The position numbers and the translations under genes are program-made. Below the pieces are notes generated by a model that saw only the letters and a program-made list of their open reading frames with translations, ran no database searches and was not told the DNA's origin. This document shows, in pieces, positions 1-64,000 of a stretch of DNA of 64,000 nt. The stretch comes from a virus. The stretch's first letter is position 1. Each line of letters starts with the position of its first letter. The stretch is from IMG/VR virus record IMGVR_UViG_3300009103_000012, positions 20,395-84,394 of that record. One strand, given 5' to 3'.

Positions 1-262
1 GGGATAAGTTATCACGTAAAATATTCATATCGGCGTATTGATGTAGATCAAGGTCTACGATGGGCATTGGTTCACCATCAGGACCCGGCTCGAATTCACC
101 TGTCTCACTTGCTTCAAAGATGAATAATATCTTTGGCATCTCTTCATTCATAGGCACATCAATAAACGGTATTTTTGACGTTAGGCCCTCATCAGCTTCC
201 TCATAACAAATCTCTGGCAACCAATGAGTTGCTCTATCGTCTGTAGACACTATAACCTCCAT
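1..262 (-). CDS. Hypothetical protein, truncated by window edge (MEVIVSTDDRATHWLPEICYEE...)
   Basis: Manual translation: ATG at 262, frame open to the window edge; TATAAT 9 nt upstream. Not in the ORF track because it has no stop. Confidence 0.7.
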   Translation of the reverse strand, partial: MEVIVSTDDRATHWLPEICYEEADEGLTSKIPFIDVPMNEEMPKILFIFEASETGEFEPGPDGEPMPIVDLDLHQYADMNILRDNLS

Positions 263-305
263 ATCTCAAGCATTATATTAAAAAATGAGTAGAATTAAAA
301 AATAA

Positions 306-1592
306 CTACATCGAGAGGAGGTCATTCTCCAGCTGAAAAATAATGTCAGCGAATTCTTTCCCCAGGGGGCTAGCCTTCTGTATCTTTTCTAGATCAGGGC
401 GAGGCATCTCCGCAACGAACCCAATCATCTCGCCAATGCTTTGTTTCTTGGCCTCATCAACAGCATCTGCAAATGCGACCGCCAATGTCGCTTGCTCTAT
501 AATCGGATGCCACTCTTCTGGTTTAGCATCTTTAGAAACAGCTTTCCCATCAGGGGTACCCCTGAGCTGCTCAATCATCTTATCAGCTTCATCCCCGCCG
601 GCCTCAAGAGTCGCCTTCTGTTCTTCAATGTTTTTCTCTAATTCTGCGGCTGCAGGAGCTAAATCAATTCCAGCCGAAGCGAGCTTAGGGATCAACTGTG
701 CAAGTTCTTCAAGCGACTTTGCCTGAGAAACTGCGTTCAATCCCTCGATCATATCCATATATTGCTTCTTTACTTCTTCTGCCTCTGCCTTCTTATCAGT
801 AATGACTTCCCTCATATATCCTTCAATTTTTTCACCAGCACCAGACATAGCCAGAAAGTCATCAACTAAATACTGAATATCTTCCTCACCACCAGATTTC
901 TCTTCTTTCTTTTCGTCATCACCCTCAGTCAGAATTCGCTCAAGCTCATCAATCTCGTCTAGTCCCTCAATACGTACTGTCCCACCAGACTGTCCACCAA
1001 TCTGGCCCATATCAGCAGTTGTCATCTTCATATCAGGGCCAAAAAACAAATTCTTGAGATCTCCGAGAAGACCGCCGATTGGACCCTTTGGAGGGGGCGC
1101 AGGAGGAGTATAATCACTTCCAAGCCCTAGCATCTTCGATATATTACCGAATTTATCTGCTGCATAATCTGTGATTGGCTCTGCCACATCGACTGCTTCT
1201 CTAGCCATACCGGCTCCCAAATACACACCAGGATTTGCCATGAACATAAATAACTGAGCGTCTGGAGATGAAAGGGCTTCGTCTGTTGTCTTCATCGCCG
1301 CAGCCATTTCAGAATTGTATTTATCACGCTTCTTTCGAAATTTATCCATCAATACTTTTTGCTTCGCAGGATCAAAAGTAAATGCTGATTCGATATTCGC
1401 TAATACCATATCAGCAGTGTCTTTAAGGGCAACGGTCGCGACCTTATATACATCCACAAAAGGGCCAATGAAAGTCTTGTAAAACTGCTCGCCTGAAGGC
1501 GGGACGATGTCTCCCCATGTAGCGTCGAATGTTTGCTCATTCAAGATTCGCTGGATTTCATTTCTGATAAATATCTCGTCAAGCTCTCTCAC
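306..1592 (-). CDS. Acidic helical hypothetical protein, probable internal head/virion protein
   Basis: 428 aa, E/D-rich; N-terminal IRNEIQRILNE and internal LERILTE motifs shared with neighbouring proteins. Confidence 0.55.
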   Translation of the reverse strand: MRELDEIFIRNEIQRILNEQTFDATWGDIVPPSGEQFYKTFIGPFVDVYKVATVALKDTADMVLANIESAFTFDPAKQKVLMDKFRKKRDKYNSEMAAAMKTTDEALSSPDAQLFMFMANPGVYLGAGMAREAVDVAEPITDYAADKFGNISKMLGLGSDYTPPAPPPKGPIGGLLGDLKNLFFGPDMKMTTADMGQIGGQSGGTVRIEGLDEIDELERILTEGDDEKKEEKSGGEEDIQYLVDDFLAMSGAGEKIEGYMREVITDKKAEAEEVKKQYMDMIEGLNAVSQAKSLEELAQLIPKLASAGIDLAPAAAELEKNIEEQKATLEAGGDEADKMIEQLRGTPDGKAVSKDAKPEEWHPIIEQATLAVAFADAVDEAKKQSIGEMIGFVAEMPRPDLEKIQKASPLGKEFADIIFQLENDLLSM

Positions 1593-1824
1593 GATCCATA
1601 TCCTTTTTCAATCTTGTGCCTGTTCTACTATAATAATTATCAATCAGGCGATGTTCGAATTCATTTAGTCTTTGTTTTTTCGTTTTAGGATCTCTTACTG
1701 AGAAATTTGAGCGAGCATGAGAGGGTAGTGTAACAAGCAAAAGCTTCTTTAATTCCATCCAGCTCTCGACTCCGCAATCACTGCCTAACGATATTGCTTC
1801 AGATATTATCTCTGTTTCTGTCAT
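1579..1824 (-). CDS. Hypothetical protein
   Basis: 81 aa ORF overlapping both neighbours in the same-strand gene string. Confidence 0.65.
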   Translation of the reverse strand: MTETEIISEAISLGSDCGVESWMELKKLLLVTLPSHARSNFSVRDPKTKKQRLNEFEHRLIDNYYSRTGTRLKKDMDRERA

Positions 1825-2645
1825 CTTCTTAATCCAAAAACTGGCATTGGTCCTTCACCGGACTTTTCTTGCTTCTTTTTAGCAGAGAATGATTTACTTC
1901 GCACCTGATAAGTAGTATCCTCAAAGTTGAAATAAAATCCTGGATTCGACTCTAGTGGAATGTCAAAATTACTCTCGAGCAATCCATCAACGAATTCATT
2001 CGCCGTCTCAATAGAGAATGAATGAAGGCCAGATACGTCGGAAAGCTTTTTGCCTTCTGCAAGATACAGCATCCCCTCCATCTGTTCACGAAAGTTTGTA
2101 AAAACTCCGGTACCAGAAATATTAGATAATTGAATAATAGGGTCAATGACAAACCTGAAGGGACCAGACTCATTACACGGAGTGAATGCCTTGAACATTC
2201 TTTCTAGAAGTGGAGTAGTAGTGAGTTCGCCCTTTGGGCTTATCCTCACTGCTCGACGAAAAATAATTGCAGGACGATTTGACGATGCGGCAATCTTTAT
2301 TTCTGGGTGTAGGACCTCAAGCAAAACCCAGCTTGATGATCCTGCTACGAAAGGCCATTCATGAATACACTCACGCTCTATATTTTCCAATGCATTGAAA
2401 ACGACGTCCCGTCTTATTGGGTCCTTCATACGAGAAGCGATATCTTCTGCAGGAATAATATTCGTTCCAAGATCGAATGGATGACGAGCATAAGTGAATT
2501 TACCAGACTCGTCTAGCCTCGCGAAGATCTTAACACACTCAAAGATGGGACGAACGATAGGAGATTGATGACATAGAAAATCAGCAATCTCTAAAAGCTT
2601 CTCCCCCCCAACGCATGTCAGGTTATCCCGAGCTTCGACCAACAT
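1821..2645 (-). CDS. Hypothetical protein
   Basis: 274 aa ORF abutting the upstream stop codon; no confident motif. Confidence 0.7.
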   Translation of the reverse strand: MLVEARDNLTCVGGEKLLEIADFLCHQSPIVRPIFECVKIFARLDESGKFTYARHPFDLGTNIIPAEDIASRMKDPIRRDVVFNALENIERECIHEWPFVAGSSSWVLLEVLHPEIKIAASSNRPAIIFRRAVRISPKGELTTTPLLERMFKAFTPCNESGPFRFVIDPIIQLSNISGTGVFTNFREQMEGMLYLAEGKKLSDVSGLHSFSIETANEFVDGLLESNFDIPLESNPGFYFNFEDTTYQVRSKSFSAKKKQEKSGEGPMPVFGLRR

Positions 2646-3578
2646 TTAAGCAGAGTCCGCAAGGTTTAATTTGGATTGTAGCTTAAGTTCCTCATCCTCT
2701 TTTGATATCTTCTGAGCCTTGCGCATCTTTTGTCGCAAATATTTTAGCGTACCGTTTAAGCTTGAGCGATCCGCAGACCCTCTATTCAAACTATCTCGCT
2801 GTTGGACTGTATCTTCAATTCTAGAAGAAAGATCCTGAATACAATCGGAGCTGCCGAAATCTACAATCTGACCATCTATACAACGGTGAGAATCAGAAGA
2901 TGAATAATTTTCTAGCACAAAACTAAGCTCTCTTGATTTATCAGCTAATTCGCCAACAATGATCGGTGCCTCCCCTGGAGGAAGACGATCAAGACCAAGT
3001 TCCTCAGGCTCTCCGGCTGGAGTTTTCGACTTCTCTTCTTTTTCGGGTTGAGTTATCTTTATCCCCATTTGACTTGGACGAGGAGCTTCTTCTCCAGAAG
3101 TACCTCCCGTCAAAATAGCACCAAGAGCTGCAAGGTATGAAAACAGCGCATCAGTTTCTCCTGTACCCAAACTGTCAAAATAGTCTTCAAGCGCACCGGA
3201 TATCTCTTCATCTTTCAAACTTTTGCCTGCACGAAGATTATTGATCTGTTTTTCTATCTGTTTATAGGATACCATATCTGGTATGACATCTGGTGCCTGA
3301 ACTTCAAAGTCGTCAGAAGAATCACCACCTTCATCATCAGCCGAAGGTTTCGGCTTAGCTTCAATATCCTCTTCTTCCTCTTCTTCCTCTTCTTCCTCTT
3401 CTTCAGCCTCGTCAGTTATTTCTTCTTTCTTTGCTTTTTCTGGAGCACGTAAGCCATCGTCATCAATTTGTTTTGACATTTTGGACTGTTTCGACTCTTC
3501 ATCGGTAACTTTAAAGTCTTCCTGCAGAATCTTAGAAGCAATCCCATCGGCTATCTTCATCAAATCAATTCTTCTCAT
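2646..3578 (-). CDS. Acidic hypothetical protein with poly-Glu tract, probable virion/head protein
   Basis: 310 aa; E11 run; N-terminal IASKILQE motif. Confidence 0.6.
   Translation of the reverse strand: MRRIDLMKIADGIASKILQEDFKVTDEESKQSKMSKQIDDDGLRAPEKAKKEEITDEAEEEEEEEEEEEEDIEAKPKPSADDEGGDSSDDFEVQAPDVIPDMVSYKQIEKQINNLRAGKSLKDEEISGALEDYFDSLGTGETDALFSYLAALGAILTGGTSGEEAPRPSQMGIKITQPEKEEKSKTPAGEPEELGLDRLPPGEAPIIVGELADKSRELSFVLENYSSSDSHRCIDGQIVDFGSSDCIQDLSSRIEDTVQQRDSLNRGSADRSSLNGTLKYLRQKMRKAQKISKEDEELKLQSKLNLADSA
3368..3404. repeat. (CTCTTCTTC)n-type tandem repeat encoding poly-Glu
   Basis: About four copies of a 9-nt unit visible on the + strand inside 2646..3578. Confidence 0.75.
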
Positions 3579-3759
3579 TTTTACCTCGCGTTACCCAGCG
3601 TATAGAGTTTTGCCAACGCTCAGTATACCTTCTGACTCTTTCACGCTGGGAATGATTTTGTTCGTCTTGCCTTACGGCTTCCCTAGACTGCTTTTCTCTA
3701 GCTTGTTTCTGCTCAATATCTTTCATGAATTTATCAAAATAGGACATGCTCACTCTCAA
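3565..3759 (-). CDS. Small hypothetical protein
   Basis: 64 aa, charged and helical; overlaps both neighbours. Confidence 0.6.
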   Translation of the reverse strand: MRVSMSYFDKFMKDIEQKQAREKQSREAVRQDEQNHSQRERVRRYTERWQNSIRWVTRGKNEKN

Positions 3760-4192
3760 ATGTTACGGTTAATAAAAATGTATTCGATGCGATCTTAACA
3801 ATGCCAAATGACGAAATGGTGCAATCATCTGCCTCAAATCCGTTGTCGCCCGTTAAGACAATATTAACAGGCTTACTCTCTGTGTTCTTTTTCGCATCAT
3901 GCAAAGCCTGCATAATTTCCGGGTTGCATTTAGATATCTCCATACTAAGACTTTGTCTATTTGTCTCTCCCACAAATTGTAATGTGTGGAGATTACCTAT
4001 GATTGTTGCGCACTCGGGGGGCTCTATAATTATTGAAAGCTTATTTTCTTCCGCGATAGGCTCACCCTTCTCCTGATCAAAGTCTAGACCCATGAGCTCT
4101 CTCAATCCATCAGACATGATAATATTATCCGGATTATCGAGCACCCGCTCATACTCTTTATTGATGACCCTCATATTATTATCTGTACTCAT
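3734..4192 (-). CDS. Hypothetical protein
   Basis: ORF track gives 3734..4285; more likely start is ATG 4192 (MSTDNN), which has GGAG upstream and avoids a long overlap with the PCD-like gene. Confidence 0.6.
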   Translation of the reverse strand: MSTDNNMRVINKEYERVLDNPDNIIMSDGLRELMGLDFDQEKGEPIAEENKLSIIIEPPECATIIGNLHTLQFVGETNRQSLSMEISKCNPEIMQALHDAKKNTESKPVNIVLTGDNGFEADDCTISSFGIVKIASNTFLLTVTFESEHVLF

Positions 4193-4577
4193 AGCCAAAC
4201 TCTCCAAGCAAACCAACATCATTAAAAATATCGTCACAACGACCTGCATATTCAAGATCAAGTTCAGTAACGGCATTAACATCATGTGTCCAGACTTCTA
4301 CAGTTATTTCCATTCCTTCAATTAGAATATTGGCATGATGACCTGACTGCGCTTCATCTTCGATAAGCTCTTTAAGAAACCAATTACGCATCTGAACATC
4401 GTCAAAAGCAAATTTCTTTATGAGGCGCTCAGGACCCTGAAGTGTTCCCCAAGTACTCTCATCTACTTCAATGGGAATTTCTGGTCCTGATTCTACAACA
4501 AGTCCAAAAACTCCAGAAGAGGGATTGGCTGACTCTTTCTCGCTTAGGTAATTTTTCATTATCGATTGAAGCATCAT
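4179..4577 (-). CDS. Pterin-4-alpha-carbinolamine dehydratase (PCD/PhhB)-like protein
   Basis: W...LIKKFAF...GHHANI...VEVWTHDVNAVTELDLEYA matches the PCD HH..TH..D signature; ~40-aa N-terminal extension. Confidence 0.75.
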   Translation of the reverse strand: MMLQSIMKNYLSEKESANPSSGVFGLVVESGPEIPIEVDESTWGTLQGPERLIKKFAFDDVQMRNWFLKELIEDEAQSGHHANILIEGMEITVEVWTHDVNAVTELDLEYAGRCDDIFNDVGLLGEFGYEYR

Positions 4578-4581
4578 GTCC

Positions 4582-5616
4582 CTACTCAGCGTTCATGGCA
4601 TTGACCACACCCTGCATTAACTTGCTATGCGGCAAGCCATCAAAATAAGTCTTCGCCCGGGCATACAGCCCTGGAGTTAGATCTTTTAGTTGTGTTACTG
4701 GGTCTAAGCCGTCTCTCTTAGCATCTCGAACCATCTTATTATAGACATTCGTCAGGAAGCCGTCCCATATAAAGTATCTTAGTGGGGGCCACCCTCTAAT
4801 GGCTTCACCTGCATTCCTTAACTCATCGGCATCTTGATCGTCAATGGCATCTAATTCAACCAGTGCATTTGCAAAAAATTGCAATGCAAAGTCATTTATT
4901 TTATCCATATCACCAGGAAAATCGTCATATATCAAGCGAAAGTGTTTGAGAGCATCGCCTTCCAGCTTCTTAATACCGCTGGTGCTTAGACCCATTTCAT
5001 CAGCAATCTGCGCTAGCGTTACTTCACCAGCATGAGGATCACCCCGTTCTACAGCTGCTAAATCTTCATCACTTGGTCCGTCCCATTCATCGTCTTCATC
5101 ATCATCATAGTGTTTACCCAGCTTAAACTCATCCCAATTTCCTTCCATCAAAGAAATAAGGAGCTGATTTCTAATAACGCTTCTTGCTTCTTGGACTTCT
5201 TCTGGTTCGTTCATACCAGCTTCATCTTTCACCTGAACGCTGACCACTTCGTGATCATCAACAAACTTCTTAAATTTTTCATAAGTCTTTGTTGTTATTT
5301 TTGCGTCGTCAGGTAATTTCTGGGCGAGTGTATAAAGAGAACGAGCTAAATCTTGGGTGTTCACAGGCCTGTACTCTGGATCATCAACAGGGGGCTCATC
5401 TTCGCTGAGCTGTGTCGCCATTTGTGGCGCTGGACTTATTGGCATGTCCATTGGATCTTCTTCTTCTGGCCCATCATCCACAAATTGAGTACCGGCTCGT
5501 TCGCCATCAGCCCAACTTGACTCGCTATATTCGGGATAGCCAAAAGCCTGCTCAAAAAGTAACGCTCTTGCTTGAACCCTTAAATTACCAAAATTCTTGT
5601 TAGTCATTATTGCCAC
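4582..5616 (-). CDS. Acidic protein with a sigma70 region-4-like HTH
   Basis: EVTLAQIADEMGLSTSGIKKLEGDALKHFR resembles sigma region 4.2; no region 2 seen; start may be ATG 5607 (GAGGTGG RBS). Confidence 0.55.
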   Translation of the reverse strand: MAIMTNKNFGNLRVQARALLFEQAFGYPEYSESSWADGERAGTQFVDDGPEEEDPMDMPISPAPQMATQLSEDEPPVDDPEYRPVNTQDLARSLYTLAQKLPDDAKITTKTYEKFKKFVDDHEVVSVQVKDEAGMNEPEEVQEARSVIRNQLLISLMEGNWDEFKLGKHYDDDEDDEWDGPSDEDLAAVERGDPHAGEVTLAQIADEMGLSTSGIKKLEGDALKHFRLIYDDFPGDMDKINDFALQFFANALVELDAIDDQDADELRNAGEAIRGWPPLRYFIWDGFLTNVYNKMVRDAKRDGLDPVTQLKDLTPGLYARAKTYFDGLPHSKLMQGVVNAMNAE

Positions 5617-5625
5617 CTCACCTAC

Positions 5626-5632
5626 TAAATAT
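5626..5632 (-). promoter_or_regulatory. ATANTTA late-promoter-like motif (ATATTTA)
   Basis: Intergenic; the same heptamer recurs at 14 sites before late-type genes. Confidence 0.5.
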
Positions 5633-5652
5633 GAAGAAGATTAGTAGTTTTT

Positions 5653-6102
5653 CTATTGAGCTGCGGCTTGATTCATAGCGACACCGGCGCCGATTGTAAT
5701 ACCAACACCAGCAACTATCCCTATAACTAAAGCCCACTCAGGAGAAAGCCTTGGTTTTGTCAGTCTTTCCTCTAAATAAATATTGTAGTCACGATAAGCA
5801 GCTAGCTGCGTATTATAAAAATCAGTACGAATTTGAAAATTAGAATTGCATGTATCAAGCTCTAATTGCTTGGCAGATACAGCAGTTGTGACTGCTAAAT
5901 CTATGCTTGCTTGGCAGCGCTCATTTTGCTGCTCAAGATTAGCCAAAAGAGTCGCGGCATCTTCAGTGGTAAGAATGACCCCAGTAAAGGGAGCAGGTTC
6001 GCCTTCGTTAATAGGCACAGGTTCGTCAGCATAAGAAATAGCTGGATACATTACTAAAAATGCACAAATCCACGCAACGATTACTGTATTGAAAAACTTC
6101 AT
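5653..6102 (-). CDS. Exported coiled-coil membrane protein, possibly spanin-like
   Basis: N-terminal signal peptide (..ISYA/DEP), GEPAPFTGVIL, coiled coil, C-terminal TM (WALVIGIVAGVGITIGAGV). Confidence 0.5.
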   Translation of the reverse strand: MKFFNTVIVAWICAFLVMYPAISYADEPVPINEGEPAPFTGVILTTEDAATLLANLEQQNERCQASIDLAVTTAVSAKQLELDTCNSNFQIRTDFYNTQLAAYRDYNIYLEERLTKPRLSPEWALVIGIVAGVGITIGAGVAMNQAAAQ

Positions 6103-6107
6103 ACAGA

Positions 6108-6136
6108 ATTGTATGTTGATCAGTCGTTTAGTAAAC
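6108..6136 (-). promoter_or_regulatory. Sigma70-like promoter GTTTAC-N17-TACAAT
   Basis: Read on the minus strand; -10 box lies only 5 nt before ATG 6102. Confidence 0.45.
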
Positions 6137-7115
6137 CAGCAAGTTTACGCCAGCGTTCAAGAACAAGATCACCCTCAACGTGCTGCGACTCTTTTGCTGT
6201 GTTGCCCTTCATGGCCCATCCTGTCTCTTCTTCTGCACCATAAGGTTCATTTACATCAACTTCACCTGCCGAGAGAGCTGCCACTGCTTCGGGAACATCA
6301 GGCTCATCAATAACGGGCATATCTTCACGAGTAGGGGCGCCTGAAGGAAGATCAAACGCCACAGCGCCAAGATTCTCAACAAACTTATCGACAGCGGCGT
6401 CAACGGCAGCCTCGCCGGTCTCATCGGTAAACTTTTCAATTGCTGCCTGAACAGCTGCAGGGTCCATCTGGTATGCACCATTTGCAAGATACTTTTCTAA
6501 TTGGGCGCGAATCGGAGCTTCTTTAAATTGATCGAAGCCTCCAGTCGCCGCCTTACCAGCAGTCACACCAAAGCGGCCGACTGTCAAAGCATTCAAGACA
6601 GGAATCAATTTATCAGCTGGAAAATCAACGCTATATCCACCAATCTGTGCAGAGGGATCCACCATGGCAGTAGCAACCCACCGATGGTGACCATCCATAA
6701 TGTGTTTATCGTTAGAAATAAATGCGCCCAATTCGCCACCGGCTTGGTCGTCTCTGATCATACCAAGCGCCATGCTAAGTGCCTTCTCAATATTCATGCT
6801 TGACTGGGAAGGCTTCAGGTCGGACACGGAAAAAGAAGCGCCACCGACTCCAATAACGTCATCTGCGGACCCGCCATCTGTCGCGTCCTTACCAGACGAA
6901 GTAATCGCGTGGGCCTTATTGGGGTCACCAGCAACAGATGAGAGAGGAAGCGGAAATCGATCCGTATCGACCTTCTTGGGGTCTGCATCTTCTTTCAAGA
7001 CTTCTCGGATTTCATTTAAGATTACACTACGAAGCTGGTTACCACCAAGCTTAATAGCTCCTTTTTGTGCGGGCTGCATTCCAAAAACTTCTTTTAGAGT
7101 TTTATTTCTTTTCAT
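6120..7115 (-). CDS. ParB/Srx-like domain protein, probably virion-associated
   Basis: VSDLKPSQ...FISNDKHIMDGHHRW ParB-N motif; LRSVILNEIREVLKE and ERWRKLAGLL terminal motifs. Confidence 0.65.
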   Translation of the reverse strand: MKRNKTLKEVFGMQPAQKGAIKLGGNQLRSVILNEIREVLKEDADPKKVDTDRFPLPLSSVAGDPNKAHAITSSGKDATDGGSADDVIGVGGASFSVSDLKPSQSSMNIEKALSMALGMIRDDQAGGELGAFISNDKHIMDGHHRWVATAMVDPSAQIGGYSVDFPADKLIPVLNALTVGRFGVTAGKAATGGFDQFKEAPIRAQLEKYLANGAYQMDPAAVQAAIEKFTDETGEAAVDAAVDKFVENLGAVAFDLPSGAPTREDMPVIDEPDVPEAVAALSAGEVDVNEPYGAEEETGWAMKGNTAKESQHVEGDLVLERWRKLAGLLND

Positions 7116-7147
7116 TTGTATCCCCTATGCGGTCGATATTACTTCAT

Positions 7148-7154
7148 TAAATAT
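7148..7154 (-). promoter_or_regulatory. ATANTTA motif (ATATTTA)
   Basis: Intergenic, upstream of the ParB-like gene. Confidence 0.5.
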
Positions 7155-7159
7155 TCAGT

Positions 7160-7579
7160 CTAATCCAAATATTCCTTAAGTCGGTGAGCAATCTCTTCCT
7201 CTGGCGACTCTGATGTCAAAATCTCTTTTATGTTTTTTTTCTTCTCTTCATCAAGAGACCCAATTTTTTTCTTATACTTCTCTTCTGCTTCCTTATTGGC
7301 AGATAAAAAAGTTTCCAAATTTTTCTTTAACGCTTCTCGTTCCTTTTCAGTCGCCTCTTGTTCTCCAGCGACCAGAGCATCAATAAGCTTGTTCTTTTCT
7401 TCCAGAGCTTTTGCTGCATCTCTAGAGCCACGAGTTAGGGTTAACATACCCAGGACCCCCACAAGAACCCCTATCAATAATTCCCACCGCTCTTTACAGA
7501 ATTCGATAAAAGACTTCCACGCAGATATAGTCCAGGCCTTCAAAGCTAACCACGTCAACATTATCTGCCGTGTCTCCAC
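7160..7579 (-). CDS. Membrane-anchored coiled-coil protein (i-spanin-like)
   Basis: Single N-terminal TM (LLIGVLVGVLGMLTL) followed by a long charged helix; next to a holin-like gene. Confidence 0.45.
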   Translation of the reverse strand: METRQIMLTWLALKAWTISAWKSFIEFCKERWELLIGVLVGVLGMLTLTRGSRDAAKALEEKNKLIDALVAGEQEATEKEREALKKNLETFLSANKEAEEKYKKKIGSLDEEKKKNIKEILTSESPEEEIAHRLKEYLD

Positions 7580-7803
7580 GCGATGGCAGCATCAATAACT
7601 GATTGACCACCGATATAAATCATAGCGATCATTCCCCATGTCTCGCTATCAAGACCAGCCCAGGCTAAAAGTCCGGTAGCTGTTAAGAATACAAAAAACT
7701 TTCTTGAGATAATCCTCCCGACTATCTTGTCAACTATCCCAAGCTTCTCGCCTTCCATTGCTGCTTTTGCTTCCAGCAAATCAATTTCATTATCGCCCAT
7801 CAT
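7561..7803 (-). CDS. Holin-like small membrane protein
   Basis: 80 aa, SRKF followed by two hydrophobic helices (YIGGQSVID). Confidence 0.5.
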   Translation of the reverse strand: MMGDNEIDLLEAKAAMEGEKLGIVDKIVGRIISRKFFVFLTATGLLAWAGLDSETWGMIAMIYIGGQSVIDAAIAWRHGR

Positions 7804-7822
7804 AACCTCTCAATTATAACAC

Positions 7823-7829
7823 TAAATAT
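7823..7829 (-). promoter_or_regulatory. ATANTTA motif (ATATTTA)
   Basis: Intergenic, upstream of the holin-like gene. Confidence 0.5.
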
Positions 7830-7837
7830 GGATGAAG

Positions 7838-8104
7838 TTAATTATCGTCTCTATTCTGACCTGAAGAAAAACCAAACATCATCTGGGAAGGATCAATGTC
7901 TTGCAAAAAATGCGCGACCATTTCTTGTATATTCCGGACATCATTGGCTACAAGATCATTATTTCTTGAAATGGCAACAATAGCCGACTGAAGATTCTGC
8001 AATGTTAATGCTAAAGATCGATAATCTCTCTCAAGTTGAAGAATTCGCTCTTTGGCTTCTTCCAATTCTTTGGCTTTTTTACTTCTCCACGGCCACCACG
8101 ACAT
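7838..8104 (-). CDS. Coiled-coil hypothetical protein
   Basis: 88 aa ORF in the gene string. Confidence 0.65.
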   Translation of the reverse strand: MSWWPWRSKKAKELEEAKERILQLERDYRSLALTLQNLQSAIVAISRNNDLVANDVRNIQEMVAHFLQDIDPSQMMFGFSSGQNRDDN

Positions 8105-8105
8105 A

Positions 8106-8393
8106 TCATTTCTCCTCAGAAGAATCCTTCAGCGTATCATACATTTCGATTACATCAAATACGCTTTCTGCATCTGTACCAACAACTTTTCGTAACTCTT
8201 TGTTTGACTTTTCATCCGCAAGCTTGTCTACTATTTTAACCAAAGCTGGATCTCCGTTAACGAGACGAGAAATAAGACCGTCTACAATCTCTTGCATCGA
8301 TAGCTTTTTTCTAAAAGCGAGCACCCGAAATTCAGCATGGGTTTCAGTAAGAAGATTAAAGTGGACTGACTTCTTTTTAACCCAATTACTCAT
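8106..8393 (-). CDS. Ribbon-helix-helix DNA-binding protein
   Basis: KKSVHFNL-TETHAEFRVLAFRKKLSMQEIVDGLI fits the RHH beta-alpha-alpha pattern. Confidence 0.55.
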   Translation of the reverse strand: MSNWVKKKSVHFNLLTETHAEFRVLAFRKKLSMQEIVDGLISRLVNGDPALVKIVDKLADEKSNKELRKVVGTDAESVFDVIEMYDTLKDSSEEK

Positions 8394-9049
8394 GGACCAG
8401 CTGCAGCTGTGGCCCCTACCGCAATGGGAACCTGTTCATCATATTCTTCTTGTTTCGCGGCATGGTCTTCTTTCTTTCTAATATCATGACGTGTGGCAAG
8501 GAGTTCTCCAACTTCATCGGCAATCTCTTCACCATACTTGTCTAATAAAAAGCTTCTAGCTTTAGACATAATCAATTCTTCAATGTCAAAAAACGCGTCA
8601 AAGTTTAAGATTAGCCTTGCGGTCTCGGCAGCGAAACGATCTACATCAATCGTAACTTCATCTGCCTCTCTTAACAGCATCCTCTTAAGAGAATAACTTT
8701 CCTCTTGTACTTGAGCGCTCTTAATTGAGTCAGATTCAATATCAATAAAAATAGCCTGAAGTTGATCATCTAAAGACTTACCGAAACGAACCTCATCTTC
8801 TTCTTCAGCTTTTGGACCCTCGTCCTCTTCAGCCTCGCCTCCACCTTCGTCGTCGCCACCTTCTTCTTCACCACCCTCTTCTTCACCACCTTCTTCTTCA
8901 CCACCGAATGGATCATCTCCACCTTCTTCTTCGCCGCCGGCCTCTTCTTCGCCGCCGCCTTCTTCTTCGCCACCAAATGGGTCGTCCTGCTCCAGCAAAG
9001 TACCTTTGTATGCTTTACGAAAATAATCTTTTAGTTGGTCTCTCTTCAT
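8390..9049 (-). CDS. Highly acidic protein with GGEEE repeats (head/scaffold-like)
   Basis: 219 aa; DDPFGGEEE twice plus repeated GGEEE; GTLLEQ and LKRMLLRE motifs. Confidence 0.6.
   Translation of the reverse strand: MKRDQLKDYFRKAYKGTLLEQDDPFGGEEEGGGEEEAGGEEEGGDDPFGGEEEGGEEEGGEEEGGDDEGGGEAEEDEGPKAEEEDEVRFGKSLDDQLQAIFIDIESDSIKSAQVQEESYSLKRMLLREADEVTIDVDRFAAETARLILNFDAFFDIEELIMSKARSFLLDKYGEEIADEVGELLATRHDIRKKEDHAAKQEEYDEQVPIAVGATAAAGP
8826..8986. repeat. Imperfect ~15-nt tandem repeats encoding GGEEE
   Basis: Repeated cttcttcaccacc / cttcttcgccgcc units on the + strand. Confidence 0.7.
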
Positions 9050-9765
9050 TTTTCGCTCCCTAAGCCGGCTGAAAATAGTTTTGCAAGTTTATCTGCTCTT
9101 TTTACTCGTGCGTTAACAAGCTCCCAATTAAGCTCTTTCATCATCGCGAAAATATACTTTTTACGATCATTAAGATAGTCTCTGAAATATGCTCTTTCCT
9201 GTACTGATAATACAATAATCGGTACAGAGCACATCGGGATCCCTACTTCATTACCATCAATGAATATATTCATATAACGATTTAGAAAGCCATTATACAC
9301 TGTACATACCCATCCATCCCGGGAAGCCATTCCACATGCAATAAAGTCTTTCTGCCAATCTTCAAACGTACCAAAATCACGTGTAAGTCTCATATATGCT
9401 AAACTATCCATTGAAATCTTGGATGTTGGATCTGCTATATTATCGAAATAATAAGCTGAAAGAAATGAGCCATTCATATTGAAGGCCTCCTCCTGCTTAA
9501 TCCCTCTAAACGAAGAGTCTTTAGAATTCGACTCCGATCGGTCAACAGAATCCAGCTTTGCGGAAACGTCATTTAAGGCGTCAACATATTCATGTAAATT
9601 TTCCACATTTGCCTTGATAGCTTTCTCACTAAGCATATCAGTATTAATTTCATAATTCTTTGCTTGGACAACATAAGATTCTGAAAGGGGCTGCTGCGGT
9701 TTCTCTGAGTCCTTATAGAGCGTCTCATTTATCGCTCTCAATATTTCTTTCTCATTTATTGGCAT
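9046..9765 (-). CDS. Fe/Mn superoxide dismutase-fold protein lacking metal ligands
   Basis: DFGTFEDWQKDF, GWV, PIIVL..E.AY..DY..RKKY..LNW SOD C-domain motifs; DVWEHAYY is replaced by SVQERAYF. Confidence 0.7.
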   Translation of the reverse strand: MPINEKEILRAINETLYKDSEKPQQPLSESYVVQAKNYEINTDMLSEKAIKANVENLHEYVDALNDVSAKLDSVDRSESNSKDSSFRGIKQEEAFNMNGSFLSAYYFDNIADPTSKISMDSLAYMRLTRDFGTFEDWQKDFIACGMASRDGWVCTVYNGFLNRYMNIFIDGNEVGIPMCSVPIIVLSVQERAYFRDYLNDRKKYIFAMMKELNWELVNARVKRADKLAKLFSAGLGSEK

Positions 9766-9767
9766 GT

Positions 9768-10229
9768 TTAATCCACCTCGTATTCTTTTTCAAACTCTTC
9801 TTGATCGATCACAAAAACAACTTCATCCTGTGGCTCTTCATCTGCGATTTGCGCGATTGCTTGAACCTGGGCATCTACATCGACCGGGTCCGATTCAGGA
9901 TCTAATAAATCTGGAATTCGTGGGTCGGCTTCATCTTCATTCAATTGACCCATATCATCTGGTCCGCCTAATACTTCTTCACCACCACCAGGAGGATCAA
10001 AACGTGGTTCTTCTGGTTCACGTAAAATAATCTGAACCTTTCCAGGTTTATCACCTTTTACATGTGCAATTGTGTATTCATACCCAGACTTTTTATGGCG
10101 TACCTTCAGGTCGGGTGCAAGAATTAGATTTCCTCTATCATCAAAAACATCAGACTCGCCCATAACTTCATTCAGGCGATTATTGTACTCAAACTTTAGT
10201 ACCTCTAATAAAAAAGCTGCATCTGCCAT
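9768..10229 (-). CDS. Acidic hypothetical protein
   Basis: 153 aa; short beta-rich core (LKVRHKKSGYEYTI) and acidic tail. Confidence 0.65.
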   Translation of the reverse strand: MADAAFLLEVLKFEYNNRLNEVMGESDVFDDRGNLILAPDLKVRHKKSGYEYTIAHVKGDKPGKVQIILREPEEPRFDPPGGGEEVLGGPDDMGQLNEDEADPRIPDLLDPESDPVDVDAQVQAIAQIADEEPQDEVVFVIDQEEFEKEYEVD

Positions 10230-12241
10230 TATTTGCTCCGAATTCCTGCTAACACTTCCCAGCGCGCTGACTCAATTAACATTCCATGACGCCCGAACTT
10301 TCTATCCAGATGGTGGTATACGGTCTTTCGTAACATACCACGAGTGAGTCGAACATTATTTTCTGACGTCACTTTTAACATTTGAGCGGCGATCTGTGGA
10401 ATTAACTCTGAAAGAGAATCAAAATTCTTCTTTGCGAAACGCTTACTCTTCATTAGCGTCTCTTCATGTTCACCACGCCAGATATCAATAGCCGCCTGAA
10501 CCTCACCCTCAATAGCCTTGGCAGCATCTTCTAGAGCGGTATTGACCAAACCCTTTAATCCACCAATACGATCCTTCGCAGTCAGAGATTGTTGAGATGA
10601 TTTTGATAATCCACCCATCCAATTATCTAAGGCTGCTGCAACAGCAACGGCAGGTGGGACTTCTTCAGCTGCAGCTTCTTTAGCGGCTGATTCAAGCTCT
10701 GCTTGCGCAGTCTCTTGTTCTTCCTCAGCTTCCTCTTCAGAGGCCGGAGCACCCTCTTCACCTTCAGCTCCTTCTTCACCCGCTGCAATTGCGATGGCTT
10801 TATCTAGAAGCTCTTGGTCATTCACGTCGGTTGCCCATGCTGTTATTTCTTCCTCGCCCGGTTCCAGGCCGGAGGATTTACCTACGGTTGAAAATGCGGC
10901 AATGACATCTTCAAAAGGAATACCCTCTTCTTCCTCAAATAATAGCGTCATTAAGGTACTTTCATGGATTGCAGCTCCGGGACGAGAGTAATGGGCAGCA
11001 AAAATCTTGCTGGCCTCTTCATCACTAAGCATATTCTTTACAAGTTCATCACCACCATCACCCAGGTGTTTGGTACCGAGATCAGCAAGTGCGTCTAAAT
11101 TCTTAAAAGTCGATGCAACTTCCTCATCTGCTGCATCATCAGCTTGGTCAGCAACGTCTGCAACTTGTTCAGGTGTCGCGGCATCAGGACCAGCCCCAAA
11201 CAGCTGAAGGATCAGAGCTACAATCTGTTGCTGTCTTGGTGATAATGCATCAAGCTTACCCCCAATACCAGCTTCAACTGCGGCGGCATCAGATGGCTCT
11301 AAAACTTTTTGTGCTGAGGCGAGCGTTTCTTTTGCAACGTCAGGATTCTTTTTGAGAACCTCAGCGCCTTGTGCTGCAGCTTTCATATCAGCCTTACCAG
11401 ATGCTGCGGCGTCTGCTCCGCCCTGAGCCTGTGCGGCGGCGGCGGATGCTTCGGCTGTCTCTGCACCGATATCTTCTGTCACACCCACAAGCTCTTGCTG
11501 CAATGACTGAAGGTTTATTGCAGCAAACTCCTCAAAGGGAGAAGACATAATAGCTGCTACCACCATATCATCAGCTACAATATTTCCTGAATCATCACCA
11601 CCGAAAAGTTTACCTATAAACCCCATGACCTTCTTAAAGAAGCCACCGCTCTCTGCTTCAGCTTCTTTCGACCCAGCTTCCCATGCCTTATTAAACCAGT
11701 CTGGAACAACATATGTTTTTTCGACAGCTTTCTTAATATCATCAGGTGTTGGAAAGTCTGGTGCGTCGTCGCCGCCTTCGTCAGCTGCATTAGCGAGATC
11801 GCCGACTGTTTTCGTTCCATCTTCAACCTTGGACTTACCAATCTCACCCTTCACAGCCTCGATACACTGGATTAGCGCAGCTGCTTCGCCCATTAGATCT
11901 TGAACGGTTTTCGTTATGTTGGCAGCTGCGTCGGCCCGAGCTTTGGGGTCGGCTTTCTCGTCGTACATGGCATCGCCGCCAGTAATTTCAACACCGCCCA
12001 GTGCATCAACGAGGGCACTCCACTCAGGTGTATCTGGTGTGGCGTCGCCAATCTGGCCAAGAATGGACGTTGCTTGATCTACTGCAGTATTCCACTCTGC
12101 CTTATCTTTATCATCAAGCGCTTCTGTAAGAAGCGTCTCTAACTCACCAGCAGCCAAAAAATGTTCTGCGAATAGATCAACTTGTGTCTTAATAAACGCC
12201 TTCGAGCATTGCTTCGAAAGGTTATGTATAATCCCACTCAT
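10229..12241 (-). CDS. Large Ala/Glu/Asp-rich protein, probable internal head protein
   Basis: ORF track gives 10229..12256; ATG 12241 has GGAG 9 nt upstream; LLTEA, LLFEE and C-terminal LIESARWEVLAGI motifs. Confidence 0.6.
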   Translation of the reverse strand: MSGIIHNLSKQCSKAFIKTQVDLFAEHFLAAGELETLLTEALDDKDKAEWNTAVDQATSILGQIGDATPDTPEWSALVDALGGVEITGGDAMYDEKADPKARADAAANITKTVQDLMGEAAALIQCIEAVKGEIGKSKVEDGTKTVGDLANAADEGGDDAPDFPTPDDIKKAVEKTYVVPDWFNKAWEAGSKEAEAESGGFFKKVMGFIGKLFGGDDSGNIVADDMVVAAIMSSPFEEFAAINLQSLQQELVGVTEDIGAETAEASAAAAQAQGGADAAASGKADMKAAAQGAEVLKKNPDVAKETLASAQKVLEPSDAAAVEAGIGGKLDALSPRQQQIVALILQLFGAGPDAATPEQVADVADQADDAADEEVASTFKNLDALADLGTKHLGDGGDELVKNMLSDEEASKIFAAHYSRPGAAIHESTLMTLLFEEEEGIPFEDVIAAFSTVGKSSGLEPGEEEITAWATDVNDQELLDKAIAIAAGEEGAEGEEGAPASEEEAEEEQETAQAELESAAKEAAAEEVPPAVAVAAALDNWMGGLSKSSQQSLTAKDRIGGLKGLVNTALEDAAKAIEGEVQAAIDIWRGEHEETLMKSKRFAKKNFDSLSELIPQIAAQMLKVTSENNVRLTRGMLRKTVYHHLDRKFGRHGMLIESARWEVLAGIRSK

Positions 12242-12278
12242 GTCTTGGAACTCCAATTAATAATATAGCGCTTACAAG

Positions 12279-12296
12279 TAAATATGGAGTAAATAT
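12279..12296 (-). promoter_or_regulatory. Two tandem ATATTTAC motifs
   Basis: Copies at 12279-12285 and 12290-12296, at the boundary between the modification operon and the acidic late-gene block. Confidence 0.55.
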
Positions 12297-12304
12297 CACT
12301 GGTG

Positions 12305-12724
12305 CTACGTTCTATAGCGCCTAACTGTGACTCCTGCGGACTTAAGTAGGTCAACTCCAGACATATCCCTATATTCTTCGTCAAAAACCACTTCCGAGAT
12401 CCCGCCATTGATCATTGCTTTCGCACACATCTTGCATGGACTAAGAGTCACATACATGATTTTTCTTCCGCGAATATTATAGTCGCACTTCAGCAATGCG
12501 TTAATCTCAGCATGGATCATTCCTGAATTTCCAGGCTCAGTGGACTCCACTTCATTAGGTCCACCAGAATAATTACCGTTATATCCCACGGCAAGAACCT
12601 GTGTATTCTCCTTTGTCACAATAACGGCACCGACCTGATATCGAGGGTCGTAAGATCTACGAGATATGGAATGGGCAAAGCCCATCCATATCTCATCCCA
12701 CTCTGGTCTACCACCCAAGCTCAT
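12305..12724 (-). CDS. dCMP deaminase
   Basis: RPEWDE.WM, VGAVI, GYNG, HAEINAL, PCKMC zinc deaminase motifs. Confidence 0.9.
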   Translation of the reverse strand: MSLGGRPEWDEIWMGFAHSISRRSYDPRYQVGAVIVTKENTQVLAVGYNGNYSGGPNEVESTEPGNSGMIHAEINALLKCDYNIRGRKIMYVTLSPCKMCAKAMINGGISEVVFDEEYRDMSGVDLLKSAGVTVRRYRT

Positions 12725-13301
12725 TCAAATACCTCTTAAGATTTTCACAACTTTCAACCTCATCACCCCAAGCAGACCAGCCTGGATTCTGATGTCTTGC
12801 AAAAAGCTCCACCTTACTTTGGTCCGGAAACATCTGCTCAATTCGAGCTCGTACTTCATCTGGCTTCTTACTATGCTCTTCGCGGAGGTGCTCAAGATAT
12901 TGTCTTATATTTCTCGCGCCACGGGGACGAGGAATCTTTCCATTCTTCCCAACAAGACAAAGCTCACACTGGGACATTGTATAAAAGCCGGGATTGACTC
13001 GCATTTTATTCCATACAAACCCAACGGTCGCATATTTCAAACCCCAACTTTTTAGAAGCTCGATGCCTTGATCAAGATGAGGATTTGTCACCCACATAAA
13101 TACCAACGCATCCTCATTCATGAGTTTTTGCATTGGAAACTGCTTTAGCTGCTTTAGCTTGAGTGTACCATAATGCTTGCGAGCGCCACCTGTATCACCC
13201 ATTCCAGGCTTACTATGTTGGAGCTGGCCTTTGTAATCCCATGGTGGATCAAGGTAGACAATGTCATACCTCGGACTCGGCTGTGTCAAAAAGTTCTTCA
13301 A
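12708..13301 (-). CDS. MT-A70 family amino (N6-adenine) methyltransferase
   Basis: YDIVYLDPPW, FMWVT, GFVWNK, E.CLVG, EHSKKP, KVELFAR, GWSAWGDE; likely TTG start at 13301 with AAGGAG RBS. Confidence 0.88.
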   Translation of the reverse strand: MKNFLTQPSPRYDIVYLDPPWDYKGQLQHSKPGMGDTGGARKHYGTLKLKQLKQFPMQKLMNEDALVFMWVTNPHLDQGIELLKSWGLKYATVGFVWNKMRVNPGFYTMSQCELCLVGKNGKIPRPRGARNIRQYLEHLREEHSKKPDEVRARIEQMFPDQSKVELFARHQNPGWSAWGDEVESCENLKRYLNELGW

Positions 13302-14118
13302 TGTGTTTCTCCTTAGGTAAAGTAAATCCCGCTGCTTTCTTGTGACCGCCGCCGCCAAATTGCTTTGCAATCTCAGAAACATCAACGCTATCGTGAAAAG
13401 CCCTTAAGCTAACCTTCGTTATTTCATCTTCATGATCCCAATACCAGATCATTGCAAAATCACAATCAGGGGCTAAACGAGCACCAATCTCGGACATCCA
13501 GTGAGATGCATTTACTACCAGCACCTCTTTTCCGCCCATCTTACGAGGTTGCGCTTTTTCACAAACTTTTTTGACAACCGTCTTGCTGTATGCAAGAATG
13601 TAAGATCCGCGCTTACACGCATCGTCAAAAACAGAATCATCTTCGAACTTCTCGAACTCCTCAAATTCAAACGGCACCATATCAAATGCTGCGCTGAACT
13701 CTTTGGAATATTCAAGTTTCCACTCCCAGAGATCGCGATCCTGGATATACTTTATGAACTTTGGCGGCTCTTTCCCTGGATGGAAATATTCCCATGCAAG
13801 CATCGCACCGCTCTTCGTCATATCAAACCGAGTATTTGAGATATCGTGAAGCTCGACCATGGCTGATTTGTGGTGATCAATGATCAGTAGATTTTTAGCT
13901 TTCTTTATCATCTTCTTGATCGTTGACTTACCCCAAGAAAAATCAAGAATTACAACGTTTTTTCCTTTTACATCTGGAGGAGTGGTACCATGCTTACATG
14001 CATAATATTCTGCTCGATTTCCAAGTTGTTTCCAAGCAGAGTAAGCTGCGCCGAAACCGTCTGTGCAGTCTGCATGATAAATCACTACGTTAACCGAATT
14101 TGGGTCCATTGAACTCAT
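13264..14118 (-). CDS. DHH/DHHA1 family phosphoesterase
   Basis: YHADCTDG, ILDFS, IIDHH, SLR, GGGGHKKAAGF. Confidence 0.88.
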   Translation of the reverse strand: MSSMDPNSVNVVIYHADCTDGFGAAYSAWKQLGNRAEYYACKHGTTPPDVKGKNVVILDFSWGKSTIKKMIKKAKNLLIIDHHKSAMVELHDISNTRFDMTKSGAMLAWEYFHPGKEPPKFIKYIQDRDLWEWKLEYSKEFSAAFDMVPFEFEEFEKFEDDSVFDDACKRGSYILAYSKTVVKKVCEKAQPRKMGGKEVLVVNASHWMSEIGARLAPDCDFAMIWYWDHEDEITKVSLRAFHDSVDVSEIAKQFGGGGHKKAAGFTLPKEKHIEELFDTAESEV

Positions 14119-14138
14119 AGTATTCCCGGGATAGATTT

Positions 14139-14579
14139 TTAATTATCATTTTCTTTGTTCGGGTGCACAAAAACATACTTTCCACTTTCATCAACTTCAC
14201 GCCCATAATCGTCTTCCAACCGAACAGGAGAGGAAGAATCAGTACCTGAAGAAATTTCAAAAACAACACTGTCATCCATTGCTGTCAATCGATACGCACA
14301 CCCTGCTTGAACATTTATTATTTCACCAGGTCCCAACGTTACAACTCGAGCAGGATAAAGCACATGATCTAAGAAGTGTCTTTCATCTGCAATTTCAGCA
14401 CTGATCAGACCACTCTGAACATATAAGACTTCTTGTTTCGATCTGTGAAATTTTAAGCTTGTCCGATGACCTGCTCTCAAATGAATTTCTTTGCCGTGGA
14501 AAATACCATTCCACTGGATCTCATAACCCCATGGCTTCTTTGTCGCTGATGATCTTCCTGGCCAAATGCACCTATTCAT
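14139..14579 (-). CDS. Cupin-fold sugar isomerase-like protein (mannose-6-phosphate isomerase type II C-terminal-like)
   Basis: KPWGYE, TSLKFHRSKQEVLYVQSG, EIS, VRLEDDYGR; ATG 14579 overlaps the epimerase stop (TAATG). Confidence 0.75.
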   Translation of the reverse strand: MNRCIWPGRSSATKKPWGYEIQWNGIFHGKEIHLRAGHRTSLKFHRSKQEVLYVQSGLISAEIADERHFLDHVLYPARVVTLGPGEIINVQAGCAYRLTAMDDSVVFEISSGTDSSSPVRLEDDYGREVDESGKYVFVHPNKENDN

Positions 14580-15595
14580 TAATCGATTAGCTCCCACCAT
14601 TGAAGCGTTTTTCTTAGCCCATCCCAAAATTGCTTACGGGGATGCCAGCCAAGATCTTCGCTAATCTTATTTATACAGCCCAATGTATGCTTAACATCAC
14701 CTGCCCTCTCTGGAGCATGAGTAATGGTTAGGTCAGGAAAATACTCTTCCAGCACTCCTAAAATCTGATTATTCGATACCGACGCACCAGTAGCGACATT
14801 ATACATCTGAAACCCTAAATACGCAGGGTGGTCGGCTGCGGCAATCATGGCTTGAGCAACGTCTTTAACATAAATCATATCTCTCGTCTGCTCACCGTCT
14901 CCATCACTTCGAAGAGGGTCACCATTCTTTATACGAGCACACCATGCTGCAACAGCAGTAGAATATGGAGAATCTCCCAGTTGGCCTGGACCGTATACAT
15001 TAAAGAATCTTAACGCAACAAAATCCATCCCGTAGAGTGTAGTATACATCTCAGCGAATTGCTCAACCACAAGCTTTTGTAATCCGTAAGGAGACGTAGG
15101 ATCCTCCGCTTCTTCTTCTGTCGTTGGTAAACTGGCAACCTCCCCGTAACAAGCAGACGATGATGCAAATACAAATCGTTCTATCTTGTTAATCGCGGCG
15201 GACATTAATTCAATTGTCTTCTGAACATTTGTGTGGGTCGTTAATGCTGGATATTTAACAGAATATTCAACTCGTGGATTCGCAGCGAGGTGAAAAATCA
15301 CGTCATAATCGCCGGCGGCGACACGAGACAAAATCTGTCCTGCTGCAAAATCAGCCGTGATAACTAGAAGCTCGCCAGCCAATGGAATACCGGCTTGCTC
15401 ATCATACAGGTGAAGCATTCCTTCTGTAACTGTACGATGTCGCATACCCTCCAAAGTGGAAAGATCACCATTCGAGAGATCATCGACACCCTCAACATAC
15501 CACCCAGCTTCTACAAGCTGACGTGTCACATGGCTTCCTATAAAACCGCAACACCCCGTCACTAGTGCTTTACGTAAACGCACAAAATCCTCCAA
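14579..15595 (-). CDS. NAD-dependent NDP-sugar 4-epimerase (GalE/WbpP-like extended SDR)
   Basis: ALVTGCCGFIGSH, HLAA, FASSS..YG, SPYGLQK (YxxxK), LRFFNVYGPGQ, GDGEQTRD. Confidence 0.88.
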   Translation of the reverse strand: MEDFVRLRKALVTGCCGFIGSHVTRQLVEAGWYVEGVDDLSNGDLSTLEGMRHRTVTEGMLHLYDEQAGIPLAGELLVITADFAAGQILSRVAAGDYDVIFHLAANPRVEYSVKYPALTTHTNVQKTIELMSAAINKIERFVFASSSACYGEVASLPTTEEEAEDPTSPYGLQKLVVEQFAEMYTTLYGMDFVALRFFNVYGPGQLGDSPYSTAVAAWCARIKNGDPLRSDGDGEQTRDMIYVKDVAQAMIAAADHPAYLGFQMYNVATGASVSNNQILGVLEEYFPDLTITHAPERAGDVKHTLGCINKISEDLGWHPRKQFWDGLRKTLQWWELID

Positions 15596-15599
15596 TTCT

Positions 15600-16124
15600 C
15601 TAAATGTTAATTCCTAAAAATATTTTAATCTTTTTGATCTGATTGTTCAAATCCATATCATCAGTTTCTAAAATAAAGCATTCACAGGCTGTCGTTTCTA
15701 CAAAGGCTCTATACAGCTTATCAAGCTTTTCCAGCATTTCTTTCGGCAGGTCATTAGGGTATTGATCATCAATGAGCCCCGAATAATCTTGTCGTAAACA
15801 AATAATAAATTTACCCGCTGCCTCGGAAAAATTCACGTCCATCCAAGATATCGCAGACATATCTGTCTCTCTTTCAAACGCTTCTGCGTATACAAGTTCG
15901 CAAGGGTAAAAGCGATCAAGGATAACTTTCGCGTCGGTTTGCCTCATAAAGTCCATAAGAAATGGACCACCATAACGTAAAAGATTGAGAAAATAATCGG
16001 GTCTATCTAACTCCGTTTCCCACTCTCCAGAATTCTTAAATACAGGAATTCCGGTCTGTCGAGACAACTCAGCAGCAATATTGGATTTTCCGGTCATATC
16101 AGGACCGATGAACGCAATTTTCAT
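15600..16124 (-). CDS. dNMP kinase (thymidylate kinase-like), probable hm-dCMP kinase
   Basis: P-loop GPDMTGKS and ILDRF motif; lies inside the modification operon. Confidence 0.75.
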   Translation of the reverse strand: MKIAFIGPDMTGKSNIAAELSRQTGIPVFKNSGEWETELDRPDYFLNLLRYGGPFLMDFMRQTDAKVILDRFYPCELVYAEAFERETDMSAISWMDVNFSEAAGKFIICLRQDYSGLIDDQYPNDLPKEMLEKLDKLYRAFVETTACECFILETDDMDLNNQIKKIKIFLGINI

Positions 16125-17176
16125 ACCCGATAATCCCCCAGGATGTGCTCGAGAAGATCAGTCCTATATTCAGGCCTTGGATCGATTACAGTCCTCAGAG
16201 CTTCCTCCTGGGCGTCGACAAGCGCCTTCCTCTCATTCGCAGATAAAGTCGCAATCCACTTCACTTTCTTAACAACATCCTCTGTTGTTTCAACAAGCAA
16301 TGACTTGTCGGCTAATCCAACAGGTACAGCATGCTGAAACTCAATTGGAACCAAAGCTGGTACGTTACTCTTAATCGCTTCAAAGAAGCGACCCGTAATA
16401 TTTCCATAGGGAGTATAAGCCGGCTTCGTAATATGAGTCACAGTAATGGAAGAGTTTAGAACACCAAAAATATCCTTGTAGGCTAGACGAGGTCCAAATG
16501 CAACATTCGGTGTCTGCGCAAGCAGCTCCGCTGGGTCTATTCGCTCAGGTGATTTGTTCAGCCAATTTCCGTAAATCATTGTCTGGACACCTTGCTCGCG
16601 CAACGCAGCGCTTGGGCCAGTGTAATACTTCGCAAAAGGCTGCTCACGTTCGTAGTTGTTACCAACGTATGTATAATTGTAAGAATACTCAATGGGCTCA
16701 AAATATCGCTTCATGTAATTGCACCAGGGGATTGTAATCCGCTTTCGTGTTTGGTGCTGGGGTGCTACACATGCATCAGCAAGAATTGCATTCGGCCAAC
16801 GATTCTCTTCTTGCGGTGTCATTTTAAGATCACCGTCTACAATCACTATGGGGATTCCTTGCTCATGGTAATAGTCAAGAACCTGACATTGACGCTGATA
16901 GTCAGACTCTTCTGGATTTTCGCCGCTGTTCTTCCACGTAGGCCATCTCCATTCTACATAAAGAATATCGCCATCAGGGAAGCCGGTGTCATCATACTCT
17001 ACACCAGGGTATTGTTCATCATCCCTCATTTTCTGAAGCTGGATTGGTGTATGGCCACGCTTAAGTAATTCATTGACCCAATCTACACGGTTTCCACGCT
17101 CTCCATCTGGTGTGTTAACAATGCTATTCTTTTCAAGGGGTGTAATAAACCCCCAAAAACTATACAAAACCCTCAT
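16121..17176 (-). CDS. GT-B glycosyltransferase resembling T4 DNA beta-glucosyltransferase
   Basis: 351 aa; YVGNNYERE, VAFGPRL, NITGRFFEAIKSNVPALVPIEF and C-terminal helices parallel T4 BGT as recalled (IYGGSFR..RE, VFTGKI, FITLRVWETMASDAVMLIDEEF). Confidence 0.7.
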   Translation of the reverse strand: MRVLYSFWGFITPLEKNSIVNTPDGERGNRVDWVNELLKRGHTPIQLQKMRDDEQYPGVEYDDTGFPDGDILYVEWRWPTWKNSGENPEESDYQRQCQVLDYYHEQGIPIVIVDGDLKMTPQEENRWPNAILADACVAPQHQTRKRITIPWCNYMKRYFEPIEYSYNYTYVGNNYEREQPFAKYYTGPSAALREQGVQTMIYGNWLNKSPERIDPAELLAQTPNVAFGPRLAYKDIFGVLNSSITVTHITKPAYTPYGNITGRFFEAIKSNVPALVPIEFQHAVPVGLADKSLLVETTEDVVKKVKWIATLSANERKALVDAQEEALRTVIDPRPEYRTDLLEHILGDYRV

Positions 17177-17191
17177 TTTTTCTCCTTAATA

Positions 17192-18322
17192 TTAACCATT
17201 ATATGTCGGGGTGTTACGTTTTTCAAGCTCACGTTTAGCTTTTACAAGTGCTGAACCGATAACTTGATGCATATCGTAGTATTTATACTCCGCCAATCTC
17301 CCACCAAAAATAACTCCCGATTCTTCATGAGCCATAGCAGCATACTTCTTATACATCGATGTATTCTTCTCATTATTGATAGGGTAATAAGGCGTCTTAC
17401 CGCGCTTATACTCATCAGAATACTCACGTGTGATTATCGTATTTGGAATCTTGTTGGCTGTCTCTGGTAAAAAGTGTTTATGCTCAACAATCCGAGTATA
17501 TGGAATTTCAGGATGAGTGTAGTTTATGACCGCATTTCCCTGGAAATCTCCCTCAAGCTCCTCATGCTCAAAGCGAAGTGTCCTATATTCTAGCTCGCCA
17601 AACTGATATCCGAAATACTCATCAATCTTACCAGTGAATACAACTTTGTCAGCAAGGCTGTTCAACTCATCTTTATTCATAAAATAATCAACACCTGTCC
17701 GGACCTCAATTCCTTCCAGCATATTCGCAACCATTTGTGTGTATCCCTCCTTGGGGATCCCCTGATACTTGTCGAAGAAATAGTTTTCTTCAAAAACCAT
17801 ACGAATAGGAAGCCGTTTAATGATGGAGGCGGGTAGCTCTCTTGGGTCACGCTGCCATTGCTTCATCGTGTAACCCTTGATAAAAGTCTCATAGACCTCA
17901 CGCCCCACTTGGGAAAGAATCCAGTCTTCAAGATTATCAGGGTTCTCACATGGGATTCGAACTTCTTCTAGCTTTGCTTCTGCTTCGGCCGGAGTCATGA
18001 CTCCCCACAACTGATGGAGCGTCATCAAATTAATAGGAAACGAGAAAATACGGTCATTATAGCGGATCTTTGGCTTGTTAATATAATTGTTAAAAGTCGC
18101 AAATCGATTAACATAATCCCAAATACGATCATTGCTCGTATGAAAAATATGCGCCCCATACACGTGGACATCTACCCCATTTCGCTTTTCTGAATAAACG
18201 TTTCCAGCGATGTGGTTTCGTTTGTCTATTACAAGACATCGATATCCTGCATCTGTCATTTCTCTGGCAAATGTAGACCCAAATATTCCTGAACCGACAA
18301 TTAGATAATCGTACTTACTCAC
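17192..18322 (-). CDS. glf: UDP-galactopyranose mutase
   Basis: YDYLIVGSG, HVYGAHIFHT, YQGIP, LEYRTLRFE, FQGNAVINY, TRIVEHKHF, PYYPIN, GRLAEYKYYDMHQ. Confidence 0.95.
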   Translation of the reverse strand: MSKYDYLIVGSGIFGSTFAREMTDAGYRCLVIDKRNHIAGNVYSEKRNGVDVHVYGAHIFHTSNDRIWDYVNRFATFNNYINKPKIRYNDRIFSFPINLMTLHQLWGVMTPAEAEAKLEEVRIPCENPDNLEDWILSQVGREVYETFIKGYTMKQWQRDPRELPASIIKRLPIRMVFEENYFFDKYQGIPKEGYTQMVANMLEGIEVRTGVDYFMNKDELNSLADKVVFTGKIDEYFGYQFGELEYRTLRFEHEELEGDFQGNAVINYTHPEIPYTRIVEHKHFLPETANKIPNTIITREYSDEYKRGKTPYYPINNEKNTSMYKKYAAMAHEESGVIFGGRLAEYKYYDMHQVIGSALVKAKRELEKRNTPTYNG

Positions 18323-19350
18323 TTTGCACCCCTTGTATTAAATCGATAACCTTCAAATTTCAAATTTTCCAACATTTTTCTTGCTTCACTTCTTGTCGAG
18401 ATTTTTCTTATTCTATCAGCAGCTAACACTACCGCAAAATCATGCCAGGTCAATGCGTCATTAGTGGGATATGCAAACACACGACGAAACGCTTGGTGGA
18501 TAGCTTCTACCGAAGTGGCGATAGAGATGTCTTTTTCGACCTCCATCATCTTTTCTATCCAATAAGAAAGTTCATCACTTGAAGCACATCCTAACGGTGG
18601 CATCTGTCCATACCTTTTCCATAGCTCAAACTGTGATCTATTAACATTTGATGTCTGTAGAATTCTCTCTGCCATCTCAAAGTGGCGCTCATATATGTGT
18701 AATGAATTGCTGGTATGAGTGTAGGTTCCCAACCCAACGCCAAGTTCATTAGCAAGTAATTCTTGAAATAGCGTAAATGCTGGAATATCATATGCAATAC
18801 CGAATATCACATCTGAACTTCTCATATTCACAACCTGATGAAGTTTGCCGTCTCTAATAAAAAATTGAAGTGCCAATGTACAAGGAACGTCTAGCTTTGC
18901 GTCAATACTATCATCAGGCACCCTAAGATGCATTACCGCTCGACGGGAATCTGGGTCTCTAGTAAGCTCATCAATAATATACTCCCATTGATTGAACCTC
19001 CCCTGAGCAATCTTGGGGTGTCGTTGAAATAGTCTTGCGCCATAAGCAGAGTTTGCTGTTACTCCATCATCTGAAATATTTCTCCAAAAGTTTGAATATT
19101 TCGATATCCACGCTGTCTCATTATTTCCAGAAAGATACCACACAAGCTCAGCAACCATATAAGAAATACTAAACTTTCGTCCTGCAACGTATGGAATTCT
19201 GTCTCTGGGATTTAAGATCGTAAATGAAGCGCCAAGTATTTCCTTGACTCTTTGCCCACGAGGGGCTGCTTCAAATGTTGGACTTTCGTAAACATTTCGA
19301 ACTAGCGAAATGTAGCAGTGCGTAAATGATTGATAGGTTCCAATATGCAT
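18319..19350 (-). CDS. Thymidylate synthase-family dCMP-modifying enzyme (dCMP hydroxymethylase-like)
   Basis: ELVWYLSG, NSAYG, DSRRA, DVPCT (Cys157), MRSSDVIFGIAYD (Asp188 where dUMP-specific TS has Asn), SLHIYERH. Confidence 0.8.
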   Translation of the reverse strand: MHIGTYQSFTHCYISLVRNVYESPTFEAAPRGQRVKEILGASFTILNPRDRIPYVAGRKFSISYMVAELVWYLSGNNETAWISKYSNFWRNISDDGVTANSAYGARLFQRHPKIAQGRFNQWEYIIDELTRDPDSRRAVMHLRVPDDSIDAKLDVPCTLALQFFIRDGKLHQVVNMRSSDVIFGIAYDIPAFTLFQELLANELGVGLGTYTHTSNSLHIYERHFEMAERILQTSNVNRSQFELWKRYGQMPPLGCASSDELSYWIEKMMEVEKDISIATSVEAIHQAFRRVFAYPTNDALTWHDFAVVLAADRIRKISTRSEARKMLENLKFEGYRFNTRGAK

Positions 19351-19403
19351 GTTACAAATTTACTCCAATTAGGTTTAGATGTAGACTTTTTGTACCAAGC
19401 TAA

Positions 19404-22400
19404 TCATATACGAAGAAGCTTGACTTTACTCATAGAAGTTTGGTATCCGAAGTCATTTTTCTTCACTTCTGCGCAACACAAACTGTAAAGTGGGAGATCT
19501 GTCTCGCCATCCCAACCCCAACAAAACATTCGAAAGTTTTTACCCTCCAGCCCAGTCGCGGTGACCAAAAGATATGGACGCTTGTTTTTTGTGAGCTTAG
19601 GCTTAATGTCAGACACGAGGAACCAATACACATCATGACCCCTGGTATCGATTTCATCAATACACGCGATGTCTTTCTTTGCCAAGCGCTCCTGAACTTC
19701 TTCGCTAATAAGAGTTGATGCGTTAAAAGACCCAAAATGCTTTACACTATTTTCTACCATCTCCCTGCGAGACCAATGGCCCGATCCTTGCGTCTCAAGT
19801 AGGGCCTCCTTGAAGTTATTTCTGCCACGTTCTGGATCACGCTTTGTCCACTTCTTGATGTCGTTCTGTCGTCCGATAACGACTTCATGCATGTGCTTAT
19901 AGCTCTCGAACGTCTTACCGGGGCCGACTAGATCCATAGATTCGAAGCCGCGGATTTTGATCAAAGCCTCAAGAGCGCGCTTGTTGAACTTAGAATGTTT
20001 CCACTTTCCATCATCGGTCCATAGAAGATCATCGATGCCTTGATATGGTCGATTTGCAACTAGCTCATCGATTGCAGACTCGCCAATACCCTTACAAGAT
20101 AAGAGCGAAGGCATGAACTTTTTACCCTCAAGGATTGTCCACTTCTTTGTGGCATAATTGATATCTAGAGGCGCAACGCGATATCCTAAAGCCTTAACCT
20201 CAGCAAAAGCCTTTGCTCGCTTCTTGTCGTTACCTGACATCGCCTCAAGATAAGCACACAGCCATTCTTCTTCAAAATATGTCAAGAGCCAAGCGCAGTA
20301 ATACGAGTCAATCGCGTAACATACTGCGTGAGACTTATTGAAGCCATAACCTGCAAAGAACAAAATCTTTTCGTATAAGTCATCAGCCAATTGTCGATCT
20401 ACTCCATTCTTCACAGAGCCTGCAACAAACTGCTCCTTGATCGATCTAGCTTTGGCAAGACTCTCTGCTGCTTCTGACGCTTTCCGCTTCATAATACTCC
20501 GACGTACGGTGTCTGTTTCTTCTTCGGGGAAACCCGCCACCACAGAGCAAAGCTTCATGATTTGCTCCTGAAAGACAATTAGACCGTAGGTTTCTTCAAG
20601 AACTTCCTTGATTAACGGATGGCCATAATCGATCTTCTCAGGGTTGTTCTTGGCCTTGATATACAATCTATCGACCTTCGCCGTGAGTGGGCCTGGACGA
20701 TAGATGGAAGTCAGCGTAGCAATATCAACGATGCTCTTAGGCTTCGCCTTTTTGAACAAGTTCTGAGCACCACGGCCGGCCAGCTGAAAGATGCCAGCCC
20801 AGCGGCCTTTTCCGTAAACGTGATCGTATACGTGCTGATCGTCCATGTCAAGTACTTTCGGGTCCATATTGGCGTTAAACCATTCATACACCTGAGCGAA
20901 TGTTGGGTCTTCGATACCCTCCTTTCGCTGTAGGATGAGCTCGATGGTACGCTGGATAATTCGAAGCGTTTCAAGACCAAGTAGATCAAACTTAATCCAG
21001 CCGAAAGTCTCAAGATGCTTATAGTTCATGCCCTCAGCCCACGGGGTCTGTAGCTCACCACGTGCCTTGATAAGCGGCATCCTTTCCGCAATATCCTCTG
21101 CAACGATACAACCACCAGCATGGCGACCTAAGGCCTTGTTCTGCTTGAACAGAACCTGGATTGGAGCAGCAACTTCTGGATGAGCCTCGATGAATGCTCT
21201 GAACGTCTTCGAGTGAGCTAGCGCATCTTCGTAAAGCAGCACAAATAGATTCTTATCAGTACCCTGCTTGAATACTGCGCGCTTTACATCTTCTTCGACC
21301 GGCGCTAGCGCCTTATTCACTTCGTTAAATGGAATACCATAAAATCGTGAAATATCTTTGACAAGAGACTTAAGCTTGAATGTATTGTAATTAGAGATCG
21401 GGACAATATTCTCATCGCCCCACTTGTCTTTCATCATATTGATGAGTAGGTCTCGGTCGCCAACATCAGTATCGATGTCTGGTGCACCTTCACGAGAAGG
21501 ATTCAAGAAGCGACCGAACATAAGATCATATTCAAATGGGTCAACGTCTGTTAGCTTAAGAACATAAGCAACAAGACTACCAGCAGCTGAGCCGCGACCG
21601 GGACCAACAAGCATGGCTTGTTTGGCAATCTTAATAATCGCTTCCATTGTCAAAAAGTATCGAGAGAAATTCTTGTCTTTAATAATCTTCAACTCATGCT
21701 TTATTCGCTCGATATATTTTGGGTCACCCGCCAATCCTCGCTCAACAAGACCCTTTTTACATGCCTCAAGCAGAGCCTTATCGTCTGTCATACCCTCAGG
21801 TACAACATAAGAAGGAAGTTTCATCGTCCTATCAGGTGCAATTGTGCTGATCTCTTCATGGACAATCTGATGAGGTCGCTCAATAGCATTCTTCACAATC
21901 TGGTCATCATAAAATGACATACCATCTGCACTTTCTAGATATGTATCCCACAATTGCTGAGCATTCTTAGGGTATAACTCACACTTCAAGTCCTCTTTAG
22001 TTTGGGGTAGTTTTGACGGATCAAACTCACGATAATTTAGCCAGCCAAGCTTCTTGTAAAGTTCACGCTCACGCCAATGCTCTGGTCGAGCGTAATGAGA
22101 GTCAGTCGTTACAACTAATTTATCTTGTAAGCTATTTTTATTCGCGAACTCGATGATTGCTCGATTAACAAGGTGCTGGGCAGGGAGCTTATTGAATTGA
22201 AGCTCTAGATGAACATCATTAATTCCAACGGCGTCTACCAAACCTTGGTAAGCGTTACCCACGCCAGTCATTACACTACGGTGAAAAGACGGATCATCCA
22301 TCAGTTTATAGCTAAGATCATCAAACTCAACGTTCTGAGCATGCCGAAAGACCTCATAAGCAATTGGTCCGCCAATACAAGCGGTAGAAACCATCAGGTG

Positions 22401-23024
22401 GCCACCCTCGGCGGCCTCCCTTAACATCTTATAGTCGATTCGTGGAAACCTATAGAAACCCTCTCTATACCCCCTACTCACAAGATGGAACAAGCGCTGG
22501 AGACCTACGCTTGTCTTAGGAAGAACGACCAAGTGATGGCGTCTCTTAATCGGATCATAGAATTTTGAAGACTTTGTTTCTTCTTCATTTTCAATAGTGA
22601 GGCCGGCATCTTCTTTGCCGATATCTACAATCTCATCATCCCCATCCACTATTGCAGTTAGAGGTGTAGCGATTGCTTCTCTCTGCTCACGAAGTCGAAG
22701 CAAAGCCTCTTTATCACCCTTCTTCGCAGCTTGCCGAATCTCCATATCAAGCTTCCATGCTTCAAGGTCAGGATGTACATACATCTCACAGCCTGGAACG
22801 AACTTAAATTTACCGCCGCGCTTTTGTACTTTTTCAGCATGAAGGAATGCATGGCCAAAAGAATTCATGTGACCATGATTGGTGAGACACCAACCATCCA
22901 TGCCGTTTTCGATTATAAAATCAATATGTTCTTGAGGATACCCAAGGCCATCGAATGTACTAAACCCATCATGTGAATGAAGGGAAATAAACTTACTAGG
23001 GGGAGTAAGCAAAGTCTTTCTCAT
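19404..23024 (-). CDS. dnaE: DNA polymerase III alpha subunit (family C)
   Basis: PHP domain (LHSH, GCEMY, TTDSHY), GPGRGSAAGSLVAY, PDIDTD, GRHAGG, KFDLLGL, YGFNKSHA, C-terminal OB fold. Confidence 0.96.
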   Translation of the reverse strand: MRKTLLTPPSKFISLHSHDGFSTFDGLGYPQEHIDFIIENGMDGWCLTNHGHMNSFGHAFLHAEKVQKRGGKFKFVPGCEMYVHPDLEAWKLDMEIRQAAKKGDKEALLRLREQREAIATPLTAIVDGDDEIVDIGKEDAGLTIENEEETKSSKFYDPIKRRHHLVVLPKTSVGLQRLFHLVSRGYREGFYRFPRIDYKMLREAAEGGHLMVSTACIGGPIAYEVFRHAQNVEFDDLSYKLMDDPSFHRSVMTGVGNAYQGLVDAVGINDVHLELQFNKLPAQHLVNRAIIEFANKNSLQDKLVVTTDSHYARPEHWRERELYKKLGWLNYREFDPSKLPQTKEDLKCELYPKNAQQLWDTYLESADGMSFYDDQIVKNAIERPHQIVHEEISTIAPDRTMKLPSYVVPEGMTDDKALLEACKKGLVERGLAGDPKYIERIKHELKIIKDKNFSRYFLTMEAIIKIAKQAMLVGPGRGSAAGSLVAYVLKLTDVDPFEYDLMFGRFLNPSREGAPDIDTDVGDRDLLINMMKDKWGDENIVPISNYNTFKLKSLVKDISRFYGIPFNEVNKALAPVEEDVKRAVFKQGTDKNLFVLLYEDALAHSKTFRAFIEAHPEVAAPIQVLFKQNKALGRHAGGCIVAEDIAERMPLIKARGELQTPWAEGMNYKHLETFGWIKFDLLGLETLRIIQRTIELILQRKEGIEDPTFAQVYEWFNANMDPKVLDMDDQHVYDHVYGKGRWAGIFQLAGRGAQNLFKKAKPKSIVDIATLTSIYRPGPLTAKVDRLYIKAKNNPEKIDYGHPLIKEVLEETYGLIVFQEQIMKLCSVVAGFPEEETDTVRRSIMKRKASEAAESLAKARSIKEQFVAGSVKNGVDRQLADDLYEKILFFAGYGFNKSHAVCYAIDSYYCAWLLTYFEEEWLCAYLEAMSGNDKKRAKAFAEVKALGYRVAPLDINYATKKWTILEGKKFMPSLLSCKGIGESAIDELVANRPYQGIDDLLWTDDGKWKHSKFNKRALEALIKIRGFESMDLVGPGKTFESYKHMHEVVIGRQNDIKKWTKRDPERGRNNFKEALLETQGSGHWSRREMVENSVKHFGSFNASTLISEEVQERLAKKDIACIDEIDTRGHDVYWFLVSDIKPKLTKNKRPYLLVTATGLEGKNFRMFCWGWDGETDLPLYSLCCAEVKKNDFGYQTSMSKVKLLRI

Positions 23025-23043
23025 ATTATCTCCAGATTAGATT

Positions 23044-23072
23044 ATTCTAAAAGAGATGCTAGCGGTTTTCAA
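23044..23072 (-). promoter_or_regulatory. Sigma70-like promoter TTGAAA-N17-TAGAAT upstream of dnaE
   Basis: Near-consensus boxes with 17-nt spacer; GGAG RBS follows. Confidence 0.65.
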
Positions 23073-23265
23073 CACTTGGATGACTTAATTTCTCTAAAGA
23101 TCGAGTCTCAACGTATACCAAGTGATTTGAAATTAAAAGGCTGGTTGTTTCGTCTGTTATCTCCACAACTAAACCAGAGTCTCCCGGGTGGAGGACGTAG
23201 CTATAAAACTCATCATCAACTCCCACATGTTCGTCCATCAAGACAGCGATATCACCAACTTTCAC
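23059..23265 (-). CDS. Small SH3/KOW-like hypothetical protein
   Basis: MKVGDIA...GDSGLVVEI pattern; 68 aa. Confidence 0.55.
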   Translation of the reverse strand: MKVGDIAVLMDEHVGVDDEFYSYVLHPGDSGLVVEITDETTSLLISNHLVYVETRSLEKLSHPSVENR

Positions 23266-23963
23266 TATTGCCTTCCGTAATCCGAAAGTAATTGCGATAT
23301 CTGCTTCTGCGTCAAAGAAAATCCTCTAGATGATAAAATCGCCTCTAACAACTGACACCTTAGTGGCGGGGAATCTAATGACTCGCCCCACTGCCACTCG
23401 TCAGTACATTCTATCTTATGAATATCTTGCCGGCAGGAATGAATCTTTGCCTTTAGAAGTGGTATTAAAGCCTCGTCCTCTAATCCGGCATCAATGCTCA
23501 ACTCAACTGCGACACCGACGAGGTCATCAAATTTACCTTCTTCCAAGGCTCTACTAGCACGTAAGAAACTCTTCTGAAGATTTTCTCTTAAATCATCATC
23601 ACTAATTCTGTCGGGATGGGTCATAAGTGCAATCTTTTTGAATAATTTTCGAGCCCACTCAGGTGCTTCTGATTTTTTACTAGATTCAGGATCATCTTCG
23701 CTAAACCATTTTTCGCTTTGTTCTCTAAATTCTTGGTCTTCTTTTGCTACTTCAAAGACAGCATCTTTTTGTTCATCCTCCTGTTCATCTTTTTTACCTG
23801 TAACTTCTCTAGCTCTGTGAGTAAAAAATTCTAAATCACGAGAATATTCCGCTTTGTAATCATCGAATAGTTCTGATATCTGAGAATAATAATGCTGGAG
23901 CATTTGTAACTCTGATTGGAGAATTCGAATCTTTCTACGAGTTATTCTGGAGGGAATTTGCAT
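23265..23963 (-). CDS. J-domain-containing protein (DnaJ-like co-chaperone)
   Basis: RKLFKKIALMTHPDR (HPD motif) followed by a helix. Confidence 0.7.
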   Translation of the reverse strand: MQIPSRITRRKIRILQSELQMLQHYYSQISELFDDYKAEYSRDLEFFTHRAREVTGKKDEQEDEQKDAVFEVAKEDQEFREQSEKWFSEDDPESSKKSEAPEWARKLFKKIALMTHPDRISDDDLRENLQKSFLRASRALEEGKFDDLVGVAVELSIDAGLEDEALIPLLKAKIHSCRQDIHKIECTDEWQWGESLDSPPLRCQLLEAILSSRGFSLTQKQISQLLSDYGRQ

Positions 23964-23974
23964 AGTAAGTCTAA

Positions 23975-24349
23975 CTATGCATTAAGACGCTCCGTTATAA
24001 TGTTGTGTTTCCTTACATAAGCACTAAAAAATTCATCGCAATCAACCCCAGAAAGTACAATTATCGCAAGAAAATAATTGAATGCATCAATCATTTCTTC
24101 TAGAAATTCTTCCCTATCAAACTCAGGAACGCCATAAGTCTCTTCACGATGGTCTTTCCAATTCTTTAAATGAAGCAAAGCTTCAAAAAGCTCTTCCATA
24201 CCTCGAAAAGCAAATTCACGAATTGCTTGTTGGTTTTTTTTCTTGCTTAAATCAACCGGCCAATCAGGATATGCACCTTCAATCTTTTCGTTAATACGAT
24301 ACATAAACTCTTCACGGAGGCCAAATATCTTTGCTAAACGATCAGACAA
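23975..24349 (-). CDS. All-alpha NTP pyrophosphatase (dimeric dUTPase / T4 gp56-like dCTPase)
   Basis: EELFEA..LKNWKDH and EEFLEEMIDAFNYF acidic motifs; TTG start at 24349 with GGAGG upstream (ORF track start 24388). Confidence 0.75.
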   Translation of the reverse strand: MSDRLAKIFGLREEFMYRINEKIEGAYPDWPVDLSKKKNQQAIREFAFRGMEELFEALLHLKNWKDHREETYGVPEFDREEFLEEMIDAFNYFLAIIVLSGVDCDEFFSAYVRKHNIITERLNA

Positions 24350-24350
24350 T

Positions 24351-24581
24351 TTACTCTTCCTCCGCTGCCTCTTCATTTTGAGTAGCAATTTCAGTAATCA
24401 TGGCTTGAATGTTTGCATTAAAAGCTTCATGATAATCAGGTGAAAGATCAAGTTGCCCATTGGTAGTAACAAACTCTGCCATTCGAAGATTATCAACAAT
24501 ATCTGTCCCGGTTAGAATTGCAACCTGAACGATTTGCGCAATATGAGCGATTGCATTATCACTTAATTTTGACGTTTCCAT
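24351..24581 (-). CDS. Hypothetical protein
   Basis: 76 aa with GGAG RBS; TATAAT at 24620-24625 upstream. Confidence 0.7.
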   Translation of the reverse strand: METSKLSDNAIAHIAQIVQVAILTGTDIVDNLRMAEFVTTNGQLDLSPDYHEAFNANIQAMITEIATQNEEAAEEE

Positions 24582-24661
24582 TTTTTCTCCCTTAGTTTGA
24601 AAGCTGGATCAACATAATGATTATAGTCATTTCAACAAAGGGTGTACACGCTAATTGTGTG

Positions 24662-24982
24662 CTACATAAATTTCATTGCCCAAGCAAAGAATGCCATGCC
24701 AAACTGAACAACAGCAAATATCGTGATTGCTTTTGTCTTGAACATCTTGAGGTCTTCAACATCTTTCACCATCGTCTGCATCTGAGATGGTGATGCGACC
24801 TCATCAACTTTTTCTTTCCACGATCGGAGCTCGTCAACACGATCTTCGCGCTCTCTCATTCTAGCAATTTCTTGCTTAAGCTCTTGAATCTCTGTATTTA
24901 GAGCTGTAATGCTTGTCGCAAGTGTTTCTAGCTCTTTCAGGACCAATCGTGAGTATTCGCTCCATCCGTTTTCTTCAGCCAT
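24662..24982 (-). CDS. Coiled-coil protein with C-terminal TM (possibly holin-like)
   Basis: Start ATG 24982 (MAEENGW) with GGAG RBS; long coiled coil then AITIFAVVQFGMAFFAWAM. Confidence 0.55.
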   Translation of the reverse strand: MAEENGWSEYSRLVLKELETLATSITALNTEIQELKQEIARMREREDRVDELRSWKEKVDEVASPSQMQTMVKDVEDLKMFKTKAITIFAVVQFGMAFFAWAMKFM

Positions 24983-25241
24983 CGTTATCTCCAGTTGTGG
25001 TGTCTGGTAAAGCACAAACGCGATCTAGAATGTGCTCTACTTTTTCTTTGCACCACTCTGGTGTAACACTAGAATCACTTTCGCTCAACTTGAGGTGCAT
25101 ATCTTGCAATTCATTAATTACAAAATCTCTTACTTCAAAAGCAGAAGACCACTCTGAAGTTTGGTTGCAAAGCTGATCTCTTAAAGAGCGTAACTTCTTC
25201 ACACGAGACTGAAATGTTTCACACTTTGAGTCATCACTCAT
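24975..25241 (-). CDS. Hypothetical protein
   Basis: 88 aa with GGAG RBS. Confidence 0.65.
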   Translation of the reverse strand: MSDDSKCETFQSRVKKLRSLRDQLCNQTSEWSSAFEVRDFVINELQDMHLKLSESDSSVTPEWCKEKVEHILDRVCALPDTTTGDNDG

Positions 25242-25291
25242 ACAAACTCCAAAAACGTAGCTAAAACAACGAACCGCTTTCTTAAGTATGC

Positions 25292-25999
25292 TTAAAGCTG
25301 ACGATATTCTCGATATGAAGCCAAAGTTTCAGGCCAAATTTCTTCAGCTATATGAAGACATGCTTTTGCAACTTGCTGAATTTCCCACTGCGCTCCCTCA
25401 TGTACACGTAGCTCTATAAACTTAAATAAATTGTTTAAATTTACTGTGCCATAATATTCTGAATAAAGATTTTGGGGAAGCACTCCGCGGGCTTGCTCTC
25501 TACAAATACCGTTCTTCATAAGGTCATTATAGAGGCGCAAAGATAACTTGTGATGTTGCTCTATACAATGAGCTGCTGTCAATCCCATTTCAGGATCTGA
25601 AAGATCTGGAATTAATACCGGATCGATCTGCCCGCAAATATTTGAGGCTTGACGATTTGACTTGTGTTGGGTCCTAAAGCTCTTTGGCTCATAAAATCTG
25701 ATATCTACATCCGTATACCTTCTAGATATCTCGTTATAAGACCAAGTCCTGTGGCGATGATGCTGGCTACGTACAAAAAGAGGCACAATAAAACGGAAAG
25801 TAATAACGTTATGCTCAAGAGTTGATGTATGCTTATGCCTGATTAGATAGCGAATGAGCTTTTTATCTTTCCCATCGAGCTCTTCCTTCACTTTTCCGAA
25901 TGAAACCCTTGCACTGTTCACCACTGTTAAGTCTGATCCCATATGTTCAATATATTCCACTGCACCAATGGCATCGTCATAAAGCTCAATTCTTTTCAC
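25292..25999 (-). CDS. thyX: Flavin-dependent thymidylate synthase
   Basis: VVNSARVSF, HTSTLEH, RHRTWSYNEISRRY, EQARGVLP, AQWEIQ. Confidence 0.95.
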   Translation of the reverse strand: MKRIELYDDAIGAVEYIEHMGSDLTVVNSARVSFGKVKEELDGKDKKLIRYLIRHKHTSTLEHNVITFRFIVPLFVRSQHHRHRTWSYNEISRRYTDVDIRFYEPKSFRTQHKSNRQASNICGQIDPVLIPDLSDPEMGLTAAHCIEQHHKLSLRLYNDLMKNGICREQARGVLPQNLYSEYYGTVNLNNLFKFIELRVHEGAQWEIQQVAKACLHIAEEIWPETLASYREYRQL

Positions 26000-26431
26000 T
26001 TAATACTCCATGTCTTTTCGGATTTCTTCTTCGCTTTTCTCTCTTCGGTCTTGGTACTCTTTCTTTATATTAAGAATTGGTACTGCCTCGCCATCGCCGT
26101 CGATCCTTACAAACGTCATTTCAACATCACATACAAGCTTTTGTGATCCATTGACGACACTATGTCTTCGAGCTTCAAGCTTCACAGTTATCGAACATGT
26201 TCCGATTCTTAATACATCACCGTAAATTTTTATTATCTGTCCCGGTCGAACTGGCCTCTGGAAAACCACTTGAGAAATACTTTTTGTAACTAATCGAGGT
26301 GAGCCACATACTTGGGCTGTAAAAGCTCCTGCAGCTTCATCAAGCCATGAAAGCATAACTCCACCAAAAAGGTTTCCATGAACACCGATATTTTGACCTT
26401 TACATATATGCGTCGAGATGAGCTGCATCAT
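26000..26431 (-). CDS. Hotdog-fold acyl-CoA thioesterase (YciA-like)
   Basis: HGNLFGGVMLSWLDEAA, F.RPV..G, GTCSITV, MTFVRID. Confidence 0.85.
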   Translation of the reverse strand: MMQLISTHICKGQNIGVHGNLFGGVMLSWLDEAAGAFTAQVCGSPRLVTKSISQVVFQRPVRPGQIIKIYGDVLRIGTCSITVKLEARRHSVVNGSQKLVCDVEMTFVRIDGDGEAVPILNIKKEYQDRREKSEEEIRKDMEY

Positions 26432-26438
26432 ATTTTAT

Positions 26439-27449
26439 TTATTGGACAAATTTACAAAGTTGTAAAGCTACTCTATAGGGATCGCATCCTGATGATGGGC
26501 GACGATCTTCAAGGTACCCACGCCACTCTTTCTCTATAACACTATTGGGTATCCTCACTGAAGTGTCTCTAGCGGCGACGCCATAAGTAAATCTATCTAA
26601 TGAAGCCGTCTCAAATCCCCCAGTTAGACGAAGACCATTCTCAGCCCCATATTCAGATATCGACTCGTGATGTCGAGCCTCCATATTAGAAATAATTCGC
26701 TGGAATTCTTCTTCATTACCATCTTCTCTCATTTTCTTAGTAGAGAAATTAGTATGACACCCAGAGCCATTCCAACCAGGGTGGGGCTTGGGATGCCAAT
26801 CGACACCAAGCTCAAGGTCTTCTGTCATCAGCTCCAGAAGATACCTACTAACCCACAACGCATCGGCGGCAGTTATCGGATTCTCTGCGAAACATTGATA
26901 TTCCCATTGTCCTGGGGAGACCTCCGCATTATAGCCAACCACCCTAACTCCGACCTGATTACAAAATGAAGCATGCTCACGAATAAGCTTCCGAAACTTC
27001 ACGCTACCTCCTGAAGAGCAATAGTAACGCGAATCCTTGATCGGCTCTCCGCTATCAGGCCAGAACACATTCTTATCATTCGAAGTGATGAAATATTCCT
27101 GTTCGAAACCAACCCACATTTCTTGAGCACCTTCCGTGCTCGCTACTGCTTCTCGTAACTTCGCCCTGTAATTTGACGGATGAGGTGTTCGCTCAGCATT
27201 AGGCATACATACTTCACATAAAGCAACATAGTGATTGTCAGCGACTTGAAACATTGCTTTTGGTTGCAGGACTCTTTCAGAGTCGCCAGTGTCTGCTTGC
27301 CCGGTCGAAGAGCCATCAAAGTTCCACTCAGGAACATCTAATTGAACTTCTCCAGCTTCATTAGGCTGAAGGACAGTCGATTTTGTTTTCGACCTAATGG
27401 AGGGATGCTCAAAACCATCCACCCAAATATAGTCTAAATGAACTAACAT
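26439..27449 (-). CDS. glnII: Glutamine synthetase type II
   Basis: YIWVDG, RSKTK, WNFDGSSTGQA, GFEQEY, NAEVSPGQWEYQ, HPKP..WNGSGCHTNFST, GYLEDRRPSS..DPY; ~336 aa is GSII length. Confidence 0.9.
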   Translation of the reverse strand: MLVHLDYIWVDGFEHPSIRSKTKSTVLQPNEAGEVQLDVPEWNFDGSSTGQADTGDSERVLQPKAMFQVADNHYVALCEVCMPNAERTPHPSNYRAKLREAVASTEGAQEMWVGFEQEYFITSNDKNVFWPDSGEPIKDSRYYCSSGGSVKFRKLIREHASFCNQVGVRVVGYNAEVSPGQWEYQCFAENPITAADALWVSRYLLELMTEDLELGVDWHPKPHPGWNGSGCHTNFSTKKMREDGNEEEFQRIISNMEARHHESISEYGAENGLRLTGGFETASLDRFTYGVAARDTSVRIPNSVIEKEWRGYLEDRRPSSGCDPYRVALQLCKFVQ

Positions 27450-28363
27450 TAGTCCCCCTTAATCTCGTTTAATATTTTAACAATGTCTAAATTCGCGCAA
27501 TCTTTCTTTCTATTGCTCTGATGATAATGACTAACAAAACCGTTGAATTTACTATTCTTCACAGATAACTCGAGCTTTCTACTTGTCAAGAACCCAGAGT
27601 CCCCAGACTCTGGACCCTCTAGCGGGATGTTATATCTCTCATGCATTGCAAGCCAAAGAGCTTTTAATGCTTCAATTTGTACTGGATAAAAATCCAGAAA
27701 GGGCTCTAGCTTTCGTCCATGGCATTTAGCATTTTCTACTAATGCACGTTCACCGAACCCATTCTTAACATACCATGACTGATACTTGGTATAATAAGCA
27801 TTTGCAATCTCAACACCAACCGCACAGCGATTAACACTTCCTGCATGCCATGCACCATGCTGGGTATCTAACATCTGATAAATCGTTCCATCATTGTCTA
27901 TCAAAAAATGAACAGATATACCACGCTTATTTAGCACCTTCGCACAAGACTCGGAGCTTAAACAAACGTCCCAATGATTAACAAACATCTTTACATCACG
28001 CTCTTTTTCACCCGAATAATCATAATAGGTGCCCGGTTCTGACTTAAAACCATCGGAGTCGTCCCACAAAATAACCTTGGCCCAATCAATCACTTGTGGT
28101 TTTCCATTACAAATGATATAGCTTTGGTCTTTCTCTTTTGGGCAAGTATAGATGTAGTCGCTTATCTCTGCTTCTCGCTCAGTCCATATCCGACGATATG
28201 TCGTGGGTCCGCAAAGACCATCAGCTGTCAACCTATTCTCTCGCTGCCATTTTCTAATCGCACTTACAAGCTTTTCATCATGATACTTCACACCGAACCA
28301 TTCAGGTGTCCACCCAAGAGAATCAGCAGAACTTTTATTGTAGAATACTTTGTCGATTGCCAT
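27449..28363 (-). CDS. Endolysin: peptidoglycan-binding domain plus N-acetylmuramoyl-L-alanine amidase (amidase_2)
   Basis: AIRKWQ...LTADGLCGPTT PG-binding motif; VNHW, SVHFLIDNDG, AWHAG, GVEI, SH...KKDC. Confidence 0.82.
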   Translation of the reverse strand: MAIDKVFYNKSSADSLGWTPEWFGVKYHDEKLVSAIRKWQRENRLTADGLCGPTTYRRIWTEREAEISDYIYTCPKEKDQSYIICNGKPQVIDWAKVILWDDSDGFKSEPGTYYDYSGEKERDVKMFVNHWDVCLSSESCAKVLNKRGISVHFLIDNDGTIYQMLDTQHGAWHAGSVNRCAVGVEIANAYYTKYQSWYVKNGFGERALVENAKCHGRKLEPFLDFYPVQIEALKALWLAMHERYNIPLEGPESGDSGFLTSRKLELSVKNSKFNGFVSHYHQSNRKKDCANLDIVKILNEIKGD

Positions 28364-28371
28364 CGGCCCGC

Positions 28372-28974
28372 CTACTCAAAATCAATGTCGACAGCTACCT
28401 TTATAGACAGCTTCGGAACACGAAGATGATTAGCCATGTTATGCTTCTTGGTTTCTGCTGCATCCAGAAACCAGTCCGCATGCTTCTTCTTATCTACGAT
28501 CTTCATGAAATAGTCATCTTTCTTACCGCAATTCTGAGCCATCATGGTATAAATTATTGTATTTAGCCTGTCGGCTTCTGCGGCGCCAGCCTTCATCTCT
28601 TCAACTTTACCCCATTCCATTGACGAAACATCATGAATCATTACTGTTGCGTTGGGGTCCATAAACCGATATCCTTCATCTCCAAATGAAAACAACACTG
28701 CTCCGCACGACATAGCTTTACCTTCTACGATAGTTGCTACGGGAATCTCAGCGTGTTTAATCGCACTAATCATGCTCATTAAACTATATACTTGGCCGCC
28801 ATAAGAATCGATTATCACTGGAATTACCTTTTGCCCAGTATTATGAGCTTGTCCCATTTCTAATGCAAATTTCTTTGCTGACTCTTCATCGAACTTATTG
28901 ACGCGAATCATTATTGGCTGCTTCCTCAGCTCTATCTCTTTTATTTTCGGATCTATCTCAGATGTCCAGTGCAT
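28372..28974 (-). CDS. clpP: ClpP-family protease
   Basis: IDSYGGQV, GKAMSCG (Ser), VMIHD (His), DWFLDAAE (Asp). Confidence 0.85.
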   Translation of the reverse strand: MHWTSEIDPKIKEIELRKQPIMIRVNKFDEESAKKFALEMGQAHNTGQKVIPVIIDSYGGQVYSLMSMISAIKHAEIPVATIVEGKAMSCGAVLFSFGDEGYRFMDPNATVMIHDVSSMEWGKVEEMKAGAAEADRLNTIIYTMMAQNCGKKDDYFMKIVDKKKHADWFLDAAETKKHNMANHLRVPKLSIKVAVDIDFE

Positions 28975-28989
28975 TTCATCTCCTCTAAA

Positions 28990-31497
28990 TTATCCACACT
29001 TCGCCATACCGCAATTTTTGCAGGTTGCACAGCCTTCCTGATATACTATATTCGGGCTATCGCAACAGGCAGTATCAAATACTCCATTACTTGCTTTGGT
29101 ACCATCAGCGATATACTTCTTAAGGCATCGCGCTGTCACCTTAGCAAAACTAAATAGGTCAGCATCTTTGTCTTTTTGTAATTGCTCTACCATATACTGC
29201 ACAGGAACACCATGCCGTAATGCCAATGATATTGTTCTGGTAAATGCAGAGTGGTTCGGATTATCAAATACCTTAACGATATCTTTTATCACAAACTCAT
29301 CACCATTAGTACCTACAATCAAGTCATACTTCGAATTAACTGATTTTCGAGATCGTCGACGAATCTTTCCAGAAGTATATTTTCTGGGGATTTCAACATA
29401 CTCAGATAATCCCCCTATAACTTCGTAAGGTTTCCCCTTCATTAGTCCAATGAGGATGGTCCATGCCTCTCCCTTAATGTTCGCTTGATGAATATCACAA
29501 ACCATTTCCTCAGGACGCTTTGGGGCTGATCTCGTTATTATCTCACCCGCGTCACGGGGATTTTGATTCTTTTTATCAGAAGAAACTAAAACGCCCGCGC
29601 GACTTCCATCTCTATAAACAGTCACACCCTTACAACCAAGCTCCCAACCAGTCATGTAAACTTGCTTTACTGTCTCGACGCTTGTATCGGCTGGTAAATT
29701 TGTCGTATTAGAAATTGCATGACAAACCCACTTTTGTGCAGCTGCTTGCATTTTAACTTTTGCGAGCCAATCAATTTCATTAGCAGTCGCACCGGCATAA
29801 GGGCTCATCTTAACAAGCTTTTCATTACTCATTGTTTCACCCTCGCCGACCTCGATTGTGTCTATCCACTCCTTAAAGCCGTGGTGGTATACCGTATACT
29901 CCTGCCACTTATCACCGGAATCGTCAACAAAGTCAACACGAGCATCCTCATCTTGTCCAGTCAGCTTTTTCCTGCGTGTATAATGAAGCATAAATGCAGG
30001 TTCAATTCCTGATGTTGTCTGGCTTAAGACAGAGACGGAGCCAGCAGGGGCTGTCGTAGTTAGAGATATATTTCTGCGGCCATACTTCTTATTCATGCCG
30101 CGTAATTCCTCGTCGGCCTCCCAAATCCTCTCGAGAAATGGATGTCCTTCTTCTTTCTTAGCATCAAAAACTTCAAAAGCGCCCCGCTCTTTAGCCATCA
30201 TAATCGATGAACGATAAGCATTTACCGCAAGAGCCTTGTAAATCTTTCCTGTCCATTCAATGCTTTTATCTGAGCCGTAACGCTCTCCAAGCATTGCAAG
30301 AGTATCGCCTAAACCCGTTATCCCGAGACCGGTTCTACGACCTAAAATCGCTTGTGTCTTTATATTCTCCCAAAGGTCTAATTCAATACGCTTTACTTCT
30401 TGAGATTCTGGATCTTCGCTAATTTTAGAAATAATTTTATCAATCTGCTCGATCTCAAGATCGATCATATCGTCCATTAGCCTTTGCGCCTTATGAGACA
30501 CCTCTGCAAACTTCTTGAAATCAAAAGAAGCGTCTGCTGTCCATGCATTTCGAACAAAACCAGTTAGATTAAGAAGCATTAGCCGACAGCTATCATACGG
30601 AGAAAGAATAATCTCCCCACAAGGATTTGTAGAAACAGACCCAAAGCCCTCTTCTGAATAAATATCAGCAGGAGTATAAGACTTTGCTGTATCCCAAAAT
30701 AGCACTCCTGGTTCTGCTGCAGTATGTGCTCCCTCAATTATCTCATGCCATATCGATCTAGCATCTGCATACTCACTAACCTTAGGGCTAGTAGAATTTA
30801 TGGGCCATCGCAACTCTACATTTAAGCCATCCTTAACAGCATTCATAAATTCATCAGATACTCGAACAGAAATATTCGCGCCAGTGACTCTTGTCAGATC
30901 TCGTTTGATCTTTATGAAGTCACGAATTTGAGGATGATGAACTGAAATGGTTAGCATCAGTGCTCCGCGTCTACCGCCTTGCGCTACCTCTCTACATGAA
31001 TTTGAGAACCTATCCATAAAAACTTCAATACCATCTGTGGTTCGAGCCGCATTTGCAGTAGGTAGTCCTTTCGGGCGAATAGTGCTTAAATCAAATCCGA
31101 CACCACCACGACGCTTGGCTATTTGCACCAACTCTTGGTCTGTCTTCAATATCCCACCGTAGCTATCTTCTGGTGCTGGAACGACAAAGCAATTAGACAA
31201 GCTCTGAATTCTCTCTTCATTACCAATCCCAGACATAGGTGACCCCTGAGGGATTACATACTTAAAATCTTTTAGTAAGCCGTAGATCTCTTCATATGAC
31301 AACGGATTGGGATAACGAGATTCTGCTCGGTGAAGCTCTTTTGCTATCCTTTTGTGCATATCATCAGGTGACGATTCAAGGTAAGTACCATCGTTTCCTG
31401 CTAAAAGATATTTTGTTGTGACTACATTGGCCGCTAATTCATCGCCAGAAAAGTACTCTAACGAATTTGCAAACGCTTCCTGATAATCAAAAGTCAT
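28990..31497 (-). CDS. nrdJ: Ribonucleotide reductase, class II (adenosylcobalamin-dependent)
   Basis: SLSNCFV, RRGGVG, GGRRGALM, TNPCGEI, RRTGLG, TTAPAGS, TTSGIEP, KGVTVYRDGSR; C-terminal extension ending in a Cys cluster; no nrdB adjacent. Confidence 0.85.
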   Translation of the reverse strand: MTFDYQEAFANSLEYFSGDELAANVVTTKYLLAGNDGTYLESSPDDMHKRIAKELHRAESRYPNPLSYEEIYGLLKDFKYVIPQGSPMSGIGNEERIQSLSNCFVVPAPEDSYGGILKTDQELVQIAKRRGGVGFDLSTIRPKGLPTANAARTTDGIEVFMDRFSNSCREVAQGGRRGALMLTISVHHPQIRDFIKIKRDLTRVTGANISVRVSDEFMNAVKDGLNVELRWPINSTSPKVSEYADARSIWHEIIEGAHTAAEPGVLFWDTAKSYTPADIYSEEGFGSVSTNPCGEIILSPYDSCRLMLLNLTGFVRNAWTADASFDFKKFAEVSHKAQRLMDDMIDLEIEQIDKIISKISEDPESQEVKRIELDLWENIKTQAILGRRTGLGITGLGDTLAMLGERYGSDKSIEWTGKIYKALAVNAYRSSIMMAKERGAFEVFDAKKEEGHPFLERIWEADEELRGMNKKYGRRNISLTTTAPAGSVSVLSQTTSGIEPAFMLHYTRRKKLTGQDEDARVDFVDDSGDKWQEYTVYHHGFKEWIDTIEVGEGETMSNEKLVKMSPYAGATANEIDWLAKVKMQAAAQKWVCHAISNTTNLPADTSVETVKQVYMTGWELGCKGVTVYRDGSRAGVLVSSDKKNQNPRDAGEIITRSAPKRPEEMVCDIHQANIKGEAWTILIGLMKGKPYEVIGGLSEYVEIPRKYTSGKIRRRSRKSVNSKYDLIVGTNGDEFVIKDIVKVFDNPNHSAFTRTISLALRHGVPVQYMVEQLQKDKDADLFSFAKVTARCLKKYIADGTKASNGVFDTACCDSPNIVYQEGCATCKNCGMAKCG

Positions 31498-31520
31498 TTT
31501 TTCCTCTATCTCTAATGCTG

Positions 31521-32927
31521 TTAGACGCGCTTTAATTCAGCCCACTTCTTTTTGATTAGAGCTTTCGTTTCTTGTTTGTCATCCTTTATTGCTTCTGCCA
31601 AGGTGGATACTTCTTCATCAAGTACTTTAATAGTAGAGCGCGCGGTGTCAATGTGAATAGGAAAAAGGATCCCATCTTTTCCGGCTCGATTTTTCGCGAT
31701 GAAAAGTCGACCTGCTCCTGTAGCTTTTTCCGCCGGCTTACGAGATAACGATACCACGAGGTCAGCGACCATGGCCTTTCCATAAGCTTCTGACATATTT
31801 TCAAGCCCAACGATATCAGAATTTGCAGAATCTCTATTCGCTTGAGAAGCAGTCCAAATAGGTATCCGCAATTCCATCGCAAGGTTTCTAAGCTCTTCAT
31901 AAATTAGTTTAAGCTCGTGACGTAAAGAATCATACGATCGTGTGGACCGCATAATATCGGCATAATCAATTACCAAAACACTCGGCTTAAACCCTCTAAG
32001 AGCAAGCTTTTCTATGTGGTTCCTAATCGTTGTAACAGACGGATACCCTGTCGGATACTCTTTGATAATGAGTCTACCAAGGTCTTCATTTTCTTCATAA
32101 AATTTCTTTACACGATCTTTATTATCGACGACGTCTGATGAAGAAATGCCACAAAGATTCGAATCATACCGAATGCCAACCGCATTCTCTGTTAATTCGA
32201 ACGTATAGTGTAATACATTCTTTCCGACCCTCATTGCATTTGCGCCCATTTGTACCAGATAATGAGACTTGCCGACACCAGTATTTGCTGTTACAACACC
32301 AATCTCACCTCTTCCGAGACCACCAGCGAGTATATCTTTCGCATCAAGTTGCGGAATACCAGTTGGACAAACGCAACGATTAACTTTCTGAAAGCGTGCT
32401 TCCATATCCTCAAAAAAATCATGACCTACGGTATTCGCTAGACCAATCGAAACTGCGTTCTTCATGAGTGAAATAACGGACTCAAAATTATCTGTGGAGA
32501 TAAGCTCAACTGACTTTTCAAGAGCTTCTTTAAATGCTTGTCTCTTACAAAAATCAAGTGACTTTTCTTTTACATAAGCAATATCACCGGGGTGTGGGTT
32601 CTCTTTTGCTCTTATCAAATAGCTTACGATCTGGTCACGGAGCAAAACATCACCGTCTTCGCTTAACCCATCTTTGATAATACTGATTAGCAAAGCTTGG
32701 GTGGGAAAACATCTATACTCAGTAAAGTACTTAAAATATTTCTCGCAAAGATACTCAAGGTATCGCAGCTCAAAAAAATCTGGTCTCATAACTTCGACCA
32801 TTTGCGCAGCCCACTGGTGATCTGTCAATAGTCCTTGCAAAATCTTTTCTTGAAAAGACTTATTATATTGCCTAAACTGGCCACCTGGAATTTCATTCAA
32901 GATATTATTGTTAGCGAGTGCGCTCAT
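31521..32927 (-). CDS. dnaB: Replicative DnaB-like (SF4) helicase
   Basis: ANTGVGKS Walker A, HYTFEL, VIDYAD, WTASQANR, KNRAG. Confidence 0.9.
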   Translation of the reverse strand: MSALANNNILNEIPGGQFRQYNKSFQEKILQGLLTDHQWAAQMVEVMRPDFFELRYLEYLCEKYFKYFTEYRCFPTQALLISIIKDGLSEDGDVLLRDQIVSYLIRAKENPHPGDIAYVKEKSLDFCKRQAFKEALEKSVELISTDNFESVISLMKNAVSIGLANTVGHDFFEDMEARFQKVNRCVCPTGIPQLDAKDILAGGLGRGEIGVVTANTGVGKSHYLVQMGANAMRVGKNVLHYTFELTENAVGIRYDSNLCGISSSDVVDNKDRVKKFYEENEDLGRLIIKEYPTGYPSVTTIRNHIEKLALRGFKPSVLVIDYADIMRSTRSYDSLRHELKLIYEELRNLAMELRIPIWTASQANRDSANSDIVGLENMSEAYGKAMVADLVVSLSRKPAEKATGAGRLFIAKNRAGKDGILFPIHIDTARSTIKVLDEEVSTLAEAIKDDKQETKALIKKKWAELKRV

Positions 32928-32935
32928 TATTTTTT

Positions 32936-33886
32936 TTACCCCAATGTTCGTAAGGTCATGAACAATTTATCATAATCGAAGTTTTTTATTCCCAATGCCC
33001 TTAGGGAACGAATAAAGCCAAGCTTATCTCTCTTTAAGCTGGAAATTTCAAGTGCTTCATCTATTTTCTTAGCCTGAGCTCCCGATACATTTCCATGTCC
33101 CAAATACATAAGCTTCCAATTTTTGTTGACAGTATCTTCGTGATCTATGATGCTATCATAGAGCTTCAGACGCTTTTGTTTCCGAAGATCTTCACATTCT
33201 GTAAGTATGTCGGAAACAGCCAGAGATTCTCCGCTTTCCAAACGAGCGAACCTTTTCGCCAGGCTCCTAAACCCAGCTCCAGGGACACCTTTTAGCCCGT
33301 CAGACCCATCACCGACAAAGCATCTTGCCAAACAAAAATTTACAGGATGTATCCTAAACTCTTGTAACACTTTATCAACTGTCCACTCTCTCTTGCTGCC
33401 TGGAGACCAAACGCTAATCCTCTCATCAATTAATTGATAAAAATCTTTATCAGTAGAAATAATGACACATTTTTTTTCTTTAAGAACGACATTACAAAGA
33501 CGTGCAATTACATCGTCTGCTTCACAATCTGAAATATAGACCTGCGGTACCGCTGTCTTTCGTAAGAGACCAACTAAATTTGTAATTTGCTCATTTCTAT
33601 TTGAAACTGTATCAGGTAAATCCCCAGAATAGAAACGGTTTAATTTTTCAGGTCTGCGGCCGCCCTTATAATTGGGGTCGATTGATCTTCTTCTAGGTGA
33701 GCCGCCGCCCTCCCAAACAACTATAACTGACTCTGGAGAATACCTCTCTGTCAACAGTTGAATGCTCTTCAGAAAACCGACTATGCCACCTATGGGATCC
33801 CCATTCTCTCCCATCGATGGATTTGCTACAAAATGTCTATAAAAGCAATTTAGGCCATCAATCAGTAAAATTGGTCGATCTTTCAT
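32936..33886 (-). CDS. 5'-3' exonuclease / flap endonuclease (T4 RNase H / PolI N-terminal-like)
   Basis: LLIDGLN, YKGGR, EADDVIA, STDKDFYQL, GDGSDGLKGVPGAG. Confidence 0.9.
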   Translation of the reverse strand: MKDRPILLIDGLNCFYRHFVANPSMGENGDPIGGIVGFLKSIQLLTERYSPESVIVVWEGGGSPRRRSIDPNYKGGRRPEKLNRFYSGDLPDTVSNRNEQITNLVGLLRKTAVPQVYISDCEADDVIARLCNVVLKEKKCVIISTDKDFYQLIDERISVWSPGSKREWTVDKVLQEFRIHPVNFCLARCFVGDGSDGLKGVPGAGFRSLAKRFARLESGESLAVSDILTECEDLRKQKRLKLYDSIIDHEDTVNKNWKLMYLGHGNVSGAQAKKIDEALEISSLKRDKLGFIRSLRALGIKNFDYDKLFMTLRTLG

Positions 33887-35082
33887 TAGTCATTCAAGTC
33901 CGGAAGGTCTTCCAAATTAATCTCCATTGCAGCTGCTCGGACTTCTTCGTAAGACTCTGTATCAAGCATTGCATGTTCATCATCAGACATTTTTCTTATC
34001 ATACATATAGCCAAAAGATCGTCTATATACTTCTGGTACTCAGCATCTTTCCATACATCTCCAAAATCGTTCTTATAAAATTTCTTCTCGATGTTAATTT
34101 CGCCCGTTACAGTGTCGGTTACAGTCAACGTTTTCCATGCGCTTGTTCCCTTAACACACACTTCTTTTCCGTCAATTATCTCGGGGCCGTGCTTCCGAAG
34201 CTCATCAAAGACTTGCTCGTGCTCAACGATTCCTTTACCGAAATGAATTTCAAAATTGCACTCCCTGAAAGGTGGTGCTACCTTATTCTTAATTGTCTTC
34301 GCGCGGACGTGAATGCCAATAACTTCTTTGCTCTTATTGGTAATCTGTTGACCGGCGCCGAGCTTGATTCGTACAGATGAATGGAAAGGAATCGCCTTAC
34401 CCCCGGGAGTAGTTGTGGGATCTCCATACATAACTCCAATTTTTGTTCGAATTTGGTTTAAGCAGATAAACAGGACATTCTGATTTGCAATGACACCTGT
34501 AATTTTGCGCATACCTTTAGAGATGGCGCGTGCTTGTAAACCAATAGAATTTTGTTCGTATGTTCCATCTAATTCGGCCTTAGGAGATGAAGCAGCAACA
34601 GAGTCCCAGATAATGGTTACTGGTACGTCTTTATCCATCGCCTTGGCTTTCATTATAGTCGATTCAGCAATAGAAAGAACCTCCTCTGTGCAGTGCGTAT
34701 CAACATATACGAACCGCTTGTTAATATCAACGCCAAGCAGCCCCAGGTTTTCAACAGAAGTTGCATTCTCTGTATCAATATAGACTACAATTCCGCCAAG
34801 AAGCTGGCATGATCTTGCGATCTGAATTGCGATATGAGACTTTCCAATCGAGGGAGGCCCAAATATCTCTATAATTCTCCCCTCCGGTAATCCTCCATTA
34901 CTGCGATTTGCGATGATGTAATCTAGCTGTTGGGACCCGGTACTAATCCATCGATTAACATGCGTTGGAGATTCGTCTGTTGAAAGATTATACGCTACTC
35001 TAGAACCGTGCTCTTTGTTAAGAGACTTAATCAAATCAGAAGTGAAATCATCACTACCGCTACCACCTTTTTTCTTTGCCAT
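33886..35082 (-). CDS. recA: RecA/UvsX recombinase
   Basis: GRIIEIFGPPSIGKS, YIDTE, IWDSVAA, NQIRTKIGVMYGDPTTTPGGKAIPF, KNKVAPPF; real start ATG 35082 (MAKKK) after a GAGG RBS and promoter. Confidence 0.95.
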   Translation of the reverse strand: MAKKKGGSGSDDFTSDLIKSLNKEHGSRVAYNLSTDESPTHVNRWISTGSQQLDYIIANRSNGGLPEGRIIEIFGPPSIGKSHIAIQIARSCQLLGGIVVYIDTENATSVENLGLLGVDINKRFVYVDTHCTEEVLSIAESTIMKAKAMDKDVPVTIIWDSVAASSPKAELDGTYEQNSIGLQARAISKGMRKITGVIANQNVLFICLNQIRTKIGVMYGDPTTTPGGKAIPFHSSVRIKLGAGQQITNKSKEVIGIHVRAKTIKNKVAPPFRECNFEIHFGKGIVEHEQVFDELRKHGPEIIDGKEVCVKGTSAWKTLTVTDTVTGEINIEKKFYKNDFGDVWKDAEYQKYIDDLLAICMIRKMSDDEHAMLDTESYEEVRAAAMEINLEDLPDLND

Positions 35083-35100
35083 GTTATTACCTCGTAAAAG

Positions 35101-35129
35101 ATTATACACTCGAAATAAGAAGTGTTCAA
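35101..35129 (-). promoter_or_regulatory. Sigma70-like promoter TTGAAC-N17-TATAAT upstream of recA
   Basis: Near-consensus boxes, 17-nt spacer, immediately after a terminator. Confidence 0.75.
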
Positions 35130-35131
35130 GT

Positions 35132-35162
35132 AAAAAGGGAGGAAGCATTGCTTCCTCCCTTT
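35132..35162 (-). terminator. Rho-independent terminator after the SSB gene
   Basis: Minus strand GGGAGGAAGC-AAT-GCTTCCTCCC followed by TTTTT. Confidence 0.85.
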
Positions 35163-35185
35163 GGGTTAAAGACCAGAGATGTTAA

Positions 35186-35980
35186 TTAGAAACTATCATC
35201 TTCAAGGTCTGCAAACGCGTCATCAAGGCTCTTGAACTTAGACTCGATATTCTTTGGTGCGGAGCTAGTGGTAGTAGTACCGTTGAAGCCGCGTGTTGTT
35301 TCACCCTCATCGCTCTCGGCGTCATCGCCTTCAAGCCAATCATTTACGATCTTTGTCAAAGCGTCATAAGACTTTGCTTCATACATATCGTTAATATCAG
35401 GAATGTTTTCAACCCATGTCGCTGCCTGCTTATTATCACTACAAAGAGCTGATTGCTTGCCGCGGGGGCGCACTTCAGTTGTTGCCCACATACGTCCAGG
35501 CGCCTTTGTACAAATCACCTTGACATCACGACCATCTGTCGGGTCGGTGATATCGCCGTAATCTTCATCAAGCATAATATTGAGAAGAGACTGATATACT
35601 GTTTTGCCAAAAGCCCAAATACGAACACCTTTGTCTTCTTCACCGCGAACGATAACAGGGGCGTAATATCGCGCCTTGGGATAAAGCTTCTTACAAAGCT
35701 CATAAGACTCCTTTGTTCCCTCATCACGAAGCTTTGTGATGAGCTCCTGAATCGGATCGGGATCGCCAAACTGATATGGCGCAAGAAGTCCAGGGTTGTT
35801 TCCGATGTTATAGTAAAACCATCGCTCAGCGAAGGGAAGACCGTCATCATTCGCTGGGAATGACATGAGCCGAACTACGCTCTCTTCACCTTCTTGGGGA
35901 CGCCACATTGTGTTGCGGCGGGAGTTATTGCCAGAAAGCTGGCCAAGCTTCTTACGAAGCGCATCAAAATTAATTGCCAT
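35186..35980 (-). CDS. Single-stranded DNA-binding protein (T4 gp32-like)
   Basis: WRP...VRL, RYYAPVIVRGEE, GVRIWAFGK, DYGDITDP..GRD, acidic tail (DDAFADLEDDSF); start ATG 35980 with GGAGG. Confidence 0.85.
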   Translation of the reverse strand: MAINFDALRKKLGQLSGNNSRRNTMWRPQEGEESVVRLMSFPANDDGLPFAERWFYYNIGNNPGLLAPYQFGDPDPIQELITKLRDEGTKESYELCKKLYPKARYYAPVIVRGEEDKGVRIWAFGKTVYQSLLNIMLDEDYGDITDPTDGRDVKVICTKAPGRMWATTEVRPRGKQSALCSDNKQAATWVENIPDINDMYEAKSYDALTKIVNDWLEGDDAESDEGETTRGFNGTTTTSSAPKNIESKFKSLDDAFADLEDDSF

Positions 35981-36040
35981 GTTAACCTCCAAATGTTTAA
36001 TATGCAATATTCAATTGTCTTTTGTCCTAAGGACATTTAT

Positions 36041-36069
36041 AGTATAATAGCTAGTAGTCAGTTTTTCAA
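36041..36069 (-). promoter_or_regulatory. Sigma70-like promoter TTGAAA-N17-TATACT upstream of SSB
   Basis: Near-consensus boxes with 17-nt spacer. Confidence 0.7.
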
Positions 36070-36070
36070 A

Positions 36071-36319
36071 TTATTTTTTATATTCTTTTCCACCGCCGAA
36101 AGCAGAAGCATTTGCTTTTTCAGCACCTTTTCTTCGCTTCTTTCTTTCGGCAGAAGGACCCATCCCTAAAGGAACCATAGGCCCAGGCACGCCGCCGGCG
36201 CTTTGTTCATCATGGTGATCTTCATCTTCTGCCTCGCGGTCATCTTCTGCACTCTCATCAGGCTCGCCCAAGACTTCTTTCTCGAGTAACAGTCGTATAT
36301 ATTCTCTGATCAAATCCAT
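36071..36319 (-). CDS. Small protein with LIREYIRLLLE leader, probable head-packaged protein
   Basis: 82 aa; ATAATTA motif 5 nt upstream of the ATG. Confidence 0.55.
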   Translation of the reverse strand: MDLIREYIRLLLEKEVLGEPDESAEDDREAEDEDHHDEQSAGGVPGPMVPLGMGPSAERKKRRKGAEKANASAFGGGKEYKK

Positions 36320-36330
36320 ACATTTAATTA

Positions 36331-37170
36331 TTACTCAGAAAAGCGATGTGATGCATCTATCTCAAAATATTGTGGCTCAACCCTTGAAAGGTTCTCCTTT
36401 AGCCACAAGCATTCACGCTTAGCTTCCTCTTCGCTGTTCGTAGCCTTCCACCAACATGTCAATTCAGGATTCCACCTGTATCGACCTTGCTTCAAGATTA
36501 CATTCTCTTCCCTTAGCGAATTCGCGGCAAAAACATGATAGTCTGGCTCTGACGCATTCTGCAACAGCTCTTGCATATATTTGTTCTTTCGCAAAAGATG
36601 AAGTGTGGCATCCACATCTGCAACTGCATTGTGAGAATCATAAAAATACCCATGCCAGGCGCAAAGCACTTCTAGAGCCTTAGAGCATCGTACGATAGGT
36701 GTCCAATCAACTTGAGTCATAGAACATCCCCAGATAGCATTCTCAGGCGCCAGTTGATTGTTTTTACGAAGGGCTATATCAATCCATTTTCTGTCAAAAG
36801 AAGCGTTGTGTGCAATGATAAATTGGCACTTTTGCAAGACACGAGAAATCTTATCCCAAGGAATACTCTTTCCTTCTAGGTCTTCATCTGTGAACCCAGT
36901 TATGTGCGTAATAATCTTAGGTAGAGGAGCTGACGGTTGCTGCAGGGCAACGATCGTATTTCTCAATCCGGAAACTTCGCCAGTGGTTGGACTCACAAAG
37001 AATGGGCGAATCGCAATCTGAATTATTTCATCCTTCAGATGATTCAAGCCCGTTGTTTCAACATCAATAACTGCTGCTACAACATCTCCATCTTCAGGCT
37101 CTCTATCTGGATCATCCAAATTAGCCAATTTATTAAGAAGTACTTTTCCGTTTAGTTCTAAATGCTTCAC
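36331..37170 (-). CDS. DEDDh 3'-5' exonuclease (DnaQ/epsilon-like)
   Basis: VIDVETTG, IAHNASFD, HNAVADV. Confidence 0.88.
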   Translation of the reverse strand: MKHLELNGKVLLNKLANLDDPDREPEDGDVVAAVIDVETTGLNHLKDEIIQIAIRPFFVSPTTGEVSGLRNTIVALQQPSAPLPKIITHITGFTDEDLEGKSIPWDKISRVLQKCQFIIAHNASFDRKWIDIALRKNNQLAPENAIWGCSMTQVDWTPIVRCSKALEVLCAWHGYFYDSHNAVADVDATLHLLRKNKYMQELLQNASEPDYHVFAANSLREENVILKQGRYRWNPELTCWWKATNSEEEAKRECLWLKENLSRVEPQYFEIDASHRFSE

Positions 37171-37197
37171 TGCTTCTCCAAGAATATAATCAAATTA

Positions 37198-37226
37198 ATA
37201 GTATTTGAAAGAAGCAATGTTTACAA
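37198..37226 (-). promoter_or_regulatory. Possible sigma70-like promoter TTGTAA-N17-TACTAT
   Basis: Intergenic, 17-nt spacer, upstream of the DEDDh exonuclease. Confidence 0.45.
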
Positions 37227-37232
37227 GAATTA

Positions 37233-37730
37233 CTACCAATCGCCCTTGTTCGGTCCGGTGTGAACGATCACATCACCACCATCGACTTGTATTTGAAGCG
37301 GCACGTCTGAAGACAGTATACCGGCGGTCATGGCCCCCATTAAAGTGTGGTGAAGAAATTTCGCACCATTTCGAGCATCAAGCTCTCCCAGCCCGATAGA
37401 CAATCCTTTCCGATCTCCCTTTGTCACCACGCCAATACCTCCGTAGGCCTGAGCCATGGTGTCTTGTTTCACAGCTTGTTTCCAAATAGTGCGTACACCT
37501 TCCAGACCGTTTCCGCCACCAGAAATTCCAAGATTCTTCATAAGCTGGCCAGGATTTCTTTTCGCCAAGGCGCCAGTCTCAGCGACCACTTTGGTAAAAC
37601 CACCCTTTCCAACCGACAAGCCAATTTCACCAGGCTTTATCGCTTTTCCTTTTTTGCGGTGTCCTCTTCCCTTTTTTTCTTCTTCATTTAGAATTGTTCT
37701 AATATAACTTCTAACTTTTTGTTCATTCAT
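37233..37730 (-). CDS. Basic Gly-rich protein with VRSYIRTILNE leader
   Basis: 165 aa; leader motif shared with the acidic late proteins. Confidence 0.55.
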   Translation of the reverse strand: MNEQKVRSYIRTILNEEEKKGRGHRKKGKAIKPGEIGLSVGKGGFTKVVAETGALAKRNPGQLMKNLGISGGGNGLEGVRTIWKQAVKQDTMAQAYGGIGVVTKGDRKGLSIGLGELDARNGAKFLHHTLMGAMTAGILSSDVPLQIQVDGGDVIVHTGPNKGDW

Positions 37731-38919
37731 GATTGTTAAACTCTTTTATCTTAAGCGGGAAATTTCCAAGTCCAGAAACATCGTACCCTGTATTTACATA
37801 TCTTGTGATTTCGTCTAAATGCTCATTCGGTGTATCAATAATTAGTGCATCGTGAATTACGAATAGTGGCTTACACTTGCTGGAAAAACGCTTGGTAAAC
37901 TCCTTGAACCCAGCAATTGCGACGTCTGAGGCTGTCGATTGTAAGTAATTATTCACAAGAATACTTTCTCTTCCACTATCAATTTCTATAGGGCGTCCAA
38001 AATAATTCTGGATCATTCCTGATTTTGCCTGATATCTCAACTCACGCTTAAGATCAACTAACTTAAAATAGCTTGACACTTCGCGCATCAAATATGAGGC
38101 GCTTATTTTGGACTTATCTTTTTTCAGAAGCTGTTCAAGACGCAAATTACCAGCTCCATATAACGAACACAAGACTGCCAACTTTGCGGTGTCTCTCGAC
38201 ACCTTTATATTACTAGACTCTATAAACGAAAGATATACGTCACTTGCAGCATGAACGTTCGCAAGATTAAGGGCAACTCGGGGCTCTAGAGAAACAAAAT
38301 CGATCTCATAAAGAGTACCGCGATTTGAAGCGGGAGTAAAGACAGACCTAAATTCTTTTTTCAATGTCAAAATCTGCGGGCCACTTTTGATCGTTAAGCG
38401 TCCAGTCTTTGTTGAAACCCGATCATACAATGGGACGTCCAAAAAAGAGTTGGCTGAACCTGACAATAACTTTCTTAAGACATGCGAATCGTTGTGCTGT
38501 AATAATTTCCTTGTCAGTGTTGTATCGATTCGTGATTGACACAAGCTACTAAACAGCTCATTTGAATCTATAAAAAACTTTGGGTAATTACTCTCGGTTA
38601 ACAACTCTTCAATTTTGCAAAGTTCTTCAACATACTTCTTAAAATTCTTCTTAAATACTTTTCTAGGGAGGATGTAGCGCCACGGTATCGATGGAGGGAC
38701 CTTAATGTCGGAAAAGCTTTTCCTGAATCTTTTCGGTACAAAATCAGGAATATCTATATCATATAAGCTTAATAGAGGCTCCAAAGAGTCTGGTCGGCCT
38801 GGGCACCCAATCACAAAATATGACCTATCCGATATCTCATGTGTCCACCTGATTAGTCCACCGCTTATAATCATGTGATTTTCTGTGCCGATGTAATTCT
38901 TATGAAGCAAAATTGGCAT
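37723..38919 (-). CDS. Family A DNA polymerase domain (PolA-like, no recognisable exonuclease domains)
   Basis: TKTGRL, motif A DFVSLEPR, motif B RDTAK......YG, NNYLQSTASD, motif C VIHDA. Confidence 0.78.
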   Translation of the reverse strand: MPILLHKNYIGTENHMIISGGLIRWTHEISDRSYFVIGCPGRPDSLEPLLSLYDIDIPDFVPKRFRKSFSDIKVPPSIPWRYILPRKVFKKNFKKYVEELCKIEELLTESNYPKFFIDSNELFSSLCQSRIDTTLTRKLLQHNDSHVLRKLLSGSANSFLDVPLYDRVSTKTGRLTIKSGPQILTLKKEFRSVFTPASNRGTLYEIDFVSLEPRVALNLANVHAASDVYLSFIESSNIKVSRDTAKLAVLCSLYGAGNLRLEQLLKKDKSKISASYLMREVSSYFKLVDLKRELRYQAKSGMIQNYFGRPIEIDSGRESILVNNYLQSTASDVAIAGFKEFTKRFSSKCKPLFVIHDALIIDTPNEHLDEITRYVNTGYDVSGLGNFPLKIKEFNNHE

Positions 38920-38924
38920 GTGTC

Positions 38925-38953
38925 AATTTAATAAAGTTGCATAGAATGTTCAA
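38925..38953 (-). promoter_or_regulatory. Sigma70-like promoter TTGAAC-N17-TAAATT at the tail/replication boundary
   Basis: 17-nt spacer; -10 box 5 nt before ATG 38919, no RBS. Confidence 0.5.
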
Positions 38954-38955
38954 GC

Positions 38956-41900
38956 TTATCCAGCATCTGTCATCGCAGTTAGCGCTCCCTTTACGCTATC
39001 CATCATGCTTATGTACTTACCAAATGCATCGATCTGCGTCATCTTTAATTTCGTCTCAAATTTCCCTTGAGAAAGTGAGTGATCGATTCCTGTTACCACG
39101 AACGTATTATCTATCGTGGTTCCCGTCCCAAAGTCTACGAAGAATTGCTGACCATACGAAATAAGCGGACATCCGTATGTTGTTAGCGATAGCTGTACCG
39201 GTGCGGTTTGAAGCGGTAGTCCAGCATCGCGGGATCCCTGGGGACCGTCACCTCCACCCATTCCTCCTCGCATCATATTAACAGAAGCAAGCTTGGGATC
39301 ATTCATCGATGAAAGGTCTGCTGCTAGCACTGCTGAATTAGAGCTACCATAAATAATCGATGGCATGCTCTTCATCAAAAAATCTTTTAACGCTGGAAAC
39401 CCTCCTTTCACGCGAAAGTGCGAAGTCAAGAATTCTTCCATTACTGCATCTACAGTTGCATCAGTAGCATTATTCACATCATCCAGAATCTCTTGAGGAA
39501 CAACCTCCAGAAGGCCACCCTCAATTGCCATTATAAGACCTGCCACAAATTCACTTTGATGAGTACAGTCCCAACCATCAGTAGCACCTGCCGCTGCCTC
39601 AACTTCTCCAGGCACTCCTCCTGCTGCGGATGAAAGCAGACCAATTGAATCGCTTCTTGCGGCACCCATCATTTTATGCAATGCCGTGTAAGGAGTGCAC
39701 ACAGTGTCATATATGTGTATTCTTAGAAGTGTACCCTTCTTTCCATTTGGGTGAGTACCCGGCTTACAGGGAACAGCTTGCATTTCAAACTTAATTCGAG
39801 GCATCTTAAATTCTATATCTGCACCCTCTCCATACGCGTCTTCCAACCTCTTCTTTTTTTCGTCATTCAATTTCGTGGCGTCTTCTTTAAACTCTTCTTT
39901 CATTTGAGTCTCGCCTTCTTCATCTGTCTCAAATAAGTCACACAAGCCGTAGACATACGATGCTTGGTTTTGTATAAACTCTTTAGACACAAAATTCAAG
40001 AATCGACCCAATGGCATATTAACAGATGTCTTAGTCGCTTCTTCGAACTTTTTCTTAAAGTCTTCAATTCTGATCGGAATATCTGCAATCGTTAAGCTTG
40101 AAAGATAACTTGCTTTATCATTCACAGGATAAAAGATAAATTGAATCTCATCGAACCGACGTGTTGAAGCTAAAGGTTTTCCTATCATATACATCAGCAT
40201 AGCGCCAAAAGAAACAAATTTGCTGTCATTATATCTAGCATTAACGTAAGCTGTACTACCCATCGCGCCACGGACCGTACGAGCGAAGGGATCTTTATTA
40301 GAGCCGCGCATATTCCCAAGATGCTGAATTTTTCCCGCGACGGCATCTGCTATCGTCGCTTTTGCTTCAGCAACTACACCGCCCTGACCGTCACTACCAA
40401 ACATATCAGAGAGGGTACTAGCTAATTCTTCCTCTGCTGGATCTGTCGAATTTCTTTTTTCAGAAATAAACTTTTTGATAGCATCAGCTGTCTCTTGATC
40501 AACTGTCATAGCCTTACTAGTGTCTGAGGCGGCGGACATAAAAGAACTACCAAACATATCTTTAGCAGACTGTGTATCACCCGTTGCTTCAGCGTCCTCC
40601 ATGATCTGTTGCTTAATCACTTTAATCGCTTCTTGTAAGTCTTTCAAAGTCTGAAGAATGTCATCTACACCTTCACCCTGGCTGAGGTTAGCTGTGTCGA
40701 TATTTCCGGAGCCCTTCATGGAAAGTTTTAGTTTTATCTTAACTTGGCCGACATCATCAAACGAAAAAGAGCTATTCACAACCATATATTTTTTCTTAAC
40801 TTTACAAAGGTCTAAGAACGTTCCAAAGAAATTTCCCTGGACTGACCCAACCGGTAAACCGGTTGAAGAGGCTTCTTCACCTCCAACCGTTCGTCCAGAC
40901 GGATCTGGATGAGACCACCCATAGGTTATCAAAAGCTCGGTATGACCATAAAGATCGGGCTTAACAAACTCAGATATCTCAGTTAAGCGTGATCTATCAT
41001 GCATGATTAAAGATATCTCAGCTGTTTCATGAGACATGAATCCCTTCGAAGGAGTAACAGAAACGCTGAAGTCTTCAATCGTCATCATAGGACGGAATGG
41101 ATCAATTATCCCGGCTCCTCTGCGGCCGCCGGTTTGTGGCTGGTCTTCTGGAGCTGAACCTGGGGTCTGAGAGAATGCTTCATAGTCTTCGTATCTTTCC
41201 ATTCTTGCTTGTGGTCCATGACCGATCACAGGCACCATTGTCTGAGGCGCTAAAAACATTTCCATACCCGCTGTTGCGATTTCAACTTCCTCAGCATCCG
41301 GATCGACAGCATTGGGGTCTGAAGCGGGTAAGGCATTAGCCTGTGCATCAAGAGTTTGTTGGGCCTGCTCAAAATCATGTAAAGCAGAACCGTCAAGAGC
41401 AGTTGCCATATAATAATCTGCGGTGTTCTCTGCAGGTGCCGATGACCCAAGCAGAAATTGCATCATACCCATCGTCTGAATTCGACCATCTTCAGCCACA
41501 CCACTCTTGGGAGATATCACTGTTATGTCAAGATAAGGCTGACACCTGCTCAGCTCCAGCGTCGGTAAGCAATTCATAAAAAGAGCAACAGCGCCTGTGT
41601 CTCTTTTTGCTGGGGTTAATTTAGGATTAAAAACCTGGAGGGCTGATACGTTCGGAGTGTATTTCGTTGGGGAAGCAAACGCACCGTTAATCTGGCCCTC
41701 TCCATCTGTGTCAATCTTCATGCATTTTTTTGCAGAAAAAGTTGAAGCTACAAAAGAGGGCCAGGTTGGTGACCCAACACCCGTTGGCATATCAATCACG
41801 TCAAAAGCTTCGGGCTCTCCAATAATTCGGTATAACCCCTTGGCTAAATCAACCATGTCAGCAACTTCCGCGGAGGTGGCACCCTGCATTGCATCAACCA

Positions 41901-42129
41901 GCGCTTGCATTGCTTGCATTGTCGTCACACCACCTTCTGTGGTATTCGTGAATGCGCGGATGACCTTGTGCATTTCAGGTGTTGGATCCAGATCTAAGGT
42001 ACCAAATGAACCGACTGCGTCATCGCCACCAAAAGCCAGTACTGCCATAAAATCTTCTTTCGAAACAATAGACCAGTATCTTCCTAGTTTGTCAACGACA
42101 TCCGATAACTTGTCATCATAAATAGCCAT
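38956..42129 (-). CDS. Baseplate hub protein (gp27/GpD-like)
   Basis: 1057 aa, follows the LysM-like gene; ITYGWSHP and C-terminal LTTYGCPLISYGQQFFVDF...VVTGIDHSLSQGKFETKL typical of hub proteins. Confidence 0.6.
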   Translation of the reverse strand: MAIYDDKLSDVVDKLGRYWSIVSKEDFMAVLAFGGDDAVGSFGTLDLDPTPEMHKVIRAFTNTTEGGVTTMQAMQALVDAMQGATSAEVADMVDLAKGLYRIIGEPEAFDVIDMPTGVGSPTWPSFVASTFSAKKCMKIDTDGEGQINGAFASPTKYTPNVSALQVFNPKLTPAKRDTGAVALFMNCLPTLELSRCQPYLDITVISPKSGVAEDGRIQTMGMMQFLLGSSAPAENTADYYMATALDGSALHDFEQAQQTLDAQANALPASDPNAVDPDAEEVEIATAGMEMFLAPQTMVPVIGHGPQARMERYEDYEAFSQTPGSAPEDQPQTGGRRGAGIIDPFRPMMTIEDFSVSVTPSKGFMSHETAEISLIMHDRSRLTEISEFVKPDLYGHTELLITYGWSHPDPSGRTVGGEEASSTGLPVGSVQGNFFGTFLDLCKVKKKYMVVNSSFSFDDVGQVKIKLKLSMKGSGNIDTANLSQGEGVDDILQTLKDLQEAIKVIKQQIMEDAEATGDTQSAKDMFGSSFMSAASDTSKAMTVDQETADAIKKFISEKRNSTDPAEEELASTLSDMFGSDGQGGVVAEAKATIADAVAGKIQHLGNMRGSNKDPFARTVRGAMGSTAYVNARYNDSKFVSFGAMLMYMIGKPLASTRRFDEIQFIFYPVNDKASYLSSLTIADIPIRIEDFKKKFEEATKTSVNMPLGRFLNFVSKEFIQNQASYVYGLCDLFETDEEGETQMKEEFKEDATKLNDEKKKRLEDAYGEGADIEFKMPRIKFEMQAVPCKPGTHPNGKKGTLLRIHIYDTVCTPYTALHKMMGAARSDSIGLLSSAAGGVPGEVEAAAGATDGWDCTHQSEFVAGLIMAIEGGLLEVVPQEILDDVNNATDATVDAVMEEFLTSHFRVKGGFPALKDFLMKSMPSIIYGSSNSAVLAADLSSMNDPKLASVNMMRGGMGGGDGPQGSRDAGLPLQTAPVQLSLTTYGCPLISYGQQFFVDFGTGTTIDNTFVVTGIDHSLSQGKFETKLKMTQIDAFGKYISMMDSVKGALTAMTDAG

Positions 42130-42132
42130 GCG

Positions 42133-42429
42133 CTACCCTAATAGAGCCATAATCTGACCTATGTCAGTTGGAATTTTAAGATAAATTCCTGGAGGCACCT
42201 GTAAACCCCATCCAATGCCACTGGCTCCAGCAATGACCCACCACAATGTTCCATCGCCATATATTTCACCAGCAATAATATCGAGTCGCTCGGCCTCTGT
42301 CGTAACACGTCCTTTCCATGAAATCTTTCCTGACGCGACGGCGACAGCTACCATATAACAAGCGTCCCATGTTCCATAAAATTTTCCACCCCTTAATTTT
42401 GGAGCTCTCTTGTATCGATTTATTGGCAT
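42133..42429 (-). CDS. LysM-like baseplate wedge protein (gp53/GpX-like)
   Basis: ERLDIIAGEIYGDGTLWWVIA...PGIYLKIP. Confidence 0.8.
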   Translation of the reverse strand: MPINRYKRAPKLRGGKFYGTWDACYMVAVAVASGKISWKGRVTTEAERLDIIAGEIYGDGTLWWVIAGASGIGWGLQVPPGIYLKIPTDIGQIMALLG

Positions 42430-42442
42430 TAGCTAGTCCCCA

Positions 42443-45400
42443 TTATCCCGTACCCGGGGTTCCACCACCACCAGCTCCATAGCCACCAGTAACAGAATCT
42501 TTGAACCCTTCTTGTGTGTCGATATTTGCATCATCATCAACGTATGTACCGCGATGGATACTCATACGGCCGCCGGGAACAGATCGGCCGGCACCTGGAC
42601 TGTAGAAGTCTTCTGCGAGACCGGCGTTGATTTTTCCAACTGGATAGTTGTATGCGCGCATTGCGCCGTTGTTGTCGAGGCCAGGAACAATATCGTGTAT
42701 TGGGCTAAAGCTGATGCTACACTTTATCATCTGTGGAGCTCTTCTACTAATATCAGACATATCCCATTGCGATTCTTTCCAGTCCATATCAAAACTGGTA
42801 ATGACGCCCGCTAAGCCTCGTCCACCGGCTGCTTCGAAAGATCGTACAACAGCATTTTTGTCGGGATGAAAGAAATCATAAATATCAAATACCTGCTCTT
42901 CAAGGGTAACATTTACAGGTGGAACTGTCGGTTCGGCTGGTGGTGGATAGATTGGATACAGGTCCACCGATGTTACCACGTATGCGTGGGTATGGCCCTT
43001 ACTTGATAAAGCTGGCCCATAAGGGTCGGCAGGATCATCAGGGTCTGCTGGGGTCACTAGATACTCTGCGTATTGTCCAGCTTCACGGACATCTTCATTA
43101 ACACTTGTCTCTTGGTTTAGCTCATCCGCTGATTCACCTGCCGCATTCACAAAAGCCCCATACTCATCGGAAACTCTGCGACCAATGATATTCACTTTCA
43201 TTTCTGAATATGTGCGTGAAGTGAATGCATGGTCTTCGATGTTTATACCAGATGTTGCAGTGGGGGGAGGGAACAGAGCAGGCCAGTCATCTGGCCCGTA
43301 TGGAGTCCCGGGAGTTGACTTATCCTGGTCCATATCATACGTCGTATAACCCTCGGAATTGGCGTACATCATAGCTACACCGAGGCCAAGGCCACTAGTA
43401 TCAAAAGGAATAAATCCATGGTCGAAGTCTGCATGTTCGTCAGGCTCAAAAAACCAATGCATATCAATATCTAGCTCAACACCAGCCGCGTCTGCTTCGG
43501 CAGTCGCCTCTGCTATCTCAACAGCAGCTTGGGCTTCTTCCATGTATGTTAGATCGAATGGCGCGCCTTCCCACTTCGCTCTTTCTTCATCACTATCGAT
43601 TGTAGTACCACTTGGGCTACCATACGCTGACGCCGCAGGAATCGCTTCAGACATACCAAATATTCTAGCAAGATTAAAGCGACTATAGTTACTACGTAAA
43701 ACATCGCCAACACGAAGGCGGATGAGCGGAGATGCAGTCGGGATCTGTGAGAATGGCATAACAAACTTTTTATTACCTGCCTTGACTGGCTTGCCCATCG
43801 AAAATTGCGGATAACACATTGAGACCAATTTATTGATACTCCACCACATCGAATCAAAATCTTTCGGTCCTGTTGCTACCATCGTCCATGTAACAGAAAT
43901 GCTTCTAGAAGTATTTTGGTATATACGAACGGGATCGATTCGTCCATAACCTGCTGACTCTGCATAGCTAACAGAATATGAGTCTTTCACATCTTCTATA
44001 AACGCCTGGAATGAAATAACTTCATTTGTTCTAAGATCGTGGAAGTAAAATGGCATATACTCAGAATCTAATTCATCCTCAATCTCTGTCACATATTGTT
44101 GGGGTAGACGATGACCATCGTGCTGAATTATCTTTCTACGCCTGGGTGAATTCGGACCAGCACCATACTCAGAGGGTCCATGGCTATTAAAATACTGACC
44201 CGGTGAATTCGTTTTATCACCAATCGCACGCATATTTTTTCTAGCGTAACCTGGGAAGAAACCATATAAAGAATAAGCGTTAGCATACTTCTGTGGAAGA
44301 AGAATCAGTGAGGGAACACCTCTGTGTCGCCAGACGAGTTTATTTTGTCCGCCGAACGCCCGGGATTTTGCTTGTCGAGTCTGGCCGTTTGTTGGCATAC
44401 CAGAGATAGAAGGGACGATTGCGAATTGCTTATTTTTTGCGTCTAAGAATCTATCACCCATCACGGCCAGTGCACAAAAGAATCTCCATGAAGCGTAATC
44501 GTTAAGATGCATAATCGTATTAAACATTGCGGGTGGATCACCAGGAGATAAATCACCCAGAAGCTGCTTCAAGTCTCTTCTTATGCTTCTAAGAATTGAC
44601 GCATAATATCCGTGGCTCTTCATTGCCGACTCAAATAGTGTGAATACATTCCCACCAGAGCCTAAAAGAACAGCAGACCACCATAAAGCGATCGGTCCGG
44701 GTCCACCACCGCCACCACCTGGTACCGACGGCACTGAACTTGGGGCTATCTTAAAAAATGCAAGAATACCGTAGCAGATACAGCGCCACATTGGATTATG
44801 AGTTTCTGGAATACCCATTTGCTTCAACATCTTTGCAGTGCCAGTAGCAATCCTATACTGTCCCTTTTTCATCTGGGCTGGCTTTTTCTCAATTGATGTG
44901 GTTGCCGCAGCTGTTTGGATTATTGTCATTATGGCAGCGAATATTGTACCAGCGGCGACAATCTCAGCAAATGCTGTGGCGGCTGTTGTCATTTGTGCCA
45001 ACGCTGCGCCTGGACGAAAAGAAGCAAATGGTTCATAAGGATTGTTCAAAACACCAAAGCTCTTTTGGGAAGAAAGAGGTGAACCATCTATATCGCTATA
45101 TTCTAAATGACCATCTACAAGATGAGGTCGGTCTGGAGCATGATAAGCAGATACTGGCCTCAACTTCCATGTGTTGACTTTTTTCCTGCCAATCTGTACA
45201 CCATTTGGTAACAACGCAGCTGCCTGGGCGCCGGCGCTGGTAGGAGATTGACTCGTACCCATATTGTGTCCAGTCTGCCTCATCAGAGCAGAGTATGCGA
45301 TCTTCTGCATATCTTTAATACTGGTCCTATCAGCATTTTTGTTGTAAACACCAAATGCACCTTGCTCAACAGGAATACCTGCATCTGTAAATTCATTACC

Positions 45401-45973
45401 TCTTATATACGGAGAGCTTGTAGGCATTGGATCGAATCTATTATTGTTCGATAAAACTTGAGAAATTTTTGCCTGCATCGGAGTTGCGCCAGACGGATTG
45501 GGAAATGAAGCCCTACCTGTCGAATCACCGACACCGGGCTCATCATTTTCATACGTTGAACTCACATCTCGTAGAAGATCATGACCATCTTCTTGAGAGT
45601 TTTTATCCAACCAATCATTTATACCTGGAAGAAATCTACCAGAATTACTCAGCGTATCGAACTCGCCCACAGCAGCCGCAGAAGAATTCGTTCCTTCTGG
45701 CATTGTGTCTGTAAAGCCTTCGGTACCATCGTTCCCTCCAGTTGCAAATTCTGACGGTAGCCCATTTGCTTGTCGAAGAGAAAATTCATTTACTGGATCA
45801 GCGGGGTCTACGGGAAAAGCGTTCCGATTTTGGGGGTCTGTTGTTAGATTGCTAAGGTATGCTGCAAGGGTCTCACGTGCTTCTGTAGTCAGATCATCGC
45901 CAATCTTGGTTTGGCCATCTGTCCCGGTTCCCTCCGGTGTATAAGTTTCACCGTTTATACCATCAATACTCAT
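42443..45973 (-). CDS. Large baseplate / tail-tube initiator protein
   Basis: 1176 aa between TMP and LysM-like gene; MPFYFHDLR..ISFQAFI..DSY...GRIDPVRIYQNTSRSISV and PLIRLRVGD tube-initiator-like motifs. Confidence 0.6.
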   Translation of the reverse strand: MSIDGINGETYTPEGTGTDGQTKIGDDLTTEARETLAAYLSNLTTDPQNRNAFPVDPADPVNEFSLRQANGLPSEFATGGNDGTEGFTDTMPEGTNSSAAAVGEFDTLSNSGRFLPGINDWLDKNSQEDGHDLLRDVSSTYENDEPGVGDSTGRASFPNPSGATPMQAKISQVLSNNNRFDPMPTSSPYIRGNEFTDAGIPVEQGAFGVYNKNADRTSIKDMQKIAYSALMRQTGHNMGTSQSPTSAGAQAAALLPNGVQIGRKKVNTWKLRPVSAYHAPDRPHLVDGHLEYSDIDGSPLSSQKSFGVLNNPYEPFASFRPGAALAQMTTAATAFAEIVAAGTIFAAIMTIIQTAAATTSIEKKPAQMKKGQYRIATGTAKMLKQMGIPETHNPMWRCICYGILAFFKIAPSSVPSVPGGGGGGPGPIALWWSAVLLGSGGNVFTLFESAMKSHGYYASILRSIRRDLKQLLGDLSPGDPPAMFNTIMHLNDYASWRFFCALAVMGDRFLDAKNKQFAIVPSISGMPTNGQTRQAKSRAFGGQNKLVWRHRGVPSLILLPQKYANAYSLYGFFPGYARKNMRAIGDKTNSPGQYFNSHGPSEYGAGPNSPRRRKIIQHDGHRLPQQYVTEIEDELDSEYMPFYFHDLRTNEVISFQAFIEDVKDSYSVSYAESAGYGRIDPVRIYQNTSRSISVTWTMVATGPKDFDSMWWSINKLVSMCYPQFSMGKPVKAGNKKFVMPFSQIPTASPLIRLRVGDVLRSNYSRFNLARIFGMSEAIPAASAYGSPSGTTIDSDEERAKWEGAPFDLTYMEEAQAAVEIAEATAEADAAGVELDIDMHWFFEPDEHADFDHGFIPFDTSGLGLGVAMMYANSEGYTTYDMDQDKSTPGTPYGPDDWPALFPPPTATSGINIEDHAFTSRTYSEMKVNIIGRRVSDEYGAFVNAAGESADELNQETSVNEDVREAGQYAEYLVTPADPDDPADPYGPALSSKGHTHAYVVTSVDLYPIYPPPAEPTVPPVNVTLEEQVFDIYDFFHPDKNAVVRSFEAAGGRGLAGVITSFDMDWKESQWDMSDISRRAPQMIKCSISFSPIHDIVPGLDNNGAMRAYNYPVGKINAGLAEDFYSPGAGRSVPGGRMSIHRGTYVDDDANIDTQEGFKDSVTGGYGAGGGGTPGTG

Positions 45974-45980
45974 CTAAAAA

Positions 45981-46220
45981 CTACCTTCCATCTTCTTTAA
46001 CTATTTTAGCGACAAATTTACTCATAAATGAAGAATCTTTTGATAGTTTATGAAGGTCTGCCTCTAATGCTTCTATCTCAGGTGACAAAGCGATCTTCCA
46101 AAACTCAAGAACCCTTTGGTTCGCTTCATCCATCTCTTCTTGAGTATGTTCATCGAAGATATCTTCAGAGACCCCTAATTCTTTTATAGTCTCTTCTTCA
46201 TTTTTTTTCTCATCGCTCAT
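45981..46220 (-). CDS. Hypothetical protein
   Basis: 79 aa with GGAG RBS. Confidence 0.65.
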   Translation of the reverse strand: MSDEKKNEEETIKELGVSEDIFDEHTQEEMDEANQRVLEFWKIALSPEIEALEADLHKLSKDSSFMSKFVAKIVKEDGR

Positions 46221-46228
46221 CTTAACTC

Positions 46229-49200
46229 CTATTCAGCCTGCGCCAATGGTGATGTCATCACAGATTTATCAACAAGAACTTTACCAACCTTATTAGCATC
46301 CATCGTAACATTCATATTGATCGTAATATTGACTGGCTCATTCGTAATCGTAAATTCTCCTCCACCCGATCCAATCGCACCAGCAAAATTCTCTAACGCA
46401 ACATTGGCATCGACGGCCTCTAAGCTGTTAAGGGCCAGTAGCGCTGCGTTCACTTCTTGTACCATAAGATTAACTGCCTCTCCGAGTCCGCCGCCCTCAG
46501 CAAATGCGGTTGCCACTGATTGCATATTTGAGGCTGCTGACGCGAATTCGGTCATCTTGTTCATGGCGCAGAGAGCTGTGTCCATTTTATCTAGATCTGA
46601 TGCGGGATAATTGAACTCTGCTAATGCGACGAATAGATCGCCCATTGTGTATGTACTACTGTTAAATGTTAGCGAATCTACAATCTCTTTTACAATTAAT
46701 GCAATGGTACCTGAAAGGCCGATTATCGACTCTGTCCCCATTTCCTGTAATTGCCCTACGACATTTGCAAAGTCCCCGACAATGGCCATAGCCTTTCCAA
46801 TGACTTCCAATTTCGCAAGCTGTGCTTTTGGATCGCCTTCAATCGGGATATCTAATACTGATTTGACCAATGGACCAATGTGTGCCTTGACAGCGTTAAC
46901 TACTTTTCTAACGATTTGCATCATCTCATTTAGACGCTCGCTCATGGTCTTTCCCTTCTTAAAGAAGCTTCCGCCCTCTGGTGGCATTAAGTTTGCAACG
47001 ACCCCAATAGCTTCAGCGAAGTTTGCAACCGCCTCCATTGCGCCACCCACAATTCCGATCTTCGCCTCTGCTGCCTTTGCATCGATACCCTCTGGGACAG
47101 CTTCTATAACTGCTGTCACGATAGAAGGCAGATTGCCCTTAATTGACTTAAAGATATAATCAAATACAGGCTTCATTGATGACAGCGTGTCTGCCATCGA
47201 TGGTCCTTCCGTCCTGAAGAAACCACTGTTTTCGCTCTGATTCTGTTCCATAAATAGTTGCGCGATTCCGCCGATAGCTTCCACAAGCTTACCAGCACCC
47301 GTCATTGCGGCACCAACTACCTTCGCCTTCGCTTCAGCAAGCTTAGGATCTTCACCAATATCAATCGTAAGAATCTCTTTAATCATCGGAGGAATATTGT
47401 CTTTAACAGACCCAAGGATCATTTTCATAGTCTCGCCGTATTGTTTCATCACCTTGGCGGCACCCTTCGGATTTGCTTTCTTAAAGAAGCCTCCTTTCGA
47501 CATATCAGCAATCGCGTCCATTAACGCTGGAGGGGGTTGTAAAGCTGTCATTAACGTTCCGATTGCTGCCAAGAGACCACCTATGGCCTCCATCTTCTCG
47601 ATGTCTTCCGGCTTCATACTGGCAACCATTGCCTTAAGAGTGTTTAACAGTCCTGTCATCCCCTTGAACATTGCTTCCATAAACTTCTGAGCATCTGCTA
47701 GAATATTTTGTTCGCTACCAGACATATTTGAGAATCCCTGGATCATTGCGACTTTCACAACAACATCAACATTTTCACCAAGTGCTTGAAGAATCATGCC
47801 GATGGCTTGAACAAGATCTTTTAGCTTACTTGGATCCCCGACCTTCATTTTTGCAAGAGCCTCTACTGCTGGACCTAAGTGCTCGACTAGGGCATCGAGG
47901 AATTTTGCTGTTCCCTTTAGTCCTTTTCCAGCAAGCCAAAGAACAATTGGGTTCGCAAAGATTATCATCACCAATGATAGCACAGCCATTAGGGCCGCGG
48001 CGACCATTACAACTGCAAGCGCAGCCATAACTTTTGCACCTTCGAGAATTGTGTTAGTATCCACTTTCCCCATGAATTTATTAAATGCTGGTATAAAGAA
48101 CTTGGATAGAGCATTGAAGAATGCCACTGATGTGATGGCACCGAGGGATCCTATTAACATCGGTATTGCGCCGTATGAGAAAGCTAAACCAGCCAAAGCA
48201 GCGAAGCCAAGCATGATAGCAAGAAGCCCCATGTCAATTGCCGCCTTTACCATGTCTTCAGGAAATTCAGCAGCAGCTTTCTTTATAGCTGGTAAAGCCA
48301 ATGTAGCCAATAATTCGAAGAAAATCGTTGCCGTTACCGCTCCAATCGATCCCAAAATAAACGCCTGAATACCAGCTCCCATAAGCCACGCGCTGCCGAT
48401 GGTCGGAAGTAACATAATAGCAAGCTGCAGCATATTCATCGCCATACCTACCATATCTTCAGGGAATACAGCTGCGGCTTCTTTTAGCTTTGGTAAAAAC
48501 ATGGTCGCCATGAAGTACATGAAAATGGAGCCTATAATAGCACCAGCAATACCCGTAGCAAAGGCCCCGATGCCGTAGGTCATCAACATGGCAACCCCAA
48601 CAGCTGCAGCTGTAAGAATGACTAACGCAAGCATCGCGACGATTAGGGGTCCAAACTTTATACCTTTAATAATTTCGCTAAAGAATGCCACTGATATCAT
48701 AAACGCGGTACCGCCAACCAGCAAGAATATACTACCTAAAATGGCTCCACCGATACCGGGGCCAAAGAATGGAAGCCCAAGGGCGAATGCGTATGCGGCG
48801 GCGGCAGCAGCAATAGCGCCTATTGCAAGAACAGCAAGACCAACAGCAGCCATGGCCATCGTTCCAAGACCGACGCCCTTAACAGCATTACCGATCTCCC
48901 CCACTGCTTCTGTAAATGCGACACCACCAGCTGCCAGCATATAAGCACCGGCCACAAGTCCAATCGCAGCGAGAATCGCAAGTGGGTAAAGGAGGCCAAG
49001 GATTGAAAATGGAATGATGGCATACGCAACAGCGATCGCACCGATAGCCATCGCCGCCAGACCAACAGCGGCCATCATGATTGTACCAACTCCAACGGCC
49101 CCTACGACCGTGCCAATCACTCCCATAGCTAAAGTAAAGACTGTACCACCAACCACAAGCAAGAGGGCACCTGCGAGTAAACCAATCAATGCAGGCACAA

Positions 49201-51808
49201 CCATCCCAGGCTGAATTAGCATAGCTGCACTAACAACAATCTGTACTGCTAACGCGCCTAAAGCAATTCCAACAAGACCCTTAATAAGTGTGGTGAATTT
49301 AATCATCGATAGAATGGCGGCGACCATCACTAACCCAAGAGCAAATATTGCCATGGCCGGAAGAAACGAAAGAGCCATTAGCGTCATGTTAATCATCGCT
49401 TTTACGATATCGCCAGGCTTAATATCTGCTATTCTTTTTACAAATGACTTTAAGCCATCAGCCATATTGGACATTCCCTTCTTGAAGGACTTGCCCATCT
49501 TCCCTCCACTCTTTCCACCCTTCTCAGCTTTTGCAGCTGCTTTATCAGTCGCACCAGTCATTAAGCCAGCTATCTTCGCAACGACAACCTGGAATAGTGC
49601 TGCTTTGGCTGCCATGATTGCACCTACCAACAACGATTTCATAATCATGAAACCAAAGTAAGCTCCAGCGACCTTCCAAACAGTTGGGTTCATAGCAGCA
49701 GCTGAAAGAAGATTAAGTAGCGCGCCGATCAACGATGGAAGAGCAGCCATCAAAGCATCACCAATCGATTGGAGTGCACCTATTATCGCGCCTCCAATTC
49801 CCGATGAAGCTGCATCCCCCAGACCGGATGGATTTCTAAGAGCATCAGCCATTCCATTGATCATTTCGACCATCTTGCCAATTACAAATGGTATAAATCC
49901 GGCGATCATTGCACCAATCATTTGAATACCTTTTGCGAATGCATCTTTTAGCTTGGCAAATGCCGGCCCTTTTGCGCTGAAGAACTTCGAGAACTCTTTC
50001 CCCATATCTTCAGCCATTCGCTGCGGGCTGTAGTTCCCTTTTCCAGATAGCGCATCTTTGAATTTCTTAAAAATGCCTAATAATCCTGTTCCGGTTAGGC
50101 CGCCCTTCTCATCGATCCCCATTAAATTACGAAGGTCCTTGGGGTCGAACAAGTCTTTGATACCGTCCCATACACCCATGTCGCCCATAAGATCAGCAAA
50201 CATTTTACCAACTTGCTTACCAAACTGGAAAACAATCTTCAACGCTTTACGAATAGCTTTTAGAACATCTTGAAATGCCTTTGAGTCCTTAAGCCCCTTC
50301 ATAAAGCCCTTAGAAAATGCGTCAAAGAATCCCTGAACGCCTGATCCTCCACCCTCTGTCATCTTCTCAATAGAATCAGCTAGCTTTGACATCGCTTCTT
50401 CTTGAGTGAGAGCTTGGTCTTCAGCTTCCTCTGCGCCGGCTTCCAGGTCTTCATAAGAAACGCCTTGATTCTCAGCTGCTAGTGCATTTTCCATTGCTGT
50501 AACGGAAAGACCCATTTGCTCAGCCATCAGCGCTTTTTCTTGTCGTGTTAAATCATCAACTGATTTTCCGGTCTCATGGAATGCGTCACGCATCATATCG
50601 ATCCGCTCAGCTGGATTTTCAGCATTCATCATTTCCATCGTATCAAGCTGCATTCCCATTGATTGATTCAACATAGATACCGATTCAGCTGCACCCTCAA
50701 AGTTATCAAATTTATCAACAACACCAAGCAAGTCTGTTGCTTCAAGACCTAATTTAGCCATGTATGCTGCTGTTGCACCAAGCTGTTTGGTACTCATCTT
50801 ACCAAGCTTTTCGAAGTTCTCTGTAAGGGACGCCATGTTCTTACCCATGGTCTTCGCAGAGATTCCAAACTTGTCACCCATTTGGATCGCCATAGAAGCA
50901 GTAGCCGTTAACATCTCACCGACATCTTGACCAGAGTTCTGAGCCTGTCTGGTCATCTCGACCAGCGCAGCATTGGACATACCAAGGCCCTTATTCAACA
51001 TGACCATCTGGCCGGCATTCTCGGCTATGGACTCACTTAGCATGTGGAAGGAACTACCGGCTTCTTGCGCGATCTCGGACACTGCTGCTAATGCCGCTGC
51101 TGCTCCCGCTGAACCTCGCCCAAACACTTGAGAAACATTGAGGCCACTTTGAGCCAGAGCACCGCTAGCAGAAGTAAGGTCGTTAAAGCCATCGATGACC
51201 GCTTTACCTTCTCCTGTTGCGAGGTCACCAAATTCCCCGCGAACTTTCTCCATTTCTTGCTTTAGGGCACTCACGCCTCCGCCACCAGCTGTAGCCATCT
51301 CAGTTAAGCCACCAAGCATCTTAAACGGCATTGATATAATGGACTTACCAACAGCAGCCAAATTCTTGGCCATCTGAATTGCGCTAGCAGCAGCCATCTG
51401 TATAGAGGCGCCGGCGCTCTTCATACCCTTACCAATTCCTACGGCGGCTCCGGCGGCTGCGGCTTTTGAGGCACCAAGCTCTTTTACGAATTCGCTTACT
51501 TTGCCCATTGCACCTTGGGCACCTTCACCAGCTTGATCCATGCTATCTTGAATCTCTCCACCAGCGTTGGAGAAATCAGTCGCATTGCTAGCGGCATCTT
51601 GCAGACCAGCGTTTATTTCTTCAAGTCTAGAAGCAACCTGGTCGAGATCTTTACATTCTAATGCTTTACATAATTCAGCAGCAAGCTGCACTTGACCAGA
51701 CAATTGCTTCGCCTGAGAATCAAGCATTGCGGCACGCTCAGACAGAACTTTGTTAATCTGTTGCTGTATGCCTAATTGGTCTGCAGCTTCTTTTGAATCG
51801 CCTGCCAT
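46229..51808 (-). CDS. Tail tape measure protein
   Basis: 1859 aa, Ala/Gly/Met-rich and helical, long hydrophobic middle; canonical position after tube and chaperones. Confidence 0.85.
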   Translation of the reverse strand: MAGDSKEAADQLGIQQQINKVLSERAAMLDSQAKQLSGQVQLAAELCKALECKDLDQVASRLEEINAGLQDAASNATDFSNAGGEIQDSMDQAGEGAQGAMGKVSEFVKELGASKAAAAGAAVGIGKGMKSAGASIQMAAASAIQMAKNLAAVGKSIISMPFKMLGGLTEMATAGGGGVSALKQEMEKVRGEFGDLATGEGKAVIDGFNDLTSASGALAQSGLNVSQVFGRGSAGAAAALAAVSEIAQEAGSSFHMLSESIAENAGQMVMLNKGLGMSNAALVEMTRQAQNSGQDVGEMLTATASMAIQMGDKFGISAKTMGKNMASLTENFEKLGKMSTKQLGATAAYMAKLGLEATDLLGVVDKFDNFEGAAESVSMLNQSMGMQLDTMEMMNAENPAERIDMMRDAFHETGKSVDDLTRQEKALMAEQMGLSVTAMENALAAENQGVSYEDLEAGAEEAEDQALTQEEAMSKLADSIEKMTEGGGSGVQGFFDAFSKGFMKGLKDSKAFQDVLKAIRKALKIVFQFGKQVGKMFADLMGDMGVWDGIKDLFDPKDLRNLMGIDEKGGLTGTGLLGIFKKFKDALSGKGNYSPQRMAEDMGKEFSKFFSAKGPAFAKLKDAFAKGIQMIGAMIAGFIPFVIGKMVEMINGMADALRNPSGLGDAASSGIGGAIIGALQSIGDALMAALPSLIGALLNLLSAAAMNPTVWKVAGAYFGFMIMKSLLVGAIMAAKAALFQVVVAKIAGLMTGATDKAAAKAEKGGKSGGKMGKSFKKGMSNMADGLKSFVKRIADIKPGDIVKAMINMTLMALSFLPAMAIFALGLVMVAAILSMIKFTTLIKGLVGIALGALAVQIVVSAAMLIQPGMVVPALIGLLAGALLLVVGGTVFTLAMGVIGTVVGAVGVGTIMMAAVGLAAMAIGAIAVAYAIIPFSILGLLYPLAILAAIGLVAGAYMLAAGGVAFTEAVGEIGNAVKGVGLGTMAMAAVGLAVLAIGAIAAAAAAYAFALGLPFFGPGIGGAILGSIFLLVGGTAFMISVAFFSEIIKGIKFGPLIVAMLALVILTAAAVGVAMLMTYGIGAFATGIAGAIIGSIFMYFMATMFLPKLKEAAAVFPEDMVGMAMNMLQLAIMLLPTIGSAWLMGAGIQAFILGSIGAVTATIFFELLATLALPAIKKAAAEFPEDMVKAAIDMGLLAIMLGFAALAGLAFSYGAIPMLIGSLGAITSVAFFNALSKFFIPAFNKFMGKVDTNTILEGAKVMAALAVVMVAAALMAVLSLVMIIFANPIVLWLAGKGLKGTAKFLDALVEHLGPAVEALAKMKVGDPSKLKDLVQAIGMILQALGENVDVVVKVAMIQGFSNMSGSEQNILADAQKFMEAMFKGMTGLLNTLKAMVASMKPEDIEKMEAIGGLLAAIGTLMTALQPPPALMDAIADMSKGGFFKKANPKGAAKVMKQYGETMKMILGSVKDNIPPMIKEILTIDIGEDPKLAEAKAKVVGAAMTGAGKLVEAIGGIAQLFMEQNQSENSGFFRTEGPSMADTLSSMKPVFDYIFKSIKGNLPSIVTAVIEAVPEGIDAKAAEAKIGIVGGAMEAVANFAEAIGVVANLMPPEGGSFFKKGKTMSERLNEMMQIVRKVVNAVKAHIGPLVKSVLDIPIEGDPKAQLAKLEVIGKAMAIVGDFANVVGQLQEMGTESIIGLSGTIALIVKEIVDSLTFNSSTYTMGDLFVALAEFNYPASDLDKMDTALCAMNKMTEFASAASNMQSVATAFAEGGGLGEAVNLMVQEVNAALLALNSLEAVDANVALENFAGAIGSGGGEFTITNEPVNITINMNVTMDANKVGKVLVDKSVMTSPLAQAE

Positions 51809-51845
51809 CTAATAACCACCCTGTGCGCAGCCTAATGCCTTGCTA

Positions 51846-51852
51846 TAAGTAT
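51846..51852 (-). promoter_or_regulatory. ATANTTA motif (ATACTTA) upstream of TMP
   Basis: Intergenic. Confidence 0.5.
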
Positions 51853-51888
51853 GGTAAATAGAAATCTACGCACCATAAAAAACAACCA

Positions 51889-52137
51889 TTAAAAAGGCCA
51901 CACAAACCCGGTAGCTTTTCGTAGCTTGGATGTTGCAAATTTCTTGGATTCTAAGATTGGCAATACATCTGACATTTTTTTATCAGCGTGTAACGCAGTA
52001 TAGAGATTTCTAGACTCCTTCAGAGCTTGCGCAAAGAGTTTTATTGTCTTCTTTGGGCCATTAAGCCTAATTTCAGTTATCTCACCGCGAATATATCTAG
52101 CGCAATCTTTCAGAAACTGTCGTTTAACTGGATCCAT
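51889..52137 (-). CDS. Hypothetical protein
   Basis: ORF track gives 51889..52146; ATG 52137 follows a GAGGTGG RBS and the late motif. Confidence 0.6.
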   Translation of the reverse strand: MDPVKRQFLKDCARYIRGEITEIRLNGPKKTIKLFAQALKESRNLYTALHADKKMSDVLPILESKKFATSKLRKATGFVWPF

Positions 52138-52157
52138 TTTTACCACCTCTACAATAA

Positions 52158-52422
52158 CTATGTAAATCTACGCAATTTTGCAGGAACTTGGGAACGATAT
52201 CTTCCCATCATCGCCCTTGCATCAGGACTATTCTGGTGGGCCGCATGAGATGACTGCTTACCGTTAGACTTCTTTATCTCATCATTAAGGCGCTTAATGA
52301 ACCAATGGCGCATCCAAATCGGGCAATTATACCCTTCTACATAGGAAAACCCCATGTAGTACATTAGCAAGAAAATCTGTTCAAGGAATATTTCTTTGGT
52401 ACTATTCGTCAGGCCAAAAAAA
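52158..52422 (-). CDS. Tail assembly chaperone extension (gp51/GT-like), probably reached by frameshift
   Basis: IFLLMYYMGFSYVEGYNCPIWMRHWFIKRL; overlaps the end of the upstream gene at a T7 run; no convincing own start or RBS. Confidence 0.55.
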
Positions 52423-53265
52423 CGCCGCCCCCAGGGGCAGTCTAACCTCCGAGTGCTCAAGACAAGCGGGACAATCCATCCAGGATTTCATATCAATACC
52501 TGGTTCGTTATTGTCAATATGCTTTCTTAAGAATAAAGAATCTCTTGCCGGGAGACTCGAAACAAACATGTCAAGCTTAGTTCTATCTTGAACACCATTC
52601 ACTGAAACAATAGAAGAGCGTAACCGGGAAGTAATAAGGTTTTCGCTTCTCTGTCCTTGCTTCTTTCTTCTTTCTGATGCTACCATGATATCCTGCTCAT
52701 CTGTACCGGTCAGTAACTTATAACGACACTTAGCCTTTGTAACAGGGAGCTGAACTTCGAAAAGATTTGTTCCTGCTGTAACAGGTTCAATCTCTAAACG
52801 CTTAATCGGAAGATCTCCAAGATTAAACGATTGCTTAGAGCGTTCGCTACATGCAGGACAATCAACTTCTACATTATAGGATGCACCATAACCTGTTACA
52901 CGCATTGCAACCATTAGAGCATTTCTATCACCAGCCAGCATAGTGTCTGGATTAACTCGTTTATCGATCATACATGACTTGAGCAAGTGACTAATAACAG
53001 TGCCCTTCTTAATCAGGGCTTTCGACGTCAGAATATCTTCTTCTCTGGCCGTCATGGCTCTAATCTCGACCGTATTTTTGCCGTGGAGCGGATGCTCAAC
53101 ATCATAGCATTTTCCACCTGACGGGAGAGGTACAACCTCAACAGGGATCTCAAACCCAAAATCATCCTTCATGACATTTCGGGTGGGCATGTGACCCTTC
53201 ATTGACCCAAATATTTCGCTTCTATCGCTAGGGCCGCCTCCGCCGCCGCCTTGTTCAGTTGACAT
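52402..53265 (-). CDS. Tail/baseplate assembly chaperone (T4 gp26-like)
   Basis: VPLPSGGKCY, IRAMTAREEDIL, DRNALM..R..GYG, two CPAC motifs, ends AFFWPDE. Confidence 0.7.
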   Translation of the reverse strand: MSTEQGGGGGGPSDRSEIFGSMKGHMPTRNVMKDDFGFEIPVEVVPLPSGGKCYDVEHPLHGKNTVEIRAMTAREEDILTSKALIKKGTVISHLLKSCMIDKRVNPDTMLAGDRNALMVAMRVTGYGASYNVEVDCPACSERSKQSFNLGDLPIKRLEIEPVTAGTNLFEVQLPVTKAKCRYKLLTGTDEQDIMVASERRKKQGQRSENLITSRLRSSIVSVNGVQDRTKLDMFVSSLPARDSLFLRKHIDNNEPGIDMKSWMDCPACLEHSEVRLPLGAAFFWPDE

Positions 53266-53296
53266 ACATTCACCTCATGCTTAACAACGTTAAGAT

Positions 53297-53325
53297 ATCT
53301 TAAACCGGGTAAATGAGCTGTAAAC
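53297..53325 (-). promoter_or_regulatory. Possible promoter GTTTAC-N17-TAAGAT
   Basis: Directly after the tube terminator, upstream of the chaperone gene. Confidence 0.4.
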
Positions 53326-53355
53326 AAAAAAAGAGCGTGATAACACGCTCTTTTT
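53326..53355 (-). terminator. Rho-independent terminator after the tail tube gene (bidirectional form)
   Basis: AAAAAGAGCGTG-TTAT-CACGCTCTTTTTTT on the minus strand. Confidence 0.85.
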
Positions 53356-53378
53356 ATAATAGAAATGATTTCCGATGT

Positions 53379-53867
53379 TCAGTATTGTAGTACGCAGTTA
53401 TCAAAACGTATCGACAATGAAATCTCTGCAGGGTCTTCTGAACCATAGTCCAGATCACCGAATGCAGCTGATGTGAGGAAACATCCTTTCATATCCCAAA
53501 GTTCGACCACTGTACCAACAGGATCTAGCAGCTTAAGCTGGCAATCGCGCTTGTAAAAATCAGCGTAACCGCCACGACCAGAGACAGACTCATAGTGGGT
53601 ACGTACCCATTCCATAACCTGTTGTGCACCTGAAGGAGCGATTGGATCGTGAAGCGTAACCGATAAAGCATCGAACTTCGTCTTACCAGCAATAAAGCGG
53701 GTAGAGTTAATAAAGGGAATTTCAACCTCAGCGGTGTTCATTGTAGGGCGAGCAGCCGTCTTGATCAAAAATGCGTCAATACCTTCAATTGCGAACACCC
53801 ACCGAAATTTTCTCTTCGGCTCGAACTTGTTCGGCAACATATCGGTAACTGATAGTGTCTCTGGCAT
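53379..53867 (-). CDS. Tail tube protein (T4 gp19-like)
   Basis: FEPKRKFRW, LHDPIAPSGAQQVMEWVR, YKRD..L..LDPVG.VVE.W; follows the sheath genes. Confidence 0.88.
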   Translation of the reverse strand: MPETLSVTDMLPNKFEPKRKFRWVFAIEGIDAFLIKTAARPTMNTAEVEIPFINSTRFIAGKTKFDALSVTLHDPIAPSGAQQVMEWVRTHYESVSGRGGYADFYKRDCQLKLLDPVGTVVELWDMKGCFLTSAAFGDLDYGSEDPAEISLSIRFDNCVLQY

Positions 53868-53891
53868 TTTGTGTTACTCCTTGTTCTTAGA

Positions 53892-53898
53892 TAACTAT
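53892..53898 (-). promoter_or_regulatory. ATANTTA motif (ATAGTTA) upstream of the tail tube gene
   Basis: Intergenic. Confidence 0.55.
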
Positions 53899-53910
53899 AT
53901 AGCTCTTAAT

Positions 53911-56900
53911 TTAAATGTCCATGCCGGCGTTAGTTACCACAAAATCTAGTGATATAAACTCGACCGAACGGGTGGGCTGGAGGAATATCTTTCCTCTAAC
54001 TGTGTTGTTCTCGATGTCAGCCTGTGTTGTTGTGGTTGCATCAATCTGTACCTTGAACCTATCAAGACCTTGCTGTTGTTGTATTCTGGCTAGAATCGGA
54101 TTAACAGCTGCGGAGAATCTCGCGAGAGTTGCTTCCCTGTTTGGTTCGAAGAGGAATGTATCTCCAATCGCTCGGACCTGACGTCGAATATCGATTAACA
54201 GGCGGCGAACATTGACACGATCGAGAGCGCTTTGAGCTGCGAGAAGTGTCTTCTGGCCGAAAACCACGACTTCCTTTGATTGAGGGAATGCGGTGATTGG
54301 GTTAATATCAGCGTCATATAGCGCATCTAAGTTTCCTCTATTCAGCTTCACACTTGCTTCTCTAACATGCTTAAGAGCACCTCTAGTGAAACCAGCTGGC
54401 GCGAACCAAGGATATGCAATCTTGTCGTTTAGACCAAATGCACCTAAGACCGCAACACTTGCGGGGGCAACAACATTCTGTCCTGTATTAACTTCTTCCA
54501 TGATTACATCTGGGAAGTATGCGGCTGCGAACGATGAGTCGAGATTACGACTTGTGAAATCTGCCACCGTGTTGGTTACACTAACAATCTCATTTGAGCC
54601 CGTAACTACGTTACCAAGGGTGTCCGTTGTCTCAATGTCCATAACATAAAGAGCATCAAAGCGATCTTCAACAGTCGTGATCGCATAATCTGTAACTGAT
54701 TCGTGCTTAATACCTGGAATAGCTAGAAGCTGGATATTCACATCTGAACGTTGCTCAAGAATATCTAGCGCTTTTCTATACGCTGCAACAGTCGGTCCAC
54801 TGGTTTCACCCTGAGTGGAGTCGTCCATCTCTCTCTTACAGGCAGTTGAGGTCATGTCGAACTTATTTCTGTCAAAGATGTTAAGTCCGTCGAAACCGCC
54901 TTGGGCCATGAATGTAAACTTGAGGAATTTCCTAACCGATGAAAGACCAAAGTCTTTTTCAACGCTAAGAAGTCTTGTGAGTCCAGAAGCCGTTGTTTTT
55001 GTTGACCCGTCAATATCTGCCATATTTTCTGCCGCGCCTGCTCGACGATATGTCGCAGCAGCCCACTGGTTGGAGTCTGCTTTATCAGCCGCTGTTACAA
55101 CAACTTGGACATTTTCAAGTGAGAATTTGTTGTTATTAAAACGGTCACAATCAAATATGGTACCAGAACTATCAGCTGTACCGACATTGTCTCCAACCAT
55201 CGCTGCTTGCTGATCTTGCCTGAAGTCTGGGAAATACGTTCCATAATTCTTGATGGACGTATCCATGACTGTGCTCTTATTCGGCTCATCTATGTTATCT
55301 TTCACCTCAAACTGGATACCCCAGTAAAGCTGGGAAGAGAGAACTTTTCTAGGAGATTTTCCTCTTGAAACCGTAGACCGGAATGGAATAGGTGGCTGTA
55401 CGATATTTGCGGTTGGGAATGTATCTGAACCAAGGTTTGGAGCGAAGTCAGCAGATGTCATCTTAAAGATACTAGATCCTGATGTTACTAAGTGATCAAT
55501 ACCACGGAAACCGCAGGGTAAAGCATCAGCGGGAATTTCTCCCTTGTCTAATGCGTCAACTGGCTCAACTCGAATATAGTTCGAGCGGTTGGGGTAAGAA
55601 CCCTCAACAACAAGCTTCTGTGAACCGGCCCTTTTATCGAAATCATAATACAAGTGGTAATCACCAATGACTCTTGCGATATATCTCTCATCGAGAGGAT
55701 TAAGAGAGAGCTTAGGGAATTTCTCAATGACCACGGGAAGATCATCAGTATCCTCAAAGTCTCTAACCGCAAGATCGAATGTGCAATATTTGTTGTTAAC
55801 GTTTGTTGATTTTACGATATTCTCAATAGAAATCTTAACGCGATGGTTACCAATGGCACCATCGTCCAAGCACCAAATACGGAATAGATCTTTTTCAGAA
55901 CCACCATACGCCTGTGAAATAACTTTTGGTGCACGTGCTGTTCTGAATCTATCACGGAATCCCTCAAAGTCTGGAATCGTTGCGCTGCCGGCATTTCTTC
56001 CTAATGAAGACGTGACAAGGAAAGCGATATCTTCGTACTTTGTTAATCTAGAGCCAATCACGGCATTAACTGCGGGCTGATAGTTATAACCCATGTAATT
56101 TGAGCCGGTCGGTACGGCAAAGTTAGGGTAAACTGGCCAATGTGCATATAAATAATGGCCGGCTTTTTGAACATCTAAGGGGTCAGTGTTAAGAACATTT
56201 CCAAGATAGTTTGGAGCCGTTGGGTCAAACGAAGCAGTAATAACTGTAGGAAATGAATCTGTATGAGTGTGCCCATTCAACATAAGAACAAACTCTTGCT
56301 TTCCTCCAGCAATGTCAACGGCACCGAGTGTGGACCCAGCGTTGTTTGTCCCACCTGACCCGTATGCAGTATCAGCGGCAAGATTCTGTGCGGTTGGAGC
56401 TCCAAGGGGAAGGTTATTTCCTGAGAAAAGGCCACCACCATATCCAGCTGTGCCACGAGTACCCTCTGATCCCGCTGCGGCGCGAGAAGCGCTCAATGCG
56501 GGTAAAACACCGGATGCTGCAAGAATAACTCCACGAAGGACAGGAGCACTTAACTCAAGACCTGCTTCTTGCAAGTAATTCTTATCAGAGTTCGGCATTT
56601 TGCTACCAGACATACAGACTGCAAGAAAATGCGCTCTGCCGAGAGGGCCCGGGTTCGCGCCACTTCTTGTGCCAGCGTACACATTGGCGCCAAGAATTCC
56701 GTTACCCTTCGGTAACTGTTCACCAACTATGAAGCCAGCATTGGTAACGACACCTGTCGACTCCCTTTTCTTACCATCACCGCAACCCAGGGTTCTAAGA
56801 TATGTTCCAGCCTGAGTATATGTTAACCATTGTCTCATTGCCATAGGACCAAACTTTGTGCCATCAGTGTTACCAAATTCAGCTACAAAGTCTGCGAACG

Positions 56901-57048
56901 TTGCCATTGTTATTGGAACAAATGCTCGTCCTTGATCTGCTGTTCCGATAACTCCAGCTGGTACTCCGCTCGGTCCGGTTTGTGTCGGACCCGAAAGGTC
57001 TATCTCTTTGGTAGAAACACCCGGGCTCTTAAATGTAAGTTCAGCCAT
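53911..57048 (-). CDS. Tail sheath protein, copy 2
   Basis: SPGVSTKEIDLS, GGFDG, WFAPAGFTRG, FGQKTL...SALDRVNVRRLL, FEPN, EFISLDFVVT. Confidence 0.92.
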   Translation of the reverse strand: MAELTFKSPGVSTKEIDLSGPTQTGPSGVPAGVIGTADQGRAFVPITMATFADFVAEFGNTDGTKFGPMAMRQWLTYTQAGTYLRTLGCGDGKKRESTGVVTNAGFIVGEQLPKGNGILGANVYAGTRSGANPGPLGRAHFLAVCMSGSKMPNSDKNYLQEAGLELSAPVLRGVILAASGVLPALSASRAAAGSEGTRGTAGYGGGLFSGNNLPLGAPTAQNLAADTAYGSGGTNNAGSTLGAVDIAGGKQEFVLMLNGHTHTDSFPTVITASFDPTAPNYLGNVLNTDPLDVQKAGHYLYAHWPVYPNFAVPTGSNYMGYNYQPAVNAVIGSRLTKYEDIAFLVTSSLGRNAGSATIPDFEGFRDRFRTARAPKVISQAYGGSEKDLFRIWCLDDGAIGNHRVKISIENIVKSTNVNNKYCTFDLAVRDFEDTDDLPVVIEKFPKLSLNPLDERYIARVIGDYHLYYDFDKRAGSQKLVVEGSYPNRSNYIRVEPVDALDKGEIPADALPCGFRGIDHLVTSGSSIFKMTSADFAPNLGSDTFPTANIVQPPIPFRSTVSRGKSPRKVLSSQLYWGIQFEVKDNIDEPNKSTVMDTSIKNYGTYFPDFRQDQQAAMVGDNVGTADSSGTIFDCDRFNNNKFSLENVQVVVTAADKADSNQWAAATYRRAGAAENMADIDGSTKTTASGLTRLLSVEKDFGLSSVRKFLKFTFMAQGGFDGLNIFDRNKFDMTSTACKREMDDSTQGETSGPTVAAYRKALDILEQRSDVNIQLLAIPGIKHESVTDYAITTVEDRFDALYVMDIETTDTLGNVVTGSNEIVSVTNTVADFTSRNLDSSFAAAYFPDVIMEEVNTGQNVVAPASVAVLGAFGLNDKIAYPWFAPAGFTRGALKHVREASVKLNRGNLDALYDADINPITAFPQSKEVVVFGQKTLLAAQSALDRVNVRRLLIDIRRQVRAIGDTFLFEPNREATLARFSAAVNPILARIQQQQGLDRFKVQIDATTTTQADIENNTVRGKIFLQPTRSVEFISLDFVVTNAGMDI

Positions 57049-57075
57049 TTGAAATAATCTCCTGTATTCTCTTCT

Positions 57076-57082
57076 TAACTAT
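57076..57082 (-). promoter_or_regulatory. ATANTTA motif (ATAGTTA) upstream of sheath copy 2
   Basis: Intergenic. Confidence 0.55.
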
Positions 57083-57083
57083 A

Positions 57084-60000
57084 CTACGCAAAATCTACAC
57101 CACTATTTGTTATGATAAAATCTATAGCAATAAATTCGATTGCTCTTGTGGGTACGACTACGATGCGACCATTTAGTCTGTTATTTTCAACATCTTCTGA
57201 TGTGTTGTTAGTGTTATCCATCACGACCTTGAAGGATTCAATACCTTGCTGGGACTGAATAGTCGCAAGGAGTGGTGTAACCTGGCCGATGAAGCGTGCT
57301 CTGGTAGCGTCATTGTTAGGCTCGAATAGAATCTTGTCAGCGATAGCAACAACTTGACGTTTAACTTCAAGTAACATTCTTCGAACATTAACTCTGTCAA
57401 GAGCTGATTTCGCTAGTTGACATGTCTTCTGACCAAATATTACGAAGCTTCCATCCGAGAAGTTCGCGATTGGATTAACTCTCGCATCATATAAATCATC
57501 TCTATCACCAGCTGTCAGTCTAACGGACGTGTTACTTACCATGCTAAGTCCGCCGCGGTTGAAACCGGCTGGAGCGAACCAGGGATACGCGACCTTATCG
57601 TTATACCCTAATGCGGACATAACGGCTACAGAAGCTGGAACCTGAACTTTCGAATTCGTGTTCTTGTCAGTGATATAAACATCTGGAAAATATGCTGCCG
57701 TGTAGTTGTTATCAAATACTCTTGACTCAAACTGCTCAGCTGTTTCTCTAACATCTGGTAATGAGTAGGATGCGCTTGCAATCTTTGAGCTATCTTCACC
57801 ACCGAACAGACGAGTTTCACTCTCAGTCCAGGATGGAATATCCATTACATACATGGCCATGGAGTATTCTTTCGTCTTCAATGCTGCGTGGTCTGTAACA
57901 TATGGATCACGGATACCAGGAACGGCCAAAAGATTAATTCTTGTGGTCATTGGATCTGTCATAATCTCAGCAGCTTTTCTATAAGCTTGGATATAGTTGT
58001 TCAAGCGGCCCTGACCAGACTGATTCGTAATCGAACCATCGCTGTTCTTAGGACCAAGACCAATCGTTCCTTGATTAAACTCATCAGAAGCCAATCCGGT
58101 TAACCCACCCGACGTTGCATCGGTTGAAGTCGCTCTATCTGTCATGTAGAACATGTCTCTATTAAGAATATTGACACCATCAAATCCACCAAAGAGCGGA
58201 ATATTGAATGCAGTATATGCAGTGAATCGGTTGAACTTAACTGAGCTGGACTGAATCAGTGTTGCCAGAGTTACACGGCCCTGGCCAGACTTGTCAGGAT
58301 CCATAACAGCATATGTCTGCGAATCAGGTACACCATTTCTAATATAGCATGCTTCTTTCATCACCTCTTGCGCTGTACCTGTAACGTACGTTAATAAATT
58401 AGGACCACTACTACCTGTTCCAACTAGAGCGACTCGAGCCAATGTGAACTTGTTCGCATTGAAAACATCTCTACCTGATCCGGTTGTAACCGTATCAAGC
58501 TTCTCAATACCATTCATCTTGGTGTACGCCTTGATAAGCGGATTCGCGATGTTTGATGCGTTAACATTGAGGTTTGCAGACGCCATACTACCCGTTTCTG
58601 GACAGCGGCTCCACTTAACACCCCAGTTTAGACGGCGGTCAACAATCTCTCTTGAACTTGGGTCACCAGCCATTCCACTGTAGTTGTTCTTAACATTCCC
58701 ACGAGTTACCTTGAAGCGGAACGGAAGTGGGGGAACAATAGAGCCTGTCAATGGACCAGCTGAAGCAGCCGATGATCCACCGCCACCCCACATTCTGCCA
58801 CTACCGTCGGCGCCGTAATACACACCATCCATCTCAAGACGTCTCCTCGGAGAATCTGTCATGGAGTTTGATGTCTTAATAACAGGGACACCGCTAAAGC
58901 CGAATGGGCACGCATCTTTGGGAACTAAGCGATTATAAACTGACTCGTGTATTACTACACGAACAAAATTCGAAAGGTTCGGATATCGACCAGTAACGAT
59001 AATTCTCTTTTCATCATCATTTTCAGCATCGAAGTTATACCGTGCCTTATAGTCACCAATCCTTCGAGCAACAAAGTTTTCAGATGTAGGATCGAGGTTA
59101 CAAGCGGGATATGTTTCCAAAACTTGCGGGTCCATATCGGAATCATCAAACCTACGAACTTGTACTTCAAACTCAGGGTATGGATAGTTTCCATCCGTAG
59201 AGGCCCGTAGATTCGCTATAGTAATCTTTACGTTACTACTTCCATACTCACCATCCGAAAGAGACTCGAAGTGAACCAAGGGATATTCAGTGCCACCGTA
59301 AGGTTGCGAAAATACCTGCGGTGTCTTTGCGGTTGTGTATCTAGTATCGAAGCGACCGAATGCGCTTAGGGCTTTTCTTGATGCCCCGGTAAGCGCATTA
59401 TTAAGATTATCACCTGACCCAGAAAGTAATCCAAGGGGATAAGCAGCGGATGCCCCACCAGACTCATCAACGCCAGCAATTTCAGCCTCAACTGCAAAGT
59501 CAAGATATAAAAGGTGCTGATGCTCGTAAAACTTGAGGGGATCAGTATTCAATATATTAGAGATGTAATTCTTATTTGTAGGATCAAGCGATGCAGTCAT
59601 AATTTTTACGCCTGGTCCCGCGATCGTTCTTCCGTACTTATCGGTCGCAGCATACTGCGATGTGTAAGCCCCACCTCTAGATGAAGATACTGCTAGCGCA
59701 AAAAGATTTCCACCATTTGTAAAGCCAGCGCGCGCATCAAGGTTGTCGGCCCAATCTTGACCGATGTCAAGAATCTGCATACGACTTCCAGATGCGGTAA
59801 AGATTACACCACGAACAAGATTAACTGTTCCTGCACCAGAGATGTTGAATGATGGGTTATCAATGAACATCGGGTGAGAATAATCGGTCGCACCAGAAAC
59901 GTAGTGTTTGGCCACTAAAAACTGTACGCAACTGTCGGTGTACTTTCCTACATCACCACCATTAGCGGTATCAATGTTCCACTGCGATGTCGCAGGAACG

Positions 60001-60338
60001 ATCTTAAATCCAGCATTTTTTACAGTGCCAAGATTTTGAGTGTTTGAAATATCGGTGGTGCTCTCATTTGCACCAGCCCCCAAAACCCGCATATACGTTA
60101 AAGCAGTCCTGTTGGCCAGGAATGCTTGTACAGCGTAAGGACCAAATCGATTCGTATCAATATCGCCAAACTTATTGATAAAGTCTGTCATGCTTCCCAC
60201 CGTTACCGGTACGAATGCAGGACCTTTTTCTGCGGTTCCAACAACACCTGCTGGAGTGCCTACGATTGAGGTTTCTCTTGCGGTCGCGTCAATTTCGCGC
60301 TCGAAAAAACCTGGGGATCTAAATGTTTGCTCTGCCAT
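57084..60338 (-). CDS. Tail sheath protein, copy 1
   Basis: SPGFFEREID, GTAEKGPAFVP, WFAPAGFNRG, FGQKT...SALDRVNVRRML, FEPN, EFIAIDFIIT. Confidence 0.92.
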   Translation of the reverse strand: MAEQTFRSPGFFEREIDATARETSIVGTPAGVVGTAEKGPAFVPVTVGSMTDFINKFGDIDTNRFGPYAVQAFLANRTALTYMRVLGAGANESTTDISNTQNLGTVKNAGFKIVPATSQWNIDTANGGDVGKYTDSCVQFLVAKHYVSGATDYSHPMFIDNPSFNISGAGTVNLVRGVIFTASGSRMQILDIGQDWADNLDARAGFTNGGNLFALAVSSSRGGAYTSQYAATDKYGRTIAGPGVKIMTASLDPTNKNYISNILNTDPLKFYEHQHLLYLDFAVEAEIAGVDESGGASAAYPLGLLSGSGDNLNNALTGASRKALSAFGRFDTRYTTAKTPQVFSQPYGGTEYPLVHFESLSDGEYGSSNVKITIANLRASTDGNYPYPEFEVQVRRFDDSDMDPQVLETYPACNLDPTSENFVARRIGDYKARYNFDAENDDEKRIIVTGRYPNLSNFVRVVIHESVYNRLVPKDACPFGFSGVPVIKTSNSMTDSPRRRLEMDGVYYGADGSGRMWGGGGSSAASAGPLTGSIVPPLPFRFKVTRGNVKNNYSGMAGDPSSREIVDRRLNWGVKWSRCPETGSMASANLNVNASNIANPLIKAYTKMNGIEKLDTVTTGSGRDVFNANKFTLARVALVGTGSSGPNLLTYVTGTAQEVMKEACYIRNGVPDSQTYAVMDPDKSGQGRVTLATLIQSSSVKFNRFTAYTAFNIPLFGGFDGVNILNRDMFYMTDRATSTDATSGGLTGLASDEFNQGTIGLGPKNSDGSITNQSGQGRLNNYIQAYRKAAEIMTDPMTTRINLLAVPGIRDPYVTDHAALKTKEYSMAMYVMDIPSWTESETRLFGGEDSSKIASASYSLPDVRETAEQFESRVFDNNYTAAYFPDVYITDKNTNSKVQVPASVAVMSALGYNDKVAYPWFAPAGFNRGGLSMVSNTSVRLTAGDRDDLYDARVNPIANFSDGSFVIFGQKTCQLAKSALDRVNVRRMLLEVKRQVVAIADKILFEPNNDATRARFIGQVTPLLATIQSQQGIESFKVVMDNTNNTSEDVENNRLNGRIVVVPTRAIEFIAIDFIITNSGVDFA

Positions 60339-60371
60339 GAGTCGGGTCTCCTGGATCTTCTATATCACAAA

Positions 60372-60378
60372 TAACTAT
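60372..60378 (-). promoter_or_regulatory. ATANTTA motif (ATAGTTA) upstream of sheath copy 1
   Basis: Intergenic. Confidence 0.55.
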
Positions 60379-60412
60379 TTCGTACGATGCCTAAATGTCT
60401 CATATAGCTTTA

Positions 60413-61741
60413 TCAATCTTTGAGTAGTTTCCCAAGATCAATAGCAATGCCACTGGGTGACTTCTTACTAAACTTAAAAACTGCTTCTCCCGTTTTGGGA
60501 TCTGCACTTGAAATCATGATTTCGAGATGCTCTTTCTTTCCTGTAAAGGGGTTAATACTTGTAATTATAGTCTTCGGACTCGTTAATCTCGCTGGACCTG
60601 CAAGATTTGCCGCTGACTGTCCTCCCACTTCAACTGTCGGGGTACCGGGGAACCCACCTATTGCCCCTGCGCCCTTCGGTGCCCCTATTCCTGCCGGGGG
60701 ATTCCCTTCATCAGCTGGTGTGACACCTGCAAAAATCCATGCCATTGGATCTCCTGATGGGATACCGGCGGGTGGTGGGCTGGCCGGAATGCCGCCAATA
60801 TTTTGGCTTACGCCAAATTGAACATCAGGGGAAGACACTGTTTTTCTAAACGGCACTGGCATTCCGGGCTCTTGTGCTACAACCATATAAGCTGCTACAC
60901 TCATTGTGAAATTATATTTGACTAATCTCTCTGCATCTGTAAAATCATCAAAATTATTCTGTGGTGTCAGCGCGGCGTCGACAAACGCAGAGAATCTATA
61001 CCCAGTCTCTGTTTCAATCACAAATGTTCGTCTTCTATTCTCAACATACCCACCCATCAAAACATTGATCATTGAATTCATCTCTTGAGTATATTGTGTC
61101 CAAAACGTAATTTCATAAGTGGCAGTGTATTGTTTGATAGGGGGGATCTGAATCATTTCTACCAAATTCTTTCGAAGATTAGGAGTTAAGAGCGTGCCGC
61201 GGCGGCTTGAGACTGTCACGGACGGTGCAGCTCTTCTAGTGGCAAGGCGACCGTTGGTGGTTCCCCCACCATCTCCATCATCCTGGTTAGCAAAAGCTCC
61301 AATAGCGGACTCGTCCGAATTTTTGAAACCATGAATGTTTTGTAACCTTTGATACCTCAAATCATCTTCGCTTAATTTCACTTTTACCGTAATTGGTCCG
61401 CCCTGAAATTGACCAGCTCCTTTTGCACCTTCTTGATCAATACCGGTTCTTATAACTGATATTAAGGGTAAAATCAGCGCATTGGACTTGTCTCGTAATG
61501 GCTTATTTCTAGCAAGAATAGCAAATCTTTCACCTGTTGCGAAAATTACGGGGATACGCTTCTGCTGGTCTTTTCTTTTGTAGAAAAGAGGTAATTCCTT
61601 ATTAAAGAGCTCAAAAACACCGCGGTCGACGTCTTCTATGGTACAAGAGGGCATTGTGAAGTCATTAGCTTCATCACCATTATCATAGCCGGAATCGACT
61701 GTCTGATACTGCCCTTTTGTTAAAGAATATCTTGTCGCCAT
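60413..61741 (-). CDS. Tail completion / sheath terminator protein (gp15-like)
   Basis: IPVIFATGER, LPLISV.R, ATYEITFWTQY..EMN; position between neck and sheath genes. Confidence 0.6.
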   Translation of the reverse strand: MATRYSLTKGQYQTVDSGYDNGDEANDFTMPSCTIEDVDRGVFELFNKELPLFYKRKDQQKRIPVIFATGERFAILARNKPLRDKSNALILPLISVIRTGIDQEGAKGAGQFQGGPITVKVKLSEDDLRYQRLQNIHGFKNSDESAIGAFANQDDGDGGGTTNGRLATRRAAPSVTVSSRRGTLLTPNLRKNLVEMIQIPPIKQYTATYEITFWTQYTQEMNSMINVLMGGYVENRRRTFVIETETGYRFSAFVDAALTPQNNFDDFTDAERLVKYNFTMSVAAYMVVAQEPGMPVPFRKTVSSPDVQFGVSQNIGGIPASPPPAGIPSGDPMAWIFAGVTPADEGNPPAGIGAPKGAGAIGGFPGTPTVEVGGQSAANLAGPARLTSPKTIITSINPFTGKKEHLEIMISSADPKTGEAVFKFSKKSPSGIAIDLGKLLKD

Positions 61742-61742
61742 A

Positions 61743-62417
61743 TTAACTCTCGTCGTAGAAAGATGAACTTATCTCACCTGGAGAACCCTCTGGTGATACC
61801 TCAGCCGGAGCTGGCTCGGGGGGTAGTTGCAACTTTCCTTGTTCAATTAATGCGCGCTTATCACCGGTGGGACCTTCGGCATTTTCAGCAAAGCCTCTCT
61901 GTTGAATAAACGTGCGTTGGATAGCGTCGGGATCTCCTGGATAATAGCCTTCATCAGTAGGACCAATCGGGGGTTTATCAATAAGTCCTTTTCTGGCTTG
62001 CTTCCCAAGAAGCTTAACGCCTGTCATATATTCAATCTCTCCGTAGATATTAGACTGCCATGTGAGGGAGGTAATTTCAAAGAACGTTTCACCGTATGAA
62101 AAGTAATCGCCCTCTTGAACGTCTATATCTCTATCTATTAAGTCTTTGTAGTGAAGATACACTTCTATTGTATAAAGTTGCTCAGAACCGAAACGATTAG
62201 TAACCACTGTCTGTGGAGACCATAAAACTTGGGCCTCTATTTCCAGTGGCGGATCGAAATATTTGTCGATAGCTTCTTCATAAACATCATGAATTTGCGT
62301 CACGTCTGTACGAACAGCGTAATAGTAGACCTTCTGACCCACTACATCTTTCATTATCTCTTTAGTCAAATCAGAGATAAGATCTTGTTCGCGCGGAGTT
62401 ATAAAGAGTCTTGCCAT
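61743..62417 (-). CDS. Head closure / neck protein (gp14-like)
   Basis: GQKVYYY, DVYEE, FG, EGDYF.YG..FFEI; position. Confidence 0.6.
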   Translation of the reverse strand: MARLFITPREQDLISDLTKEIMKDVVGQKVYYYAVRTDVTQIHDVYEEAIDKYFDPPLEIEAQVLWSPQTVVTNRFGSEQLYTIEVYLHYKDLIDRDIDVQEGDYFSYGETFFEITSLTWQSNIYGEIEYMTGVKLLGKQARKGLIDKPPIGPTDEGYYPGDPDAIQRTFIQQRGFAENAEGPTGDKRALIEQGKLQLPPEPAPAEVSPEGSPGEISSSFYDES

Positions 62418-62427
62418 CTTTCAACCC

Positions 62428-63603
62428 TCACTTAATAACGATAGATTTACCCAGCGGCATTGGCATTGCCTTCAGGGCTCTCATAATATTTTCTGCATCT
62501 GTAGCTTGTCCTTCTAAGAGTTTGCTATAAGTTAAGCTGTCAAGTAATTCCACGAGCTGGTCTCTTAACCTTGTCTGGTCTTCGCGACCTTGCGAAACTA
62601 GATCAGCTCCGTTGAGATTCAAGTCACCAGACGGTATAGGAACAGTGGCAAATTTAGAACGGACTAACCCTAAAAGCTCTTTACACAAAGCAAGTGTATA
62701 TTCCCGAACCCACTGTCGGCCAACAGAATTGGTATGTTTATAGCTCATCCGCCCAAAAGGAACATTCGACAGATTAGACGTCCCATAAATCGTATCATCC
62801 TGAATGTCAGGATCATACGGATTCGGCGCAAACGCGACTCGAATCCAAAGCTTCATTGGGTTATTTGACCCAGTCAGCTCAGTAGGCATTGGATAAATTC
62901 GAATCCTTTCACCAATAATTCTATAAGAATAATTTGATTTTCTTACACGGTTCGATATGTCCATCTGGCCAGCGCGGAGAACATCTTCAAAGACTGGTAA
63001 GACGTAAAAAATCGTCTCAGGAGTAAACGACTCAAAACTGAATTCATTATTAAGATAATTGACAGCTGACGTCGTATCGAAGAATCTATAGGCTGCCTGG
63101 GGGCTGAAGTGGAAAACTTCCTTGATCCTCATTTTTGTACGAGGAGAATTTCTACTGCTTGAAACAATAAGATTCCCATCACCATCTTTTAGCTCATCGT
63201 ATATATTATAGTCTTGTCGTTTATATTCCAACTGAATCGAGCCGGAAACCTCGTTATAAGACCCACCAATTCCAGCTTCCATAGAATATGGTTCTGCCAT
63301 TCGAAGAAGGAATTCGAGATTCTGTTTTGGAAAAAGTCCAGTCTTATTACTTCCAGTTGTGTATCCAAGAAGATTTGCCAACTGTGACTTTGCGTCTGCT
63401 TCATTGATTATGCGGCCATATTCCAGAAAAGACTCTTCAAAGCATGCCCACATCTGCTTTTTTGTTAGCTCAACACTGAGAATATCATCACCTAACTTTC
63501 TCTTGACAAACGAAACCATAGCATCAGCTTCTGTCTGGAACTCGGTATCAGTATCAAAAAAGCTAAAAGGAGTTGGATTTTTAGTATAAGCAAAAGAAGA
63601 CAT
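62428..63603 (-). CDS. Neck / head-tail adaptor protein (gp13-like)
   Basis: KRKLG...VELT..Q, WVREYTLALCKELLG.VRSKF..VP.P.G...LNG. Confidence 0.75.
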   Translation of the reverse strand: MSSFAYTKNPTPFSFFDTDTEFQTEADAMVSFVKRKLGDDILSVELTKKQMWACFEESFLEYGRIINEADAKSQLANLLGYTTGSNKTGLFPKQNLEFLLRMAEPYSMEAGIGGSYNEVSGSIQLEYKRQDYNIYDELKDGDGNLIVSSSRNSPRTKMRIKEVFHFSPQAAYRFFDTTSAVNYLNNEFSFESFTPETIFYVLPVFEDVLRAGQMDISNRVRKSNYSYRIIGERIRIYPMPTELTGSNNPMKLWIRVAFAPNPYDPDIQDDTIYGTSNLSNVPFGRMSYKHTNSVGRQWVREYTLALCKELLGLVRSKFATVPIPSGDLNLNGADLVSQGREDQTRLRDQLVELLDSLTYSKLLEGQATDAENIMRALKAMPMPLGKSIVIK

Positions 63604-63650
63604 TCATCACCCTACTGATAACTATTATGTAGGGTGACAAATGTCTTCTT
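63594..63650 (-). promoter_or_regulatory. Hairpin covering the RBS and start codon, with the late-promoter-like motif in its loop
   Basis: mRNA AAGAAGACAUU-UG-UCACCCUAC [AUAAUAGUUAUCA] GUAGGGUGA-UG-AAUGUCUUCUU: 22 bp including two G-U pairs. Confidence 0.75.
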
Positions 63651-63673
63651 CGAAGCGCAAGCGAAAGCTAGCT

Positions 63674-63916
63674 CTAGTGTAGACCAGCCTCGGTAAGTTG
63701 CCAATCTCGAATGTTTGCGGACTTGCGCAAAAGATTTAAGATCTTGACATTTCTAGTTTCAAGAGCTTTAACCCGATTTTCAAGAGCTTCAATCCGACTA
63801 TCTGAAGTGTTCGTCACCTGAGTTTGCTTCGCAGGTGTTGGGTTTGTGGTAGTCTTTCGGGTCGTCGTTTTCTTTGTCGTTGCCTTAGGCGTAGTTGCCT
63901 TGCTCGTAGTTGCCAT
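63674..63916 (-). CDS. Small basic Thr/Lys-rich protein with coiled coil
   Basis: 80 aa with GGAGG RBS; upstream TTTACT-N16-TATATT with TG extension (63942-63969). Confidence 0.65.
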   Translation of the reverse strand: MATTSKATTPKATTKKTTTRKTTTNPTPAKQTQVTNTSDSRIEALENRVKALETRNVKILNLLRKSANIRDWQLTEAGLH

Positions 63917-63971
63917 GTCGTCCTATCCTCCAGGAAATTACAATATAACATAACAATCACAACAGTAAAGT

Positions 63972-64000
63972 AAAAAATGCCGCCCCGGAGGGCGGCATTT
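63972..64000 (-). terminator. Rho-independent terminator of the gene upstream of the window
   Basis: Minus strand AAATGCCGCC-CTCCGG-GGCGGCATTTTTT. Confidence 0.8.

Follow-up and report, generated by a model that had tools for sequence, protein, structure and literature searches.

The stretch of DNA analysed here, which we will refer to as the window, comprises 64,000 nucleotides (positions 20,395 to 84,394 of the IMG/VR record IMGVR_UViG_3300009103_000012) and comes from an uncultured marine giant (jumbo) phage, 26% of whose genome is covered by the 84-kb record, the remaining 74% lying outside it. The nine genes that the sequence-only reading had grouped into an operon behind dnaE were all found, co-directional on the minus strand and tightly packed (Table 1). 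The dnaE gene stands at the head of the gene block. As derived from the ORF coordinates, the GTG start of the UDP-galactopyranose mutase (Glf) gene overlaps the stop of the thymidylate synthase (TS) homologue by 4 nt, 15 nt separate Glf from the glycosyltransferase (GT), the transferase and kinase genes overlap by 4 nt, a 4-nt gap precedes the epimerase, and the latter overlaps the cupin gene by 1 nt, given a cupin start at ATG 14579.

Table 1. Genes of the module and its surroundings, with positions in the window.
Product	Position	Strand	Family evidence
dnaE, DNA polymerase III alpha, 1206 aa	19404..23024	-	PF07733, PF17657, PHP, HHH_6 domains
TS homologue, 343 aa, predicted dCMP 5-hydroxymethylase	18319..19350	-	PF00303 1e-35
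Glf, UDP-galactopyranose mutase, 376 aa	17192..18322	-	PF03275 2e-79; TIGR00031
GT-B glycosyltransferase, 351 aa, predicted DNA 5hmC glycosyltransferase	16121..17176	-	remote T4 beta-glucosyltransferase homologue
P-loop nucleotide kinase, 174 aa, predicted 5hm-dCMP kinase	15600..16124	-	PHROG thymidylate kinase 5e-6
SDR-family NDP-sugar 4-epimerase, 338 aa	14579..15595	-	PF01370 1e-49
Small cupin, 146 aa from ATG at 14579	14139..14627 (ORF opens at TTG 14627)	-	PHROG 7851 4.7e-14
DHH/DHHA1 phosphoesterase, 284 aa	13264..14118	-	PF02272 2.6e-11; PF01368 2.3e-5; PHROG 4771 1.2e-78
MT-A70 family DNA (adenine) methyltransferase, start codon uncertain	12708..13385	-	PF05063 1e-25; PHROG 359 4.6e-64
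dCMP deaminase, 139 aa	12305..12724	-	PF00383 3e-22; PHROG 174 9e-49
MazG-like nucleotide pyrophosphohydrolase, 137 aa, candidate dCTPase	23975..24388	-	PHROG 12184 8e-15; PF01503 2.5e-4
ThyX flavin-dependent thymidylate synthase	25292..25999	-	PF02511 1.3e-48

The TS homologue carries the full dCMP 5-hydroxymethylase signature (Cys146, L143D, Ser167, Asp169, N177D and Arg126, in E. coli numbering). Aligned with E. coli ThyA and T4 gp42, it retains Glu58, Arg126, Cys146, Ser167, Asp169, His207 and Tyr209, and is substituted relative to the E. coli enzyme at L143D and N177D; the latter falls in the motif AYD, aligned with E. coli FN(177)I, which bears out the dCMP-type Asp claimed earlier. Cytosine hydroxymethylases are characterized by L143D/E together with N177D, and 5-hydroxycytosine synthases by D169N (PMC13326640), while Ser and Arg at the corresponding sites denote deoxyribose substrates (PMC5175136). 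The assignment to the dCMP hydroxymethylase type is therefore supported on sequence grounds, and, since Asp169 is kept, 5-hydroxymethylcytosine (5hmC) is the predicted product. RL38J1, the only published Glf-bearing phage of known chemistry, uses 5-hydroxycytosine, and the window enzyme might likewise make 5-hydroxy-dCMP, as in RB69, DLP3 and RL38J1, with the sugar ether-linked straight to C5. We regard this as extremely improbable, as the diagnostic D169N is absent from the window homologue and from all close relatives with the gene, every one of which shares the same motifs, Asp169 included, and the best PDB match is a hydroxymethylase, the CMP hydroxymethylase MilA (3e-51; T4 dCMP hydroxymethylase, 7e-19).

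The 351-aa transferase adopts a confident GT-B fold, with T4 beta-glucosyltransferase (BGT) nominally the top structural match. When its family profile was searched against the whole PDB, T4 BGT was the sole match, and the UDP-contacting Arg and Glu are invariant in the family; against Pfam, neither PF09198 nor any other assignment was obtained. The proposed resemblance to T4 BGT holds, on fold and family profile, as a remote relationship, and the enzyme is predicted to be a DNA 5hmC glycosyltransferase. Its genomic surroundings were compared in 47 related viral contigs, where transferase, kinase, TS(Asp) and SDR epimerase form a conserved core beside dnaE, which adjoins the module in 46 of them. 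Synteny of the epimerase with TS and GT extends to 42/47; three of the four loci lacking the TS gene are truncated. Conceivably, Glf, epimerase and transferase act off DNA, on virion proteins or host envelope glycans, their place in an early nucleotide-metabolism block being incidental. Such a reading would fit the missing Pfam assignment, the clear investment of these phages in glycan synthesis, and the position of most viral Glf genes, away from TS genes and often beside an SDR (71 of the best 80 viral Glf loci have neither TS nor this GT family nearby). It is nonetheless very unlikely: a DNA glucosyltransferase is the only sequence-level PDB relative of the transferase, which adjoins the nucleotide kinase in 47/47 relatives and a cytosine-type TS in 43/47, and the order polymerase, hydroxymethylase, transferase mirrors that of T4.

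ThyX would supply dTMP, so that the ThyA-like gene is free for cytosine chemistry; together with the dCMP deaminase (present in most relatives) and the MazG-like NTP pyrophosphatase (conserved upstream of dnaE in many), ThyX completes a T4-like nucleotide logic, a conclusion we consider supported. The kinase gave weak family matches only, a profile search leading to SP-beta YorR and the deoxynucleoside kinase family (1.7e-7). The DHH/DHHA1 protein, conserved in many relatives, is by sequence a candidate nucleotide or oligonucleotide phosphohydrolase, and the MT-A70 gene occurs in the closest relatives only. The cupin has no Pfam match, and its fold was confirmed as a cupin barrel by AlphaFold (pLDDT 91.8); generic cupins and cupin-fold proteins dominate among the Foldseek matches listed. 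The residues invariant across its family (Lys, Lys, Glu, Cys, Tyr, Glu and Asp) include no conserved His metal site. With ESM Atlas neighbours annotated as viral Cupin_2, mannose-6-phosphate isomerase or lyxose isomerase-like, it is possibly a sugar(-nucleotide) isomerase or epimerase-like protein. The earlier labels “dNMP kinase” and “cupin” stand as assignments at the level of family or fold and do not denote specific functions.

As regards the donor sugar, Glf passes the TIGR00031 equivalog cut-off of NCBI (368.8 bits against 303.75) and shares 52% identity with its E. coli K-12 counterpart, and both the FAD and the active-site blocks are conserved. The epimerase possesses the Ser/Tyr/Lys triad and lacks the dehydratase Asp-Glu pair; among PDB entries it matches UDP-GlcNAc and UDP-Glc 4-epimerases best (6dnt, 4zrm, 6wjb, WbgU, WbpP). 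It scores 157 bits with the GalE model TIGR01179, under the cut-off of 262, which, along with the UDP-GlcNAc/GalNAc 4-epimerases among its nearest solved relatives, counts against galactofuranosyl-5hmC (Galf-hmC). Moreover, a small residue, Thr, occupies the gate position of E. coli GalE Tyr299, so GalNAc-type sugars are possible. The base could then carry another furanose, either N-acetylgalactofuranose (from UDP-GlcNAc via a GlcNAc/GalNAc 4-epimerase and a bifunctional mutase) or a product reshaped by the cupin, whose conserved, acid/base-type invariant set is encoded downstream of the epimerase. The varied sugar cassettes of relatives, some of which have dehydratase/UXS-like SDRs (in locus L046 such a gene lies immediately upstream of Glf), and the HexNAc-5hmC products of other phage pathways (bioRxiv 10.1101/2023.12.21.572611) point in the same direction. 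Against it stand the score and identity of Glf as a UDP-Galp mutase, and neither the operon nor the 84-kb record contains a second SDR, an aminotransferase or an acetyltransferase; we judge another furanose distinctly unlikely.

The distribution of Glf bears on whether the sugar is a furanose at all. The synteny of glf and epimerase with the TS-like and GT genes, proposed as a check of the sequence-only reading, is found for the epimerase; Glf is limited to 17 loci of the window's subclade and one distant locus. The 29/47 relatives missing it retain GT, kinase, TS and epimerase, with different sugar-nucleotide genes instead; a furanose donor is thus not required by the GT family in general, which weighs against Galf-hmC. 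Transferase residues that track the presence of Glf were sought, and the sites obtained did not outnumber those of chance controls. To our knowledge, the known galactofuranosyltransferases are GT-A enzymes, and close relatives carry a separate GT2-rich glycan island, a possible consumer of UDP-Galf; both points were also counted against Galf-hmC, as was the distance of most viral Glf genes from TS genes and from this GT family. T2 and T6 phages build multi-sugar chains (gentiobiose). Accordingly, 5hmC might be glycosylated from a pyranose donor (UDP-Gal, UDP-GalNAc or UDP-Glc), the UDP-Galf made by Glf going elsewhere, either to the glycan island or to another, unseen transferase that attaches an outer sugar. 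The Glf-less relatives, the chance-level residue search, the GT2-rich islands, the 74% of the genome outside the record, and the multi-sugar chains of RL38J1 (PMC13326640) and T-even phages all speak for this. On the other hand, the near-zero spacing of Glf between TS and GT is an observed feature that supports Galf-hmC, and the glycan island has its own sugar-nucleotide genes adjoining its own transferases. Glf is also uncoupled from that island across long records: GT2 genes are present in all five that lack Glf throughout, and absent from one that carries it. Furthermore, three unrelated cassettes (L046 and phages ATCCB and DSL-LC01) place Glf beside a GT of the DNA type. A pyranose donor is unlikely, and a furanose (Galf) donor for the transferase is plausible.

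From gene identities, signature residues, folds and synteny, we infer every enzymatic step of the following pathway. Before replication, the ThyA-fold enzyme would convert dCMP into 5-hydroxymethyl-dCMP, which the adjacent P-loop kinase would phosphorylate; a host NDP kinase would perform the last phosphorylation, so that 5hm-dCTP could be incorporated by the phage dnaE replisome. dCTP would probably be removed by the MazG-like pyrophosphatase, and dTMP would come from dCMP deaminase plus ThyX. After replication, the BGT-related GT-B enzyme would place a sugar on the 5-hydroxymethyl group in DNA, the donor being made locally from host UDP-glucose by the SDR 4-epimerase (to UDP-galactopyranose) and Glf (to UDP-galactofuranose). 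By this donor route the most likely base would be galactofuranosyl-5-hydroxymethylcytosine, with a beta linkage if the transferase inverts like BGT. The whole explanation, a T4-type cytosine hypermodification module making this base, is given a probability of about 0.55. That the module adds a sugar to 5hmC in DNA is highly probable, 5hmC glycosylation being well supported by the TS signature, the transferase family, the Glf cut-off, synteny and the independent cassettes; that the sugar is galactofuranose is an even bet. Thus, of the proposal that hmC replaces C and bears a self-made furanose, hmC glycosylation is supported and the furanose nature of the sugar is not established, given the presence of Glf in only 17 close relatives and one distant locus. 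The probable role is protection against restriction, type IV nucleases and CRISPR nucleases.

That no Glf-supplied galactofuranosyl base was known, as first stated, is outdated: phage Glf has been proposed to supply UDP-galactofuranose in Rhizobium phage RL38J1 (Pootjesviridae), which carries galactosyl/glucosyl-5-hydroxycytosine (PMC13326640, NAR, July 2026). RL38J1 shares with the window a phage Glf (46% identical), a TS homologue, a nucleotide kinase and GT-B transferases placing a galactose-type sugar on cytosine C5. However, its TS bears D169N and leads to 5-hydroxycytosine with an ether linkage, whereas the window TS keeps Asp169; its transferases have no detectable relationship to that of the window, where the operon itself contains Glf and, in addition, an epimerase. 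RB69 and DLP3 contain arabinofuranosyl-5-hydroxycytosine with phage-encoded UDP-furanose donor synthesis (PMC13326640), resembling the predicted pathway in a furanose on a C5-oxygenated cytosine and a phage-encoded donor, but differing in the pentose from ribulose-5-phosphate, the 5hoC acceptor and a donor route without mutase. In metavirome TET/5mYOX clusters, GT activity on 5hmC depends on a partner epimerase, yielding Hex-, HexNAc- or HexA-5hmC (bioRxiv 10.1101/2023.12.21.572611); the pairing of GT and sugar epimerase is alike, although 5hmC arises there post-replication via methyltransferase and dioxygenase, and no mutase or furanose is reported. These epimerase-dependent transferases and the proposed role of Glf in RL38J1 count as precedents in favour of the predicted module.

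Two cultured phages also group an hm-type TS, a transferase and Glf in a replication block: Lactobacillus phage ATCCB, with TS(hm-type), PF09198 BGT and Glf as neighbours, and Actinomycetia phage DSL-LC01, where kinase-TS(hm-type)-deaminase shares a block with GT-Glf-x-MazG. Their transferases are not orthologous to that of the window (hhalign of the ATCCB PF09198 BGT against the window family was not significant), and neither cassette has an epimerase. The T-even pathway to glucosyl-5-hydroxymethylcytosine (T4 gp42, gp1, gp56, Cd, alpha- and beta-glucosyltransferase) shares with the window a dCMP hydroxymethylase of ThyA fold, signature residues included, as well as a nucleotide kinase, dCMP deaminase and NTP pyrophosphatase, a BGT-related GT-B transferase of equal length, and the local order polymerase, hydroxymethylase, transferase (43-imm-42-b-gt in T4). 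In contrast, the window transferase is a remote relative only, without a PF09198 match, replication relies on a dnaE-type polymerase, and neither the kinase nor the pyrophosphatase is an orthologue of gp1 or gp56. With a 4-epimerase and Glf, the phage itself encodes enzymes for the donor sugar, which makes glucose improbable. The predicted module would thus be a variant of a known anti-restriction DNA camouflage.

The nine genes lying behind dnaE would together form a T4-type 5-hydroxymethylcytosine (5hmC) pathway, consisting of a DNA glycosyltransferase related to T4 β-glucosyltransferase (BGT) and a phage-encoded synthesis of its donor sugar; judged from sequence, we give this reading a probability of about 0.85. 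Family searches and gene coordinates confirmed the tightly coupled nine-gene operon proposed in the sequence-only reading. Every gene in the region is encoded on the minus strand, and the junctions are overlaps of 1–4 nt or gaps of 4–20 nt. After dnaE, the order is a ThyA-fold protein (the thymidylate synthase, TS, homologue), Glf, a 351-aa protein (hereafter the transferase), a P-loop kinase, an SDR epimerase, a small cupin-type protein (PHROGs), a DHH/DHHA1 phosphoesterase, an MT-A70 methyltransferase and a dCMP deaminase, while a MazG-like nucleotide pyrophosphohydrolase and a complete ThyX are encoded upstream of dnaE. The IMG/VR virus record containing the window spans 84.4 kb and is 26% complete (CheckV), which suggests a whole phage genome of about 300 kb. 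The window stretch is also contained in DNA runs of marine and seawater metagenomes from three studies, with no RNA run among the sequencing runs listed as containing it.

Besides the operon, some other features of the window deserve a mention (see the table of coordinates). A near-consensus sigma-70-like promoter (TTGAAA, 17 nt, TATAAT; 11/12 matches) lies inside glf, at its 3' end and a short distance upstream of where the transferase begins, in a region where the scan for promoters and terminators gave counts not above those of shuffled controls. The glutamine-synthetase-fold protein and the 4HBT thioesterase found next to thyX could conceivably be linked to nucleotide or base modification. 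The superoxide dismutase-domain and carbinolamine dehydratase genes are surrounded by genes without assignable family.

Coordinates of the features discussed, in the window and in the viral records compared with it
Record	Coordinates	Strand	Feature
Window	4179-4577		Pterin-4a-carbinolamine dehydratase homologue
Window	9046-9765		Protein with Fe/Mn superoxide dismutase C-terminal domain
Window	12305-19350	-	Nine-gene operon
Window	16121-17176	-	Transferase
Window	17198-17226	-	Promoter-like element
Window	18319-19350	-	TS homologue
Window	19404-23024	-	dnaE
Window	26000-27449		Glutamine-synthetase-fold protein (336 aa) and 4HBT thioesterase, directly upstream of thyX
L027	524-5272		dnaE in two ORFs
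L031	4496-9466		dnaE in two ORFs
L028	3106-4128 and 7724-9474		SDR and oxidoreductase genes around the core
L043	11913-14135		GH5 cellulase-domain protein (740 aa)
L046	7379-8371		Dehydratase/UXS-like SDR
L134	G001:C1:35000-52000		Glycan-biosynthesis island
L052 (Aeromonas phage 25)	150841-154112		Glf and two unassigned genes

The TS homologue matches PF00303 at 1e-35, and its nearest solved relative is the CMP 5-hydroxymethylase MilA (3e-51), T4 dCMP hydroxymethylase being more distant. Aligned with E. coli ThyA (whose numbering is used here) and T4 gp42, it keeps Glu58, Arg126, Cys146, Arg166, Ser167, Asp169, His207 and Tyr209, the catalytic columns Cys146, Glu58, His207 and Tyr209 being invariant. 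The dCMP-type Asp noticed beforehand was borne out as part of a full hydroxymethylase signature: the position of Asn177 is Asp, in an AYD motif opposite FNI of E. coli and ND of T4, and is kept in all relatives, N177D being a mark of cytosine substrates (PMC13326640). The position of Leu143 is also Asp (motif LDVPC, three residues before the catalytic Cys), like in T4 and MilA, and L143D/E marks a hydroxymethyl rather than a methyl product (PMC13326640). Ser167 and Arg126 are present (motifs RSSD and DPDSRR) where MilA has Ala and Lys; Ser and Arg instead of MilA Ala176 and Lys133 accompany deoxyribose substrates (PMC5175136). All TS homologues found in the close relatives share these signature motifs.

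A different chemistry had to be weighed, namely that of the 5-hydroxy-dCMP synthases of phages RB69, DLP3 and RL38J1, for which D169N is diagnostic (PMC13326640). The window protein and all 45 TS homologues from related loci retain Asp169, and the absence of D169N speaks strongly against an enzyme of the RB69 gp48, DLP3 gp80 or RL38J1 type. Likewise, 5-methyl-dCMP, CMP-directed (MilA-like) and dUMP-directed readings are ruled out by the residue signature. Furthermore, ThyX and the dCMP deaminase cover the supply of dTMP, so that making thymidylate does not require a ThyA-like gene. With L143D, N177D, Ser167, Arg126 and Asp169, the protein reads as a predicted dCMP 5-hydroxymethylase of the T4 gp42/MilA type.

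The transferase matched no Pfam family at E values up to 0.01, no PHROG and no NCBIfam; PF09198 (the T4 BGT family, CAZy GT63), which the transferase of the Lactobacillus phage ATCCB matches at 9e-22, is thus not matched by the window protein. Megablast of the whole operon and tblastn of the transferase against 50,697 cultured-phage records returned nothing, and at least 171 homologues were found in metagenomes. An AlphaFold model built on 31 homologues (pLDDT 91.1) predicts a GT-B fold with two Rossmann domains, apparently closest to BGT. Since a single-sequence search against the PDB gave chance matches only, a family profile was needed; searched against all PDB sequences, it retrieved T4 BGT as the only family (E 4.3e-5), with an alignment confined to the C-terminal domain (residues 227-334 vs. 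BGT 234-340), and hhalign of the family against T4 BGT gave E 9e-5 and a probability of 59%. Arg263 and Glu266, invariant in 31 family members, align with BGT Arg269 and Glu272, which we take to be UDP contacts. In the N-terminal domain, the invariant Asp114 and Asp116, which come after the strand 110-113, are at most possible equivalents of the BGT catalytic base Asp100. The agreement of profile match and hhalign makes the transferase a remote BGT relative outside the Pfam family as defined, and a predicted 5hmC DNA glycosyltransferase. By hhalign, its family showed no significant relationship to the ATCCB BGT, to the transferase of the cultured Actinomycetia phage DSL-LC01 or to the 358-aa Glf neighbor of Aeromonas phage 25.

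As for the donor sugar, Glf scores 368.8 bits against TIGR00031 (UDP-galactopyranose mutase; equivalog cut-off 303.75), matches PF03275 and PF13450 (FAD-binding Rossmann motif), and is 52% identical to Glf of E. coli K-12. It is therefore annotated here as a predicted UDP-galactopyranose mutase, a prediction in which sequence alone does not fix the UDP-sugar substrate. Bifunctional UDP-sugar mutases exist, and two active-site residues may distinguish the GalNAc-capable mutase of Campylobacter from E. coli Glf. The SDR epimerase (PF01370, 1e-49) has UDP-GlcNAc and UDP-Glc 4-epimerases as top PDB matches; compared with E. coli GalE, it has the Ser/Tyr/Lys triad, no Asp-Glu pair of 4,6-dehydratases and a Thr at the gate residue Tyr299, and it falls below the GalE equivalog (TIGR01179, 157.4 bits vs. 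a cut-off of 262.3). It is a 4-epimerase-like enzyme whose substrates may be either Glc-type or GlcNAc-type sugars. For the small protein, the predicted structure confirmed a cupin fold; no conserved His metal site is present, and searches on its function gave no PDB sequence match, marginal profile matches and only generic cupins with Foldseek. Distant relatives have, in place of the cupin gene, a gene of ~195 aa that encodes a thymidine kinase instead. Within the 84-kb record, neither a further SDR nor a nucleotidyltransferase or another transferase was found. A UDP-sugar of the host must be the starting point of the pathway.

A scan of IMG/VR with the transferase family yielded 47 loci. The kinase adjoins the transferase in all 47, and dnaE (46/47), a cytosine-type TS (43/47, three of the four loci lacking it being truncated) and an orthologous epimerase (42/47) lie near it. 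Glf is present in 18 of the 47: the 17 closest relatives, whose transferases are at least 74% identical, and the distant locus L046 (38% identical), where Glf again adjoins kinase and transferase, with a dehydratase/UXS-like SDR before it. Synteny of both sugar genes with the TS-like and transferase genes, as the sequence-only reading would have it, therefore stands throughout for the epimerase, but for Glf it is limited to a single subclade plus an independent locus. Other relatives have the same core with a second GalE-like or a dehydratase/UXS-like SDR, and one has a flavin oxidoreductase and a short-chain dehydrogenase around it. The picture is that of a conserved core, predicted to glycosylate 5hmC, with interchangeable donor-sugar cassettes; with its constant core and changing sugar-supply genes, the module resembles a natural means of diversifying DNA glycans. 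No transferase residue separates Glf-bearing from Glf-less loci beyond chance: sites 222 and 331 fit Glf presence when L046 is included, but swapping in any single Glf-less sequence yields 0–4 such sites, so that they are not significant.

Several individual loci show further peculiarities. The SDR directly upstream of the L046 Glf hints at a pentofuranose or 6-deoxyhexofuranose in that phage. The Glf-less locus L028 carries a dehydratase/UXS-like SDR, a DAO-type flavin oxidoreductase and a short-chain dehydrogenase around its transferase-kinase-TS core. In the distant relatives L027 and L031, dnaE is split, with an ORF of 311-319 aa between or overlapping the two parts, which could be due to the insertion of a mobile element, an intein or a homing endonuclease. 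In L043, another distant relative with no TS homologue within 10 kb, the GH5 protein adjoins the kinase.

The simplest reading of Glf's position is that the sugar on the base would be galactofuranose, for which we see the chances as evenly balanced. Against this reading, Glf is not usually found in such company, as 71 of the 80 best-matching viral Glf loci have neither a TS nor a window-type transferase within 10 kb, and many of these 71 have an SDR adjacent instead. UDP-galactofuranose could also be consumed elsewhere, since close relatives with near-complete genomes have a separate glycan island ~115 kb from the modification operon, holding DegT aminotransferases, a sulfotransferase and more SDRs besides transferases of the families GT2, GT10 and GT11. 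That the island is the sink is opposed by its own sugar genes sitting beside its own transferases, by the presence of GT2 genes in all five long Glf-less records, where Glf is found nowhere, and by one Glf-bearing record without GT2 genes. In the 281-kb relative L134, this island extends over ~13 kb, its GT10 and GT11 genes are fucosyltransferase-like, and it includes two DegT aminotransferases and SDRs of GDP-sugar type, which suggests synthesis of virion or host-surface glycans by marine jumbo phages.

Returning to galactofuranose on the base, the claim that a Glf-supplied base sugar has no precedent is out of date. Arabinofuranosyl-5-hydroxycytosine has been shown in RB69 and DLP3; DNA of the Rhizobium phage RL38J1 carries galactose and glucose on 5-hydroxycytosine, and UDP-galactofuranose synthesis by its annotated Glf has been proposed (PMC13326640). 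A preprint of 2023 reported that glycosylation of 5hmC by epimerase-paired transferases depends on co-expression of the epimerase, with no mention of mutases or furanoses (bioRxiv 10.1101/2023.12.21.572611). A full-text literature search found no paper linking Glf or galactofuranose with 5-hydroxymethylcytosine. Taken as a whole, the proposal that virion DNA of this marine jumbo-phage clade carries galactofuranosyl-5-hydroxymethylcytosine, an undescribed base, and that the BGT-related family is a donor-switching scaffold in which, across the wider clade, one TS-kinase-transferase-epimerase core and its cassettes (Glf, dehydratase/UXS-like SDRs, or flavin oxidoreductase plus short-chain dehydrogenase) give different hmC glycans, is tentative, and we rate it slightly below even odds.

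Sugar-coated cytosines, with which phages classically counter restriction enzymes, influence which defense systems work against a phage, and the module is common among uncultured giant phages of both marine and freshwater origin. If the proposal is true, 5hmC bearing a furanose hexose would count as a new DNA base, the furanosyl cytosines of 2026 would be extended from 5-hydroxycytosine to the T4-type 5-hydroxymethylcytosine route, and a DNA glycosyltransferase accepting a UDP-furanose donor would be useful for 5hmC labeling chemistry.

Among cultured phages with Glf, two have analogous cassettes, which lend independent support to a link between Glf and DNA and make the galactofuranosyl-5hmC idea testable now. 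ATCCB has three adjacent genes for an hm-type TS homologue, a true PF09198 β-glucosyltransferase and Glf, which are not discussed in the paper describing this phage; in DSL-LC01, a single replication block comprises kinase, hm-type TS and deaminase, followed by transferase, Glf, an unassigned gene and MazG. As their transferases are not orthologous to that of the window, this type of cassette arose more than once. The T4-like Aeromonas phage 25 has Glf followed by two unassigned genes of ~350 aa, and its annotators noted that Glf and the gene directly downstream are not conserved in the sister phage 44RR2.8t; this region is possibly a further Glf-linked modification cassette. The system of the window is not categorically new. 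T4 has the order polymerase, imm, gene 42 and b-gt, which the window shares apart from its inserted Glf.

Follow-up and report, generated by a model that had tools for sequence, protein, structure and literature searches.

A T4 BGT-related phage glycosyltransferase encoded beside a UDP-galactopyranose mutase: a probable hydroxymethylcytosine-DNA glycosyltransferase with a candidate galactose-type donor

Against restriction enzymes and CRISPR nucleases, the classic protection of phage DNA is glycosylated 5-hydroxymethylcytosine (hmC); T4 BGT serves as a standard reagent for hmC labelling in epigenomics. The 64,000 nucleotides of virus DNA analysed here (the window) encode, among genes for nucleotides and sugar nucleotides, a GT-B glycosyltransferase (GT) of a phage family that has no name. 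The locus raises the question of whether GT modifies phage DNA in the manner of T4 BGT and, if so, with which sugar. The explanation that best accounts for the whole, and which we consider likely, is that GT is a post-replicative DNA glycosyltransferase of this unnamed family, working within the pathway proposed below.

The window belongs to an 84-kb IMG/VR virus record whose completeness is estimated at 26%, and therefore to a jumbo phage. Its DNA occurs in marine and seawater metagenomes, and the GT family is common in marine and other uncultured jumbo-phage contigs, while Pfam, PHROGs and NCBIfam hold no annotation for it. The GT gene is real, since 171 related clusters are present in a collection of 5.8 billion proteins, 475 representatives at 50% clustering are recovered by profile search and the alignment of 37 family sequences contains many invariant columns. 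An AAGGAG motif lies seven bases upstream of the ATG, and the stop codon and the start codon of the next gene share the sequence ATGA. An earlier note, made from the letters of the window, had described a 351-aa reading frame with four motifs, placed between Glf and a kinase gene; both neighbours are where it put them (Table 1), and the translation holds NTPDGE (21-26), VIVDGDLKM (111-119), YVGNNYERE (170-178) and NITGRFFEAIKSNVPALVPIEF (259-280). Taken alone, the protein is hit by none of the models of Pfam, PHROG and NCBIfam, a single-sequence phmmer search of the PDB gives just spurious matches at E~0.5 (arenavirus GP2 and others), and tblastn among 50,697 phage records finds no cultured-phage relative.

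Table 1. Genes and other features of the window around GT, with the matches that define them.
Feature	Position	Strand	Evidence
GT, 351-aa GT-B glycosyltransferase	16121..17176	(-)	phage family without a name
Glf, UDP-galactopyranose mutase (makes UDP-galactofuranose)	17192..18322	(-)	PF03275 E 1.9e-79; TIGR00031 equivalog 368.8 bits, cut-off 303.75
ThyA homologue with dCMP hydroxymethylase signature	18319..19350	(-)	L143 to D, Cys146 kept, Asp169 kept, N177 to D (E. coli ThyA numbering)
DnaE-type DNA polymerase, head of the module	19404..23024	(-)	
P-loop nucleotide-kinase-like protein, candidate hm-dCMP kinase	15600..16124	(-)	AAA_28 E 2e-4; PHROG 761 thymidylate kinase E 5e-6; weak PDB matches YorR and dGK
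SDR, UDP-hexose 4-epimerase-like, likely UDP-galactose supplier	14579..15595	(-)	PF01370 E 1e-49; best NCBIfam GalE, below cut-off
Small cupin-like protein	14139..14627	(-)	PHROG 7851 E 4.7e-14; Cupin_2 weak
dCMP deaminase	12305..12724	(-)	PF00383 E 3e-22
ThyX	25292..25999	(-)	PF02511 E 1.3e-48
Sigma-70-like match	17198-17226	(-)	TTGAAA-17-TATAAT, 11/12
137-aa ORF	23975-24388	(-)	marginal PRA-PH (all-alpha MazG-like NTP pyrophosphohydrolase) match, E 2.5e-4, 21.8 bits, cut-off 21.3
RNase T-like exonuclease	36331-37170	(-)	
398-aa family-A polymerase-domain protein	37723-38919	(-)	
Fe/Mn superoxide dismutase C-domain protein, glutamine-synthetase-like protein, ClpP protease	9046-9765, 26439-27449, 28372-28974	(-)	

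The relation to T4 BGT, whose reference sequence was fetched from NC_000866, appears once GT is represented by its family. A profile of 37 relatives had T4 BGT as its sole match among all PDB sequences (E 6.6e-5). With 87 sequences the T4 BGT match reached E 1.6e-12, the next being a designed protein at E 2.1, and on the six-frame translation of the whole T4 genome the same profile found b-gt alone (E 6.7e-15). Alignment of the 87-sequence GT family to a 25-sequence BGT family by hhalign (Prob 98.2%, E 2.8e-14) extends over 312 columns and spans both proteins end to end. In this register N21-E26 (NTPDGE) falls on T17-E22 of BGT (TVPSSE), D116 on Asp100, Y170-E178 (YVGNNYERE) on I185-R195 (IYGGSFRSGQR), R263 on Arg269 and E266 on Glu272; R263 and E266 are invariant in the 37 sequences. 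The alignment proposed in the earlier note is thus reproduced, although its two halves differ in standing. The C-terminal UDP-binding domain alone aligns with BGT at Prob 98.7% and E 2.2e-16, whereas the N-terminal acceptor domain alone keeps the same register at Prob 4% and E 0.01, which is not significant, so that the two N-terminal motifs are consistent in register but unproven. T4 AGT, which also has the GT-B fold and shares its substrate with BGT, gives Prob 0.6% against the GT family; therefore the BGT signal is not a generic effect of the fold.

Among domain models, PF09198, which spans residues 1-166 of T4 BGT with 325 bits, is absent from all 37 GT-family members (none at E<=0.1). PF13524 (Glyco_trans_1_2) has no match in the window GT itself and matches 21 of the 37 relatives (best E 1e-9), with scores near the 25-bit cut-off, as it does in members of the BGT family; at the Pfam level, a marginal C-domain match of this kind occurs in both families. 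In a language-model search, PF09198 clusters rank directly after the family of GT itself. On these comparisons the C-terminal UDP-binding domain is judged homologous to that of T4 BGT, and GT is best classed as a sister family related through the UDP-binding half rather than as a BGT orthologue, because all of the signal comes from the C-domain and the N-domain is neither significantly similar nor recognized by PF09198. The description of GT as BGT-like therefore holds for its donor half and its presumed biological role and fails as a statement of family membership. Since the N-domain is not significantly similar to that of BGT, the acceptor and DNA binding itself are not readable from homology.

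The predicted structure is a confident GT-B fold, with two Rossmann-like domains and a C-terminal helix that crosses back. Comparison with BGT structures had been suggested as a check; BGT is tied with GT4 enzymes in Foldseek, in VIA re-ranking and in an unbiased VIA search, and is not singled out. Structural ranking was for that reason rejected as a pointer to BGT alone. A BFVD search returned mostly unnamed phage GT-B proteins. D114 and D116, at least 90% conserved in the family, follow strand 110-113 of the model, and D116 aligns with BGT Asp100 in an N-domain alignment that is not significant alone. D116, together with D114, is accordingly placed only as the candidate catalytic acid, at the topological position of Asp100; the arrangement is consistent with an inverting mechanism, unproven as that is. 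The pI of GT is 5.2 as against 9.05 for T4 BGT; net charge was rejected as a proxy for DNA binding, the BGT family itself spanning pI 4.9-9.4.

An enzyme with this fold might act on something other than DNA, such as a small molecule, a protein of the virion or a precursor of the host envelope; that it sits in a nucleotide module would then be incidental. In keeping with this reading, no DNA glycosyltransferase is significantly similar to the N-domain, GT4 enzymes that work on lipids and small molecules are numerous among the structural neighbours, and PF13524, the C-domain type marginally matched in both families, is also named for spore-coat YkvP/CgeB-like transferases. The functional case for GT is made instead from its genomic context, which renders such an acceptor improbable. 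The genes on the same strand run in the order DnaE-type polymerase, ThyA homologue, Glf, GT, P-loop kinase-like protein, SDR, cupin, DHH phosphoesterase, MT-A70 methyltransferase and dCMP deaminase, with coupling from the ThyA homologue through Glf, GT and the dNMP kinase to the UDP-hexose 4-epimerase. GT is translationally coupled to genes of the module, and it would be unusual for a hydroxymethylase to lack a partner transferase; in T4, b-gt adjoins gene 42. Across relatives, GT stays beside a gp42-type ThyA homologue, a nucleotide kinase and a replicative polymerase down to about 25% identity.

The base that the module would make was judged from the ThyA homologue. Its top solved relative is the CMP hydroxymethylase MilA (E 3e-51), far above the thymidylate synthases, and its diagnostic residues were read from an alignment to bacterial ThyA and MilA. 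According to PMC13326640, N177D marks cytosine substrates, L143D/E marks a product other than methyl, and D169N identifies the enzymes of RB69, DLP3 and RL38J1 that make 5-hydroxycytosine. The window protein and 50 of the 52 ThyA homologues linked to GT read D/C/D/D at the four positions, as does T4 gp42 in the same alignment; the other two (L052 and L056) read N/C/D/D, with Asn at the L143 position. Asp169 and the N177 to D change are kept in all 52, and the D169N signature is found in none of them. Hydroxymethylation would thus be the expected chemistry of the window protein, since Asp169 is kept as in T4 gp42, and production of 5-hydroxycytosine in the manner of RB69, DLP3 and RL38J1 was set aside on the same residue. 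These linked gp42-type signatures are the strongest evidence that the GT family acts on hmC, an acceptor that we infer from gene neighbours.

Other genes of the window complement the module. ThyX presumably provides a separate source of dTMP, freeing the ThyA homologue for cytosine modification. The nearest PDB entries to the SDR are UDP-Glc/GlcNAc 4-epimerases; the cupin-like protein has no PDB match, and its ORF, read from a TTG at 14627, shares 49 nt (14579-14627) with the end of the epimerase gene, so that its true start may be further downstream. The 137-aa ORF may encode a dCTPase with the role of T4 gp56, the removal of dCTP. The sigma-70-like match, the top one in an 11.5-kb region, is located in the 3'-terminal part of Glf, immediately ahead of the ribosome-binding site of GT, and may be an internal promoter; overall such matches are not above shuffles (28 vs 22.9 +/- 4.7). 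The phage may encode two polymerase systems, one of the DnaE type and one with a family-A domain, the latter in a region that also holds an RNase T-like exonuclease. Auxiliary genes unusual for a phage are listed at the foot of Table 1.

The conservation of this neighbourhood was followed in 57 related viral loci, in which GT identity to the window protein falls from 91% to about 22% and neighbours were scored by tblastn with the window proteins. DnaE is near GT in 55 of the 57 loci, the ThyA homologue in 52 (at a median distance of 2.2 kb), a kinase beside GT in 48, dCMP deaminase in 47 and the epimerase in 46. The cupin-like gene (24/57) is conserved in the closer clades. Glf accompanies GT in 20 loci, and the remaining 37 have no Glf within 8 kb. 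In a maximum-likelihood GT tree rooted with BGT sequences, the Glf-linked enzymes fall into three positions that Glf-less lineages keep apart: the clade of the window, L046, and L049/L051. The window's clade comprises 11 distinct sequences (support 100/99), in which 14-30 nt lie between the end of Glf and GT, apart from one case of 215 nt; in the window the two genes are 15 nt apart. In the L046 and L049/L051 lineages a single ORF of 175-183 aa separates Glf from GT. Other clades carry other sugar-tailoring genes: L039 (9023-10809) has a second SDR epimerase/dehydratase and a 265-aa ORF of no assigned function beside GT, L028 (5724-7474) a FAD oxidoreductase and a short-chain dehydrogenase, and L046 (3111-6371) two SDRs besides Glf, with two unassigned ORFs of about 355 aa. 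This variation suggests that the sugar varies by clade.

The position of GT between a ThyA homologue that forms a nucleotide and a nucleotide kinase would also suit an enzyme glycosylating free hm-dCMP or hm-dCTP before replication, and the acidic net charge of GT (pI 5.2 vs 9.05 for T4 BGT) leans the same way. The charge is uninformative given the pI range of the BGT family, the polymerase would need to accept a bulky glycosylated dNTP, and, according to PMC13326640, the characterised phage pyrimidine glycosylations all take place on DNA. We regard glycosylation of the free nucleotide as very improbable. An hmC-DNA glycosyltransferase is, by comparison with both of these alternatives, the probable identity of GT.

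Taking into account this genomic context, we propose the following pathway. The ThyA homologue would make 5-hydroxymethyl-dCMP, which the P-loop kinase and host kinases would raise to the triphosphate. The DnaE-type polymerase, having to incorporate the modified nucleotide, would then put hmC into the phage DNA. On this DNA, GT would glycosylate the hydroxymethyl group of hmC with a UDP-sugar as donor. The base would be the acid that closes strand 4 of the N-domain (D116/D114, in the place of BGT Asp100), and R263 and E266 would hold UDP; if the mechanism is inverting, like that of BGT, the linkage formed would be beta. The 4-epimerase would supply UDP-galactose and, in the clade of the window, Glf would convert it to UDP-galactofuranose. 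The product would be galactosyl-hmC, possibly beta-D-galactofuranosyl-hmC. The operon very probably makes hydroxymethylcytosine and activated galactose, so that GT most likely decorates the phage DNA with a galactose-type sugar as a means to evade host nucleases.

The sugar donor and its ring form are what we infer with the greatest reserve. Granted that GT is an hmC-DNA glycosyltransferase, UDP-Galf is a reasonable candidate for the donor in the window's clade, short of an even chance, because Glf-GT pairing is recurrent, the genes are translationally coupled and an epimerase stands upstream of the substrate of Glf. UDP-Galp (or the Glc or GalNAc nucleotide) is a slightly lesser candidate, and what is left falls to another sugar. 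The lack of Glf within 8 kb in 37 of the 57 loci speaks against a furanose donor. Between the Glf-containing clade and 25 Glf-less core sequences, a search for donor-specific substitutions at positions conserved in both groups found just three conservative changes, V/I, L/F and V/L. The lack of a difference in the active site fits three readings: a common donor, a tolerant pocket, or a Glf that feeds another enzyme. A common donor could in turn be UDP-Galp from the conserved epimerase, or UDP-Galf with host Glf serving the Glf-less phages.

A Glf that feeds another enzyme corresponds to an hmC-DNA glycosyltransferase using a pyranose UDP-hexose (UDP-Galp, UDP-Glc or UDP-GalNAc), with Glf serving a second sugar added by another transferase or a non-DNA glycan. 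We consider this possible but doubtful. The epimerase accompanies GT in more loci than Glf does (46/57 vs 20/57), and no radical substitution separates the Glf-containing from the Glf-less enzymes at conserved positions. The galactofuranosyltransferases known so far, GlfT1 and GlfT2 among them, belong to family GT2, and in three larger relatives, G001, G002 and G004 (92%, 75% and 44% complete), GT2 and GT4 genes that could use UDP-Galf lie at a distance of over 100 kb. In G001 they belong to a 19-kb glycan cluster (L063, G001:C1:36000-55000) with several GT2, GT10-/GT11-like fucosyltransferases, a GDP-mannose 4,6-dehydratase, an SDR, a DegT aminotransferase and two GT4. That cluster is of the GDP-sugar type, with precursor genes of its own and no Glf, whereas Glf lies inside the DNA-modification operon at 15 nt from GT and is paired with it in three lineages. 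Moreover, G003 (67% complete) has Glf and no GT2 or GT4 match, and a host Glf could serve the phages that lack the gene; in G008 (73% complete) a single GT4-type protein and no GT2 were found. 

The furanose donor is, among these readings, an attractive hypothesis. In its full form, GT would be an inverting DNA galactofuranosyltransferase using UDP-alpha-D-Galf from the adjacent Glf to produce beta-D-galactofuranosyl-5-hydroxymethylcytosine, and the family at large would serve as an adaptable scaffold for hmC glycosylation, in which exchangeable sugar-nucleotide genes next door decide the sugar (Glf in the window, FAD oxidoreductase with SDR or paired SDRs in other clades). Taken as a whole, this form is tentative and rather unlikely. 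The family combines a BGT-like UDP-binding half with a different acceptor half and travels with varied sugar-nucleotide genes. If GT accepts galactose, galactofuranose or other sugars, it would extend the known chemistry of DNA hypermodification and could supply new enzymes for hmC labelling.

Among known systems, T4 is the nearest in gene order, b-gt following immediately on gene 42, with the polymerase upstream of it; the order in the window is analogous with Glf inserted. T4 BGT (PDB 1bgt, 1j39 and 1nzd), which has the PF09198 N-domain, shares just 13-14% identity with GT. Its Glu22 aligns with a residue that is not conserved in the GT family, in which T22-P23-D24 is invariant, and R177 of GT is offset by one from Arg195. 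The 4-epimerase and Glf of the GT module go beyond the T4 setting, and the sugar is probably not glucose. T4 AGT, a retaining enzyme, has no detectable sequence relation to GT.

The kind of system is also known from metaviromes. A 2023 preprint (bioRxiv 10.1101/2023.12.21.572611) mined about 25,000 glycosyltransferase contigs from them, and about 28% of those with GT-B, BGT-like enzymes carry a thymidylate synthase (ThyS) homologue, often with an epimerase and a dCMP deaminase nearby. The window locus fits its description of ThyS-associated phage GT-B enzymes structurally like T4 BGT. The enzymes tested there (GT53, GT66 and GT94) are partners in methyltransferase/TET pathways, and the sugars they add include heptose and Kdo-type ones, just TET-linked enzymes having been assayed, and its main text mentions neither galactose nor furanose. 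A full-text literature search for galactofuranose together with hydroxymethylcytosine returned PMC13326640 and one unrelated paper only. Beta-D-galactofuranosyl-5-hydroxymethylcytosine is not described in the literature searched, and the same holds for the GT family, its distinct N-domain and the combination of hmC with Glf.

Two phages with Glf provide the closest comparison on the side of the sugar, and the family profile finds no GT-family member in either. In Aeromonas phage 25 (NC_008208; L061:4992-8263), which is T4-like, the Glf homologue is followed by two hypothetical proteins of about 350 aa that have no Pfam match and lie outside the GT family; this locus may be another Glf-linked DNA glycosylation system. 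For Rhizobium phage RL38J1 and the Pootjesviridae, phage-made UDP-galactofuranose has been proposed as the precursor of galactosyl-5-hydroxycytosine, with galactose as the base-proximal hexose and with a ThyA homologue, a nucleotide kinase and GT-B transferases in the pathway (PMC13326640, 2026). The RL38J1 Glf is 46% identical to that of the window and is not adjacent to its transferases, whereas the window Glf adjoins GT. The RL38J1 ThyA homologue carries D169N and leads to 5-hydroxycytosine, with the ether link directly at C5, while the window protein keeps Asp169, pointing to the hydroxymethyl group. RL38J1 thus makes a phage Glf that feeds DNA glycosylation a live idea, of which the window locus would be the hydroxymethyl counterpart.
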